This document shows positions 1 through 64,000 of a stretch of 64,000 nt of DNA, piece after piece. The notes beneath the pieces were generated by a model. The model was not told the DNA's origin. It worked only from the letters and a program-made list of their open reading frames with translations, and made no database searches. Within the stretch, counting starts at the first letter, position 1; each line of letters opens with the position of its first letter. Origin of the DNA: Pachysolen tannophilus NRRL Y-2460 (taxonomy: Eukaryota); contig KV454013.1 in NCBI GenBank assembly GCA_001661245.1, positions 1,148,502 through 1,212,501 on the forward strand. The letters are read 5' to 3'. The translations under genes were made by a program, and so were the position numbers.

Positions 1-1012
1 TTTTCAAAACTGGACCCCAAATTTCTTCTGGTTCATTTTCAAAATTTTCAATTTTGAATACATTTTTACCTAATTTCCATTCTGCTTGTTCTAATCTTAT
101 TAACTTAACCATGTAAGCACTTGAATCCATAGCTTTCCCAAAATCACTTATCAAAGATCTTATATATGTACCAGAAGAAACTTTAGCAATAAGGTGTAAT
201 AATGGAGCTTTAAAATTATCAGATTCATAAATAACATTTTCATCTTCAGAAATCAATTGAGGTTTAACTATATTGTTTTTACTTGGTTCAAGTCCATTTG
301 CTAAACAATACTCTTTGGAAAAAAATAATTCATCTTTTTCCAAAGATCGACTTTCAGATAATTTTTTATCAATAGCTACACCATCTTCATCAAGTTCAGA
401 TTTAATAAATTTCCAATCATGATCTTTAGTTAAATTATCATCACACACAGTTAATTCATAAACTTGAACTTCTCTAGGTTTTATCTTTGCAGGTAATGGT
501 AAACCTTCTCTAGCATATTCATATAATGGTTTCCCATTCATTTTTAACAGTGAAAAAATTGGTGGAGTCTGCGTTATCTCTCCTTTAAACTTGAGTTTCG
601 TTTCTTCAACAATCTTATCATTGATGTGATCAAATTTCGTCTTTGATAAAACCTGACCTTCTGAATCACCTGTAGTAGTTGATGCTCCTAATAGTGCTTC
701 CGTTTCATATACTTTAACTGATCCATTAAGATAATTTTGTAATCTCTTGGTACCATTCCCAATACCCACTACTAAAACACCAGAAGCTAAAGGATCTAAT
801 GTCCCACCATGGCCAATTTTCACTTTTATATTATTCAATTTCCTCTTAGAACCTTTATTCCCATTATTGCTATAATTCTTCAATCTGGTCGATTTCATTT
901 CAGCCAAATCATTTGCAAATACTTTAGAGTTGGTGAAAATTCTTTGAACAAGTGACAAAAATTGAGCAGATGAAATACCTGTCGGCTTTTCAATGGCAAA
1001 TACTCCATTCAT
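1..1012 (-). CDS. PUS4: tRNA pseudouridine-55 synthase (TruB family), 3' end runs off the window
   Basis: Not in the ORF track because it is truncated. Read manually from ATG at 1012: MNGVFAIEKPTGISSAQF...KIGHGGTLDPLASGVLVVG (TruB catalytic motif) and later VSSGTYIRSL. Confidence 0.93.
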   Translation of the reverse strand, partial: MNGVFAIEKPTGISSAQFLSLVQRIFTNSKVFANDLAEMKSTRLKNYSNNGNKGSKRKLNNIKVKIGHGGTLDPLASGVLVVGIGNGTKRLQNYLNGSVKVYETEALLGASTTTGDSEGQVLSKTKFDHINDKIVEETKLKFKGEITQTPPIFSLLKMNGKPLYEYAREGLPLPAKIKPREVQVYELTVCDDNLTKDHDWKFIKSELDEDGVAIDKKLSESRSLEKDELFFSKEYCLANGLEPSKNNIVKPQLISEDENVIYESDNFKAPLLHLIAKVSSGTYIRSLISDFGKAMDSSAYMVKLIRLEQAEWKLGKNVFKIENFENEPEEIWGPVLK

Positions 1013-1103
1013 CTTTCAATCAATGAGAACCTCTACTAATAAAGATCTTAAAAAAATTGTATAACAATTTTACTTACTTCTACTTGATTTTTCAAAAAAA
1101 AAA

Positions 1104-1159
1104 TGAAATTTTTTTGATGGCCTTTTATTTTTTTTTTTTTGTATTTTTCATCTCATCTC
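1104..1159. promoter_or_regulatory. RRPE-like and PAC-like ribosome-biogenesis motifs upstream of PUS4
   Basis: TGAAATTTTTTT at 1104 and CTCATCTC at 1152, about 90-150 bp upstream of the ATG. Confidence 0.5.
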
Positions 1160-1653
1160 TTTTAGCAGTAAAAGATAATTCAATTAATTCAATTACAGAA
1201 GTACAAAGGTTACATTTATTTGAATATCAACTAAGCTAGAATGATGGCATGACAAAGTAAAAGTAATGAGCTAGCCATTACAACTCAAAAAGAGAAATAA
1301 AAATTAAAAATTCTTTTCAAAAAGAAAACCCTTCTTGTAAGTACAGAAACATATACCATAATAAAAATGACATTTTTAAGATTATCTTGGGAAACATTGG
1401 ATAATATGGCAACTTACGATAAACCAACCATTCATGGAAACAATAAAAAAATCAAACAAACTTCAAATGGAACGATAATCGGAAAAGCAAGTAGGGCAAA
1501 AGTTTTAAAAAAACATTCAATATCAAAATTTAAAACCTACAGATTGTATAGTCCTTTTTTTTTTTACTTTTTTTTTTTATTTTTTTTTTTTTTTAATTCT
1601 TTTTTCTTTTCTTTTCTTTTCTTATCTTTTCCTCTGTGAGGAGCTTAAATCAT

Positions 1654-3105
1654 CTAGAAATCACCGAAATACTGCAGATAAGGGTCATCTCCTTGGGCAC
1701 CATAATCCAGCAGCTCTTCAGGATAATGGTCAAATAAGGAGGAGTCACCTACACCTGCTGTGATCGGTGGTTCATAAGGTGTTTCAATATCCTTCATCAA
1801 TAACTTTTCCCAAACAACTTCTGCAAACCATTGGTGGTTTCTAATATCAACTGGACCATTATGTAAATTACCTAATCTTCTGGATAAATCTGCAGTGATC
1901 AATTTGCTCAATAAATCACGAGCATCAGGGTTTATATGAGAAGGATAATGAACTTTTCCTGCTAAAATTTTTTCATAAGTTTTCATTGGTGTTTGATCAT
2001 AGAATGGAGTAAAACCAGCCAACATTTCAAAAATTAAAATACCCAAAGACCACCAATCAACGGATTTATTATAAGGTTTTGATGTGATTACCTCAGGTGC
2101 AATATAATCTGGAGTTCCACATAAAGTCCATGTTACATTAGAGACTTCTTTAGCAAATCCAAAATCAGTTAATTTTACGTGACCATTACGGTCCAATAAT
2201 ATATTTTCAGGTTTTAAATCTCTGTAAATAATATTATGAGAATGTAAATATTCCAAAGCAAGTGTAACTTCTGCAGCATAAAATTTTGCTACAGGATTTG
2301 GAAATCTTTGTGATTTTCTTAATAATGAGAATAATTCACCTCCTTCAATATAATCCATAACCATAAATAAATTTTTAGAATCTTGGAAAGTACCCCACAT
2401 TCTAATCAAGAAAGGATGTTCAACTAATTTTAACATTCTTCTTTCATCATTTGTATGTTCAACTTGTTTCATTCTTACAACTTGTGCTTTTTTCAAAACT
2501 TTAATTGCATAATATCTACCATTATGAACAGATCTTACTAAATGAACTCTTCCAAATGAACCTGTACCTAAAGTTCTCATGATATTAAAATCTTTTAAAG
2601 AATATTTTCCCTTTGATACAGTAGATCTTTGTGGTAATAAAGATTGTTGAACAATATCGGAAGTTGCCGAGCTGATAACAGATGGCACAGTATGATGATG
2701 GAGTTGAGGCTGATGAATATTCGTTAAATTTTGGTATGGTCTTTGTCCCTGATACGAAGTTTGATTCAGTTGCGATTGAAGAGAAAATTGCTGTTGTTGC
2801 TGTTGTTGTTGCGGGTTATGATTATGATTCTCGTTGGAGTGTGGTTGTTGATACTGTTGCTGATGTTGTTGTGTTGGATAATGAGGTTGCTGTTGCTGTT
2901 GCAGATGCTGTTGCTGCGTTTGAACTGGATATTGCTGCTGCTGTTGATTCTCCATTTTGCGTGATGATAAAGAACTGGAATTATCTGTCGATGCTGTCTG
3001 TTGCTCAGCTAAATCGGTCGAATTGTTGGTCCTATTTTCGTTGTTATTGAGGTTTTCTGAACTATGGCCCGTAATGTTTAGCCTCTTGAATAGCTTTGAA
3101 CGCAT
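1654..3105 (-). CDS. TPK2: cAMP-dependent protein kinase catalytic subunit (Tpk2-like) with Q/N-rich N-terminus
   Basis: [34 protein letters not shown] and a C-terminal YF-x-DF motif; poly-Q N-terminal region as in yeast Tpk2. Confidence 0.92.
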
Positions 3106-3745
3106 GAAATTAGCTTCTATGAAGCCAGTTGCGATTCAATTTGTTGAAAAAAATTAAAAAAAATAAAATAAAAATAAAATTCAAAAAAATTCAACTTGAA
3201 AAACCGTTTTCTTTGAATAAATTAAATATAATTCAACAAATTAAATATAATGGTATATAATTGAATTTTAATAAACCCGCAATAATCATATAATTATATA
3301 TAAAAACACATATATATATATTTATATATGTGTATATATTTCAGTGTCTATTTATTACTTATAGATAGATTAGGATATATGCAGGTAATTCTTCTATTTT
3401 ATAAATAAAAAAATTTCAACTAAAAAAAATTAATTATAACCTCAATTGAACCTCAATAATTCCAATGCCTTTTAAATTTTATTATCGAAATGATAATAAT
3501 TCAGGATTTGGAATTTGATTAATTGAATCGATATCAATATAGATTATATATATATAATTGGTATTAATCCCAGTCAAAATTTGAACAGAAAATCGTTGAT
3601 CAAAAAGAGTCTAAATAAACCAAAAACGGTAATTACAGTTTATTACTTTAAAAGGAAGTTTCCTTTTACGGATGTACGGTATTATATATTTATGTCCCTA
3701 ATTTAAAGCCAAAGTTCAACTTGAAGTTGAAGTTGAGTTAATTGA

Positions 3746-6643
3746 CTATTTTCTGTTCTTTTTAGAAGGTCTAGCGTTCTTTGCCTTCTTTCTTTGACTA
3801 GTCTCTCTTTGCTTTCTTATCTGTTCAGTGGATTTCAATTCACTCTTCATACCAGCTCTATTATAACCTTTAACTTTACGTCCTTCTTCCATAGCTTTTT
3901 CAACTTTTTTCTTTTGAACGTGATAATCATCTCTAGCCTTATCAGGTAATTTAGGAGCTTTATTACTCTTGTGTAAAAACTTTCCACCACGACCTCTGTT
4001 TGTAGCACTACTTTCAATCAGTTTACCTATTAATGGAACGGAAGATTCATTGGCACCAACACGTAAATTACCAACTTTCTTTGCATTTTTCCAATTTTCA
4101 AATCTACCAGATTTATAAGTTGCAGGAATTTTTTGTCCACTCTCACCAATAATATATTTTTGGTCAGTAGATCTTGAATTGATATACTTTCCCTTTTTTT
4201 TATCCCATTGCATAACTTGGTTTTGTTTTTGAATTTTAACCTTATCATCGTTATCCAAATCAAAAGTTGCATTACGAGCATCTTTCAAGAAAGATGAAGA
4301 TTCTAATGCCATTTGCTTATCTTGAATAACTGATGCAGGTGCATAATGTGATAGGAAAAAATTTGGATCACGATAAGATTTACGTTTCCCATTATTGTTC
4401 TTATTATTCAAGATTTCATCAGCATCTTGGAAAGTTTCCAATAATTGTTGTTCACCTACAGTGGTAAATCCAATTTCTGTATCATCACCTTTTAAAATTT
4501 CATCTTCCAAATTATGGGTCAACCCTGCTAATCTTTCCTTTTCTAATAATTCTTTTCTTTCTTTAGCTCTTCTTTGAATTGGAGCAATTTGTCTTCTCCT
4601 TTTATTCATTAAAGTAATCATACTTTCATCATTCTTTCCAAACTCAAAAACTGTTTCTTTATTTTTACGATTTTGCAATTTTGCCAAAAATAAATCTTTT
4701 TCAAGTTCCAAATTCTCACCAAATAATAAATGTTGGTCATCCCAACCAGTTGATATTAATTCTTTAGATCTCTTTATAGATTCCGGCGATGCAGAAGATC
4801 TGGTTCTAAAATAAAGTTTCTCACCTTTAGCAGCAACTCCTTTCAATACTTGTAATTCATAATCATTTTTAAGTAATGTATCATACAATTCTTGATAAGT
4901 CTCCAAATCTACTCTACGAGCTCCACCTAAAACCATTCTATCGGTATAAGAAACTCTAGGCATGATGAATCCATCCAGAGATCCATCATGTTCTTCCTTA
5001 TATCTATTTAATATCAAATCACATTTTTTCCTATGCATATCTGTTAATAAAATTTTTTTACCCAAGAAAAGTTCTAAATCAAGTAAATAAGGTAATTCAT
5101 TCTCACCAATTATTGAATATGCCCAACCTTTATTACCTGCTCTTGCAGTTCTACCAACTCTATGTATAAAAATCTTGGAAGAAGCAGGTAAAGAATAATT
5201 AATAACATTTGCTAAAATTGGGATATCAATACCTCTTGCAGCAACATCTGTAACAACCAAAATATTTGTTAAACTAGTTCTAAAATTTATTAATTGTTTC
5301 TTTCTAGCATATTGATCAAGGGAACCATAAATATATGAGGATGCATAACCTGCTAATTTTAACAACCTTGTGATATATTCCACATGGTGTCTTGTTGGAA
5401 CAAATAAAATTGTTGAATATTGGGATGGTAATTCATTTGCTGGTGGTAATCTTTTTCTCTTTCTTTTCAAATTTTTTTTATTTTTCTTTTTATTTTCTTC
5501 ATCAACATCACTTCCAACATCTTCATCTGAAGAATCCAGTTCATTATTAGCTTCATCTAATTTTTTCAATTCTTCATCGGTTGTTATTGGCATCTTAATA
5601 ACTTCTTGTAAAATATACATTAAATTTGCTTCTCTTTCATTATGTTTTGTAGAGAAAAACCCCATTTCTAAATTATCTGAAATTTTGGATTCTGCATCCA
5701 ATCTAACCAAGACAGGATTTGTTAATCCTGCTTTCGCAAAATCAACCAAAGATTGAGGAAGAGTTGCAGAGAAAAGTAATGATTGTCTAGAAGAAGGTAA
5801 TGCAACTAACAATTCGTTTAATTGTTCTGCAAAACCCAATTCGAATAACCTATCTGCTTCATCAAATACTATATATTCTACTGTCTTTAAATCCAAGCTC
5901 ATTTCCACTTTCAAATGTAAAAATCTACCAGGTGTTGCAACAATCACATCAGGATTGGACATCATAGATGTAAATTGATCTTCTAAAGAATCACCACCAA
6001 TTAATAAAATCGATCTTAAATTCGTCCCTTTAGAAAATTCTCTCAATTGTTTAAAAGTTTGAATCGCTAATTCTCTTGAAGGTGATAATATCACAGCTCT
6101 TGCTCCAATTTTAGCAGAATGAATCTTTAATTTTTCAACCAATGGTAATAAGAAAGCAGCAGTCTTACCTGAACCAGTTCTAGCCATACCAACTACATCC
6201 CTATTTGATAAAATTAAAGGAATAGTCTTTCTTTGAATCGGTGTGGGCTGCTTATACCCTTTCTTAGAAATATTAGTCAATATAAATTTAGAAAGACCAA
6301 AAGATGCAAATGACCCATTCTTAGCTTTCTTGGTAGTCTCTGAAACATTATTAAAATATGAAGCCATTTCCTTATCATCACCTTCTTCTTCATTATCCGA
6401 TAACTCAAGACTCGGAAATGACATCTGAGCAGCTGATTTCCCATTCTTTACTAATTTCTGCTTTTTCAGTTGATTCTGCTGCTTCTCTTCTTCATCATCT
6501 TCTTCTTCTCCAGAAGATGAAATAATCTCATCCTGTATTTCTTCATTTTCTGAAAAAGATGAGGATTCTCCATCGCTATCATCAGTATTTATAGCAATCT
6601 GAGACACAATGTTATACTCTTCTTCACCATCACTAGAAGACAT
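3746..6643 (-). CDS. DBP10: DEAD-box RNA helicase for 60S biogenesis
   Basis: ARTGSGKT, DEAD, SAT and HRVGRTARAG motifs, plus Dbp10/DDX54-type C-terminus (WDKKKGKY, IGESGQKIPATY, ELKSTEQIRK). Confidence 0.93.
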   Translation of the reverse strand: MSSSDGEEEYNIVSQIAINTDDSDGESSSFSENEEIQDEIISSSGEEEDDEEEKQQNQLKKQKLVKNGKSAAQMSFPSLELSDNEEEGDDKEMASYFNNVSETTKKAKNGSFASFGLSKFILTNISKKGYKQPTPIQRKTIPLILSNRDVVGMARTGSGKTAAFLLPLVEKLKIHSAKIGARAVILSPSRELAIQTFKQLREFSKGTNLRSILLIGGDSLEDQFTSMMSNPDVIVATPGRFLHLKVEMSLDLKTVEYIVFDEADRLFELGFAEQLNELLVALPSSRQSLLFSATLPQSLVDFAKAGLTNPVLVRLDAESKISDNLEMGFFSTKHNEREANLMYILQEVIKMPITTDEELKKLDEANNELDSSDEDVGSDVDEENKKKNKKNLKRKRKRLPPANELPSQYSTILFVPTRHHVEYITRLLKLAGYASSYIYGSLDQYARKKQLINFRTSLTNILVVTDVAARGIDIPILANVINYSLPASSKIFIHRVGRTARAGNKGWAYSIIGENELPYLLDLELFLGKKILLTDMHRKKCDLILNRYKEEHDGSLDGFIMPRVSYTDRMVLGGARRVDLETYQELYDTLLKNDYELQVLKGVAAKGEKLYFRTRSSASPESIKRSKELISTGWDDQHLLFGENLELEKDLFLAKLQNRKNKETVFEFGKNDESMITLMNKRRRQIAPIQRRAKERKELLEKERLAGLTHNLEDEILKGDDTEIGFTTVGEQQLLETFQDADEILNNKNNNGKRKSYRDPNFFLSHYAPASVIQDKQMALESSSFLKDARNATFDLDNDDKVKIQKQNQVMQWDKKKGKYINSRSTDQKYIIGESGQKIPATYKSGRFENWKNAKKVGNLRVGANESSVPLIGKLIESSATNRGRGGKFLHKSNKAPKLPDKARDDYHVQKKKVEKAMEEGRKVKGYNRAGMKSELKSTEQIRKQRETSQRKKAKNARPSKKNRK

Positions 6644-6740
6644 CTTATACCTTATACAACAATATCGATCTTAATAATACAACCGTTTCTCTAACTATTA
6701 AACTCACTATCATTCCAATCACCTCTTACTCTACAGTGCT

Positions 6741-6776
6741 AAAAATTTTCAGCTCATCTCCTAAAAAAAATTTTCA
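6741..6776. promoter_or_regulatory. RRPE-PAC-RRPE array upstream of DBP10
   Basis: AAAAATTTTCA (6741), GCTCATCTC (6752), AAAAATTTTCA (6766); about 100-130 bp upstream of a ribosome-biogenesis gene. Confidence 0.75.
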
Positions 6777-7073
6777 TTTAAAAAAAAATTATGTAATCAA
6801 TCTTTGATATCAAGTGCACTACTGTGTTTTTATGGTGGTTTTTAAAAGCGACGACATCAAAAGGAAGATAGTTCTGTACTCAAAAGAATATATATAAGAA
6901 GTATGGACATCTTTTTTTTCGTATAAGTCAGCAAGAGCTGGAGTCTTGGTGATGTATCTTATAAGTAATAAAAAAAAAAAAAAAAGAAAAAAAAACGCTA
7001 TAAAAAGGATTAAAAAAACAAACAAACAAACAAAAAAAAAAAACATTTTTGTAAAGTGTTGTAAAACTAAAAT

Positions 7074-8656
7074 TTAACGACCATAAGGATGGTATCCACC
7101 TCTGTGTCTATAGCCACCTCTGTTATGATGGCGTCCTCTGAACCCTCCTCTTGAGCTAGAAGCGTTATTCTTTGGTCCTTTTGGGGCATTAGGAGGGACG
7201 TTTGGACTTTGGCCAATAGCTCTTGGTTGTTTAGGAACACCTTCCAATTGTTGTTGTTGAGGGTTAGGAACTGAATCCTGGTCGTACCCATTATCATTCC
7301 CACTATTACTGTTGTTATCGTTGTTTGACGATGCATCGTCTCCTGTGTTACCGGTACCACTATTGCTGTTGGTGTTATCATTACTGGAACTATTGTTGTT
7401 GTTATTGTAATTTTGTTGATACTCTGAATTGCCAGCACTTGGTGACATTTGTTGCGACATCATAGCGTACTGCTGTTGCATCTGTTGCATCATTGGATTA
7501 GACTGAGCAGCATTCATGCCAAATTGTTGTTGCATTTGCATCCAGTATTGCTGCATTTGTTGCCAGTACTGTTGCATCATATCTGGAGTCATACCAGAGT
7601 AATTTCCATAAGCAGAAATTTGATCAACACCTCCAGATGCAGCTGCTGCTGCAGCTGCTGCTGCCTGGTTGAAATTTCCAGATTGATACTGTTGTTGTTG
7701 GAAATATTTACTGTTACTACCACTATTTTGTTGACCTCTTGGTTCTGCTCTTTTAATTTCCATATTTCTTCCTTTAAGCATCACATATTTATTTTCTGTG
7801 ACTTTATCAACAGCATCTGGAGAATCATAAGTGACAAACCCAAACCCTCTTGATCTTCCAGTATCTTTATCAATCATCAATTGAGCATCGATGATATTAC
7901 CAAATTGAGAGAAATAATCATTGAAATCTTTTTCATTAACTTCTGGTGCTATACCACCAACAAAAATTTTACCGGTTTTTTCTTGTTCTTCTTTTGGAAT
8001 GGCCCTTTTAGGATCAATCAATTTCCCATCCAATACATGACTCGATTTTACAACTTCATCAACACTTGAAGAATCTTTAAAAGTTAAAAATCCAAAACCT
8101 CTTGATTTACCTGTATTTGTATCTTTCATAATGGTTAAATCTATAATTTCACCATATTTCTCAAAATAATTTCTTAAACTCTCTTCAGTAGTTTCCCAGT
8201 TCAATCCTCCAATAAACATCTTACCAGCATCACGCGAAATTGAAGCCCTAGATTGTAAGACAGAATCTAGAGAAGAACCAGCAGCACCTATTGGTGGAGG
8301 TGGTGGTGGTGGTGGTTGAACCGCCGATAAAGCTTGCTGCACCAAGGGCTGATTCGGTTGTAATTGAGGCATTGCTAAAGCCAGCGCCAGTGACAGGCCA
8401 AGCAAATTATTGCTCTGCAGACCATCACTCTGTCTCTTGGAGTCTTGCTGATCATTATCCAGTTTTTCTTCCTTTTTATCCAGAGTTGAATTTTGTTCTT
8501 CTAACTTATCAACATCGTCATCGCCACTATAAAAAAATTTAAAAAGTTTGTTAGCAAAATATAATCGTATACAAAATAAAAGAAATAAAAAAACTTAGTT
8601 TATACTTACTAAATGTCATCAAAGAGGCCATCATCATCATCAGATCCATTAGACAT
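7074..8656 (-). CDS. HRP1: Hrp1/Nab4 two-RRM 3'-end processing factor; exons 8656-8610 and 8526-7074
   Basis: Two RRMs (KMFIGGL/RGFGF, KIFVGGI/RGFGFVTY) and a C-terminal RGG...YHPY PY-NLS. The spliced N-terminus MSNGSDDDDGLFDDIYGDD resembles yeast Hrp1. Confidence 0.92.
8527..8609 (-). other. Spliceosomal intron in HRP1
   Basis: GTAAGT donor at 8609, TGCTAAC branch at 8556-8550, TAG acceptor at 8527; splicing restores the frame. Confidence 0.85.
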
Positions 8657-9527
8657 CTTCTTTTCTGTTTTTGAAATTCCTTTCGTGTTCTATCTATATA
8701 AAAGCGAAATTTATTTAGTATCAATACGTCAATTTATAGTGGACTGTTAAAAATATATGATTTGTTCGTTCTTTTTATTATTTGAGATATATATCCAACT
8801 ATAAAAAATATATACCTTATATATTCTTATATCTTGAAAATAGCTGTGTAAATATATATGATTATCTATTGAACGTTTTTATGAATTAAAAAAAAGAAAA
8901 AGAGAAAAAAAAAAAAAAAATTTCTTCCTTTTACTTACACAAAGAAAAGAAAAAAAAATTAATTTTTTTTAAACTAATAAACAATAGATTAAACTAGCTA
9001 ACGCAATAATTCAAATCGATTTGAATTGATTCAAATTAATTCAAATTAATATTGATAAAATTGAACAATAATATATAATATATTAAAGAATTGATTTATA
9101 AGAAGATAAAAAGAAGAAAAAAAATTTAATTAAAAAATGTGTTGAAAATTCCGGTTTCCTTAAATGGACTTTTGATTTTCTGTTGACGACTTTTTGTGTT
9201 TGGTACTGGGAATTGGGGGTAATTCTTGATAAATTTCTTTTGAATCATTGATTGGGTTTGAAAGAGAAGGGATGGAATAGAGAGGATGAATTTCAAGAGA
9301 AGAAAGTTTGGTTTACTGTTGTGCTTTTTTCTTTTTTTTGTTTTGTTTTGTTTTGTTTTTGTTGTTCTAAATTGAATCTAAATTCGAAAAAAAATTTGTG
9401 TTCAGTTGTCTCTGTGCCCCGTCTTAAGATGGAACGAGAATTGTGGTCTTTATTGTACGGTTTTTGAAGAATAAATTCCTTTTTTATTCATATTGGTCTA
9501 TGTAATTTTTTCTCTTAGTTTTATGGC

Positions 9528-11302
9528 TCAGTTATTCTTAAGTAAAAAAGAATGTAAAACTCCAACGGAGGCCATTAATGACAATAGCCACCAGAAGAAA
9601 GTTGTATATCCCCAATTTTCAAATGTTGTCATCAAATATCCCCAAAGAAGTGGTGACAGTAGGTTTGCCAAGCCAGAGACGCTAACAGCATATCCATTAA
9701 CTATAGCTCTGTGCTCGGGAGCTGCCGACCTATGGATAATCAGTATAATTTGAGAGAAGGCGAGTACTGAAGCAAATTCCTTAATAATAGCGTTTATATA
9801 TAATAAAACTTCAACTGCTACCTTGGGCATTTTTGGGTTATAATCAGGCAAGATGAAAATATACTCTGGAATAAAAAAATAACATAAGCTAAAAGATACA
9901 AGAGCAATTCTGTAAATTATTAGCGAACTAAATCTTTTATTCATCAGTGGTAAAATGAAAAGTACAACTATGATTCCAAATAAACCTGTCATTGATAAAA
10001 TTTTACCAATTTCGTTGATATTCATACCAAATCCACCTTTAATCTTTAAAGGAAACTGTAAAGTTTCTGCTTGAATCCTGGAAGCAAGGAAAACTGGCAA
10101 GAATTCAGCATAAACCAAAACATGGGAAGTCATAAGAAAATGACTAATGATTGAATTTATAACATCAACAGTAAATGGTGATTTGAGTCTTGATGGGATA
10201 TCGTCAGTAAACTGTCTAGAAAAATTTCCTTCAAAGCTCTCTTCCAAATTTTGGCCATGATTTTCGTCACCACTTAAATCTAATGAGTCTGAAGAACCTA
10301 AAGAGTGCAAACCTATAGAGTTTGGTCTTATTTCTCCAGTCTGCTCATCAATCAAATTGTTTGTTTCCTCTCCTTCTTCTTCTTCTTCATCTCTAAACAT
10401 AGAATTATATGTTGTTTCTAATTGCCAGGATCTTTTTTCCACCTCAAAACCAAATTTTCTTCTAAGGGAATCACCTAGCTCAATACCTCTGTCACGCTCA
10501 GTTTTTCTCGTATCATGAGTTTCTTCTAGAAATAAAGTTACGACCACGGCTGCAAAAAAAAGTATCAATGCAACAACAATGTTTGGTAAAGCATATGGAT
10601 AACCTTCGGCCAATCCCCTTTTTGTAATTAACACACTATTCCAGTTAGTTACAGTTGGTTCTGCATTGTCATAATAATTTCTGCCCTTTCTATCATTAAA
10701 AGAATCATGGTTCCCTAATTTGGAGACTAGGTCTCGTGATAAAGTGTGTAACAACGTAGTATTAGTTTTTTTTTTTGGTGGACCAATTTGGAACCAATTA
10801 ATGGGCCAATGACACTTCCAATATTGAAAGACAAGGGAATTATAGAAAACGTTAAAGAATGATGTCTCTTATTTGGCGAGATTTCACCCAAGATCGTTCT
10901 TGCAACAGCAACATTACCGTTGAGAAGGCCGCCTAATACCTTCGACAGCAATGCCAAGTAAAAATTAGTTGAAAATCCCCATAAGAGCATTGACACTGCT
11001 GCTCCGAAAAGACCGGTCAAGAGAACTGGTTTGCGTCCTACTCGATCAGAGACTTTACTCCAAAAGATATTACAAAAAACTTGACTTAAGCTAAAAGCAA
11101 AGGCGATATATCCGCTGTACTTTGGAATTTCGCTATCATTGTTGGCAATATTGAAACTTTTTAACATGAAAAAGCTATAAGGGAAAACAGATGTATGGGC
11201 TATCATCTCTGCCAATATCATGATAAAGACAACCCCAACTTGATATATGGGGAACCCCAGATACTGTTTATTAAACTTTAACCTATCCCACAAAAATGAC
11301 AT
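9528..11302 (-). CDS. MFS transporter (YCR023C/ZIF1-like), split into two ORFs by a frameshift at an A11 run (10766-10776)
   Basis: N-half has MFS motif A (SDRVGRKPVLL) and GLLNGNVAVARTILGE. C-half has YPYALPNIVVA, FLEETH and GGFGM. One extra A joins the frames. Confidence 0.8.
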
Positions 11303-11743
11303 CTGGATCTTCAAAAATCTATTTACCTTTGTCAAAAACTATTCTGACTTGTGCACAAAAATATTTTATTATGTCTATTGCTGGAAAAGCTCTCTTATAG
11401 GTTTGAACTTCAGATTCAGTTCTGCAGGGCATCCGAATATTGAAATTAAAGCATATGCATCTTTTTGTCCCTACCAACAAAGAGTAATTTCTATGCATAT
11501 ACCCTGCATATACCTGCATATTTACTTAATTTGTCGGACTACAACTTAGGTGCATTATCTTGTGCGATCTTTTGCCAATTTTTCTGGACATTTATTCTTG
11601 AGAAAATAGGATGATGTGAGTTACAATGACTGGTTGTGGACTAAAAATTTAAATTTCGTTTATATTACTACTTCTAAGTCAAAAAAGAAAAAAAAAAAAA
11701 AAAGAAAAAGAAATAGTAAATTTCTGTCTTTTCACATTATTAT

Positions 11744-12442
11744 TTAGACCAATAAAGCAACTGCAGCAGCAGCAAGAGCACCGATACCAACCTTTGCAAC
11801 GGTAGCACCTCCTTCGTAACTAGAAACTGTTGCAACAGTAGATGCAGCAGCAGCACTTGTTGTGTAAGCCGAAGAGGCAGCGCCGGAAGTACTAGCTTCA
11901 AGTGCTGAGAGAGCAGAATAGAAACTTGACGAAGCAGAACTGTCACCGACGGTGTACAGCAAAACAGTTGATGGCCACTCTGAAGCTTCGGGATTAGAAA
12001 CACCAATAGTGGAAGTAACCAGCTTGGTGAAGAGGTTACCGTTTTTGTAAAGAACGACAGAGTAACTGGTCAAATCCTCGCTACTTGATGCTGAGGCTGT
12101 AGCAGAAGTCTCAGCAGTGGAAGTAGTTTCAGCAGAAGAAGTGATTGACGATGTTGAGTCTGAAGTTGACGTTGAAGCAGAACTTGAAGAAGTTGCAGTG
12201 GAATCACCCCAAAAGCTGGCAGAAGCAGCAGAATCACCAACGGTATAAGCTTCAGCGTCAGTTTCAGTAGCGTACAGAGCAGCCCATGCTGCGGTAACAC
12301 CAACTGTAGCAGTGAGAACCTTGGTAAAAATAGCACCATCTCTTGAAATAACGAGAGAATAAGTAGTCAATTCGTCATCAGCAGCAGCTAATGAGACAAA
12401 TGTAGCGAGAGTAGCAGCCAAAGTAGCTTTGGAGAACTTCAT
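11744..12442 (-). CDS. Ser/Thr/Ala-rich GPI-anchored cell-wall protein with a two-copy internal repeat
   Basis: Signal peptide MKFSKATLAA...; repeats LTTYSLVISRDGAIFTK...YTVGDS and LTSYSVVLYKNGNLFTK...YTVGDS; GPI-type tail SSYEGGA...ALAAAAVALLV. Confidence 0.8.
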   Translation of the reverse strand: MKFSKATLAATLATFVSLAAADDELTTYSLVISRDGAIFTKVLTATVGVTAAWAALYATETDAEAYTVGDSAASASFWGDSTATSSSSASTSTSDSTSSITSSAETTSTAETSATASASSSEDLTSYSVVLYKNGNLFTKLVTSTIGVSNPEASEWPSTVLLYTVGDSSASSSFYSALSALEASTSGAASSAYTTSAAAASTVATVSSYEGGATVAKVGIGALAAAAVALLV

Positions 12443-13229
12443 TGTTGTTAGATATTGTTTAGTTTTTAACCTTATGTAAATTATTGAATTAAGAAAAACC
12501 AAAAAACAAAATTAAGTTGGCAATTCAACCCAAATATATACGTTTTCATAAAATTTTAAGAAGCACACTTTCCAGTATTAACCGATTTTTTAAAACATAA
12601 CCCAAATCCATTTTTGAACTAAATATTAATTAAAATGGAAAGACCTAAGCACAATAAGAGTATTAATCATTTTTATCTGGCTAAGACCGATAAAATATTG
12701 CTGTTAAATTGAACCATGAACTGACTACATTTAGTAAAATGAATAAATGAACAATTAAATAAAAACTTTTTCCAATTTTTCGTATTATGTATCAATCATG
12801 CCTTTCTTACTCTGCAAGTTATTACATATTTCCACAGGAAATATTTAGGAATATTTCTGCATTACATATTATTTAATTCGTTTTAAAAAGAAACTAATAT
12901 TAATTTAGTCATTTTACCACCAAGCTTAATAATCTAGATTATAAACATTACAGTAGAGAACAATAAAGAGTAAAAAATCAGAAGACCAATTAGTAAAAAG
13001 GTTTCGTTATTTTCTTAATTTATGGCCAAGTTGAAAGTGGCTTATTAATTTTCTGTGTAAATCTGCATTAATGTGTGCTATTTAGACCCCATGTTCTAAA
13101 CAAAATATCTACAGAAAAACAATTTTCTAAAAAATTCTATCTAAAGTTTCTTTTGCTTTTGGTTAGAAAAAAAAAATTCAAATTTTAAGTTACAAAGCCA
13201 TTTCAAGACCGGAAACAAATCATCTGACT

Positions 13230-14027
13230 TCAAATTCCGAATGTGAAAACCCATCCAAAAATCATGGCAATAAAGCTGAAAAGACCAAATTCCTCATAAG
13301 AAATATTGAAGGAAGCAACAGCAGCACCTGTAGAGGAAGAAGTTGACGATGAAGAAGATGAAGAAGATGTTGACGAAGAGCTTTCTGAAGTAGTGGACAG
13401 CGTTGAGCTTCCGGACGATGTAGTAGTTACTGAAGTAGAACTTGATGCCTCTGTAGACTCTGGAATGTGAGCAATTGTTGAGAAAGATGCTGTCGTAGTT
13501 GCTTCATCTGGTTCGTAATATAAGTAACGAGTACCATTAGGGAACTCTGTAACCAAACTTGTTGAATAATTTGTACCAAGAGCAGCAACATCATAATTTA
13601 CTCCTAAAAAGTAAAGATAATAGGTTTCATTGTATTCTTTTTCAAGAAGAGTATAGGCCAAGTCACCTTCATAGTAGAATAAATGAGTACTTATGAGGTA
13701 TGGTGCGGTAACAGCAGTGTCGTTAATAGTAACTAATCCAGTTTCATCGTCAATGTTCATATACATGGTTTCAGTGAGACTGCCTTCAGAAGATTCAGTT
13801 ACTTCAAAATAACCCTCATCAGTTATGATACCGGTAAAATTGTAACAGGTATCACAATCGACATAAATACCCACAACACCGTTGCTGTCATACTGGATTG
13901 GAGTGAAGAGGGTGTACGGAAAAGTGCCGGTATGACAGTTAGAGTCAAGAACGAATTCAGCAGAAGAGGCCAAGACTGCGCCAGCTAATAATGATAACGA
14001 AACAATAAATGATTTTAATAAAGCCAT
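13230..14027 (-). CDS. Predicted secreted/GPI-anchored cell-surface protein
   Basis: Signal peptide, acidic/aromatic globular region, Ser/Thr stalk, TGAA followed by a hydrophobic C-terminus. Confidence 0.75.
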   Translation of the reverse strand: MALLKSFIVSLSLLAGAVLASSAEFVLDSNCHTGTFPYTLFTPIQYDSNGVVGIYVDCDTCYNFTGIITDEGYFEVTESSEGSLTETMYMNIDDETGLVTINDTAVTAPYLISTHLFYYEGDLAYTLLEKEYNETYYLYFLGVNYDVAALGTNYSTSLVTEFPNGTRYLYYEPDEATTTASFSTIAHIPESTEASSSTSVTTTSSGSSTLSTTSESSSSTSSSSSSSSTSSSTGAAVASFNISYEEFGLFSFIAMIFGWVFTFGI

Positions 14028-14702
14028 TTTATTAAATGTATACTGAGTTGTAAAAAAGAAATTGTGATTTGGACAAAAAGAAAAAAAAAATAAAACAATA
14101 ATACCGGAATTTGCTTTATATATTTATCTTTCAAGACTTCATTATTTGCAACATCACTTGTCAATATTTCCTCAACTGCAAGTCCAATTCAGCCCCAACT
14201 CCTGTATCAAAAAATGGTCCAACGAATGCCATGATCAATTTCATTATAATCAGATAACTTTTCTTGGTTTAGTTTTCATTTCGAGTTACACCGAAATGTC
14301 CGTCATGCATCTTAATGCAAGTGTTTTTTTTTATCACTTTAGTATTTATTTAATAATTGTAATGAGCTGCATGATGCATAATAGGCCTAAACCCTGACTT
14401 TCTGCTTCATCAAACAAAAGGTTTCGGGTGTTTTTATCTGAACAATTGGAATTCAGCGAAACAAATTTTTATTTGTAATGATGGTAATTTCCAGAATCTT
14501 AATTCTTTTGAAAAAAGCAACCAATAATTTGGTAAGTAACACCATAATTTAGCGTCATACGGTTAAGTTATCTCAGCAAGATAGCCGAATTAAAAAAAAA
14601 TAAAAAAAGTTATTTCTTTTTCCTCCTCTTCCCATATATATTTTCCTCGTTCGCCAATATCGAGTAAGAAATATCATTATTGTAGTATCAAGCTTTGAGA
14701 GA

Positions 14703-15860
14703 ATGAAGTTAACAAAAGCAATACAAGTATTTGTCTTAGGCTGGAGCTTTAATTTGAGGACTGTTCTAGGTGCGGCTGTCTATCAAAATGTTGCAGGGGC
14801 CATCTTAGAGAAGAGAGAAACCACATCTTCTTCAACGACGGAAACTTCTGTAACAACTTCAACCTTGACAGATCAGGTGTGGACAACCACAACAAGCTCC
14901 ACTGCACTTACCATTACACCTTATGCATTTGATGGTGTTACAGTATCGGCTTCTCCAGTTGATAATGCAACTACTGTTTGGGCTTCCCTTGATAGTTCTG
15001 GTATTCCATACGACATAACTCCAACTGTTACGGATGGAACAACAACAAGCACATCACCAACTCCAACAAATACAAACTATCCGACTCCAATAGCCCAGCC
15101 TCCAGTCTTAAGATGCATGAATGAGAGGGTTCCATCTTACACAAACCCCATCTGTATTTCAAATTTAACTGAAATGGTTGCTGGTGAAACTTATTGGATC
15201 ACCTGGAACCCACTTTATTGGAATCCTTATGAAGAAACCGGTGATATTAGTCTAGTTCAGTTTCAGTTTAAAAACTTCCTTGATGATGATGATTCAACCT
15301 ATGTTGCTTTATCGGATTGGATCTCTAATGATGATGGCTATTACGCTTTTAAGGCTAAATCTTCATACATTACTGATGATAATGAAGGTTATCTACAAAT
15401 TTATCTTGCTCCATTTGTCACCGATGAGACGGTTGCTCACGTTATGGATACTGTTACTGGTCCAGTTATTAGAGTTATTGAATCAGTAGATGATGCTTCA
15501 ACAACAATCACGAGAGTTCCTTCGGATAATGAAGATAGTGACAGTACCACCACATCGACTTCTTCTAGCAGTTCTAGTTCCAGTAGTAGCAGCGATAGTA
15601 GTGATGATAGTTCAACGAAGACTAACAAGGCAAAAGTTATCGCACCGGCAGTAATCGTTCCAGTTGTTGTGGTTCTGATTGCTCTCTTCTTTGCTTGGAT
15701 CAACAGACTGAGGATCTTCAAAGGAAACAAGAAAGTTGATGAAACTACAAATAAAAAATTTGATAATGAAACCTTAGAAAAGATGAGAAAGGAAAGAAAC
15801 ATGGACAATAGTGACTCTGAAGATACAGCAGAGAGAACAGAAATACGGACTCTGCTTTAA
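14703..15860 (+). CDS. Type I membrane glycoprotein, Psg1/YKL077W-like
   Basis: Signal peptide, LEKR Kex2-type site, TPYAFDGVTVSASP...WASLDSSG.P and ETYWITW segments resembling the Psg1 family (from memory), one C-terminal TM helix. Confidence 0.6.
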   Translation: MKLTKAIQVFVLGWSFNLRTVLGAAVYQNVAGAILEKRETTSSSTTETSVTTSTLTDQVWTTTTSSTALTITPYAFDGVTVSASPVDNATTVWASLDSSGIPYDITPTVTDGTTTSTSPTPTNTNYPTPIAQPPVLRCMNERVPSYTNPICISNLTEMVAGETYWITWNPLYWNPYEETGDISLVQFQFKNFLDDDDSTYVALSDWISNDDGYYAFKAKSSYITDDNEGYLQIYLAPFVTDETVAHVMDTVTGPVIRVIESVDDASTTITRVPSDNEDSDSTTTSTSSSSSSSSSSSDSSDDSSTKTNKAKVIAPAVIVPVVVVLIALFFAWINRLRIFKGNKKVDETTNKKFDNETLEKMRKERNMDNSDSEDTAERTEIRTLL

Positions 15861-15918
15861 TCAAATTTAAGTGATGAACTTTCATTTTGAAAAATCTCTG
15901 TTTAATGAGGAGGTTGTC

Positions 15919-15949
<31 letters not shown>

Positions 15950-16393
15950 GTGTTATATATATTGAAGTTTTTAGAGTTATTAATATCTGCTATCGGATAT
16001 TAAAAAATATTGTTCTTTTGAGAGTATTATTATTATTTTTTTAAAAATATTAAAAGAAATCTAGATTATATTAAAAATCCCATTTGATTTTGTTTAGAAA
16101 AGAAACCTTTCATCAATTAAGCATAATTATAAAAAAATTTGATTTGTCTCTAAGATCTTTACCAATTGCATATGTACATGAAAAATTAGTTAACAAGTCT
16201 AAATAAAAATTATCATAAATAAATAAATATATTTTTTCTCTTCTTGATTCAATAGCATCAATTAAAAAGATTGTTCCATCCATTTCCACCGTTTGGAAAA
16301 ATTATCATATTTGTCTATAGACTTTCAAATTTTCCTAATGAAATTATCTTTTACTAATTCGTTTCGGAAGCACCAATACTTGAGTATCTGTGA

Positions 16394-18205
16394 CTACCAA
16401 CCAAATGATTCTGTGTGCAAATAAACTTCACCTACGTTTGGATCAGACAAAACTTTTCTCTGAAGATTTGCAATAGCGTTACCACATTCGCTTCTCAATG
16501 AAGTTGAACCAGAGAGAATAAAACAGTTTCTCTTCAAAAGGGAAAAGCTTTCAACAATATCTTTAACATTTGGACGATGTCCGTAATGGAAACGGATACA
16601 ATCGGCCAAGTCAAATTGCTCTTTCGAACTTTTTTCTGAAAGACTTTCAGCTCCATATTGTAATTTATGAACTTCGACATCAGATTCCTCAAAGTCGTTT
16701 TCCTTCAGTCTTGTGACATAAATTTCTACTGAAATTTTCACAGAAGTATTGTTAATAGCTTTTTGAATAGCTTCTTTTATCCATTCAAAATGGCTAATAT
16801 CCCTGATGATCCAAACAAAATTAATGTCACTGGCAAATTTACTATTAGCAAGCATAGAGAAAAATGGTATTGTGGCTGAAACACCAGAACCGGAAGCAAT
16901 AAGGTTTACTTGATTAAATGCGTCGATATCACGGCTCATGCCACCATAAGGACCATCAACGTATACTTTCTGCTGTTTGAAAAGAATTTCATCAGAAAGG
17001 GTATTAAACATCTTCTTGGTTAGTCCAGATTCTGCTTTAACTATCAATTTACAGTCTGCGGAATCATTTTCAGCAAAAGACAGAATTGTAAAAGGATGAT
17101 TATCTAAAATATGTTTCCCAATAAATCTAATAAATAAGTGTTGACCAGGTTTCCATTTAAAACTTCTATGAGTTGTTTTCTTGATTGTTATTTCGAAACA
17201 ATCACCAGATAATTTTTTCAACTGAGAAATGTTTGGAACCAAAAACAGCTTTGTTGGAGATAAAGTTGTCTTAACAACAGCTCTGTAAATCAATTGTGAC
17301 ATCCAGAATGCAAGAGTTGCCCATAGATAGTTGTCACTTTTTAATTCAAAATTAGCATGAATAACAAATGAAATATAATAAGCAATAGCAGCCAACCAAT
17401 GAATATGTAAAAACAATTCATAAAAACGTTTTCTGAAACCTGAAAGTGAACAAACACATAATATCAATAAGAAAACTAAAGGAGCGATACCATTTCTTAT
17501 ATAAACATCTGAAAGATATTTCTCATGTAAATATTTGATACCACCTTCTCTGATAGGCTGAGCAACGAAAGGGAAAGTATGAACTAAGGAAAGGAAAAAT
17601 GATAGCATACCAACACCTTGATGATAAACGTTCAATTTTTCGTATCCAACACCAGTCATCAGTGATATTAAATTACACTTTCCTGACAAGATAAATACGA
17701 AAGGGGTAATCCCACAAACCATCAACCCTGCTCTAACTGCCAAAGGTGGAGAACCAAATCCAAAACAACCTCTATACCATTCATGAGGAATGAAAAGATA
17801 GCAGAAACTGTATAATAAAGATGCAGCAAAAATAGCGAGCGTACCTATAGACATTGGAAACCCAGTGAAACGAGAAATCGCTGGTGGAAGTCTTCTATAT
17901 ACGATAAATCTGCAAATTGCAGCCAAGTTGTCAAATATCTTTGTTAATAACCCCCATTGTCTAATTTGCAGATTTTGTGGAACTTCACGAGAAATTATTT
18001 TTTTGTATTGATAATCTCTGAACTTGAAGAACAGATATTTAAGTGAAAATGTGAATACTAAGACGATGCCGTAGTAAACAAGAACTTTGGCATATGTAGC
18101 TTGATATGCCCAAGGTACTTTTGCTTGAGACTCAGTTTTCAGAGCCGCATACGCACTAGTTCCTATATCTGCCACACAATCAAATCCATTAACTGTTACT
18201 GCCAT
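16394..18205 (-). CDS. FRE7: Ferric/cupric metalloreductase, Fre7-like
   Basis: Paired heme-binding His residues in TM helices, HPFT (FAD), DGPYGG, ASGSGVS, C-terminal YLHTESFGW; Mac1-type sites upstream. Likely ATG at 18205. Confidence 0.8.
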   Translation of the reverse strand: MAVTVNGFDCVADIGTSAYAALKTESQAKVPWAYQATYAKVLVYYGIVLVFTFSLKYLFFKFRDYQYKKIISREVPQNLQIRQWGLLTKIFDNLAAICRFIVYRRLPPAISRFTGFPMSIGTLAIFAASLLYSFCYLFIPHEWYRGCFGFGSPPLAVRAGLMVCGITPFVFILSGKCNLISLMTGVGYEKLNVYHQGVGMLSFFLSLVHTFPFVAQPIREGGIKYLHEKYLSDVYIRNGIAPLVFLLILCVCSLSGFRKRFYELFLHIHWLAAIAYYISFVIHANFELKSDNYLWATLAFWMSQLIYRAVVKTTLSPTKLFLVPNISQLKKLSGDCFEITIKKTTHRSFKWKPGQHLFIRFIGKHILDNHPFTILSFAENDSADCKLIVKAESGLTKKMFNTLSDEILFKQQKVYVDGPYGGMSRDIDAFNQVNLIASGSGVSATIPFFSMLANSKFASDINFVWIIRDISHFEWIKEAIQKAINNTSVKISVEIYVTRLKENDFEESDVEVHKLQYGAESLSEKSSKEQFDLADCIRFHYGHRPNVKDIVESFSLLKRNCFILSGSTSLRSECGNAIANLQRKVLSDPNVGEVYLHTESFGW

Positions 18206-18313
18206 TTTACGTGGATTAGAAATTATCCAACTAACCACATTTTATCTTAAAATGAAGACAAACTATTGTGATTATATATCATTAAATTCAAAAATGTATT
18301 TTAAATAGAAACC

Positions 18314-18450
18314 ATATAATTTGCTCGTTACTTTGAGCAAATTGTATATTGGTTTTGTTCTTCTTACATCAATAGTTTCTTAGATTTGCGAAAAACTTTT
18401 TCCTTTTTTTGTTCATCTTCATATAATTTGCTCGTTTCTACGAGCAAATT
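18314..18450. promoter_or_regulatory. Two inverted pairs of copper-response elements (Mac1 CuRE, TTTGCTC)
   Basis: TTTGCTC-N8-GAGCAAA at 18320-18341 and again at 18427-18448, each preceded by ATATAA. Confidence 0.8.
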
Positions 18451-19101
18451 ATTTATTTCTACCAGAACCAACGGCTCAATGTTCCTAAATCAGTGCCCAA
18501 AAACTCAGTTTTTTTTAGGTTTTTTTTTTCTTTTTCTTGGGGTAGGTAACTTAAACCATCTCCTTAGTTTTATTTTATCTTATTATTACATAATTATTCA
18601 CTCATTCTTTACCTCTTGTTACCTCTTGTTGTTGTTACCTTTTGTTACCTCAAATATGGGCCATACGGCACATAAAAAACGGTTAACGGCTAAAATTTTA
18701 ATTTTAATTTGTTTCGTAGCCTGCGCACGACTGTTATCCCTTTTTTTTATTCTCTCTTTCCCTCAAAATAGAAACCTCACAGTAACCGCCATTACAAATT
18801 GTCCTTTCCATAGCATCAATATTACTTCCATGGATAACAGAAAGCTTTTTTTGCACTCACTCACAGTGGTTCAGTGAAATTACTCATAATAATGTGTTTT
18901 AATCATCTTTGTTGCTTTGTTGTATGTTGTAATCAGTATTTATTAAAATGTGATTCGTCAAACTAAGTAGAGATACATTTTTTCAGTATCTAATACAATC
19001 AAACACACATCTACCTGCCGCTTTAAACACAAACAAGAACCATCACTTATTTTCTCCTCTTTCAAGGCAAAACGAAAACCAATCTATCTTCCTTTTATTT
19101 A

Positions 19102-19107
<6 letters not shown>

Positions 19108-19137
<30 letters not shown>

Positions 19138-19158
19138 GTTTGTTTGTTTGTTTGTTTG
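19108..19158. repeat. (TA)n followed by (GTTT)n microsatellite
   Basis: Directly visible simple repeats. Confidence 0.85.
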
Positions 19159-19384
19159 TATAGCAGAGCTCGAGAAGAGGTCATCGGAACCAATTTTGGG
19201 GTTTTGATTTATAGGACACTACCGTTTAATTTTACTATGGGAAAACTTTTCACGTTATGGTTTTTTTTTCACCATGGATTAGTTGATGGGTATTTTGTAA
19301 CCAACTGAGTAACATCTTCGAGGTTAGTGAGAAAGTGTTAGAGTGTGAGAGTGTGTGAGAAATCGTAAAGGAATTCAAGGTAAG

Positions 19385-20731
19385 ATGGGAAGGAAATATT
19401 TGTTATATTTAGCACAGGCTTACCCTAATTTCAGGAAGGCCGAGTTGGAGAGTATAGCTGAAATGTATGGTATTAAAGTAGATCTTAGTGAGCATGATGA
19501 AACGAATCCATTTTTAATAGTTGAATTAGAAAATGATGATGCCGCAAGGTTATTGGTTAAAAGAAGTATATTGGCAAGGGGGATATATGAGTTGTGGGGG
19601 AAAGGTGATGATTTGGGAGAGTTACATCTAGATGTACAAAGAAGAATTGAAGAGAGTGATGGTGAATATATTAAAAGGTTTATTGAAGATAATAGTCAAG
19701 TTTCTTTTAAATTTGATTTTATAGGGTACCTTGGAGGGAGGAAAACACAAGAGGAAAGAGTTAGGATTATTGAAACTTTTAAATATCTTGATTTTAAAGG
19801 CCCCATTAGAATGAAAAATCCAGATGAAATTTTTGTTATATTAGAAGAATATCATGTATTGGATGAAAATACAGCAGCAGAAATTCCTGATCGAATGTGG
19901 TTTGGAAGACAAGTTCAACTAAGTGCAAGGATTGAAGAGAATATCTTGGATAAGTATGATTTGAGTAAGAGGCCATATATTGGTACAACTTCATTTGATG
20001 CTGAACTTTCCTTGGTAACTTGTAATATAGGACAAGTTGATAAAGGTAAGATAATGTATGATCCATTTGCTGGAACTGGAAGTTTCCTTGTAACTGGGTC
20101 TTATTTTGGAGCCTTGACTTTTGGTTCTGATATAGATGTTAGAATGTTAAGAGGAAAGGGGAAACAACAAACAATCGAATCAAATTTCCAAAAATATAAA
20201 ACTTCAATGTTATTTGGAGATGTTTTAACCATGGATTTTACCAATAATGCATTTAGACCTTCATTTAAAATAGATTCAATAGTATGTGATCCACCTTATG
20301 GTGTTAGAGAAGGACTTAAGGTATGCGGTTCTAAAAATCCAATAAGGTCTGCTGGTAAGGAAAACGTTGTAATAAATGGAGAAAAGGCATTTTTAAGAAG
20401 AGATTATATTCAACCCAAAAAATCTTATGAATTAGATTCTTTATTGGATGATTTATTAAGATTTGCTGCAAAATCTCTACCTGTTGGGGGAAGATTAAGT
20501 TTCTGGATGCCAACAGCAAATGATAGGTTCGAATCTACACAGATTCCACAACATGAAAATTTGGAATTAATTTATAACTTGGTCCAAGAGTTCAATAAAT
20601 GGGCAAGACGTTTACTAGTTTACGTCAAAAGAGATGAAGATTATAAAGGCAAAACAATGACAAAAGATGACAGATCTGTTGTTAATAATTTTAGACAAAG
20701 ATACTTTACAGGATTCAGAGAGGTAGAATAG
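19385..20731 (+). CDS. TRM11: tRNA m2G10 methyltransferase catalytic subunit
   Basis: RPYIGTTSFDAELSL, YDPFAGTGS, GSDID and CDPPYGVREGL motifs; ATG at 19385. Confidence 0.93.
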   Translation: MGRKYLLYLAQAYPNFRKAELESIAEMYGIKVDLSEHDETNPFLIVELENDDAARLLVKRSILARGIYELWGKGDDLGELHLDVQRRIEESDGEYIKRFIEDNSQVSFKFDFIGYLGGRKTQEERVRIIETFKYLDFKGPIRMKNPDEIFVILEEYHVLDENTAAEIPDRMWFGRQVQLSARIEENILDKYDLSKRPYIGTTSFDAELSLVTCNIGQVDKGKIMYDPFAGTGSFLVTGSYFGALTFGSDIDVRMLRGKGKQQTIESNFQKYKTSMLFGDVLTMDFTNNAFRPSFKIDSIVCDPPYGVREGLKVCGSKNPIRSAGKENVVINGEKAFLRRDYIQPKKSYELDSLLDDLLRFAAKSLPVGGRLSFWMPTANDRFESTQIPQHENLELIYNLVQEFNKWARRLLVYVKRDEDYKGKTMTKDDRSVVNNFRQRYFTGFREVE

Positions 20732-20974
20732 ATTATAATATAGAAGAAAATGAATCATGCTATATATATATATATATATGTTTATCATTAATGGCGTAAT
20801 TGTAGTTATATTCATTTGCTTTTCTTTATAAATTAGTAAGTCGAAGATAAAAAAAAACCAGTGAAAAAAATAAAAATCAAAAACAGTTTCCAGAATTAAT
20901 GGTATTATAGTTATACACATAATTGAACATAGAGAATTGGTGATTGCGTTGATGTTTCTTTTGCCTTTGACCCA

Positions 20975-23368
20975 ATGAATTCAGGCACTCCCACTCATCT
21001 GAAAGAAGAAAAGGATAAAAAACCGTATGTTCAACTTTCATGCTCGTTTTGTAAGCAGAAAAAGAGGAAATGTGATGGCGAGACGCCTTGCTCTACTTGC
21101 AAGAAGTATAATCAAACCTGTATTTATTATGCCGATAAGGATAGAAGAAGAAGGAAATATCATACGGATTATATTAATTATCTTGAATCAAAGTCGGATG
21201 TATTGCAAAAATTCATCAAGGAGTTTGTTAGAGATGATCCAAAATTAAGCCTGTTAGCTAACGAAAGGTTAGGTGATGCGTTGAAAAAATCATATCAGCA
21301 GGTACAAGAACAGATGAATAACAATGAAAAACTATTTATTGATAATGGTGATGGCGGTGATTTTAATAATCGTGACCATGATGTGGTTGGCGATTTTGAA
21401 GATGAGAATTTCCAAGATTTACTCAAGTCAGCTAAAAGATTACAATTGGACGATTATGACAGAGACATTTCAACTAATGCACCAGAAATTGCTTCTGGTG
21501 TTGCAACTCAGGCCTTTGGCGCAGCTGGGATTAGTGGCAAAAATTTTAATAATCGTGAATATACTGAGCAATCAGAAAGTCCCTTTAGTCAAGGTACTTC
21601 AAGTACGGTAACCGATTTTGAAGATATTTACAACAGTTTTAATGATCCAAATAATCCTTTAATAATGAACGGTTTAAATATAAACTTTAAAAATTCATCT
21701 TTTAAAGAGCACTTAATTGATTGTTTTGAAGAAAATTTTGGCCAATATTTTTTCAGTCTTATGATTACGTTGCCTAGTATTCGACAATGGGAATTTCCCT
21801 CGGAAATACCTTCAAAACAATTATTGATGTGTTCTATTTTCACAATTGGTACAGTCTATTCAAAAAATCCTTATGCAACTCAAACTAGAAAAGTATTTGC
21901 AGCAGAAGCAGAAGGTATTGCAATTGGCGCATGTAGGCATCCTTTAGATATATATCTAATACAAGGTTTGTTGCTATTGTCCTGTTATGAAATGGGGATG
22001 GGAAGTGACTCAGTATCTTATTTGTTTGACTCAATGGCCTGCTCATTAACTCAACATATGGGACTACATATCTCTTATGATCATGAAAATGATTCTAAAA
22101 GACTCATGTATGCTCCTAAAAATTCACCCATGCGATCCGCAAACTTGTGGTCTGTCTGTTTACAAGATAGAATAATAACGAATGTAATCAATGTTCCTTG
22201 TTGCATACATTTCAAAAGAATTATTGCTCCCCCATATACAACGATATTGGATCCAGAACATGAAAATTATTTATCAGAATTATGTTTTTCTTATCAAACT
22301 AGATTGTGGTACATTTTTGACAGATTTATGGATCAAATATATTCTGTAGATGGCGATATTGGTGATACAAATCAAAGAAACAAGTTACTGGAAGCAGGAT
22401 TAAATGCTTTAAAAGAAATGAAAACTTCACTACCTTCTCGCTTAGTATTATCAGAAGATAATGAAAATGATTTCAACACAGACAAGTTAGTCTTGGTTTT
22501 TCATTACAGCTATTACTGTTGTATTTTTCAATTCTATAATTTGTGTTTAACTGCAAAGGCAACAAAATCTACTAAATTTTCAATCGAAGCTGCATTATCG
22601 GCAACATCTCTATTAAAAAAAATTGGAGAATACCGATTATATGAAAGTATGCCTTATTTTATGGGTTATTTAGTTTATTCAAACGCTTTAGTTCATTTGT
22701 TTGTTCTAATCAATCAGCAGAGAAAACTAATTTCAGCCCATCACGGGGAAATTTTTAGCAAATTCTATTCTAATTTTTTAGTATGTGTGAACGCTTTATC
22801 AGAAATGTCTCAAATGTGGAAACGTTGTAGTAAACATTTAGAAGTGCTACTGTCGCTATCTGAACAACACGGTTTCAATTGCCCTGAATTAATCATGCTA
22901 GTTTTTGGTAATGAACCTAACAGTGATCGATTTCCAACAAGCACCGAGGCAAATCCTATAGCTGATAATATTCATAGAACGACTGCAAATGACTTGTCAT
23001 TTTCAAATGTTATAAATCAAACGAAAGATGAACATCCAAATATTCAGCCAATGGTCGGTCAAGGTATTGAACATATGAATGAGGCTCGGTTTTTTCCAAA
23101 TAATACTCAAATTCCACAAATGAACAACAACAGTTTCTATCTGACACCTAATGATGTCATTAGTGATATTTTCCAAAGCGGTAATACTAATAATAATAAC
23201 AATGTGGATTTTCTTCTGCAACTTGAGTCATTTTCGAATTCTAATGGAAGTAGCAGTTTTTTCGATTCTAATATGATGTTTAAGGATTTAGAAAACATTT
23301 TAAGAGAAAGCGCTTTTAACTTCAATGCCAATAATAATAATGATAATAGCGACAACAGTAATAACTGA
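20975..23368 (+). CDS. Zn(II)2Cys6 transcription factor, Yna1/Yna2-type nitrate regulator candidate
   Basis: CSFCKQKKRKCDGETPCSTCKKYNQTC cluster and fungal TF middle region; clearly paralogous to 41717-43609 (shared KDRR.K....Y..YLE.K and NYLSEL.F.Y..RLWYI.DR...QIYS). Confidence 0.8.
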   Translation: MNSGTPTHLKEEKDKKPYVQLSCSFCKQKKRKCDGETPCSTCKKYNQTCIYYADKDRRRRKYHTDYINYLESKSDVLQKFIKEFVRDDPKLSLLANERLGDALKKSYQQVQEQMNNNEKLFIDNGDGGDFNNRDHDVVGDFEDENFQDLLKSAKRLQLDDYDRDISTNAPEIASGVATQAFGAAGISGKNFNNREYTEQSESPFSQGTSSTVTDFEDIYNSFNDPNNPLIMNGLNINFKNSSFKEHLIDCFEENFGQYFFSLMITLPSIRQWEFPSEIPSKQLLMCSIFTIGTVYSKNPYATQTRKVFAAEAEGIAIGACRHPLDIYLIQGLLLLSCYEMGMGSDSVSYLFDSMACSLTQHMGLHISYDHENDSKRLMYAPKNSPMRSANLWSVCLQDRIITNVINVPCCIHFKRIIAPPYTTILDPEHENYLSELCFSYQTRLWYIFDRFMDQIYSVDGDIGDTNQRNKLLEAGLNALKEMKTSLPSRLVLSEDNENDFNTDKLVLVFHYSYYCCIFQFYNLCLTAKATKSTKFSIEAALSATSLLKKIGEYRLYESMPYFMGYLVYSNALVHLFVLINQQRKLISAHHGEIFSKFYSNFLVCVNALSEMSQMWKRCSKHLEVLLSLSEQHGFNCPELIMLVFGNEPNSDRFPTSTEANPIADNIHRTTANDLSFSNVINQTKDEHPNIQPMVGQGIEHMNEARFFPNNTQIPQMNNNSFYLTPNDVISDIFQSGNTNNNNNVDFLLQLESFSNSNGSSSFFDSNMMFKDLENILRESAFNFNANNNNDNSDNSNN

Positions 23369-23584
23369 AACGCAACTTATGTTTACTTTTATGTACTTAT
23401 TTATTTTGTAATTCTGGACTTTTTGGATTTTTCTTTTATTTTCTTTTGGAGTTCATTGTTTTTTTTTTTATAAAATTAGCGTTTAATGTAATGTAATTGT
23501 GGTTTACTTCTGATGATTAAAATTTTTTATATTTAGGAATATAAAATTAAATACTATATCGGAAAAACGAAAATTACCTACAAA

Positions 23585-23870
23585 AGTTAGATGTCTCTTT
23601 GGTACCTTTATCTTGAATTTCAAGTCAATATTTTTGAAAACTTCGTTATGAGTCTTTTCAGATTCCTCTTGCTTGACTTTCCATCTCTTTGTTCCCAACA
23701 TATCATCCAATTCTGAGTCTGGTGGTAACTTGATATAAATATTACCATCTTCTCCATCTTTCACCTCAAAAACAGCCACCGATTGTGCGGCGTCGTTCTT
23801 GCATGAACCTGATTCATCTTTATCTTTGTCGAAAATGTAATTTCTCTTGTGCAAAAGACATGATATATAT
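23585..23870 (-). pseudogene. Duplicated 3' fragment of nitrite reductase YNI1 (direct repeat of 35418-35703)
   Basis: Ungapped manual alignment at offset 11833: 286 bp with 7 mismatches. The Rieske-like CPLH is changed to CLLH and the upstream part of the gene is absent. Confidence 0.92.
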
Positions 23871-24450
23871 CTTTCCAGAACCCTGAAGTTTTCCCTTAAC
23901 CTTCTCTTGTAGTCCAAAAAGCTAACAAAGGAAATTTTATTTTAAAAACAGGCCAATCCAGCTCCTTTCGTGTTTTTTTTGTCTCCAGCAAAAGATGTTT
24001 CCGGAAAACAGGGTTGTCATGAAAGCAAGCTTTTGAGAATGAATTTATGAAAGTTTGGGGAACTAAAAGTGAAAAAGCACCATTAAAAACCAGTAGAGGC
24101 ATTGTAACTAGATATAGTAAGCAATATATAAATTTTGTTTCAAACTGTGGTTTGAAAGTCATCCAGGATATAGAACAATTTATAAAGAGTCAATTTTCAT
24201 TACACCTTTAGATTTCGAGAATTGTTGATGCTATTCAGCAAGAAACGTATGGGACTTCAGAATATCTGTGTATATGAAGTTAATAGAGTTAAAGTTCTAC
24301 TATTATTCTATTAATCTATGTTTTGTGTTTGAAACAGAGAAATTCTTTGATAGCTACAATTTAACATAATTTTTATAAGTACTTGGAATATATTTAAAAA
24401 GTTAAATGGAAAAAAAAACAATGTTCTATACTGCGAGGACTGAAATCTTT

Positions 24451-26016
24451 TCACGTAGTATAGAAAAAGTGTTTCTGATTCTTGTCTGTTATATCTAAAA
24501 TCAGTTCATCTTCAAGTCCATCGATATGCAATATTCCTTCACTATCACTAAAGTTTTTCTCATTTTCCAAAAGAGATCTCTTGGATTTGTTCATGGTGAA
24601 ACAGATTGCCCAATAAGCTAAAGAAAAAGCCATACATGCACAATAAGCTACAATAATTGAAATAAAACCTCCGGTGTATTTTGGAGCCTGATCTGATTTA
24701 AAAGTTTGAGTTCCCAATATTGCTCCTCCACAATATCCTAGATAATTTGCACTGTAAACCAGAGACTTTTTAGTAAGACCCAGAGTGTTTGATTGGACCA
24801 AGGAAATCATGACAACGTAGGACAGGAAGTAGAAGTACATGAAATACAATCCGACAAGTTGTGCTGCTGTATTTGAATGTGGTGAAGCATAACAAACTAC
24901 TGATCCAATTAAAGGAATAATCAACGAAATAAAAGCTGTAAGACAACGACGATTTGTCCAACGAGCTGCTAACCAAGTGAAACCAACTGTCGAGAGGGTT
25001 GCAATGACACCAGTTGGCATACCCATAAGAGAAGATTGAACTGAAGAAAATCCTAAATTCTTCACAATAATACTAGAAAAAGTAGATAATCCACCGTTTG
25101 GAATATTGATTGCAAAGTTGAAAAGTATGATGAGATAAGTCCTAATATCGAGAAAACACTCTCTAACTTGATCCCACTTCCAGATGTTGCTCGAGACACC
25201 AGTAGAATTAGCCGCAACACGTTTGACCATAAAAATTCTTTCTCTTTCATTTAAGAATTTTGCATTGATTGGGGAATCTGGTAAATAATATAACATAAAA
25301 AGTGACCAAGTAAAGGAAACACTTCCAACCAAGATGTAAATATACTTCCAGGTTGGAATTTTATCACCGAAAACACTAGCTAAAGATGATAAACCACCGT
25401 TAATAATCGAAGACCCAAATGCAAAGACAAGAGCAGTACGATGTGGAGATTCGTGTTTAAGGTAAAAGACAGAAACCATCAAAGAACAACCTGGCACAAT
25501 AGCACACTCAACAAAACCCATCAAAAATCTCAAAGCAGCAACACCAGCAAAATTATGACATGCACATTGTAACAAAGTGAAAATAGACCACATACACGAA
25601 GCCGTTGCAATCACTTTTCCTGTACGAAATCTTTGAACAAAGAAAGACATTGGCCACATACCAATAAGAGATCCAATGAAAAGAATCGACCCTAACCAAG
25701 AATATTGTTGGCCAACAAGATCAAGATCAGTTTCAAGACCAAAGATAGCCGAAGTACCAAGAGACACCTTGTCGACAGCACCCATAGTAGCAGTAAAGAA
25801 AAGACAAGGTAACAAAATCCAGTCAGTCTTTCTTATAATCTTCTTTTCTTCTTCAGCCGTTAATGGTTCATATTTACCCTCCGTGTCTATCAAGAAATTA
25901 GCCGCATCATCCGCCTGGCTCTTAATAGCTTCTAAGTTCTGTTGATCTTGAACAGTTATTGACTGAACTTCAACCACTTCTTCCTCTTTTGATCCTGTGC
26001 TGTTAGAACGGTTCAT
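24451..26016 (-). CDS. MFS permease, allantoate/nicotinate (Dal5/Tna1, anion:cation symporter) family
   Basis: IRKTDWILLP, QYSWLGSI, LRFLMGFVE, LPDSPINAKFL, NIPNGGL, DQAPKY, DITDKNQKHFFY. Confidence 0.9.
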   Translation of the reverse strand: MNRSNSTGSKEEEVVEVQSITVQDQQNLEAIKSQADDAANFLIDTEGKYEPLTAEEEKKIIRKTDWILLPCLFFTATMGAVDKVSLGTSAIFGLETDLDLVGQQYSWLGSILFIGSLIGMWPMSFFVQRFRTGKVIATASCMWSIFTLLQCACHNFAGVAALRFLMGFVECAIVPGCSLMVSVFYLKHESPHRTALVFAFGSSIINGGLSSLASVFGDKIPTWKYIYILVGSVSFTWSLFMLYYLPDSPINAKFLNERERIFMVKRVAANSTGVSSNIWKWDQVRECFLDIRTYLIILFNFAINIPNGGLSTFSSIIVKNLGFSSVQSSLMGMPTGVIATLSTVGFTWLAARWTNRRCLTAFISLIIPLIGSVVCYASPHSNTAAQLVGLYFMYFYFLSYVVMISLVQSNTLGLTKKSLVYSANYLGYCGGAILGTQTFKSDQAPKYTGGFISIIVAYCACMAFSLAYWAICFTMNKSKRSLLENEKNFSDSEGILHIDGLEDELILDITDKNQKHFFYTT

Positions 26017-26616
26017 TTTGAAAAAAATATATATATAAATATTGGTGGTAGCAATAGCTTATAGTAGTTATCACTTGATGAGATAGTCAAAGCACAAAAT
26101 AGTAGGCGAATCGATAAAATTTAAATACCAGTTATTTGAAAAATTCAAAATCGCAAAAAGTGTACAATGAAAAGATAAGATAAGATGATCACTGGTACCA
26201 CTTTCCTTCTCTTCTACCACATATCATCTTTAATTTGGTTTTCTTTCTTCCATTTCTCTTCCTTCAGATGATATCTAGATGAACGGAATCAAGAAAATTT
26301 TTCAGCAGTTTGAGACGAGCTTATCGCTCGGCAAAACACCAGCAGTTGCAGACGACGTGCATGAAGTTGACCCTAAGCCATTTTCTCTTATCTCTTTTCT
26401 TACTCTTTTAGGTTTTGTAGGCCGAACAACAAGCCTCGAGATCAAAAGGTGGTAGAGAAGAGAAGAGAAGAGAAGAGAATAGGGCCATGCGGTGGTTATG
26501 TGGTTATAGTTACATTTTTGATACATTGGAATCGTTCAAATACGGAAACGAGCATGTATTTTAGTGTATTTTAGGGTTTTAAGAAATTTAACTAACTAGT
26601 ATATATACAGATAGTA

Positions 26617-27921
26617 TTAAGATTTTGACCTTTTTGCGGTTGTCCAGTTTTTCACATCTTTGAGATCTTTAATAGCATTAGAGCCACCCCATCTACCTTG
26701 TAAAGCGTAAATGTCTCTTTCAGATGTAGGCCTCCACAGCCAAGCTTCTCGTTTGGTTTTGGGTAAAGATTGTTCTCCTTTCAAGACGATTTCGGAAATG
26801 TAATCACCAACAACAGGCATGTATTTGAATCCCTTACCTGAGTCTCCTGTTCCCAAGACGAGCCCTTGAACGTGTTCACAAAAGAGGAAATGACGGTCTG
26901 GGGTATCAGTACACCAACAGATTTTTGTAACGTTGAAAGAACGTTCAGCAAGTTGAGGGAAAACTTGAGTTAGGAAACCTCTCATTTGATCTTCAGCTTC
27001 AGAGGGGATTTCCGATTTGTATATTGGTACTGAGACTAAATTTTGATTTGATGGAATCTTCTCCATGTTTATATAACCGGGGAACTCGTTACAAAATTTT
27101 AAATCATTATTTCCATCTGGTTCGAAAAAAAAACCTTCATCAAGGTTTAAAACTACGGGAGAATTTTTAAGAGACTTGGCTTCTTCATCTGACAATTTAA
27201 TGTGTCCCACAGTCCAACATTTAGCAAGAAGCTGTCCTTTAAAATCTAATAACTTGATAGAGTTCGCACCAGCACAAATGACAACTTTTTTAGCATAAAT
27301 GAATTCACCACAGTATGTTTTCACCCCAATACATGAGTCATTTTCATCATACAATAAAGTATCAGCTTTATCAACAACAATTTTAGCTCCTAATTTTACG
27401 CATTCTTCAGCAACATTTTTCAAAGCTAAGCTGGCAAACGTCCAACCACACTCTGTTTTCTGATGATAACCTTTCCAATTTGTAAATCTATTGTTCTCAC
27501 TTAATTTCAAATCCTCGATATTCATATCATATTTGATAAGTCTTGCAAAATGTTCAGGTTCATCAAGCTCCACAATTTCCTTACCAGAATTCTTCAAAGC
27601 TTGCTTACGACGTTGAATCTCCTCAACAGCTTTTTCTCCTACAGCTGCGTAAATGATGCCTGTTTCATGGAAAGCAGGCTTATACAAAGGATCTGTCTTC
27701 CATCTTCTCAAAGACTCGAGTGCCAACTCCGAGTAAAACTCATCCTCAACTCTTGATTGAAACACTTTGTTGACATCGTTACCAGCAGACAAAGGTGAAG
27801 GAACCGGATAAGGATCTAATATCGTTAAATTCTTATGACCTTTGCGTAAGAGCTCAACAGCCGTTGATAAACCAAATGTTCCAGCACCAACAATCACAAC
27901 GTGTTCCTCAGGTTGTAACAT
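26617..27921 (-). CDS. FAD-dependent amine oxidase (fructosyl-amino-acid / sarcosine / pipecolate / saccharopine oxidase family)
   Basis: VIVGAGTFGLSTA Rossmann motif, SAGNDVNKV, GFFFEP, KFCNEFPGY, KICWCTDTPDRHFL, GDSGKGFK, WRP; ATG at 27921. Confidence 0.88.
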   Translation of the reverse strand: MLQPEEHVVIVGAGTFGLSTAVELLRKGHKNLTILDPYPVPSPLSAGNDVNKVFQSRVEDEFYSELALESLRRWKTDPLYKPAFHETGIIYAAVGEKAVEEIQRRKQALKNSGKEIVELDEPEHFARLIKYDMNIEDLKLSENNRFTNWKGYHQKTECGWTFASLALKNVAEECVKLGAKIVVDKADTLLYDENDSCIGVKTYCGEFIYAKKVVICAGANSIKLLDFKGQLLAKCWTVGHIKLSDEEAKSLKNSPVVLNLDEGFFFEPDGNNDLKFCNEFPGYINMEKIPSNQNLVSVPIYKSEIPSEAEDQMRGFLTQVFPQLAERSFNVTKICWCTDTPDRHFLFCEHVQGLVLGTGDSGKGFKYMPVVGDYISEIVLKGEQSLPKTKREAWLWRPTSERDIYALQGRWGGSNAIKDLKDVKNWTTAKRSKS

Positions 27922-28373
27922 TATTTGCAATTTAAACTTAATTTGCAGTAGATTCAAACTTAAGCAAACCTCTACTAATTCCTCAAAGCAAAACACTAAA
28001 CAGAGCTTTATAACATACTTATAAATAATCTTTAAGCTATCATATGAGTTATCATATGAGTTATCAAAATCGTCCGCGCATCAACCTGCCTATCACCAAA
28101 AACTGAAAGAAATCAAACCATCTGCATTCACCGATAAGGCTGTTTTGCCTAAATTCGCTTCTTATAATTGAAGCTCTCCCATTGTTAAACATACTGGTCG
28201 CCCAGAAGCAACATACGATCAACATATGGCCAATCAATTGTAAAAGTTCCTGATCAGTGAAAAATCGGCCTATTAACGGACATAAACCAGTGAAAAAAAA
28301 AAATCTAGCGAGCAGAAATTTTGCAGTAGTTACGAAATTATTCAAAGATTCAAAGGCAATTCAGGAAAGATAC

Positions 28374-30417
28374 ATGGGTAAAGTTAAAGCTTACAGCTCT
28401 AGGAGCAGATCTGGGTGTCTGACCTGTAAGAAAAGAAGACTTAAATGTGATGGTAAGTTTTTGTTTTTGTTTTTGCTTTTAAATTTGGTTTTTGTAGCAC
28501 CGTTACTAAGTTCGCCAGATTGATATAGAAACTCATCCCAAATGTCTCAAGTGTTTGAAGTTGAAGCTCTCGTGTAGCTATGAGCAGACTTTGACGTGGG
28601 AAGATGATGCTGTGGAGCGTGGAGTTACATTTGGTAGATCGCTTGAGGCGAGACAACGAAAAAAAACCCATCTGAAGTCGGATATTTCCGTAGAGATTGG
28701 CCAATTTGACATGAGGGCTCATAGAGATCTGACAATAAAGAGACAGAGTTACTTATTTGTATCTTTCATATATGGCGATTTTCTGAAATGGTATGATTTG
28801 ATTGGTGTGTCAGGTAAGAAACACGAACACGGCGGTGAGCCATGTTTTCTGATAAACACGAAGAAAGTGATACGGCAGAATATTAGTGAAGCACCAGTAG
28901 TAGAACTTGAAGAACCAACAATATTGGAGAATAATGAAGAGATTGTACTTCCTTTTAGTTCCAATTTGATAACACGGCTGTTTTCATCCCCAAAAATTTT
29001 ATCAAATTCACCAAATACTTTACCTAGTCCAATTTTGAAAATTGACGATGTGTTTTTAGATTCGTTTTCATCATCTCATTTGGTACATCTCTCTCCTCAA
29101 TCAACCCTGCTAGAACCCTCTTTTTTGTCCTCAGTCCAACATACAGATAATGACAATGAGAATTCTGATTTGGGGTTAACTTCTTTTGAAAAACATCTTT
29201 TAGTTTATTTTGTGGAATCTATTGGGCCTTATTGCGTTTGCTATCCAAGGATTCAAAGAATACATTCACTAGAATTTTTAATTCATGTACAGGATTATAA
29301 AGTTTCACCGGAATTAAATCCTTATTTGTATCTTATTGTACCACTTGCCTTGAGATCACCCTTAGTCTTGAAGGCTCTTATAGCTTCTACAGCTAAGCAA
29401 TTGGTCTTATTAGGTCAAGAATATTACGAAGTTACTGCGAAAAGGTATTCATTTGAAGTCTTGAAAGAACTTCCACAAATAATACTAGAAAAACAATCAA
29501 ATAATGAAAAAAATTGGGATGATGTTCTTGCTACAATGATTATGCTTTGTTTTACCGAAATTTTGGTGCGTTGTGATAGTTCTTGGTTAATACATTTGAA
29601 TGGAGCCAAACAATTTTTAAAAGAATCTTGTATTCAAAATAATTTAAGTTTAATTGGTAAATTCTTTGTGAGATACTTTATATCTCATGAAATTATGGCG
29701 GAAACAGCTTGGATGTATGATTCTGATCAACCATCATTATTACAAATTCATGATGATCTGAGGATAGAAACGTTGAAAAACGATCTGGACACGAAAATCG
29801 ATTTGGTACTAGGATGTTCTCCCTATTTGATAAGCTTGATCCACAAGATCTCAGTATTGGGGAAATGCTTTGAAGATTTAGAATTAGAATCAGGATACAG
29901 AAAAGATAATTTAGAATCGGAAATCCTTTACCGTGCTGATATGGTAGAAGACTCTTTAATCAATTTAAAACCAGAATCCCCAGAATTGGAAGAAACAGAC
30001 CAAAATGCAATCAGATATATAGAAACCATTGCAGAAATTAAAAAAATGGCAGCATTGATATATTTATTTGCTAGAATCCAATTGGAATATCAATTCCGTC
30101 ACAATCCCAATAATATTAAGTTTGACAAGGTGAAATTGTATATTAAAAAAATTATAAATCTACACCTGATACTTCCTGGGATATATGTGTCGTTACTATG
30201 GCCAATTTTCATTGTTGGAATTTTTGCTACAACAGAAGAAGAGAGATGGTTTGTCCTCAGCTCCATGACTGAAATGGAAAAACACAGAGAATTGTCAAGT
30301 GTGAAAAGTGCAAAACGTGTGGTTTCAAGTATATGGAAAGAACATGACCTAAGAGGATCTCCTCTGACATGGAAAGAAATCATGAGAGATAAAGCAAACA
30401 CAATCAGTTTGGCATAA
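28374..30417 (+). CDS. Zn(II)2Cys6 transcription factor (Fungal_trans_2-type C-terminus); exons 28374-28452 and 28529-30417
   Basis: An intron (GTAAGT 28453, TACTAAG 28504, TAG 28528) splits the cluster. Splicing gives RSRSGCxTCKKRRLKCDETHPKCLKCLKLKLSCSY. W..HLNGA and LLWPIF motifs follow. Confidence 0.88.
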
Positions 30418-30776
30418 GCCGCTTCTAATAAACTAACCAACTGTATAGACCGAATAGAAACAGTTTGCTTATCGTACTGAGTTAATTTTTAACACGTCCT
30501 TATCGTAGCTCGTCTACACCTTCACTTTTGCTTATCGGCGACCAACTTTAATTTTTTTTCACCGACCTCGTCTACAACTACCTTGAACTTTGTTTAATAC
30601 CAGAGGTCTCGGGTAGAAAGTCTTTGGCCATAGGATTAGTCGATTTATAAAATATGGAGGGGCCCCAGTAGTTAAAGATGCTTTGGGGTTTATTTAGTAT
30701 TCACTCAATGCTTTAAGTGCAACAGGTAGAGGGTAAAAGAAAAAAAAAGAGAAAATATAAAATCAGAGAGACGACA

Positions 30777-33700
30777 ATGACTGTTGATGAGCACAAGATT
30801 ACTATTGCGATTGATAGAGGTGGAACTTTCACCGATGTGATATATCGAGTTGGTCAGCGTGAGGAAGCGTTCAAGCTTCTTTCTGTTGATCCTAATAATT
30901 ATAAGGATGCCAATATTGAAGGTATTAGGAGAGTTCTTGAGAATGTTCATGGGAAGCGGATTCCAAGAGGTGAAAAACTTGATACTTCGTCCATTTCTTC
31001 TATTCGTCTAGGAACTACCGTTGCTACGAATGCTTTATTGGAAAGAAAAGGAGCTCGTTGTGCTTTGGTTACTACTAAAGGGTTTAAGGATCTTTTGCAT
31101 ATTGGAGATCAATCTCGGCCAGAATTGTTTGCACTTAACATTGTCAAGCCTGGAGTCTTATTTGATCAAGTTGTTGAAGCAGATGAGAGAGTCACTATGC
31201 CTGCTTTTACAGCAGATCCAACGAACTATGATGCAAGAGATCTAGTCGATAATGAAAGATATGTGCTTGGTGAGACCAATGAGGTTTTCGAGATTTTGAA
31301 ACCACTTGATACTGGAAAGTTAGAAACAAGTCTTAGAGCTGTGAAAAAATCAGGTATAGATTCGATAGCAATTGTCTTTATTCATGGTTTCAATTTTCAT
31401 AAACATGAAGAGCAAGCAGGAGAAATCGCAAAAAAAATTGGATTTAAGAACATTTCATTATCTCATAAGATTTTGCCAGTTTTGAAAGCTGTTCCTCGTG
31501 GTTGCTCCACCGTTGCTGATGCTTATTTAACGCCAATAGTTAAAGAATACATTTCAAATTTCCTTAGTGGGTTTCAAGAAAATTTCGAAAACCATACAAG
31601 GGTAGAGTTTATGCAATCCGATGGTGGTTTATGTTCCTGGAGAAACTTTACTGGTTTGAAGTCATTGCTTTCTGGTCCAGCAGGAGGCGTGGTTGGTGAA
31701 GCAAAAACTTGTTATGATTTTGAAAATAAAATTCCAGTTATTGGTTTTGATATGGGTGGAACTTCAACTGATGCTTCTAGATACGCAGGTGAACTTGAAT
31801 TTTCATTTGAAAGTGTTGTTGCAGGTATCAAAATTGCAGCTCCGCAGCTAGATATAAATACTGTTGCTGCCGGTGGTGGGTCTGTGTTATCGTACAGAAA
31901 TGGTGTTTTCACTGTTGGTCCAGAATCTGCTAGTGCTCACCCTGGCCCTGCATGTTATAGAAAAGGTGGTCCTTTGACTATCACCGATGCCAACTTGTTT
32001 ACAGGTAGAATTCTTCCTGAATACTTTCCAAAAATATTTGGACCAAATGAAGATCAACCTTTAGATTTCGAGATAACAAAAAAAAATTTGAACAATTGGC
32101 CGAGGTGATTAGTAGAGATACTCCAGATCATCCAAAGACTCCCCAGGAAATTGCCTTGGGTTTTTTGAAAGTAGCAAATTTTCAAATGGCCAAACCTATT
32201 AGAGATTTAACTGAAGCTAAGGGTCACGATATCCAAAAACATGCTTTAGCTTCCTTCGGTGGTGCAGGTGGGCAGCATGCTACGTCAATTGCAAAAGTTT
32301 TGAAAATGAAGAAAGTATTAATTCATCAACATTCATCAATGTTATCTGCTTACGGTATCGGTTTAGCTGATTTGGTGGATGAAACACAAAAGCCTGTATC
32401 AGTCGTTTACTCAGAAACAGCAAGAGATTCATTACTTGAAATGTGTCTGGAACTCTCTCAAAATTCTAAAAAGGCATTAGTTTCTCAAGGTGCTAAGTCA
32501 GAAACTATCACAAGTGTTATTTATTTTAACATGGGTTATAAAGGCTCTGATACAAGAATTATGGTTCCTTACTCTAACGATGTGGATTTTCTTCCAGCAT
32601 TTTATGCTATCCATGACAGAGAGTTTGCCTTTAATGACAAACACAGAGACGTTCTAGTCTCTGATATTCGTATTAGAAGTGTTGGCAGTGCATCTGGCTC
32701 CGTTACCGAACGTTCACCTTATAAAGATTATGAAGCTGTTGAAAAAGTTCCTGCTGATTTATCATTAGCAAGGAAAATAACACCAATTATTTTCGATGAA
32801 GGATCGTTAGACTCTCCTGTATTTTTCTTAGCTGACTTAAAGGTCGGCAGCGTGGTGAAAGGTCCTGCGCTTATATTAGATAGTACACAAACATTGCTTA
32901 TAACTCCAGATTCTACTGCTACAATTTTACCAAGACATGTTATGGTTGACGTTGAAGTTGAGGCAAAGAGTAATGTTGGAACAGACTATGTTGATCCTGT
33001 CCAATTGGCTATCTTTGCTAATAGGTTTATGTCAATTGCTGACGACATGTCAAGAACTTTACAGAAGATTTCGGTTTCTGCTAATATAAAAGAAAGAATG
33101 GATTACTCATGTGCATTATTCGATAACCAGGGAAATTTAACTGCAAATGCACCAAATGTCCCGGTACATCTTGGTTCTATGTCTGCAGCTATTAAATATC
33201 AATTAGACTACTGGGGAGATGATTTGAAAGATGGGGATATCTTGTGTACCAATTCGCCAACTGTTGGTGGTACTCACTTACCTGATATCACTGTTGTTTC
33301 TCCTGTATTTCATGATGGTGTTATTCAATTTGTCGTTGCTTCTCGTGCTCATCATTCTGAAATTGGTGGTACTTCTCCTGGCTCTTCTTCATCTTATGCT
33401 CGTGAAATTTTTGAAGAAGGTGTTAATATCGAAACTTGGAAGCTTGTTAAAGATGGAGAATTTGATTATGCCGGATTACAAAAACATTTTGTTGAAGTAC
33501 CTAAATCTCACGGTGTTTCTGGTACTAGAAATATTGATGATAACGTTGCTGATTTGAAAGCCCAAATAGCATCCAATAAGAGGGGTATCAACTTGTTAAA
33601 AGACTTGTTTAAGGAATACAATAGCGAAACAGTTTTATTTTATATGAGAAATGTAAAAAGAACTGCTGAATTGGCTGTCAGAGAATTTTTGAAAAAGTTT

Positions 33701-34726
33701 GCTGCTGAAAATAAGCACCGATTGCCATTGATAGCAGAGGACTACATGGATGATGGAACCAAGATTAAAGTTACTATTGATATTAATGAAGAGACTGGTT
33801 CTGCTATATTTGACTTTAATGGTACATCTTTGGAGTCATATAGTAATTTAAATTCTCCAAAATCCGTCACTTTTTCTGCTGTGATTTATGTTTTAAGGTG
33901 TTTAGTAGATATGGATATTCCTTTGAACCAAGGTTGTTTAGATCCCTGTACTATTATTGTTCCTGAAAATAGCTTGATCAATCCATCTCCATATGCTGCT
34001 GTTTGTGCTGGTAATGGTATGACGTCCCAAAGAATAACTGATTGTTTGTTTAAAGCCTTTGCATTAACTTCAGCTACTGGTGGCTGTATGAATGGCTTGA
34101 ATTTTGGAATTGGTGGTGAAAATGAGAACGGAGAGATGATCAAAGGTTTTGGTTATACTGAAACAATTGGTCAAGGTAATTGTGCCGGTATAATTGAAAA
34201 AAATGGCGAGAGAATTGGCTTCAATGGATTTTCTGGAACTCAAACCAATATGACGAATACAAAGATCACTGATCCAGAGGTACTTGAGCTACGTTATCCA
34301 TGTTTGCTTTTGCAATACACGATTCGTGAGAACAGTGGCGGTATCGGTAAATTTAATGGTGGTAACGGTTTAATCAGAGAAATTCAGTTCAATTCTCCAG
34401 TTCACTTGTCTTTGGTTACACAGAGAAGAGTTTTTGAGCCATGGGGAATTTTTGGTGGTGGAAATGGTAAGAAAGGTGAAAATTATCTCGGTAGAAATAG
34501 AGGAAATGGAAAGATTCAATGGATTCAATTGCCTTCATTAGCTGAAATAAAAATGAGAAAAGGTGATATTTTGAAAGTTTTAACTCCCGGAGGTGGCGGT
34601 TTTGGTGATCCTAATGATACTGATGAGTACTGGAGATTAACTAAACCTTCTAATTCAAATGTCTTTATTCCTCTTTCATCTGGAACTCTTGGAAATTTGC
34701 AAGAAACTGTCAATGCATCTCAATAG
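30777..34726 (+). CDS. OXP1: ATP-dependent 5-oxoprolinase/hydantoinase (Oxp1-like), interrupted by a frameshift at an A9 run (32078-32086)
   Basis: IDRGGTFTD, GTTVATNALLE, SGPAGG, DMGGTSTD, TVAAGGGS, FGGAGGQH, SANIKER, GGTHLPDIT, TPGGGGFG. One extra A gives the continuous reading KKKFEQLAEVI. May be a paralogue rather than the housekeeping OXP1. Confidence 0.85.
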
Positions 34727-35372
34727 CAATATCACAGTTTTTAGGTTTTAGCTTCTGTAATAAATATTTTGTATTTTAAAAAATATAACTGAATTAATTA
34801 TCTTTTAAAAGTTCTTCGTTGAGTTTCCGATTTTATTCACAGATTGCAAATTCTTCGGCTTAAAGTTTTATCATAGACTTTTATGTCTTAAGTGAACGTT
34901 TCGAGCATTAAACGCTAATAGAGTTATTTCTAATGTAAAATATTTCAAAATAAGCTTTTAAGCGAAGGGAATTGAAATGTATATTTATGTACATGAATTC
35001 CAAGTATCATGCATGGAATATTCTCAAATATATTACGAGTTCTCTAGTATCAAATACGAATCAAAGTAATACATAATACTTTACTGTTTTTATTTCAAGT
35101 AAACAGTTACATCTGTCTCTTGCTGTATTAGTGTCTATTACTGTCTTTGCTTTAAAATTCATCTATCTTTTGATTGCTTTTTCAAATTGTATTCTAATCT
35201 TAATGGTAGTCTGTGGCTTTTTTTAGGGGTTTTCACTTATACAGTTCATTTAACATAAGATATATATATATCCTTACAGACCCTTACAGACCTTTACAAC
35301 TACTTTGAATAATTTGTTTTTTTTATTTATTTGAAAATATACGAAAAGAATGCTTTATAGAAAAAACTAAAA

Positions 35373-38300
35373 CTACCAATCGAGAGAAGCATCGGTAGAG
35401 CAGCTTCCGCCAACAGTAGTTAGGGGTCTCTTTGGTACCTTTATCTTGAATTTCAAGTCAATATTTTTGAAAACCTCGTTATGAGTCTTTTCAGATTCCT
35501 CTTGCTTGACTTTCCATCTCTTTGTTCCCAACATATCATCCAATTCTGAGTCTGGTGGTAACTTGATATAAATATTACCATCTTCTCCATCTTTCACCTC
35601 AAAAACAGCTACCGATTGTGCGGCGTCGTTCTTGCATGAACCTGATTCATCTTTATCGTTGTCGATAATGTAATTTCTCTTGTGCAAAGGACATGATATA
35701 TATGTATTATGATTCTCATCTGTACCTAAAATACCTTCGGATAAGACAAAAGCTCTCTTATGCCCACACATATTCTGGGAAGCAAATAGTTTTCCATTCA
35801 ATCTAAAAATTGCTATTTGTGTGTCCGAAACTAACACTGTGGCTGATGAACCTGCTTCTTGATCTGGAAGATCTGTCGAAGGGCATATCTTTTTCCAAGC
35901 TAGTGAAGACCAGGTTATACCTTTGAAATCTTCTCTTTTCAAATTATCATCAACTGGCCAATTTGCCGGTCTTCTTTGGCCTCTTTCTCTGATAATCTCC
36001 ACGGTTTCTTGTTCTTGATCTGTATTGATGAATTGTTTGAACCTTGGATCATTCTTCTGGTTTTTGACAGCTTCATCCCATTCGTCGTAATAATGGCCGA
36101 CCAATTCATTCATTTGATCTTCCAACTCCTGAGCAATACCCAATTTATCATAAACAATAACATCTCTCAAGTACTCAATGCCTCCTGGTAAATTCTCTAA
36201 CCATCTTGCAGTTCTTTGCAATTTGTCCGCAGTTCTTAAGTAAAACATAAGATACCTATCAAGCAAAGGAATAACTTGATCTGGAAGAACACTGGCTTTT
36301 AATAATTGGCCATGTGCAGGTTTCATACCCCCGTTACCCCCAACAAAGACATTATAACCAGAACCAGTCTCATTTTGAACAGCAGAGAGACCAAAATCTT
36401 TGCCGTGCATTTCAGCGCAATCCCTAATACAACCAGATACACCACCTTTAAATTTATGAGGTGATCTTATACCTTTATATCTCTCTTCTAGTCTAATTGC
36501 CAATCCTACTGAATCACCGACTCCAAAACGACACCACGTTGAACCAACACAGGACTTTACATTTCTCAAAGTCTTTCCATAAGCTTGACCGGATTCAAAT
36601 CCAGCTTCATTTAAATCCTCCCAAATTTGAATTAAGTCTTGTTTCTTTGCCCCAAACAAATCAATTCTTTGTCCACCTGTTATCTTAGTATATAAATCAA
36701 ACTTTTTGGCTATTTGGCCCAATGCAATTAATTTTTCAGGAGTTATCTCACCTGCTGAACATCTAGGTACAACAGAGTAGGTACCGTTTCTCTGCATATT
36801 GCCCAACATTCTGTCATTGGTCTCTTGCAAACCATGAACATCGGCTGACAATAAATGCCTGTTAAATAAAGTAGATAATATTGATCCAATACAGGGTTTG
36901 CAGATCTCACAACCTGAAGCTCCCGGCTCATTACCTAATTCTTCCATAACCTGCCTAAAGCTTTGATATCTTCTAACCATGATCAACGAGAATAAATCAG
37001 CTCTAGATTGCTTAAAATGAATACACAATGCATGCGAGATTGTTTTCCCCATTTTAACCATCTCTGCCTCAAAGATAGATTTAACCGTAGGTAAACATCC
37101 TCCACAAGCTGTACCAGCTTTAGTACAAGAACTTAATTCTGAGATAGTGGTGCAAGTTCCATCTCTTACTTTTTCCAGTAATCGTCCTTTGCTTACATTG
37201 TGGCATGAACAAACTTGTGTATCATCTGATAACATTGAAACATCATCTTCACTTTCACCTGGTTTGCCCAATATCAACTCAGAAACAGAACATGGTAAAG
37301 GCTTCTTGGTCTTGGCTAATGCAGAGAATTTAGTAAAATTTTTGGTGTCACCCACCAATATTCCTCCAAGTAAATATTTTCCATCTTTCGTGACTATCAA
37401 CTTGGTGTAAAAGCCCTGGACAGGGTCCTCATAGATTAAAGATTTTGTAAGACATTTGCAATCTTTTTTGTCGAAACCGCGAGGTAACCATTTTGGTTCA
37501 TTTTTATCAGCAAAATAATCTCCAAATGAAGCAACATCCACACCCATTAATTTCAATCTTGTACCAACATCTGGTTCTGAGAAAGTGCTTGGTGTATGAT
37601 ACTTTGCTTGAGTTAGGTTGAATGCAAGAATGTCAGCCATTGTGACACCTGGTGCAATTAATCCATAAGTATTATTATTCCAAGAAGCACATTCACCAAT
37701 TGCAAATATATTTTCGTCTGATGTCTGCAAAGAATCATTAACTTTTAAACCACCTCTAGGAGCAGTTTCAATTTTGGCACTACAAGCTAATTCATCTCTA
37801 GGTTTAATACCAATAGTATAACATAATAATTGACAATCTTCTATTTCTCCATTATTATATCTCACTTGCTTCAATTTCTGATTTTCATCAAATATAAGTT
37901 CTTCCACTGTTGTACTAACTCTGGCTATTATTCCCAAGTCGGTAACTTTTTCTGTCAACAAATTACCTCCCTTTTCATCCAATTGTTGAGATAAGAGCCA
38001 AGATGATCTATGTGATATAATGACGTTATCATAAAGTTGTATATCCTGTAGTGCTTTTGCAGCTTCAAGTCCTAATAATCCACCTCCAATAACAACCGCC
38101 TTTTTAGTCTTGTGCGTAAGTGTTTTTGAGAAGCTAAGCATAGCATTCAAATCATCAATGTTACGATATACAAACACACCCATTGGACGATAAGAACTGA
38201 GAACTTCCTTATCTCCATTTCTCGGTTCGGGAAGTAAGTTTAAAGGTAAGACAGCATTTGAACCAGTTGCAAAGACTAACTTATCATAAGAATAGGTCAT

Positions 38301-38666
38301 GCCTTTTGAAGTTTTAACTTTTTTTTCTTCTCTATTCAATTCTACCACTGGATCGTCTAATCTAAAATCCCATTTACTTTGATCTCTGTTATCGTAGAAT
38401 TCTTTTGGAGATAAAAGTAAATTGTCAAAATTTCTATGCTCAAAATATTCAGTTAAACCAACTCTATTATAAGCCAAATATGGTTCTTCTGCTAAAATGG
38501 TAATCTTATACTCATTCTCCTTTTCGTCATTTATCAACATTTTCTCTAGAAAAGCCATTGCAACCATACCAAAACCAATTACAACCAAGTTTTTTCTAGG
38601 TCTTTCAACAGGTCTTCCTGGCAAAGGAGGTATACCATGGCTAACAGGTTCAGAAGCTTCCAACAT
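35373..38666 (-). CDS. YNI1: Assimilatory NAD(P)H nitrite reductase
   Basis: FAD/NAD domains (GGGLLGLEAA), BFD-like [2Fe-2S] motif (CSCHNV...CGGC), siroheme/4Fe-4S cysteines (KSCVGSTWCRFG, SGCIRDCAE), C-terminal Rieske-like CGH...CPLH; ATG at 38666. Confidence 0.96.
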   Translation of the reverse strand: MLEASEPVSHGIPPLPGRPVERPRKNLVVIGFGMVAMAFLEKMLINDEKENEYKITILAEEPYLAYNRVGLTEYFEHRNFDNLLLSPKEFYDNRDQSKWDFRLDDPVVELNREEKKVKTSKGMTYSYDKLVFATGSNAVLPLNLLPEPRNGDKEVLSSYRPMGVFVYRNIDDLNAMLSFSKTLTHKTKKAVVIGGGLLGLEAAKALQDIQLYDNVIISHRSSWLLSQQLDEKGGNLLTEKVTDLGIIARVSTTVEELIFDENQKLKQVRYNNGEIEDCQLLCYTIGIKPRDELACSAKIETAPRGGLKVNDSLQTSDENIFAIGECASWNNNTYGLIAPGVTMADILAFNLTQAKYHTPSTFSEPDVGTRLKLMGVDVASFGDYFADKNEPKWLPRGFDKKDCKCLTKSLIYEDPVQGFYTKLIVTKDGKYLLGGILVGDTKNFTKFSALAKTKKPLPCSVSELILGKPGESEDDVSMLSDDTQVCSCHNVSKGRLLEKVRDGTCTTISELSSCTKAGTACGGCLPTVKSIFEAEMVKMGKTISHALCIHFKQSRADLFSLIMVRRYQSFRQVMEELGNEPGASGCEICKPCIGSILSTLFNRHLLSADVHGLQETNDRMLGNMQRNGTYSVVPRCSAGEITPEKLIALGQIAKKFDLYTKITGGQRIDLFGAKKQDLIQIWEDLNEAGFESGQAYGKTLRNVKSCVGSTWCRFGVGDSVGLAIRLEERYKGIRSPHKFKGGVSGCIRDCAEMHGKDFGLSAVQNETGSGYNVFVGGNGGMKPAHGQLLKASVLPDQVIPLLDRYLMFYLRTADKLQRTARWLENLPGGIEYLRDVIVYDKLGIAQELEDQMNELVGHYYDEWDEAVKNQKNDPRFKQFINTDQEQETVEIIRERGQRRPANWPVDDNLKREDFKGITWSSLAWKKICPSTDLPDQEAGSSATVLVSDTQIAIFRLNGKLFASQNMCGHKRAFVLSEGILGTDENHNTYISCPLHKRNYIIDNDKDESGSCKNDAAQSVAVFEVKDGEDGNIYIKLPPDSELDDMLGTKRWKVKQEESEKTHNEVFKNIDLKFKIKVPKRPLTTVGGSCSTDASLDW
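35418..35703. repeat. Source copy of the 286-bp direct repeat, inside YNI1
   Basis: Matches 23585-23870 in the same orientation. Confidence 0.92.
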
Positions 38667-39299
38667 CTTCACTATGATCCAAACTAATAATTTCAAAAGA
38701 AAGAAAAATAAAAGAATAATAAGATCAAATATATACCTACCTTCTAAAGTTTTCAAAAGAAACAAAATAATTACAAAAGATAGAACCAACAGCACTTAAG
38801 TGTTTTTTTTTTTTTTTTTTTTTCATTTTTGAATGCCGAATCTTTAATAACCATCGCTTTCTTAAATTAAGTTCTATAGCAGCAATATCAACTTGATCAT
38901 GTTCCCACTAAGATGGTGGTGACATCAAAAACTAAATTACTAATCTCCAAATAATTGAAATCAATTGGTTGGTCAACTCAAAGGATGAGACTATCAAAAA
39001 ATTATATGCAATGCAAACTAGTGTTATCTAAAATTTTGTTCTGAAAAAAATTTTTTTTTAGTTGCAGCATCGACGGAGAATATATTCTTTTATCTTTTCA
39101 TGAAGAATTTCAATACAATTTTAATAATTTTAGTTAGCCGAGCTGTTATATCTCTCTTATCAGAGGAAAGAGGAATTTAAAAAAGCTTTAGCGCAAATCA
39201 ATTAATTTTTTAAAACAAGTATAATTTATTTATTTATATCAGAAAGAAGAAGAAGAAAAAGCAATAAAAAAATAAAGAAAAAAAAAAACTTCTAAACTT

Positions 39300-40874
39300 T
39301 TATACTTTATCTACTTCGGAATCATTTTTCTCTTTGTAACCTTCCGGTCTATCCTCTCTAACTGGAATAAAAGCTATTCCAAAATTAACAATCATCATGA
39401 CAATTCCAATAATCCAAAACGATTTGAAGTAGTTTGTTACACCGTCTGTAGCTTGATACCTGAAAACCAAGGAGAAAAAAATACCTCCCAAATTACCGAA
39501 AGCACCTGTTATTCCTGAGACTATACCTGTGTGATGTGGATTAATTTGTGGAACCAAGCAAAAATTTGCACCATTTCCCATTTCCATAAAGATATCCATT
39601 ATTGCCATTGCTACAATTAGACCAGCCATTGGTAAATCTTTTTTCAACCCAATCCAAAGTAAAAAAAGTCCTTCCATAAATCCACAAAAGATCATCCAAA
39701 ATTTTTTAGCTTTTGTAGTTTTGAAAAAACGATACAAGAAATCTCCAATAAGCCCACCTACTGGTCTTGATACGACGTTTAATAATCCCAACATTGAAGC
39801 CCAATCACCAGAAAGTTGTTGACTCCATTTATTTCCTGAATGTTGTTTGTATAATGCTGTCATAACACTTTCTACTGCCAACTCTCCACCAAATGTAGTT
39901 AAATAAGCTAAGGCTACTAACATTGTTCTCCAATGGAAACCAACTTTTAATAAATCTAATGGTTTTGGGTTTTCAATAATGTCCTCCAAATCAACAATTT
40001 TACCCATTTGTGTTTCAACTGGAACAATCCCTTCTTCTTTTTCAAGATTACTATCTTTGTTTTGGAAAGCTTCTATAACTTGCTTTGAAGTAATTGGTTC
40101 AATTAATTCTTTTTCATTTGAAGCACTCATTGGAACTGAAAGAACGTTTGTAATTGTGACATCAATTCCAATACCCAACACATCAGTACGATCCAGCCAT
40201 TTCCCCTCGGGACAATCTTGACCAAATATAATCACTAAAGCTGCAACGAAAAGTAATATAATCATTGGTCCAATAACAAAAGCATAACCCCATGTCTTGT
40301 GTAAAGAATAACCATCATTTGCTAAATCTGCAACAATTGCTGGCATAACGAAAAATGCAACACCACCTCCAGCATTACCCCATCCACCAACCAAAGAATT
40401 TGCTGTTCCAACAATAGAAGTATCAAAGAAAACTGTTGTCCAAACCTGACAAGGAACAAAAGAACCACCTAATAACCCAATGAAAAATCGTATAGCATGA
40501 AGACCACTTACATTTGTTACACAGGGAATTAAAGCAGTTGGTACAGTTCCCACTATTAATACACCTGCCATTGTCCATCTTGGACCAAACCTATCACATA
40601 ATGGACCTAAAATGACTCTTGCAACCAAAGTTGCTGCTAACCCACAAATATTGTTGTTTGAAATATCCTTTGCTGTCAATTTCAAATCTTCCTTTACCGT
40701 ACCTGAAAGTAAAGGTGGGAATGCAAACCATGATAAAAATGAAGCGAAAAACCCTAACCACGCTAAATGGAAAATTCTACCATAAGGGTCAAAAACATTG
40801 AGTAACGGAATAGATAATGCTTTCCGAGTCTTGGGATTAATCTCAGGATTTTGCCATAACGTTTGTAATTTCAT
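39300..40874 (-). CDS. YNT1: High-affinity nitrate transporter (NRT2/NNP family)
   Basis: Nitrate signatures GGWGNAGGG and GAFGNLGG, GPLCDRFGPR, FGGELAV, GNGANF; ATG at 40874. Confidence 0.95.
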   Translation of the reverse strand: MKLQTLWQNPEINPKTRKALSIPLLNVFDPYGRIFHLAWLGFFASFLSWFAFPPLLSGTVKEDLKLTAKDISNNNICGLAATLVARVILGPLCDRFGPRWTMAGVLIVGTVPTALIPCVTNVSGLHAIRFFIGLLGGSFVPCQVWTTVFFDTSIVGTANSLVGGWGNAGGGVAFFVMPAIVADLANDGYSLHKTWGYAFVIGPMIILLFVAALVIIFGQDCPEGKWLDRTDVLGIGIDVTITNVLSVPMSASNEKELIEPITSKQVIEAFQNKDSNLEKEEGIVPVETQMGKIVDLEDIIENPKPLDLLKVGFHWRTMLVALAYLTTFGGELAVESVMTALYKQHSGNKWSQQLSGDWASMLGLLNVVSRPVGGLIGDFLYRFFKTTKAKKFWMIFCGFMEGLFLLWIGLKKDLPMAGLIVAMAIMDIFMEMGNGANFCLVPQINPHHTGIVSGITGAFGNLGGIFFSLVFRYQATDGVTNYFKSFWIIGIVMMIVNFGIAFIPVREDRPEGYKEKNDSEVDKV

Positions 40875-41716
40875 AACCAAGATCCAAAAAAAAAAAAAAA
40901 AAATTAAAATTAAAATTAAAATAAAATGAAAAAAGTTTGATACACCTTCAATTCACAACCAAAAATTTTTTTTGTATTGAACTTTAACCAACTTTAACAA
41001 ATATATATATATACATCAAGAACTCATTGTTTCACAAAACCTCTGCTATATATATATCTGCGTATTTACCTATCTATCTATCTATTTACTTATTTACTGA
41101 TGTAACGTTTTTTCCATCAAGATCCAAGACTTCAGATAAACTAACTTACATATAAAAGATGATAAGAATTTATTGCACACTTTATTTTTTTAGTCCTCCC
41201 ATTCCGAAAACATCTCACTACAACTAATTAACTAGGTAACACATCCTATTTCTTGGAAAAACGTCTTTGCATGAATTAAAAGGAAATATTTTCCGCTTAT
41301 TTCTTATCAAAAAAAAGAAATCTAAGACATAATTAGCGATTGAAGTCATCGGCAACTAATACGTCCATTCCAGTATATTTAGCTAATGCTGTCCTCTGTC
41401 CTGCATGGACCCTTGCGTTACGAAAATTGAAAATTCGAGAATGGGACAAAATTATTTAATACCAAAAATGGAAACCCAGAAACAGCCCCTAAATTATCTC
41501 TTTTTCCAAACAAAAAGTAGTGTTCTTTATACTAAAAACAAAAGGTAGTGTTTTTATACCAAAAAAAGAGAAAACGGGCCGGCCTTCCGGAAACGGAAAT
41601 GTATCCGGAAAGATGGTTGGGTAAGAAGTACTGTTTTACCATTTAAATTTTGTAGTTTATAAATGTATTTATTCAGGTTGATATTAGAGGTGTTGTGGCT
41701 CTTGATTGATTGAGAG

Positions 41717-43609
41717 ATGTCGTCATCAGTTCATCATCGTCGACCGGCGTCGTTGGCTTCAGTGGCTTGTGTTTTATGTAAAAAGAGAAAGAGAAAATGT
41801 GATGGGCAGAAACCGTGTAGTACTTGTAAGAAGTATAATAATGCTTCTAATTGTGAATATCCAGTTGATAAAGATAGGAGAAAATGGAAACATGATTCTT
41901 CATATGTTGATTATTTAGAAGTTAAGTTGGATTTATTGGAGCAATTTTTCAATGAGTTGAATAAATCTAATCCTGAAAAGGCGTCTTTTGTTAGGGAGAA
42001 ATTGAAAATTGAATTACCCTTGATGCCTCTGGTTGCATCATCAACAAATCCAAAATTAATGCAAATGGCAAATCCAAAGGCTTTAGATGAGTTTTTATCT
42101 ACTGCGTGGAGGGTTCGTCAATATGTACAAGGTGGAAGAACAGAATTTTATGGGCCTATATCAGGGAGGCAACAAGTTTTAGAAGAAGAAGAACTTGAAT
42201 CATCACTGACTCCAAAAGATGGGAAAATAGATATCATTTTAACTTCAAAGGGATTTAGAAATGAATTATTTGATATTTTTGAAAGAAATTTTTCAAATTT
42301 TTTCTATATTTCTTCATTAACTTTACCAGAAATTAGGAATTGGGATTTTCCCAATAAAGAAGCCAATAAACAATTTTTATTATGTGCCATTTTTGCTTAT
42401 GCTTCGGTCTATACAAATATGAAGCATGTTTCATCCAGTTTTGTATTGGAGGCAGAATCAGTGGCATTGGCTGCTTGTAGGTATTCATTGGATGAATCAA
42501 CTTTACAAGGTTTATTAATACTATCATGTTTTGAATTAGGTATGGCTTACGATTCAGCTTCTTGGTTATTCAATGCAATGTGTGCATCTCAAACACAATA
42601 CTTGGGATTACATTTAGGAGATTGTGCAACTCCTTTTGGTCTGCTGATACGACAACAACAACAATCAGAACTTGTTTCAAGATCTCCTTTAAAATCGGCA
42701 GCTTTTTGGTCGATTGTTATGCAAGATAGGTTAATAACAAGTTTCTTGGGCCGTGGATGTCGTATTCAATATTTTAGAATTTTAGCACCTTTTTATTCTC
42801 CTGTAATTTTTAACAAATCAAATCCAAATTATTTGTCAGAATTGGTTTTCACATATCATTCAAGACTTTGGTATATTCATGATCGTTCAATCAGTCAAAT
42901 ATATTCTTTTAAAGCTAGATTTTTACACAATTCTCATAGAATGGCATTATTACAACAAGGTGTCAGTTCTTTAAAGATTTTATACCAATCTTTCCCAGAA
43001 GATATTAAATTGAATTGGAACTTCTTAGATTCAAGAGTATTAATGTTACACCTATCCTACTACGTGGTTCTTTTGTTGTTACATAGACCATATCTAAGTT
43101 CTTTCCCAGAAAAATTCATGGAAATATCTATTGAACAATGTGTTAATGCTTCCAAAGTTGTGGACCTGTATAATAAAGAATACGGATTCAATAATGCCCC
43201 ATATTTTGCAAGTTATCTAATTTTGTCCTGTGCAATGTTTGATTTATTCATATTGGCTAATAAAGACGAATCTTTAAAACCGGAGGCCTACAGAAGAATG
43301 GACATTTTTATAACAGCATTGCTACAGTTTGGAAAAGTCTGGAAAAGAGGATATAAAGATATCCATGTATTATCAGTTTTAGCTGACAAATGGTCTGTTC
43401 ATTATCCATTTTTGAAAGAAACCTCACATCTCTGTGATACCCAAAGTTTTGAAAATTTTTCAAATAATAATCAGTTTCACACTGAGTTCTCATCTCATAT
43501 GGATAATGATGTTTCGGATATTGAGAAACAGTACGAAAATATGCATTATTTTAAAGAAAAAATGTTTGATTTTGATGGAGATAATATGATGGACAATTCT
43601 TGGGTTTAA
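41717..43609 (+). CDS. Zn(II)2Cys6 transcription factor, Yna1/Yna2 (NirA-like) nitrate regulator candidate
   Basis: ACVLCKKRKRKCDGQKPCSTCKKYNNASNCEY, FYGPISGR, LLLHRPY; lies between YNT1 and YNR1. YNA1 versus YNA2 cannot be assigned by eye. Confidence 0.85.
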   Translation: MSSSVHHRRPASLASVACVLCKKRKRKCDGQKPCSTCKKYNNASNCEYPVDKDRRKWKHDSSYVDYLEVKLDLLEQFFNELNKSNPEKASFVREKLKIELPLMPLVASSTNPKLMQMANPKALDEFLSTAWRVRQYVQGGRTEFYGPISGRQQVLEEEELESSLTPKDGKIDIILTSKGFRNELFDIFERNFSNFFYISSLTLPEIRNWDFPNKEANKQFLLCAIFAYASVYTNMKHVSSSFVLEAESVALAACRYSLDESTLQGLLILSCFELGMAYDSASWLFNAMCASQTQYLGLHLGDCATPFGLLIRQQQQSELVSRSPLKSAAFWSIVMQDRLITSFLGRGCRIQYFRILAPFYSPVIFNKSNPNYLSELVFTYHSRLWYIHDRSISQIYSFKARFLHNSHRMALLQQGVSSLKILYQSFPEDIKLNWNFLDSRVLMLHLSYYVVLLLLHRPYLSSFPEKFMEISIEQCVNASKVVDLYNKEYGFNNAPYFASYLILSCAMFDLFILANKDESLKPEAYRRMDIFITALLQFGKVWKRGYKDIHVLSVLADKWSVHYPFLKETSHLCDTQSFENFSNNNQFHTEFSSHMDNDVSDIEKQYENMHYFKEKMFDFDGDNMMDNSWV

Positions 43610-43756
43610 CTTATATTTATTTGTATATATATTTAATTAAAAAAGGTTTGGTTTATATATAGTTTTCAAGTATATATCTTTATTATGGAAACTATGGGGA
43701 AAAAAACGAAAGAAAAAAAACAAACTTGTAGATTAGCGAGCGGAATTGATATACTT

Positions 43757-46417
43757 TTAAAAGCAAAATATATTCTTATCAGGAACGTTATTTCTTCTTG
43801 CCCATTCTTTGACACCATCGTTCATTGCAGGGGGACCACATATTAAAACCATAAAGTCTTCGTCTTTGTATTTTCTATTCAGCAGATAATTGTCCAATTT
43901 TCCAGAATCTATATAACCTGTTAAACCTTTCCAACTCTGGTCAGCGACTGCTTCTTTAGAACTTAAGACATAATTAACTCTAAAAGTTGAAGGTTTCAAT
44001 TTTACGTATTGGTCAATTTCCTCTTTGCATAATATGTCGATTTTGTTCCTATTCCCAAAATAAAAATCAACTTCCGTTGAATCTTCTGGGTTTGTTACTA
44101 TCTCTTTAAAAACTTGATAGCATGGAGTAAGACCACTCCCACCACTTACCATCAAAAATGATTTTGTTTTTCTAGTTTCCTTGTTAATTGTGAACTCACC
44201 ATAGCCATGGTACTCAAATTCTCCAATTGGACCTTTAACTTCAATATGGTCACCAATTTTTAAGTTTTCCAATAACATAGTCATTCTACCACCAGGAATG
44301 TTTCCTTTAGGAAAATAGACTTTAATCAAAATTTCCAAGACACCTTTAGTTCTATGACATGACTTTGGAGTATATGCTCTCATAACAAGACCTTTAGAAT
44401 CCTTGTAACGTATGAATAAATGCTGACCAACTGGTAAACCAGAAGTTTGTTCTGAGTGTTCAAGCTCAAAGGAAAAAATCCTAGAATCAGGAGAAATTTC
44501 TTCACGTTTAAGTAACTTCAGTTTTTTCCATTTTTTTGGTTCCAAAAAGGTTGGACTTAAATTAACAGAGTCATGATTAGAAGGTGCTTTTTCGGTTTTT
44601 TCTGAACCCTCCAAAGCACCCAAATGAAATTTAGCCAAAGCTTTTTTCAGGTTATCAGAGTGAATTGCCATAAAATCATCAGTAGCATCTTCACCTGCAA
44701 CTAATGTGATACTCTGGGCTCCACCAGGATGTTCATCAAGATAAGGGACACCATCGTAGACTTGACCATTGACAACAAACCAACAATCTGTTTCAGTAGA
44801 ATGTTTGGATAATTCTTCTTTTGTGATAACAATATTCAATTTTTCAGGATTTGTCATCATTTCAAAATCAATCATTGCCTGTGTAATACCTCCTTCATTT
44901 TCGTCTTGATTATCGTCACCTTCTTTTTCTCCCCAGGTTCTAGAAAGAATGTTTCCTCCTTCTGCCTTTATTCTATCCATCCATCCACCATTGTTACCAC
45001 CTTTTGTTGCATGAACTGGATGCTCAAATCTAATTGCACCATTTTCTTCACTTTGTACGGCAACACGATACCACCAATTGTTCAACATAGAAGTAACATT
45101 CCAGTACATATCTCTTGGCTGGACACACATGTTTTCATCCATTGCTCTAACAACAATATCTTTTGCATTTTTTAACTCTATTTTTTTAACATCGATTTTC
45201 CAGAAACACCAACAAAGATAAGACATTCTTTCACAAACGTTTACTTCACCTCCAAATAACTCAAAAATGCCAGCATCTCTGTATTTATCCTCAGGATAGT
45301 CTATCTCAGCTAATCTCCAACTTTTCCCTCTATCAAGGCTGATCTCAACTCTTCCGACTCTGATTCCACCACCATTATACGCAAACCCTCTTACTGGATA
45401 AGTTTCATTGCTTTCACTGTTTATATCTTTAAATTGCATTAATTCTCTATTTTCAGGATACACAATGATACTTTGTATATTTAAATTATAGACTGTATAT
45501 CTTTCATCTTTCCACCACTCTTTATTGGCCTTTGCTTCTTCTGGGGTGACCATTGTGGGTAATACTTTATTGTCAAAATAATGATACCAGTTTGTTGATG
45601 GGGTCTCAGCAACAATTAATTTTTTCAACCATTTAACAGATCTACCACCAATAACACCTGGAATTACAACTCTCAAAGGTTTCCCATGATCAGGTTCTAA
45701 GAGGCAACCATTTTGCTTATATGCCAACATAATGCTTCTTTCAGGATCCAATACCCATGGAAGACGGACACAAGTACCATAGGCTCCATTTGCTGGATTA
45801 TCTGCACCTTCCATCCAAACAAAACGAGCTTTTCTGTGCGGCTTTGCTTTACGAATAACATCTCCTAACATTGCTCCAGTCCATAATGAATTAGAAATAC
45901 CTGCTGCTCCCCAATTAAACCCAGCACCTTTCTTAACCATGTTTTGTTCTTTCCTACGATTCCCTGCACAAACTAGAGTTATTGGAACTGTGTATTGAGT
46001 AAACTCTGAAATTAAGTCTCTTAAAGTTAAAACCATTGGATTTTGTACCATTCCTTCAATGGAAATTTCCCAGTTTAAAATTTCTTCATCTTGAACTTTT
46101 GGCACCGGCCCATGGTTTCGAACAAAATGAATCGCTGCAGGAGTCAAGAATCCAGTATCATATAGCAAGGACAATGGAGCTTCCGCATTAAATGGATGAG
46201 CACCAGTGAGCCTCAAGAGACGGGGATCTCTTGGTACATGGTTGTCTTCACCTTTAGCATCAATCTCCAACACATCCTCAATCCGTTTTTTAGCATCTTC
46301 AATCACTGGGAATGGGTATTTTGTCTCATCTCCTTTCAACGAAATTAAAGTGTTGATATAGGCATCCAGCTTTTCTGAACTGGCTTGTTGTGATCCCACT
46401 GAAGTTGAAGTAGTCAT
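43757..46417 (-). CDS. YNR1: Assimilatory nitrate reductase (Moco, cytochrome b5 and FAD domains)
   Basis: RLTGAHPFNAE, VRNHGPVP, LVCAGNRRKEQN (Mo-ligand Cys), HPGG heme motif, RAYTP, GGSGLTP, CGPPAM. Confidence 0.97.
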   Translation of the reverse strand: MTTSTSVGSQQASSEKLDAYINTLISLKGDETKYPFPVIEDAKKRIEDVLEIDAKGEDNHVPRDPRLLRLTGAHPFNAEAPLSLLYDTGFLTPAAIHFVRNHGPVPKVQDEEILNWEISIEGMVQNPMVLTLRDLISEFTQYTVPITLVCAGNRRKEQNMVKKGAGFNWGAAGISNSLWTGAMLGDVIRKAKPHRKARFVWMEGADNPANGAYGTCVRLPWVLDPERSIMLAYKQNGCLLEPDHGKPLRVVIPGVIGGRSVKWLKKLIVAETPSTNWYHYFDNKVLPTMVTPEEAKANKEWWKDERYTVYNLNIQSIIVYPENRELMQFKDINSESNETYPVRGFAYNGGGIRVGRVEISLDRGKSWRLAEIDYPEDKYRDAGIFELFGGEVNVCERMSYLCWCFWKIDVKKIELKNAKDIVVRAMDENMCVQPRDMYWNVTSMLNNWWYRVAVQSEENGAIRFEHPVHATKGGNNGGWMDRIKAEGGNILSRTWGEKEGDDNQDENEGGITQAMIDFEMMTNPEKLNIVITKEELSKHSTETDCWFVVNGQVYDGVPYLDEHPGGAQSITLVAGEDATDDFMAIHSDNLKKALAKFHLGALEGSEKTEKAPSNHDSVNLSPTFLEPKKWKKLKLLKREEISPDSRIFSFELEHSEQTSGLPVGQHLFIRYKDSKGLVMRAYTPKSCHRTKGVLEILIKVYFPKGNIPGGRMTMLLENLKIGDHIEVKGPIGEFEYHGYGEFTINKETRKTKSFLMVSGGSGLTPCYQVFKEIVTNPEDSTEVDFYFGNRNKIDILCKEEIDQYVKLKPSTFRVNYVLSSKEAVADQSWKGLTGYIDSGKLDNYLLNRKYKDEDFMVLICGPPAMNDGVKEWARRNNVPDKNIFCF

Positions 46418-46965
46418 TCTTGTAAGAACAAATTATTAACAGTCAAAAGCAAAGAAAAAACAAAAAAAAAAAAAAAAAAAAACGAAAAAACAAAGAAAGC
46501 AAAAAAATTCATAAAATATTCTTAAACTAATAGATTGTTTTTAAAAAAAATCAGAAATTAACAGCCAGCAATACTCCAACTTGATCCTGATAAAAGTCTG
46601 CACTAGTTTAGTTCAGTTAATATGATAATAAACTCAATTGTTGCAAACTTAAGATTTTTTCAGAATGCGTTCTGAACGCACCTTCTTATTCTCTTCCTGC
46701 ATAATAAAAAATTTTCAGCCGCAGATAAAGATAACTTTCTCATCCAATTGAGAACGCAGACGGAGAAATTCTCCGATGCTGATTTCAGCAGCCCCTGTTT
46801 TTATTTTTTTATTTTAATTTTTCCGTTTCCATTTTTTACTGGGGCGGCTGTATCATTTTTGGGGTTTTTTCTTTTGATGTTTTCATTAATACCACAAGTT
46901 TAAAGAGTAAAAGTGTATCTGTTAATTTATTATATTTATTATATGGAGAAAGAAAGGGCAGATCA

Positions 46966-48183
46966 ATGGGTTTGAATAGGAGTTTTTCCAGTTATGTTCT
47001 CAAGAGATGTTTTTGTAGTTCGAAGAGGGTAATTTTTAGCCAATCATTATTGAGCAATAGTCATAATTTAAATTTAGTGCGTAATGGAGTCAAGGGTAAT
47101 ATTATAAGCAATAATAATAATCATTTAATATATGAAGATAAAAGGTTTAGCTTGAGCCGACTTGAAATTTTGAAAAATGAGAGAATTAAACCATTTTCTG
47201 AGTTTTTAACTGATAATTATAATAGGAAACATGATTATTTGAGGATATCTATAACTGAACGATGTAATTTAAGATGCACATACTGTATGCCTGAAGATGG
47301 TATAGAATTAACACCAAATGAGAAATTGTTAACCACAGAAGAGATTTTGAGAATTGTGAGGATATTTATTTCTCAAGGTGTGACGAAGGTGAGATTAACC
47401 GGTGGTGAGCCAACTGTTCGGAAAGATGTTGTAGAATTGGTGAAAAGATTGAATGAATTAGAAGGATTAAAAGAGATTTGTATGACTTCTAATGGAATTG
47501 CTCTTCATAGGAAACTTCCTGAATTATTTGCTAGTGGGCTTACTTCGTTGAATTTAAGTCTTGATACTTTAATAGAGGGAAAATTTTTATTAATAACCAG
47601 AAGAAATGGATTAAATGCAGTTATGAAATCTTTGAACAAAGCTTTAGAATTAAATTTACCAAAGATTAAGCTTAACGTTGTTATCATGAAAAATATTAAT
47701 GAGGATGAAATTCTTAATTTTGTTGAATTGACTAAAAATGCTAAAGTTGATGTTAGATTCATAGAATATATGCCATTTGAAGGTAATAAATGGCGAAATT
47801 CCAAGATGGTGAAATATGAAGATATGTTAAATAATATTAAAGTTGTTCACCCTGATATTTATAGATTGGACCATAATCATGGTGATACTTCCAAAAATTT
47901 TCAAATACCAAATTATAAAGGAAAAATTGGTTTTATAACTTCCATGACTGAAAATTTTTGTTCTACATGTACGAGATTAAGAATAACAAATGATGGCAAT
48001 TTAAAAGTATGCTTATTTGGTAATAATGAGGTTTCTTTAAGAGATTTATTAAGACAAGGTAAAAATGATGATGAGATCTTGCAACATATTGGTAAACTGG
48101 TTAAAAGTAAAAAAGCTAAACATGCTGGTATTGGTGAATTGGAGAATTTACCAAATAGACCTATGATTCTTATTGGTGGGTAA
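46966..48183 (+). CDS. MOCS1A: MoaA/MOCS1A/Cnx2 radical-SAM GTP 3',8-cyclase with N-terminal mitochondrial-type presequence
   Basis: YLRISITERCNLRCTYCMP, RLTGGEP, FCSTCTRLR...VCLF and C-terminal RPMILIGG; Arg/Ser-rich N-terminus. Confidence 0.95.
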   Translation: MGLNRSFSSYVLKRCFCSSKRVIFSQSLLSNSHNLNLVRNGVKGNIISNNNNHLIYEDKRFSLSRLEILKNERIKPFSEFLTDNYNRKHDYLRISITERCNLRCTYCMPEDGIELTPNEKLLTTEEILRIVRIFISQGVTKVRLTGGEPTVRKDVVELVKRLNELEGLKEICMTSNGIALHRKLPELFASGLTSLNLSLDTLIEGKFLLITRRNGLNAVMKSLNKALELNLPKIKLNVVIMKNINEDEILNFVELTKNAKVDVRFIEYMPFEGNKWRNSKMVKYEDMLNNIKVVHPDIYRLDHNHGDTSKNFQIPNYKGKIGFITSMTENFCSTCTRLRITNDGNLKVCLFGNNEVSLRDLLRQGKNDDEILQHIGKLVKSKKAKHAGIGELENLPNRPMILIGG

Positions 48184-48256
48184 TAAAATTTTTTTTTCTT
48201 TTATTTTTTTTTTTTTTTTTTTGGCAAATTCAATTCTAACATTTTCTTCTTGATAG

Positions 48257-48831
48257 ATGATTTCTATAACAAATTCCACAATGGTATTTGGTTGAAAAAA
48301 ACTCAGTTTTCGAATATAAGGAGGATGTTCAGTACATTTCTGAGGAATTTAAATAATGATGATTCAAAGTTAACACACGTTGATGCATCTGGCAATGCAA
48401 ATATGGTTGATATACATAATAAGGAAATTTCACATAGAATTGCAAGAGCTTCAGGAACAATTGTTTTTTCAAATGATCTCCCTATAACATTGATAAGAGC
48501 GAATAGTATTAAAAAGGGAGATGTTATTAGTATAGCTAGAGTATCAGGTATAATGGCTGCTAAGAAGACTTCTGAATTGATACCATTATGTCATCCAATA
48601 ATGATAACTAAGGTGAAGGTTGATTTCACGATTGGAGACAACAAAATTGACGTGATTTGTTCAGTTGAGTGTGATGGTAAAACAGGTGTTGAGATGGAAG
48701 CACTAACGGGACTCAACGTTGCCTTATTAACAATATACGATATGTGTAAAGCAGTTGATAAAGAAATGGTAATAGGTAATGTTAAAATTATTCATAAGAG
48801 CGGTGGGAAATCAGGAGAGTTTAATCTTTAA
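48257..48831 (+). CDS. MOCS1B: MoaC/MOCS1B/Cnx3 cPMP synthase, probably expressed as exon 2 of a spliced MOCS1A-B fusion (alternative own ATG at 48325)
   Basis: [53 protein letters not shown]; preceded by a TTCTAAC branch and TAG acceptor. Confidence 0.92.
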
Positions 48832-49099
48832 AACTTTTCCCCAAATTAATCTACATTTTTATAACTTATATAAACCCCGAAATGATGAAATTATTACTTA
48901 TGAGAAACAATCAAAAAGAAAAAAAAAAAAGAAGAAAAAGAACAAAAAAAAAAGAAAGAAAGAAAGATTTTAAGAATTTTTTTATTTGAATTAATGTAAA
49001 AGTTTCTATCATTTTTCCTGTTTTATCTTTTCTTTTTTTTTTTTTTTTCCTTTTCTTTTTATAAATAAAATATACCTATTTTCTTTTCTTTTTATTTAT

Positions 49100-49896
49100 T
49101 TACTCGTCATCTTCTTCTTCTAAAGTCTGAGCAGCAATACGATCTAAATCTCTCTGACCATTTTCAGAAATTCTTCTACCACCTTTTGGTGAGATTTCAA
49201 CAACACCAATTTTTTCCAAAGATTGTAAGACTCTTCTATTAACAGAACCTGAAGCATCAGCATGCTTTGATGGTCTAGCACCACGGTTAACAGCACCACC
49301 GTATAATTTGTTCAATTTACCAACACCAACTTGTTTTCTTAAGTAAATGTGTCTAGCAACTGAAGCAGCACGCTTGTAAAACCAAGTTTCAGCTTCTTGT
49401 GGTGGTAATTCGTTACCTGCTGAAGTCTTGACAATATCAACAAAACCTGGTACTTCTAATTTACCTTGACGTTGTAAGAATTGGGCATAAGCATTAATGA
49501 ATTCCTGAGCTGGAACATCTCTATAAATAATAAAAAAAAAGGTAATAAAAATGAAAACGTTAGTAATGAATTTCTTTTTTCTTTAAAAAATAAAAAACAA
49601 CTGGTAAAACATGAATCAACTTTCAATTTAAAAAGAGTCTTCTGAGATTCAAAATAAGTTCCATTTTACATTATCTATCTCCACTTGATCATTTGAAAAC
49701 ATTACCCATTTATGATTAATACTAATTTCTTATATTATTCACTTCATAAAACAACATTGAATACTTCTTCTTTACACTTTGATTAAATTCTCTTCTCTCT
49801 TCTCTCTTCTCTCTTCTTCTCTTTAAACTTCCAACTCAATCCATAAATTTACCAACATGAATAAAAACAAACCTACCTGACTGAAACACCTGGCAT
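49100..49896 (-). CDS. RPS19: 40S ribosomal protein S19 (eS19); exons 49896-49877 and 49520-49100
   Basis: MPGVSVR|DVPAQEFINAYAQFLQRQGKLEVPG...; GTAGGT donor, TACTAAC branch, TAG acceptor. Confidence 0.96.
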
Positions 49897-50106
49897 TTTC
49901 GGTTATAACTATTATTTCTATATTATAGATATATTTGATGTATTTTAACAAATCCTTAGTGGTATTATATATTGGAATGAAGATTTTTTTTTTTCAACCC
50001 CAGAACAGGAGAGTGAAAAAATTCAAAAAGAAAAAAAAAAAAAAAAAAAAAAAAATTAAAAAAAGTTTCGTGCAAAACTTTCCAAAAAATAAAAAAATTA
50101 AAACAA

Positions 50107-50247
50107 TTTCCTAATTAGGAAACAACAGTCACATATTTGCTGAGAGGACAAAAAAGAATTCGTTTTCGGAAAAGTGTTGTTTATGTACACGTCCTTAAAA
50201 ACAAGAAGAGCAAAAGTAGTGTTTGATAGCATTAATTCCTAAATAGG
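50107..50247. promoter_or_regulatory. Mcm1 (CArG) sites and Homol-D box upstream of RPS19
   Basis: Perfect palindrome TTTCCTAATTAGGAAA at 50107-50122, CAGTCACA at 50126-50133, second site CCTAAATAGG at 50238-50247. Confidence 0.7.
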
Positions 50248-50393
50248 AAATACAACATGCAATAAGTTTTAAATAGTTAGTAAATATATAATAATTACAT
50301 ATTTATATATTTGTATATTTATCTATATATTTATTTCTACATATATATATATATATTGTATTCGGAATAGTGTTGGACTTGGGCGGTTTTGTC

Positions 50394-52142
50394 ATGGAAA
50401 GCTCTTTATTGTTGCTTCCTCATGAGGTTATTTTCAGGATATTTGACAACTTGATACCGGCATCGTTTTCCAGTCCACACCCGCCAAACGCTTATAAGAA
50501 CAATGTATTGGAATTTATTAATCCTGATAAGTCACAATTAAAAGATTTGATAAATTTATCATTGACGAATAGGTATTTGAGAAGTTTGAGTATTATGTTT
50601 TTGAAAGATAGGAATCATGGTGAGTTATTTTTATCTCTAGCAAGAGATTGTGGTTTACCAACTCTGATTCAATATTCCAAGAATATTTGTCAATCTTTGT
50701 TATCTTGTATTATTGGTGATGAGCAAATATTGAATGATGCGGCTCATGGGATTTTATTTTCCCATAATGTGAATTATCTTGAAATTAGAATAGACGATTT
50801 AAATACTGCACAATGGTTAGATTTAGTTTCCATATATCATGATAAATTAAATCATCTTAAGGTATTAGGACCAACAGAAAGTTTCCAAGAAGTTTTTTAT
50901 ATGATTGACAATTTTAATACATCATCATTATTAAAATTTAAATTTTTGCAAAAATTATCAATACCATTACCAAATTCAACTTATTTATTAGATAAGTTGG
51001 GATATTTTTTCAATTGGAATAATTTAAAAAATTTAAATTTATTTATTGAACCATTTACATTTGAAAAAAATTTAAATGATATTGAAAAGACTTTCCAAAA
51101 ATTAAATTTTTTTTTTGAAGGAAATAATGAATTAATTGAATTGAATTTAATAAGTGGTAATAGTTTTATTTACTATAATAATCTTTTATTACTTGAAGTT
51201 TCAAAATTTTTATTAAATTTTGTTAATAATTTACAAAAATTGTCTATAAGGCATGATAGTTTAAGGTATAAAGCAAGTTTTAGTAGCTATAACAATTTTG
51301 ATTCATCATTTGATTCTTTTAGATATAGGGATAATTCTTTTGGTTTTGAAAAATTATTTCAATCTATAAATTTATTAAAAAAATTACTGAAATTAAGTAT
51401 TGATGCAGATTTATCTAGAAAATTTTGTAATGAAGTTCAAGTTAGTTTTAATCAAAGATTTGGTATTAATACAATTTATGATAATATTAAAATTGCAAAA
51501 TATAGACAAGATCATAATATTTTTTTAGAATTAGAAATTGTTGAACCTACTTTTGTTTATCCAATATCATTAGAACAAAGACTGGGTTTTTTACAAATAA
51601 TTTTAATTTTAAAAGATTTAAATATCAATAAACTTTCACTTAAATATGGACTTCAATTAGAATTACTGCTTGGATCACATGTGAAATTTATCTTGGATAT
51701 TTTGACTACATTGGGTACGAGTTTCAAATATACAAAGATAACCTATGTTTCATTTGAATTAATTTCTTCAACAATTGATGATTCGATAATATTAGAACAT
51801 AATGAAAAATTTCCAAATGATCATGTTGATATCTGGGAAAGAATAGATTCTAATTCACCAGATTATAAAAATTTGGAATTTTTTAAAAAAATTAAATATA
51901 TTAATCAGGAATTATACCAAGATATTAAGATGGTTGATTATGTAAGAATAATGAATGGGGGTTTAAAAAATTTTGATAAGATTCAATTATACCTGGATCA
52001 ATTTTACAGTGAAGAACAGCATGATAAATATATCAAACAACAAAGATTAGATTTTTGGAACGTTGAATGTTTATTAAAAGATTTTATTAGGTTTGACGTT
52101 ATAGGGGTAAATAATAGGCATGGTGTTAGCATTTTCCAATAA
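50394..52142 (+). CDS. Hypothetical Leu-rich protein with an N-terminal F-box-like motif
   Basis: LLLLPHEVIFRIFDNL...DLINLSLTNRYLR resembles an F-box, followed by LRR-like spacing; long ORF in very AT-rich DNA. Confidence 0.6.
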   Translation: MESSLLLLPHEVIFRIFDNLIPASFSSPHPPNAYKNNVLEFINPDKSQLKDLINLSLTNRYLRSLSIMFLKDRNHGELFLSLARDCGLPTLIQYSKNICQSLLSCIIGDEQILNDAAHGILFSHNVNYLEIRIDDLNTAQWLDLVSIYHDKLNHLKVLGPTESFQEVFYMIDNFNTSSLLKFKFLQKLSIPLPNSTYLLDKLGYFFNWNNLKNLNLFIEPFTFEKNLNDIEKTFQKLNFFFEGNNELIELNLISGNSFIYYNNLLLLEVSKFLLNFVNNLQKLSIRHDSLRYKASFSSYNNFDSSFDSFRYRDNSFGFEKLFQSINLLKKLLKLSIDADLSRKFCNEVQVSFNQRFGINTIYDNIKIAKYRQDHNIFLELEIVEPTFVYPISLEQRLGFLQIILILKDLNINKLSLKYGLQLELLLGSHVKFILDILTTLGTSFKYTKITYVSFELISSTIDDSIILEHNEKFPNDHVDIWERIDSNSPDYKNLEFFKKIKYINQELYQDIKMVDYVRIMNGGLKNFDKIQLYLDQFYSEEQHDKYIKQQRLDFWNVECLLKDFIRFDVIGVNNRHGVSIFQ

Positions 52143-52360
52143 ATTTATTATATTTAAACAATAAACAATAATTAATTTCTCCATTTCCATTCTTTCTCCT
52201 AATTCTACAAAATAAAAAAAAAAATAAAGATAAAAATAAAAAGAGATTTGAAAAAAATTTTTTTTTTTTTTTTTTTTTTTTAATATTTAAATTTTAAATT
52301 TTAAATATATATATGATATATACATATATATTTCAAAGTGAAAATTTTTAATTATTTAAT

Positions 52361-53448
52361 TTAAACTTTGAAACCCTTTGATCTTCTTCTACCTCTAGCT
52401 CTTTCGAATTTTCTACCCTTTGATAAAATTCTTGGAGCCTTGTTTTTATGAGGACCGAAACCGAAATGTCTAACAGCTTCTCTAGCATTTCTTGGACCTC
52501 TAACAATCAAAGTATTTTCACCTTTTGGAGCTCTTAAAGCCAATTGATCAAAAGTGATGGTTTCACCACCATTTTTCAAGATAGTAGCTCTAGCACCTGC
52601 AGTGAATCTTAAAGCAGCAACAGTTGTCTTTGGGAATGATAATAATCTTGTATCATCGGTAACGGTACCAACAACAACAATTATTCTTTGTGGAGCATTT
52701 TCCTGAGATGGTTTTTGGTTAACTGCTTTAGCAATTCTTGAAACAGAAACAGGAGGTCTGTTAATCTTTGACAAGAATAATGATTTTAAAATAACCTTGT
52801 TGAATGGAGCACCAGTACGACCTATTAATAAAAATAAATTATAATTAGTTAGTATTTTAAAATTCTGCTCAAAGATCGCACATAAAATATATTATTAAAA
52901 CCAATGAAAAAAAGAGAAAAAAATAATCTTTTTAATAATATTTTGTACTCGCAGAATATTTCAAAAACATTCATTCTCCTCATCAAGAGGAAAAAAAGAA
53001 TGAATATGTATCATATAATAGATAATAAAAAAAAAAATAGCTAGTTAATTCTAAATATCTTTCAAGTATGGGATAACTTATATTTATCGGTGTGTCTACC
53101 GAAATAAGTTCAACTCCCTCACAATTAAGATATAAAGAAATACAATTAAGTAAAAAAAAAAATTTTTTTTTCTTTAAAACTCAAGCCATATTCCCTTCCC
53201 ATCTATCATAATCACAAAGTATTTAATCTTGTTGACCAAATACTTTTCAAAATCTCTAAAATTTTTTAAAATTTTTTAAAATTCCAATAATATAAAAATA
53301 TAAATGTGCAATAGTGAATTATTCAGTATTACTTACGAGCTAAGAAAGCATATAATTTGACCAATGATCTCAAGTAGACGTTGTCTGACTTTGGAGCTTC
53401 ACGGTGACCAGATCTGGCGTGTTGCTTGGTGTAATGATCTCTACCCAT
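52361..53448 (-). CDS. RPL18: 60S ribosomal protein L18 (eL18); exons 53448-53337 and 52821-52361
   Basis: [15 protein letters not shown]...[14 protein letters not shown]...SKINRPPVS...[24 protein letters not shown] donor, TACTAAC branch, TAG acceptor. Confidence 0.96.
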
Positions 53449-54174
53449 TTTTACTTGTTTAAAACCTATTACTTTCAATAGAAAAAAAAAAAAAAAAAAA
53501 GAAAGAAAAAAAAGAATGAATATATAATTATATTATAAAAATGAAAAATTTTTGAAAAATTTCTTCTTCTTACTGCGTTTACAGTTGAAAAAAAAAAATT
53601 TTTTTTTTTTTTTTTTTTCGTCTTTTTGAAAAAGAAAAGTGGAAAAAATATCAAAAAACAGAAAAAGGAAGTTTAATAAAATTATTAGTGAATGGAAAAA
53701 TGAAAAAAATGAGGGCTAAAAACCCTTTTTAAAAAATTGTAAAACAAAACGGTGCAAGGATGTACCAAATTTTATTTGTCCTGTCATGTGATTATACAGT
53801 CATGTGATAATATATATGTGTGTTTTCCGTCTTCTTCTTTCACACTCTCCACCTTCCAAATTAGGATACTCAAGGGCTGTTGCTACTTGTGGAATTGGTA
53901 GTGCAAATGTTTTGGAAACAGCCCCTGAAGTGACACAAGAAAGCGGTGTCACCCTTTTTGTTTGTTTGTTGTTCTCTTGTTATAAGGTGAAATGGCAAAA
54001 AACAAAGAAAGAAGTGACACGGCGCTGGTGTTCTTTATGAGTGACACGAGAAGATTTAAGAGAAAACAAACCCACTTATTAAATACTAAAAAATGGTTAT
54101 TATTCACAATTAGAAATAATAATATATTTAAATATATTTAAATATATTTTTGAAAATATATATATCTATAGGTG

Positions 54175-54843
54175 ATGACAACTGAATTGACGTAAGTATG
54201 CTTTTTTTTTTTCTTTAAAAAAAAAAAGAGAATTATTTTATTAATTGTGAGATAAAAAGTTTCTAACTAAAAAAATTTGGTTTAATTTAGAACTGCTGTT
54301 ACCAATGCAAGAGGTATTCCTCAGGCTAAATTTATTGAAAATATTGATTTATTTATTAATAATAAATCTCCTAGTGAAGAATTAATCAATTCAAAACTTT
54401 CTTCAATACAGGACTTGTTGAATCAATTTAAATTTATGGAAGAATCAAAGAAAGTTTCTTTACAAAATTTAAAAATTAAAGTACCTGATTTAGAGCAAAA
54501 TATTTCAATTATTAAAACACTACAAGAAGAAAAAAAAAATGATGAATTTATAGAACAAGAAGTTAATTATCAATTAAATGATACAATTTTCACTAAAGCA
54601 GTGATAGATAAAAATGAATTGGAGTCTGTTTTTCTATGGTTGGGAGCTGATGTGATGTTGGAATACCCTATTGATGAAGCATTAGAAATGTTAAATAAAA
54701 GATTAAAAGAAGCTAATGAAAATAAGGATAAAACTGTAGAAGATTTGGAATTTTTAAGAGAAAATATAACAACCATGGAAGTCAATTTAGCTAGATTATA
54801 TAATTGGGATGTCAAGAGAAGAAGAGGAACAGATTCAAAATAA
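54175..54843 (+). CDS. PAC10: Prefoldin subunit 3; exons 54175-54191 and 54291-54843
   Basis: NARGIPQAKFIE, LWLGADVMLEYPIDEA, FLRENITTMEVNLARLYNWDV; intron GTAAGT...TTCTAAC...TAG keeps the frame. Confidence 0.92.
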
Positions 54844-54889
54844 AATCAAGAAAAAAAAAAACTAAGTTTAAATATATATATATGACTAT

Positions 54890-55759
54890 TTATGTTCTAA
54901 ATGTATCTAGTAATTGTGATCCTAATGGCCGAACAGGTGTATCTGCTACCCCGGTATCGTTATTTATATTTCCAGCTTCATCGTCATCATCATCATCATA
55001 ATTATCATTATCATTATCGTACCCTCCTGGGGCATTCTGATCCTCTAGATCGACAATGTTATTATTATTATTGGCGGTTCTACCAGAGAAAGATGTAGAA
55101 ATTATTTTCTTTGTTGAAAATTCCCTGTTTATCAAGTAATTCTTTAATAAAAGTAGCATCCAGTTTTTACCAAGTAATGTTTCCTTCATTATTAACTTCC
55201 CTAATAACCAACCAATTACTCCTGGTACTAATGAATTTAAACCTTCATTTAATAAAAATAATATACATGTAACCAATATAAAGAATTTATCATTTAAAAC
55301 CAATTGTGTATTAGTAAGTTTGATGGCAAATCTATAATTTGAAGGAACAAAATCATTAAAAAATGAAATATTTAACATGATTAATGAAATTGGTCCAGAA
55401 GATATTTCGAAATTAATTCCTAATCCTCTATATAATGAAAACAATAATACATAATCGATTATCATCACATATATAAATGAAACAATTAAAATAGAAACAA
55501 ACTTCAGACTTCCAAATATTAATTCAACTTTATTGATCGCCTTTAAAAAAATCATTATCGATAATAATACTTGACTCTCATTTTTAAATACAAATTGTAT
55601 TAATAAAAACCTATAATATTGACTCCATTGTGATATAAATGGGTTATATTCAAGTATGAAAAGATATTTTAAATCACATAATGAAATAACTAACGCCAAC
55701 AGTACTGTTGATATTATTAAAGTCTTGGTGACCGGTTGTAACGATGACGGTTTCGACAT
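54890..55759 (-). CDS. DSC2: Dsc2-like rhomboid pseudoprotease membrane protein
   Basis: PVTK, QYYRFL, ELIFGSLKF, SGP and C-terminal VRPLGSQLLDTFR resemble yeast Dsc2/YOL073C. Confidence 0.72.
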   Translation of the reverse strand: MSKPSSLQPVTKTLIISTVLLALVISLCDLKYLFILEYNPFISQWSQYYRFLLIQFVFKNESQVLLSIMIFLKAINKVELIFGSLKFVSILIVSFIYVMIIDYVLLFSLYRGLGINFEISSGPISLIMLNISFFNDFVPSNYRFAIKLTNTQLVLNDKFFILVTCILFLLNEGLNSLVPGVIGWLLGKLIMKETLLGKNWMLLLLKNYLINREFSTKKIISTSFSGRTANNNNNIVDLEDQNAPGGYDNDNDNYDDDDDDEAGNINNDTGVADTPVRPLGSQLLDTFRT

Positions 55760-55955
55760 GATTTGATTTATTGTATCATTAATTAAAAGAATATATAATT
55801 AATTAATTAAAAATAAAAAAATAAAAATAAAAATTTAGTGGTTTTTATTAATATTATTATTATTATTTTATCTTAAGTGATAATCATTTATATCTTTTTA
55901 TTATTAAATCACAAGAACAAAAAAATTACTTGAGAGTAGGATTGTTATTTATGAT

Positions 55956-57872
55956 ATGAGTCAAGGGATTCAGATTCAAAAAGAATTAGATTTATTTGTC
56001 AATAGTCTAGCTTCCAAAGCAATTGCTACTCCTAAACAAACTTTATCTAATTTAAGTTATTTTTACCCATTGATTAAAAACCAAAGAAATGTTGAATTGT
56101 TAACTTTTACATTTATCAAATATTGTTCAGTTTTTTTCAATGATAATAAGTTGATCAATTCAAAAGTTAACTATTCGGTATTGGAATGTTTCAATTATAT
56201 AGTGATTTCAAAATTTAGGATATCACAACCTCATTTATCATTTAAAGATTTTTATAAAGGACTACAAGCTGGTATATTAAATTACATTAATTCTGATCGT
56301 GGCGGTGGTAATTACCATTGGAAACTATTGCCTGTCTTATCAGGAATTTTATTATCAATTGATCAGAGGGACAATTTTTTCAATAATATAGCCATTGAAA
56401 GAGATATTTTAAAGACCGATACTTATTTTATCAACCTTTTCCAAACTTGTATACTCAAAACTTTAAATGATCCAAGTTGTCTACAAAATTTTGAAATCTT
56501 ATCATTGAGTTTAATTTGTCTTTCAATTTCATTATCACATATAAGACTGAATGTTAATTTACCCTTTGATCATTTTGAAAATTTCTTGGTTGATTTAGTT
56601 TTTGAAAACGGTATTGTAAATGGATTGTTGAAGAACAAACAAGATGATGATCCAATATTGAAAAATTTAAGCAACTTGGCTTTACTCATTGAATATTGTT
56701 TTGAAAAAAATAAAAATTTTAATGATATCGATTTAACCTTGAATAAGATCACATCAGTGACTAATAATATAAATTCAGTTTATAAATCTGATAAACCAAC
56801 TAATTATCAATTCTTGAAGAAAATAGTTTTCACAGTTGTGATAATTTTCCAATCAATAATCAATATTTTCAGCCATAAACATAAATTTCTTCAAATCCAA
56901 TTCTCCAGGAAATTTTTAATAAATTTATATAATTTAAATTTTGTTATTGATGAGATAGGAACGGGTGGGTTCAGCTCTTATAATTTTATTTATCACCATT
57001 CAATAGGATACTTGATTTCTAATGATTTGAATACTGCAGAAATCATTTGCAAAACGCTATTGAGTGGCATTAATTTCAACGCATTAAATGATAATCATGT
57101 GGAGTTAGAAAATTTGAAATTTTTATTGATATATATGGAAAACATTGTGGGATCATGTTCAGATGAACTAAGATTAGATTTGATCTTACCATTTGTGTTT
57201 GATTTAATCAACAATTCTAGAAATTTTTTCAGAATGCAAACCGAAAATGATTTGATTATCTATAAACCCATACTGGAAGGTTCTCATTCAGTATTCTTGA
57301 AATTTTTAGGAATTTTAAATTCTAACAACAATAACTTCAACATAGATGCTAATTTGAATTATATTCGTTTGAATATTTTGGGTTATTTCGATCAATTATT
57401 AAGGCAGTTTCCAAAAATTTTGTCCTTAGATCAATTCATTACTTCTTTGACAAAATTATCGACTTTATTGATGGATGAGATGAATTCAGTAATTTATTTC
57501 CAAAATCCCGGTTACTATAAGATATTCATAAACACTTTATTTGATAAATGTATTTCATACGATGATAATGAATTTTTATCAACACCTGATAATAACATTC
57601 CTCAGTTGAAGACTACAAAATCAGCATTAATATTTTCATTTATAAATATCATACCTTTTATCCCAACATCAGACTTTTTATACTATCTAAAAATCACTCT
57701 GAATAATGTTTTATCAAGTTTGAAAAGCAAAGATGAAAGAATATTTTTAACAAACTCGATGTTTGATGCAATTCTAGATGTCAATAAGATAGATTCTCAG
57801 AAGGAAAATTTGGGTATTCAGTGGTGGTACTCAAATATTAATAATGATAACAATGAAATAGCAAAATTATAG
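55956..57872 (+). CDS. PEX8: Peroxin Pex8
   Basis: Ends in PTS1 AKL preceded by GIQWWY; IGTGGF.SYNF and FP..LS..QF segments typical of fungal Pex8. Confidence 0.75.
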   Translation: MSQGIQIQKELDLFVNSLASKAIATPKQTLSNLSYFYPLIKNQRNVELLTFTFIKYCSVFFNDNKLINSKVNYSVLECFNYIVISKFRISQPHLSFKDFYKGLQAGILNYINSDRGGGNYHWKLLPVLSGILLSIDQRDNFFNNIAIERDILKTDTYFINLFQTCILKTLNDPSCLQNFEILSLSLICLSISLSHIRLNVNLPFDHFENFLVDLVFENGIVNGLLKNKQDDDPILKNLSNLALLIEYCFEKNKNFNDIDLTLNKITSVTNNINSVYKSDKPTNYQFLKKIVFTVVIIFQSIINIFSHKHKFLQIQFSRKFLINLYNLNFVIDEIGTGGFSSYNFIYHHSIGYLISNDLNTAEIICKTLLSGINFNALNDNHVELENLKFLLIYMENIVGSCSDELRLDLILPFVFDLINNSRNFFRMQTENDLIIYKPILEGSHSVFLKFLGILNSNNNNFNIDANLNYIRLNILGYFDQLLRQFPKILSLDQFITSLTKLSTLLMDEMNSVIYFQNPGYYKIFINTLFDKCISYDDNEFLSTPDNNIPQLKTTKSALIFSFINIIPFIPTSDFLYYLKITLNNVLSSLKSKDERIFLTNSMFDAILDVNKIDSQKENLGIQWWYSNINNDNNEIAKL

Positions 57873-57933
57873 AATTATAAATAAAATCTAACTATCTGTA
57901 TACTATTATTAGCAAATTATTTTAATTTCCTAA

Positions 57934-59370
57934 CTAAACATCTGGCCTAAGGTTATCCCAAAAACTTTTAAAAATTAAACCATCTTTCATTACGAATAAC
58001 AAGTATTTCTCTGGTTCATCCAAAACTGTAACATCAACTAGAGGATTACTGTCTAATAATATCATATCTGCAATGTAGCCTTGCTTGATCTGTCCAATCT
58101 TATCACCCCATCCCATCATTTCAGCAGGAGTTACCGTAGCAGACTTTAAGATTTCACCTGGATTTAAAACTTTAGCTCTTAAGAAAAATTCTCCTGTTTG
58201 ATACCCAACTAATGAGCCCAAGAGATCTGATCCATAACAAATTTTGACTCCATTTTTTTTAGCAGTTAGTAAGGATTGTAAACCTGCTTCCAAGACTTGA
58301 TAATTCTTCTCTCTTGAACCTTCTGTCAAGAATGATTTGAATTGATCTGAGGCCATAATCTTATAAGTAATCAAAGTAGGTGTTAGGTAACAATTTTTAG
58401 AGACCATTAGCTTTGCCGTTTCGTCGTCTAAGAAATTACCATGCTCAATACCTTTAACCCCATTTAAAATGCAGTGCTTCATAGCAGCAGGTGAATACGC
58501 GTGAGCAGTGACAAAAGTCCCATAAGATTCAGCAACCTTAACTATACTTTGAATCTCTTCTTCTATGAACTGTGTGTTTGTCAATTTATCAGTGGGAGAT
58601 GCAACCCCACCACTACCCATAATCTTAATAAAATCCGCACCCATTCTTAGTTGTTCTCTAGTAGCTTTCAAACAATCTGGAACACCATCTACAACTGTTC
58701 CCAATAAGTTCAAATGGCATAAGCAACTTTCGTACAGTTGTCCTGGTAGGTCAGCAGGTCTAAAATCACCATGACCACCTGTTTGAGAAATCGCATTACC
58801 TGCCCTAAATAATCTTGGACCATGTATTATACCCTTATCAATTGCATCTTTAACATAAAATCCTGCACCGGCACAGTCACGAACAGTGGTGAATCCTCTC
58901 GATAACATTGCCTCAGCATTATGGCCAATTCTCAAAAGTGCAATGTCTTTTGGCATCGTGTTTAACTTTGTCAAGTCAGGCTCTCCTTGAACTGAAGTAA
59001 TATGGACATGAGCATCAAATAAACCAGGACACAAAAACTTACCCGAGCAGTCGACAACGGTACAATCATCAGAGTTCACCGTTGAAGAAGTGGGTTGACG
59101 ATGTAAATCATCATCCACCATAAGATAATCTTGAGAAAGACTGGTCGCAGTACCAGTTGTTAAAACTTCAGCAATGACACCATTTTCTGTTACAACATCC
59201 ACATTTGAAATAACTGCTTCATTCACTGTATCAATTACCGACACATTTTTGAAAATAAATTTCTTAGCTCCTGGCAACTTCCAAGGATTGATCAATTTTT
59301 CGTAGTCTTTATTGACCCTTTCATTGGTATCAATAGGAGGAACATTAGAAAAACAGTTTGAACAAGTCAT
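57934..59370 (-). CDS. Metal-dependent amidohydrolase (Xaa-Pro dipeptidase/ochratoxinase-like subgroup)
   Basis: [49 protein letters not shown]; likely ATG at 59370. Confidence 0.88.
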
Positions 59371-59937
59371 GGCAATGGAATTCAATTTGAAATTCAATAT
59401 GAATTAAGAGTAGTAGCAATGGCCAAATTAAATAAACAATTAACCAATATTTGTTAGTTTGATATTGGGAATTTTTACCGACTTCATAACAGTTCTAAAT
59501 GATAAAACTAACTCTAACAGCGAAGAAGGACGTCGGATCAAGAAATTGGAGGCCCCGCTAAGATAATAGTTACGTCTTGAACTTTAGATCTCTTTTTCTT
59601 TATCTTATCTATTTCATTTTAGTCAAAAATATTAAGTTTTTTGGTGCGTTTCGTCGGCCTACCTTATGCATGTAATCTTCTTGATGTACATTCATATTCA
59701 GATATAACCGCTTCATCTTTATTATAGTGGCAACGGATGTTGTTAATAGGTTTCTCCGGCCTTGCTTCGGCTGTGGTTGCCAGTGTACTTTCTTAATAAT
59801 TGTTAATAACGGTATAACAAAAAAAAAAAAAAAAAGAATAGATATCTAGGAAGAGTATATAACTCTGTTTTGTACCTAATTTAAATCTGATTTTCTTTTT
59901 CTTTTTTTATTTTATTCAACTATTTACAGCTTACATT

Positions 59938-61497
59938 ATGAATATCGAAGAGACACTGAGTTTGAAAAATCTGAGCGATGAAGTTCAGGTCCTCCAAAAA
60001 CAGGCCGAAAATCAGGAATTTTCTTCGGAAAAATTGAAAAATACTGTTATTGTTGATTCAAAAGAAACTTTTGAATCTGATGATAATGGGCAAGAGTTAA
60101 ATTTTTTTGAGTATACACTGGAAGAAGAAAAGACAGTTTTGAGGAAAATTGATCGTTTTGTGCTTCCGGTTATGTGTTTTGTATTTTTTTCGCAGTATCT
60201 CGACAAGCAGGTCTTGGCTTATACTGTTGTATTTGGTTTAGAAACCGATTTAAACTTGGATGGTAACCAGTATTCTTGGCTTTCTTCTGCTTTTTATCTT
60301 GCCCAGTTAGCTTCTCAATTTGCTAATGGTTACTTATTATCCAAATTTCCTGTAAAATATGTTACAGCTTGTTCAATTATAATTTGGTCAGCTATTTGTA
60401 TGTGTTTAGCTGCTCCAAATGATTTTAAAGGTTTTGTAACAGTAAGAGCCTTTTTGGGATTTTTTGAAGGTGCTGTATCTCCAAGTTTTGTTATTATTAC
60501 TTCTGTTTACTACAAGAAAAAAGAACATGCTTTAAGGACTGCAACTTGGGTTTCTTGTAATGCCATTACACAAATCATTGGAACATTTCTTGTTTATGGT
60601 ATTGGTAAAAATTCACATATTAAACTTGCTGTATGGAAAGTTACATTTATTATATGTGGTTGTATTACTTTATTTTTTGGAATTTTATTTTTCATTGCTA
60701 TACCTTTTAATCCAGGAAATGCTTGGTTTTTAAATGAAAAAGAAAGGAAAATTGCTGTTGAAAGAATCTTGGCTGAATCTGATAGAGGTGAAAAAAAATC
60801 GTTTGATATGAATCAATTAAAAGAATGTTTAAATTTTGATTGGTTAACCATATCATCTTTTTTATTTGGATTCTTGGTAACTGTAACATCTGGCCCAATT
60901 TCTTTCTCATCATTAATCATTGAAAGTTTTGGATATGACAGTTTCAAGACTCTAGCATATGGTTCACCTTCAGGAGCAGTTCAATTATGTTTTATTTGGA
61001 TTGGTGTATTAATGACAACATTATTCCCAAAACATCGTACAATAATTGTACAAATCTTAATAATTGTCCCCATTATTGGGAACATTTTATTACTAGCATT
61101 ACCAGAATCTGATAGTTGGGGAGTAATTGTTGGATCATGGTTAGGTTGTTGCATAACTTCATTCATGTGTATCTTGTTAAGTTTAAACGCATCAAACGTT
61201 AGAGGAAACACAAAAAAATCTTTAGTCAACAACTCTTTTTTTGCAGGATACTGTCTTGCAGCAATAGTATACCCTCAATGGTGGAATTATACAAAAGACC
61301 CAAGATACAGAACAGGTTTAATTACAAACCTAGTCTTTTGGGGTATTCTTGAAGCCCTAATGGTTTTCTACAGATGGAAAGTCTTTCACGAAAATAAGAA
61401 AAGAGACGAATTGGAAGCAAAAGGACTAATACCAGACTACACAGGATGTACTGACCTAACCGATAAACAGGACTTATGCCATCGATACAGCTGTTGA
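59938..61497 (+). CDS. MFS permease, allantoate/dipeptide (Dal5) family
   Basis: LRKIDRFVLP, QYLDK, QYSWLSSAFY, RAFLGFFEG, AWFLNEKER, SNVRGNTKK, DLTDKQ. Confidence 0.9.
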   Translation: MNIEETLSLKNLSDEVQVLQKQAENQEFSSEKLKNTVIVDSKETFESDDNGQELNFFEYTLEEEKTVLRKIDRFVLPVMCFVFFSQYLDKQVLAYTVVFGLETDLNLDGNQYSWLSSAFYLAQLASQFANGYLLSKFPVKYVTACSIIIWSAICMCLAAPNDFKGFVTVRAFLGFFEGAVSPSFVIITSVYYKKKEHALRTATWVSCNAITQIIGTFLVYGIGKNSHIKLAVWKVTFIICGCITLFFGILFFIAIPFNPGNAWFLNEKERKIAVERILAESDRGEKKSFDMNQLKECLNFDWLTISSFLFGFLVTVTSGPISFSSLIIESFGYDSFKTLAYGSPSGAVQLCFIWIGVLMTTLFPKHRTIIVQILIIVPIIGNILLLALPESDSWGVIVGSWLGCCITSFMCILLSLNASNVRGNTKKSLVNNSFFAGYCLAAIVYPQWWNYTKDPRYRTGLITNLVFWGILEALMVFYRWKVFHENKKRDELEAKGLIPDYTGCTDLTDKQDLCHRYSC

Positions 61498-62016
61498 GTT
61501 TCAACAGAGCTAAAACTAAATACAGCCAGCCAGCCGCAGTCCAAATGTTTAACTTACATAAAAAGAGTAGTGTGCAGAAACACGCGATTGCCTATTCAGG
61601 AAACAACATGTGTCACAGAAAATTTTTTAATTTTTTAATTTTTTAATTTTTTCTTTTTTTCTTTTTTTTTCCCTCCTTTTAAATAGAAGAAAGGTATTAA
61701 TTCCATGTTTATTCTTTTTAATATATTTTTAAAATAACACTCTCTATAGTTGTTATAATTATTGTGATCTAGGGAGTTTTTCAATTAAAATTGTTTTTTT
61801 ATTGAATTTGTTTTCTATCATTGCCCCATGTTTTTTTTCCTGATGGCTTTATTAAGTACTAAGAAAGAGCCTCCATAACTTGAGAAAACAAGAAAAGAAA
61901 AAAAATTAAAAGAGAGAAAAGCAGAACAAAGAACAAACAAAGCACATAATATATATATTTGGATATATATATATATATATTTATATATTTATAGCGAGTT
62001 TGATTTTTAAGCAAAA

Positions 62017-64000
62017 ATGTCTCCACTGAATGATCGCAGAGATTCGCATATTTCCATTGCGTTGACGCATGATTCTATGAATTCTTCGCATTCGAATATG
62101 AGTGAAGACGAGAAGTTGAATGACCATAGACACCAAAGTTCGTCGTTGCCAATCAGAAGAGAAAGTGTTAATGATAATGGCGGTGGCGCTAACGTCGGCG
62201 GTGCGGGTGGTGCTAATGGCGGGATCGGCACTAGGGCTTTGAATTTCAAGCAGTTAAATTATGAAACAAGCAACGGCGGTAATAATAAGTCTGGTAGGAG
62301 AAATCATCTCATAGTTGAAAATAGTAGTGGTGGAAGTGAAGATGATGTGATTGATGAGGATAGTGATCTGGATACTGATTCGAGGAGTAAGAGTGAAAGA
62401 GGAAGAGCCATATCGTTTACTGATCATATTAGGTCAATAGTAAAGCCAAAAGACCTATCACCAAATGCAAAGAATAGTAACGGTAATTCCAACAACAACA
62501 ATTCCAACAACAACAGCAGCAACATCAATAATAACAATAATAGCAACAATAACAATAATACTAGTAATGGTAATAATAGTAATAATAATAATATCAATAA
62601 TAACAATAATGGTATCTTGTTAAATAGCGATCTCAGCAACAAGTTATCCAAACAACTTTCAAGAGGTTCAAATATGAATGCTGATAGTGATGCTGATTCT
62701 CATGCTTCAAGAGATTCACAGGAAACCGAAGAAGATGTTTGTTTCCCAATGATTCCGGATCATGTCAGAGTTAAAGGAATTGATTTTGGTGAAATTGAAG
62801 AATTTATTCAGGAGCAAAGAGAAGAAAATATTGTTTTCAAGCAAAGAGAAGAATATTTGAAAAGAAATATGGTTTACGATAGTGGTAGTTCCAAGTCTTT
62901 TAGTTCTACAGCTTTAAAATATACTCCAAAGTTGAAAAAACCTTCAATAATGTCGACAACTGCTGCTGACACTGGTAGAAAACCAGGATCAGTTAAATCA
63001 AGACAATCTTCAACTATATCTTATTCAAATAAGTTAAATGAAAAATATGGTTCAATCTTAGAAGATTCTGCAAAAATTCACGACGCTAGCAGTAGTAGCG
63101 AAGAAGGGGTTACATTTGCCAGAAATGAAAATATGTCAATACCTCCAGATCGGTTCAGCTTTTTCCATTCAGAAAGCGACGAAACTATACATGCTCCAGA
63201 TTTCCCATCTTTAGTAGATCCAGGACAATCTGTAAAAGATCTATTTATTAAAGACGAAGGTACTTGGTGGTTGGATTGTGTTTGTCCAACAGATGCAGAG
63301 ATGAAGATGTTGGCTAAAGCCTTTGGGATCCATCCATTGACAGCAGAAGATATTAGAATGCAAGAAACAAGAGAAAAAGTTGAATTATTTAAAAGTTATT
63401 ACTTTGTTTGTTTCCATACTTTTGAAACAGACAATGAAAGTGAAGATTTCTTGGAACCTATTAATGTTTATATAGTTGTCTTTAGAGATGGTGTATTGAC
63501 ATTTCATTTTTCGCCTATTTCACATCCTGCAAATGTGAGAAGACGTGTGAGACAATTGAGAGATTATGTTAATGTTTCTTCAGATTGGTTATGTTATGCT
63601 TTGATTGATGATATAACTGATGGATTTGCACCAGTAATTCAATCACTTGAATATGAAGCAGATGCAATAGAAGATAGTGTGTTTGTTGCCAGAGAGTTAG
63701 ATTTTGGTGCGATGTTAAGAAGAATTGGTGAATCCAGAAGAAAAGTCATGACGTTGATGAGATTATTATCTGGTAAAGCAGATGTTATTAAGATGTTTGC
63801 CAAAAGGTGTCAAGATGAAGTAGTAACTAATACAGGATATATCAAACCATCGTATGCTAATTTAGCTGGGTTACAAACTAATGAAAATGGCAATAGCAAT
63901 AGCAATAGCAATTTCAATGGTGGCGCTTTTTTCCCTCAAACGGGAAACGTTCAGCCGAGAGGTGACATTGCACTTTATTTGGGTGATATTCAGGATCATG
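62017..64000 (+). CDS. ALR1: CorA-family plasma-membrane Mg2+ transporter, 3' end runs off the window
   Basis: Read manually: SRDSQETEEDVCFPM, PDRFSFF, WWLDCVCPT, AFGIHPLTAEDI, DIALYLGDIQDH; poly-Asn tract at about 62480-62610. Confidence 0.93.
   Translation, partial: MSPLNDRRDSHISIALTHDSMNSSHSNMSEDEKLNDHRHQSSSLPIRRESVNDNGGGANVGGAGGANGGIGTRALNFKQLNYETSNGGNNKSGRRNHLIVENSSGGSEDDVIDEDSDLDTDSRSKSERGRAISFTDHIRSIVKPKDLSPNAKNSNGNSNNNNSNNNSSNINNNNNSNNNNNTSNGNNSNNNNINNNNNGILLNSDLSNKLSKQLSRGSNMNADSDADSHASRDSQETEEDVCFPMIPDHVRVKGIDFGEIEEFIQEQREENIVFKQREEYLKRNMVYDSGSSKSFSSTALKYTPKLKKPSIMSTTAADTGRKPGSVKSRQSSTISYSNKLNEKYGSILEDSAKIHDASSSSEEGVTFARNENMSIPPDRFSFFHSESDETIHAPDFPSLVDPGQSVKDLFIKDEGTWWLDCVCPTDAEMKMLAKAFGIHPLTAEDIRMQETREKVELFKSYYFVCFHTFETDNESEDFLEPINVYIVVFRDGVLTFHFSPISHPANVRRRVRQLRDYVNVSSDWLCYALIDDITDGFAPVIQSLEYEADAIEDSVFVARELDFGAMLRRIGESRRKVMTLMRLLSGKADVIKMFAKRCQDEVVTNTGYIKPSYANLAGLQTNENGNSNSNSNFNGGAFFPQTGNVQPRGDIALYLGDIQDH

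Follow-up and report, generated by a model that had tools for sequence, protein, structure and literature searches.

A nit-7/MOCS1-type locus in Pachysolen tannophilus with a predicted intron that removes the Gly-Gly end and stop codons of MoaA

Results

Organization of the MoaA-MoaC locus

The gene PACTADRAFT_57125 of Pachysolen tannophilus lies in a 64,000-nt stretch of contig KV454013.1, which we analyzed as a whole and refer to as the window. It encodes a MoaA part and a MoaC part on the plus strand, and its public protein model, P0001, has 594 aa. The following features are relevant here, with a slash marking exon/intron boundaries.

43757..46417, minus strand: nitrate reductase (Pfam), divergent from MoaA-MoaC across a 548-nt spacer
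46966..48175, plus strand: exon 1, MoaA (GTP 3',8-cyclase) to ...PMILI and one further base, the G that opens the first Gly codon (Pfam, open reading frame)
48175..48186, plus strand: GGT GGG TAA TAA, which encodes the final Gly-Gly of MoaA and two stops in tandem (sequence); translated only from RNA in which the intron's 5' end is kept
48176..48256, plus strand: in-frame intron of 81 nt, whose removal takes out Gly-Gly and the stops (product equal to P0001)
48176..48181, plus strand: donor 1, G/GTGGGT, spelled by codons GGT GGG plus the stop's initial T (sequence, homologues)
48180..48185, plus strand: candidate donor 2, GG/GTAATA, 4 nt past donor 1; weak, without G at +5 or T at +6
48182..48222, plus strand: AATAAA (48182-48187), then a T-rich tract with a run of 19 T (48204-48222) (sequence)
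48234..48240, plus strand: branch site TTCTAAC, with 17 nt from branch A to acceptor G (sequence)
48254..48256, plus strand: acceptor TAG (sequence, public model)
48257..48831, plus strand: exon 2, a 38-residue linker, MoaC and stop (Pfam MoaC, E 8.7e-54)
48319..48336, plus strand: linker motif R-R-M-F-S-T, like an R-3 site for mitochondrial processing peptidase (homologue linkers)

When the sequence was re-read, the letters and coordinates of an earlier note on this DNA were exact throughout. The exon 1 product has Pfam matches to Radical_SAM (3.7e-32), Mob_synth_C (3.1e-38) and Fer4_12, and its N-terminal 56 residues, which hold seven Lys or Arg and no Asp or Glu, resemble a mitochondrial presequence by these residue counts. 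The MoaA open reading frame (46966..48183) closes with ATT GGT GGG TAA, followed by a second TAA, and the product of an unspliced RNA is a 405-aa MoaA; 89 MoaA-only homologue models share the exact Gly-Gly terminus. The MoaC Pfam domain spans about 48403-48807. GATA sites are unremarkable in number between nitrate reductase and MoaA (four in this spacer, with about three expected).

Judged by its sequence, the Pachysolen locus is an ordinary nit-7/MOCS1-type gene, with two molybdenum-cofactor enzymes at one locus, and the orthologue of Neurospora crassa nit-7, human MOCS1 and Aspergillus nidulans cnxABC. The underlying mechanism has been published for nit-7 (Wajmann et al. 2020, PMC7232280, here and below as described in the available part of that paper) and for MOCS1 (bioRxiv 10.1101/429183, likewise from the part available). 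The earlier note's statement that an intron-poor yeast retains a mechanism for making two enzymes from one locus is fairly worded, but the case is neither new nor unannotated, given the public 594-aa model.

A predicted in-frame intron at the MoaA stop codons

The earlier note had claimed that splicing from GTGGGT at 48176 removes the Gly-Gly and stop of MoaA and puts what remains in frame with MoaC. Splicing from this donor to the TAG ending at 48256 does yield a single frame of 594 aa, identical to P0001 with CUG read as Ala. The fusion form is thus already annotated publicly; that annotation may itself derive purely from prediction.

Four introns in the window, verified by the continuity of their open reading frames, supplied the splice-site consensus, and the signals between MoaA and MoaC agree with it. 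All four carry G at +5, as does donor 1. The branch sequence TTCTAAC recurs in the prefoldin intron of the window, and the similar GTAGGT donor ascribed to RPS19 is indeed present in its intron (49521-49876, minus strand; AG/GTAGGT ... TACTAAC ... TAG). By themselves such signals are not rare in the window: a loose GTRNGT...CTAAY...YAG scan of both strands gave 42 candidates, and the window contains 12 copies of GTGGGT, 10 of TTCTAAC and 54 of GTAATA. What raises donor 1 above chance is the in-frame join to a complete MoaC, the identity with the public model and a junction position shared with other fungi.

Homologues bear out this last point. In 85 of 112 fused homologue models the Gly-Gly is deleted at the position of donor 1, and in our reading of the models D is the predominant junction residue, while V, A and E occur as well. 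These residues fit donor 1, since they are the ones allowed by a donor placed after the first G of a Gly codon. One metagenome scan further provided at least 116 loci, mostly filamentous-fungus-like; among the matches listed, the closest to Pachysolen MoaA shares 71% identity over a short stretch. Among these listed matches, GGT-GGG-T ends MoaA in 58 of 111 unique contexts, whereas the background use of GGT and GGG among Gly codons is 22% and 17%, so that GGT-GGG is enriched at MoaA ends.

With G at both +3 and +4, a GTGGGT donor probably has weaker pairing with U1 than GTAAGT, so that some of the RNA would remain unspliced. Within the intron, the T-rich tract may be a pyrimidine tract or possibly a 3'-end signal. 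AATAAA is commonplace in the window (241 copies on both strands), and the 14 other homopolymer runs of at least 15 nt all fall between open reading frames when compared with the list of these frames. Contigs from the four sequencing runs listed, all of one study, are genomic, contain no splice joints and are interrupted at the T-run (48182-48233); they do not bear on splicing in either direction.

MoaA and MoaC share one unspliced frame with TAA TAA alone between them. This coincidence of frames would suit readthrough of the stops, which would produce a 621-residue fusion including the intron-encoded peptide. We regard such readthrough as extremely improbable: ribosomes would need to get past two TAA codons in a row, and the intervening poly-Phe peptide is unlike the linkers of 110 homologues. 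A fold of the RNA at 48150-48290 gave no structure beyond chance (z = 0.11), and an Rfam search of the window gave no match.

The linker and the internal ATG

The resemblance of the linker to a mitochondrial processing site, to which the earlier note had drawn attention, holds up well: RRMF/ST is a copy of a conserved motif, R.[FYL][ST], found in 97 of 110 fusion linkers as compared with 16.7 +/- 3.5 in shuffles. The R-x-[FYL]-[ST] motif is also present in yeast relatives, for which the MoaC search at near lengths returned mainly bacterial proteins and four usable yeast-like open reading frames. The putative site fits the published release of MoaC following mitochondrial import.

The motif also bears on the possibility that the locus consists of two neighboring genes, with a MoaA 3' end in the T-rich spacer, MoaC expressed alone from ATG 48325 and the intron an artefact of annotation. 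With its T19 run and AATAAA, the spacer does resemble intergenic DNA; translation from ATG 48325, which carries A at -3, would produce a complete MoaC domain; and separate OpCNX1 and OpCNX2 suffice in engineered yeasts (PMC8456426, from the part of the paper available). Nevertheless, we think two genes improbable here. ATG 48325 lies inside the linker motif, and the conserved arginines of the motif are upstream of it, which argues that the upstream stretch is translated. Yeast relatives show no conservation of start codons in the linker, with none in Brettanomyces naardenensis, and the NCBI models of B. bruxellensis have a start only at the conserved MVDV. The distance between the stop and ATG 48325 is only 141 nt, ATGs in another frame occur before it at 48257 and 48281, and the resulting protein would begin with MFST and have no presequence. 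In N. crassa, NIT-7B failed to be imported by itself, and growth on nitrate needed NIT-7A as well as NIT-7AB (PMC7232280). Finally, donor, branch site and acceptor stand in the correct order, with an in-frame join at a conserved junction.

A candidate second donor

Removal of 48180-48256 (77 nt) from the GTAATA donor gives GG/A TGA and with it a 405-aa protein no different from that of the unspliced RNA, just as the earlier note had calculated; the start of exon 2, ATGA (48257-48260), supplies the one nucleotide plus stop codon needed to rebuild Gly-Gly-stop. It is conceivable, then, that both overlapping donors are used, GTGGGT for the fusion and GTAATA for a spliced Gly-Gly-stop mRNA, which would give MoaA an additional, export-competent source, with donor choice setting the MoaA:MoaC ratio. 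A second, downstream donor is also on record for N. crassa nit-7: it lies 9 nt downstream, was found by 5' RACE and is non-essential (PMC7232280). From its position and the legend to Figure 4 of that paper, we infer that it keeps the natural stop.

The most favorable evidence comes from other fungi. Among the matches listed, 24 of the 58 GGTGGG contexts have GTRRGT 4 nt downstream, and joining this +4 donor to the fusion acceptor rebuilt Gly-stop at 16/16 loci (11/11 plus 5/5 picks), compared with 7/20 for non-consensus +4 donors (Fisher p 5e-5). With near-duplicates removed, again among the matches listed, 14/14 rebuild Gly-stop (p 1.6e-4); about 6% of other in-frame YAG sites have such a stop. 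These metagenomic loci, together with the protein models, also served for the check on conservation of GGTGGGTAA...YAG-ATGA that the earlier note had suggested. No spliced cDNA-type contigs occurred among the matches listed (from at least 116 loci). A putative tandem-donor design with a rebuilt stop is thus present in other fungi. In the literature searched, with Gray and Nicholls 2000, Probst 2014 and Unkles 1997 outside its scope, we came across no account of a +4 donor that rebuilds a stop, and this fungal variant is possibly new.

In Pachysolen, by contrast, the evidence speaks against GTAATA as a working second donor. It does not fit the GTRRGT consensus for a donor 4 nt downstream and, unlike donor 1 and the four verified introns, has T at +5, followed by A at +6; moreover, its frequency in the window makes it an undistinguished match. 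The TGA immediately after GG/A is near chance, roughly 1 in 6 to 10, as stops make up 0.16 of codons in the relevant frame of exon 2. Among the matches listed, the stop is rebuilt in no more than 4/17 picks from loci that lack G at +5. In B. naardenensis, the single yeast fusion model at hand, the junction PMILI/DH makes an immediate stop impossible. The claim that the acceptor context is kept for GTAATA is not supported in Pachysolen. The second TAA disrupts what would otherwise be a donor like GTAAGT; this points to termination having shifted to unspliced RNA. The product of donor 2 would be redundant with the unspliced form. Use of both donors in Pachysolen seems unlikely to us. The productive two-donor design proposed in the earlier note finds its counterpart in other fungal loci, while the weak GTAATA stands against it here; in Pachysolen the second-donor design is unproven and has probably decayed.

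Discussion

Proposed mechanism

Based on the anatomy of the locus, the in-frame join, the identity with the public model and the conserved junction and linker motif, we infer two RNAs, a ratio between them, import of the fusion and its cleavage. Specifically, we propose, and consider it probable, that the unspliced RNA encodes MoaA with its Gly-Gly end, that the RNA spliced at GTGGGT encodes a MoaA-MoaC fusion, and that MoaC is released after import, as expected for a nit-7/MOCS1-type locus. The two enzymes of this one gene would convert GTP to cyclic pyranopterin monophosphate.

An RNA in which the first bases of the intron are kept would be translated to ...PMILIGG and stop at TAA TAA. This MoaA-coding RNA would be unspliced, or possibly one that ended at the intronic AATAAA and T-rich tract. 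Its 405-aa product would be the active MoaA, with the free Gly-Gly tail that is required for catalysis; the requirement of MoaA-type enzymes for Gly-Gly is documented in the available part of PMC9026282. Splicing from G/GTGGGT (48176) to TAG/ (48256) would instead remove Gly-Gly and both stops and generate the 594-aa fusion, in which an inactive MoaA part is followed by the 38-residue linker and MoaC. We expect that the MoaA presequence would then take the fusion into mitochondria, where a cut near RRMF/ST would free MoaC.

For Pachysolen, the consequence is chiefly a correction of annotation. The public record holds the 594-aa fusion only, and since the fusion alone cannot supply active MoaA, the 405-aa Gly-Gly form should join it as a second product. 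The position of the gene, adjoining nitrate reductase in a nitrate cluster, suggests that cofactor supply and nitrate reductase are under common control.

A broader version of the two-donor idea extends it to ascomycete MOCS1/nit-7 genes in general: G/GTGGGT would serve the fusion and GG/GTRRGT at +4 would serve Gly-Gly-stop, with Pachysolen following suit through a degenerate GTAATA and intron retention becoming dispensable. We give this version a low probability. If it were true, both enzymes would come from spliced mRNA and their ratio would be set by donor competition; the switch would explain how fungi obtain MoaA without exporting unspliced RNA, and donor choice would offer a simple handle on how the MoaA:MoaC ratio is set.

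Comparison with known systems

The closest parallel to the mechanism that we favor for Pachysolen is N. crassa nit-7 (PMC7232280). There, too, a single intron encodes Gly-Gly and a stop at its 5' end, the unspliced RNA gives the MoaA-type NIT-7A and the spliced RNA the fusion NIT-7AB, the MoaC part is freed after mitochondrial import, and the gene is linked to nitrate use. The intron is 237 nt long in N. crassa as opposed to 81 nt in Pachysolen. The second donors differ as well: that of N. crassa lies at +9 and, as we read it, keeps the natural stop, whereas the Pachysolen candidate lies at +4 and would rebuild the stop from exon 2. What we describe for Pachysolen is a prediction from sequence.

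Human MOCS1, according to the available parts of bioRxiv 10.1101/429183 and PMC9026282, likewise makes from one locus a MoaA ending in Gly-Gly and a fusion devoid of Gly-Gly and stop. A processing-peptidase site is predicted in its linker, and MOCS1B has no translation of its own. The human gene differs in that exon 9 is partly or wholly skipped in a 10-exon gene with alternative first exons and type I, II and III transcripts, and in that cleavage and import follow another route (bioRxiv 10.1101/429183). In Aspergillus nidulans, cnxABC, mentioned in the available part of PMC7232280, again combines MoaA-like and MoaC-like parts at one fungal locus. CNX1 and CNX2 of Ogataea parapolymorpha are yeast homologues of MoaA and MoaC for nitrate assimilation, both taken to be mitochondrial, but in other yeasts each was expressed as a gene of its own (PMC8456426).

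The fungal comparison may matter more than the Pachysolen gene itself, for it would, if true, reveal a rare frame-shifting tandem donor put to productive use. Tandem donors of the GYNNGY type, 4 nt apart, usually shift the reading frame and lead into decay. The fungal loci share with them the arrangement in which one GT serves twice, at +5 and +6 of the first donor and as the GT that opens the second. They differ in what follows, since here the shifted frame would meet a stop that rebuilds a functional protein end.

The MoaA reading frame and its two candidate splices

On re-reading, the letters and positions that the earlier note had given for the MoaA stop and the intron behind it all proved correct. 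The features are these:

46966..48183, + strand: MoaA open frame, 405 codons (Pfam Radical_SAM, Fer4_12 and Mob_synth_C, as in a MoaA-type enzyme)
48204-48222, + strand: T19 run, within the T-rich stretch after the stops
48234-48240, + strand: TTCTAAC branch
48254-48256, + strand: TAG acceptor
48257-48831, + strand: exon 2 open frame, 38 linker residues and then a complete MoaC domain (Pfam MoaC, E 8.7e-54)

The MoaA frame ends in CCT ATG ATT CTT ATT GGT GGG TAA TAA. Splicing at 48176-48256 (donor 1, GTGGGT...TAG, 81 nt removed) leaves a single frame of 594 aa, and splicing at 48180-48256 (the +4 donor, GTAATA...TAG, 77 nt removed) joins GG to A TGA, giving a 405-aa protein identical to that of the unspliced RNA. 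Because 81 is a multiple of three, only TAA TAA parts the MoaA and MoaC frames in unspliced RNA, and this tandem pair suggests real termination on stop-retaining RNA. Readthrough of the pair, which would make a fusion from the unspliced RNA, is very unlikely; the intron would then contribute a poly-Phe peptide unlike any linker, and a search of this region found neither RNA structure beyond chance nor an Rfam match. By residue count, the first 56 MoaA residues include seven K/R and no D/E, which fits a predicted mitochondrial presequence.

Credibility of the intron

In DNA this rich in AT, splice signals by themselves count for little: a loose donor-branch-acceptor scan of both window strands returned 42 candidates. 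Four window introns verified by open-frame continuity with conserved proteins served as the reference set:

49521-49876, - strand: RPS19 intron (donor GTAGGT, branch TACTAAC, acceptor TAG)
52822-53336, - strand: RPL18 intron (GTAAGT, TACTAAC, TAG)
8527-8609, - strand: RRM protein intron (GTAAGT, TGCTAAC, TAG)
54192-54290, + strand: prefoldin subunit intron (GTAAGT, TTCTAAC, TAG)

The GTAGGT donor remarked on earlier for RPS19 is thus that of a verified intron. G stands at +5 in all four, and the MoaA intron matches the set in its +5 G, its prefoldin-type TTCTAAC and its branch-acceptor distance of 17 nt. What lifts donor 1 above chance is the in-frame join to a whole MoaC, the conserved junction and the 89 MoaA-only homologue models that end exactly in GG. 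Both glycines are deleted in 85 of 112 fused homologue models with the RPMILI motif (one kept in 18, both in 9), and the junction residue, read from the listing, is mostly D but also V, A or E, as expected where a donor follows the first G of a Gly codon. Among the matches listed, just one further budding yeast, Brettanomyces naardenensis, has such a fusion, with the junction PMILI/DH.

A scan of metagenome contigs for DNA able to encode NRPMILIGG found at least 116 loci, with 111 unique contexts among the matches listed. GGT serves as the first Gly codon in 77 of these contexts and GGG as the second in 63, and 58 have the pair GGT-GGG; background Gly codon use in the upstream open frames of the same listed loci is 22% GGT and 17% GGG. 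Together with the T that begins every stop codon, GGT GGG spells G/GTGGGT, the rare GGG codon providing the +5 G. Judged from these codons, donor 1 of Pachysolen is an instance of a predicted donor with wide conservation.

The linker, and an improbable free-standing MoaC

The suggestion that the linker resembles a mitochondrial processing site gained support in that the feature is conserved: 97 of the 110 linkers anchorable on the LTH motif contain R-x-[FYL]-[ST] (median 21 residues upstream of LTH), against 16.7 +/- 3.5, at most 26, in 500 shuffles, a count that overstates independence since most of the linkers come from related Sordariomycetes. Motifs of this type recur in distant groups, and fit the pattern of an R-3 site for the mitochondrial processing peptidase.

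Linker motifs
Pachysolen: RRMFST
Closest Logan relative: KRHFSS
Brettanomyces, three forms: RRFYST, PRSFST, ARCYST
Blastobotrys: ARSYSK
Protomyces: ARYYSS
Saitoella: ARAYST
Orbilia: RAYSTS
A sea anemone: TRAYSS

These arginines bear on whether the locus is instead two separate genes, MoaA and a downstream MoaC starting at ATG 48325, which we consider improbable. The spacer does look intergenic, with its T19 run and AATAAA after the stops; by comparison with the ORF list, 14 of the 15 homopolymer runs of at least 15 nt in the window lie between ORFs (for example the A/T runs at 15919-15942, 46462-46482 and 50031-50055), the T19 in the MoaA-MoaC intron being the exception. ATG 48325 also has A at -3, and Ogataea CNX1 and CNX2 function as separate genes in engineered yeasts, according to PMC8456426. 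However, the spacing is just 141 nt, two out-of-frame ATGs precede 48325, and a free MoaC would lack a presequence; in N. crassa, as PMC7232280 reports, NIT-7B by itself is not imported and is freed from the fusion after import. The conserved linker arginines, lying upstream of ATG 48325, would be translated in the fusion only, and linker start codons are not kept in yeast relatives (B. naardenensis has none, and the NCBI MoaC models of B. bruxellensis begin only at the conserved MVDV), which together argue against a free-standing MoaC.

Those B. bruxellensis models (P0362 and P0363, 146 aa) lack the linker with PRSFST and the N-terminal part of the MoaC domain, compared with a 181-aa ORF (P0236). 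They probably represent fragments, cut short, of a spliced MoaA-MoaC gene such as the one annotated in B. naardenensis.

Public gene model and nitrate cluster

The top protein match, PACTADRAFT_57125 of Pachysolen tannophilus NRRL Y-2460 (594 aa), is identical to the 81-nt splice product save for Ala in place of standard-code Leu at CTG (as in NCBI table 26, the code known for this yeast), so the public gene model already describes the donor-1 fusion. Its listed products do not include the 405-aa Gly-Gly form; the annotation is incomplete. The gene lies at one end of a nitrate assimilation cluster (35373-48831 overall):

35373-38666, - strand: nitrite reductase
39300-40874, - strand: MFS transporter
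41717-43609, + strand: Zn2Cys6 regulator
43757-46417, - strand: nitrate reductase, divergent from MoaA with 548 nt between

Cofactor synthesis thus seems, in its first step, to be physically linked with nitrate reductase, the main client enzyme. Elsewhere in the window, a hydantoinase/oxoprolinase is split across two adjoining ORFs (30777-34726, +); the Hydantoinase_A profile ends at position 199 in the first and, 78 nt further on, restarts at 225 in the second. The two are probably a single gene interrupted by a short intron or a frame break.

The candidate +4 donor in Pachysolen and in other fungi

The second donor proposed earlier is correct in its arithmetic but weak in Pachysolen, where GTAATA carries T and A at +5 and +6. 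That hexamer occurs 54 times in the window, and its product duplicates the protein of the unspliced RNA. With stops at 0.16 of the codons in the frame of exon 2 that this join would enter, a TGA directly after it is nothing unusual. The second TAA sits on +5/+6, the positions that would make GTAAGT. The simplest reading of this sequence is that Pachysolen lost the +4 donor and relies on stop-keeping RNA, the exon-start ATGA being a relic or chance.

The two-donor design itself fares better in the listed fungal loci. Among the 58 GGTGGG contexts listed, the +4 hexamer is GTAGGT in 13, GTGAGT in 7 and GTAAGT in 4, and these 24 consensus (GTRRGT) hexamers far exceed the expectation from two free bases. 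At loci with a downstream MoaC, the acceptor was taken as the first that lets donor 1 read into MoaC, a CTRAY branch being preferred; the +4 donor was then joined to that acceptor and the outcome scored. A second set, lacking a MoaC anchor, was picked by an open donor-1 frame.

Immediate Gly-stop predicted from the +4 donor, among the matches listed
MoaC-anchored set (25 rows: 24 metagenome loci and the window; 2 without solution): consensus 11/11, non-consensus 4/12 (Pachysolen among the 4)
Second set (23 loci yielded no pick): consensus 5/5, non-consensus 3/8
Pooled: consensus 16/16, non-consensus 7/20 (Fisher p 5e-5)
Near-duplicates removed: consensus 14/14 (p 1.6e-4)

These counts treat loci that are not phylogenetically independent, mostly of filamentous ascomycetes by best match (60-83% identical to named models), and two consensus picks, L025 and L073, are animal-like in appearance and have no branch motif. 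Exon 2 of the 11 anchored consensus loci starts ATAA, ATAG, ATGA, GTGA or GTAA; over all in-frame YAG sites such a stop follows 20 of 128, or about 6% once the chosen sites are excluded. The MoaA end GGT GGG T[AG][AG] GT, which is two overlapping donors 4 nt apart, meets an exon 2 opening with N plus a stop at metagenome loci L004, L019, L031, L036, L060, L061, L064, L068, L069, L075, L077, L093 and others. From sequence, this covariation has no easy explanation other than use of the +4 donor to make a spliced MoaA-Gly-Gly mRNA in these fungi, a design that the earlier note had proposed.

MoaA models of Trichomonascus, Sugiyamaella, Blastobotrys and others (P0134, P0141, P0142, P0144, P0147, P0149 and P0373) continue past Gly-Gly (GGLV..., GGFV...), so that, judging by the protein models alone, no genomic stop seems to follow GG there; splicing may have to create the free Gly-Gly end in these yeasts.

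Proposed mechanism and known relatives

Genes of this kind are already known, as is their mechanism, and the fusion model is public; the Pachysolen gene is a new, unstudied member. What may be new is a tandem donor at +4 that is productive because the stop is rebuilt: it was not found in the literature searched, and Gray and Nicholls 2000, Probst 2014 and Unkles 1997 may bear on the question. The covariation holds more interest than the Pachysolen gene as such, and is directly testable on existing fungal RNA-seq.

We propose that RNA keeping the 5' end of the intron would yield active MoaA with its Gly-Gly tail, on which MoaA activity depends (PMC9026282), and that RNA spliced at GTGGGT would yield the fusion supplying MoaC. 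A 3' end within the intron, at AATAAA and the T-tract, could be an alternative source of MoaA message. Two reports describe this arrangement. Human MOCS1 yields MOCS1A from type I RNA and MOCS1AB from types II and III, which are without Gly-Gly and stop, and a processing-peptidase site is predicted in the linker (bioRxiv 10.1101/429183). The N. crassa gene nit-7 has one intron, in which the Gly-Gly motif and stop are encoded; unspliced RNA, which goes up on nitrate, gives NIT-7A, spliced RNA (deletion 1460-1696) gives NIT-7AB, and growth on nitrate requires both (PMC7232280). Since the Pachysolen gene carries every sequence feature of the nit-7/MOCS1 type, this mechanism is the explanation we favour, and the gene most likely works in this way. 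The published parallel to the second donor lies 9 nt downstream in nit-7 (deletion 1469-1696; 1470T>C strain), where PMC7232280 describes it as not essential and its position and the Figure 4 legend suggest that it retains the natural stop, whereas the Pachysolen candidate lies at +4.
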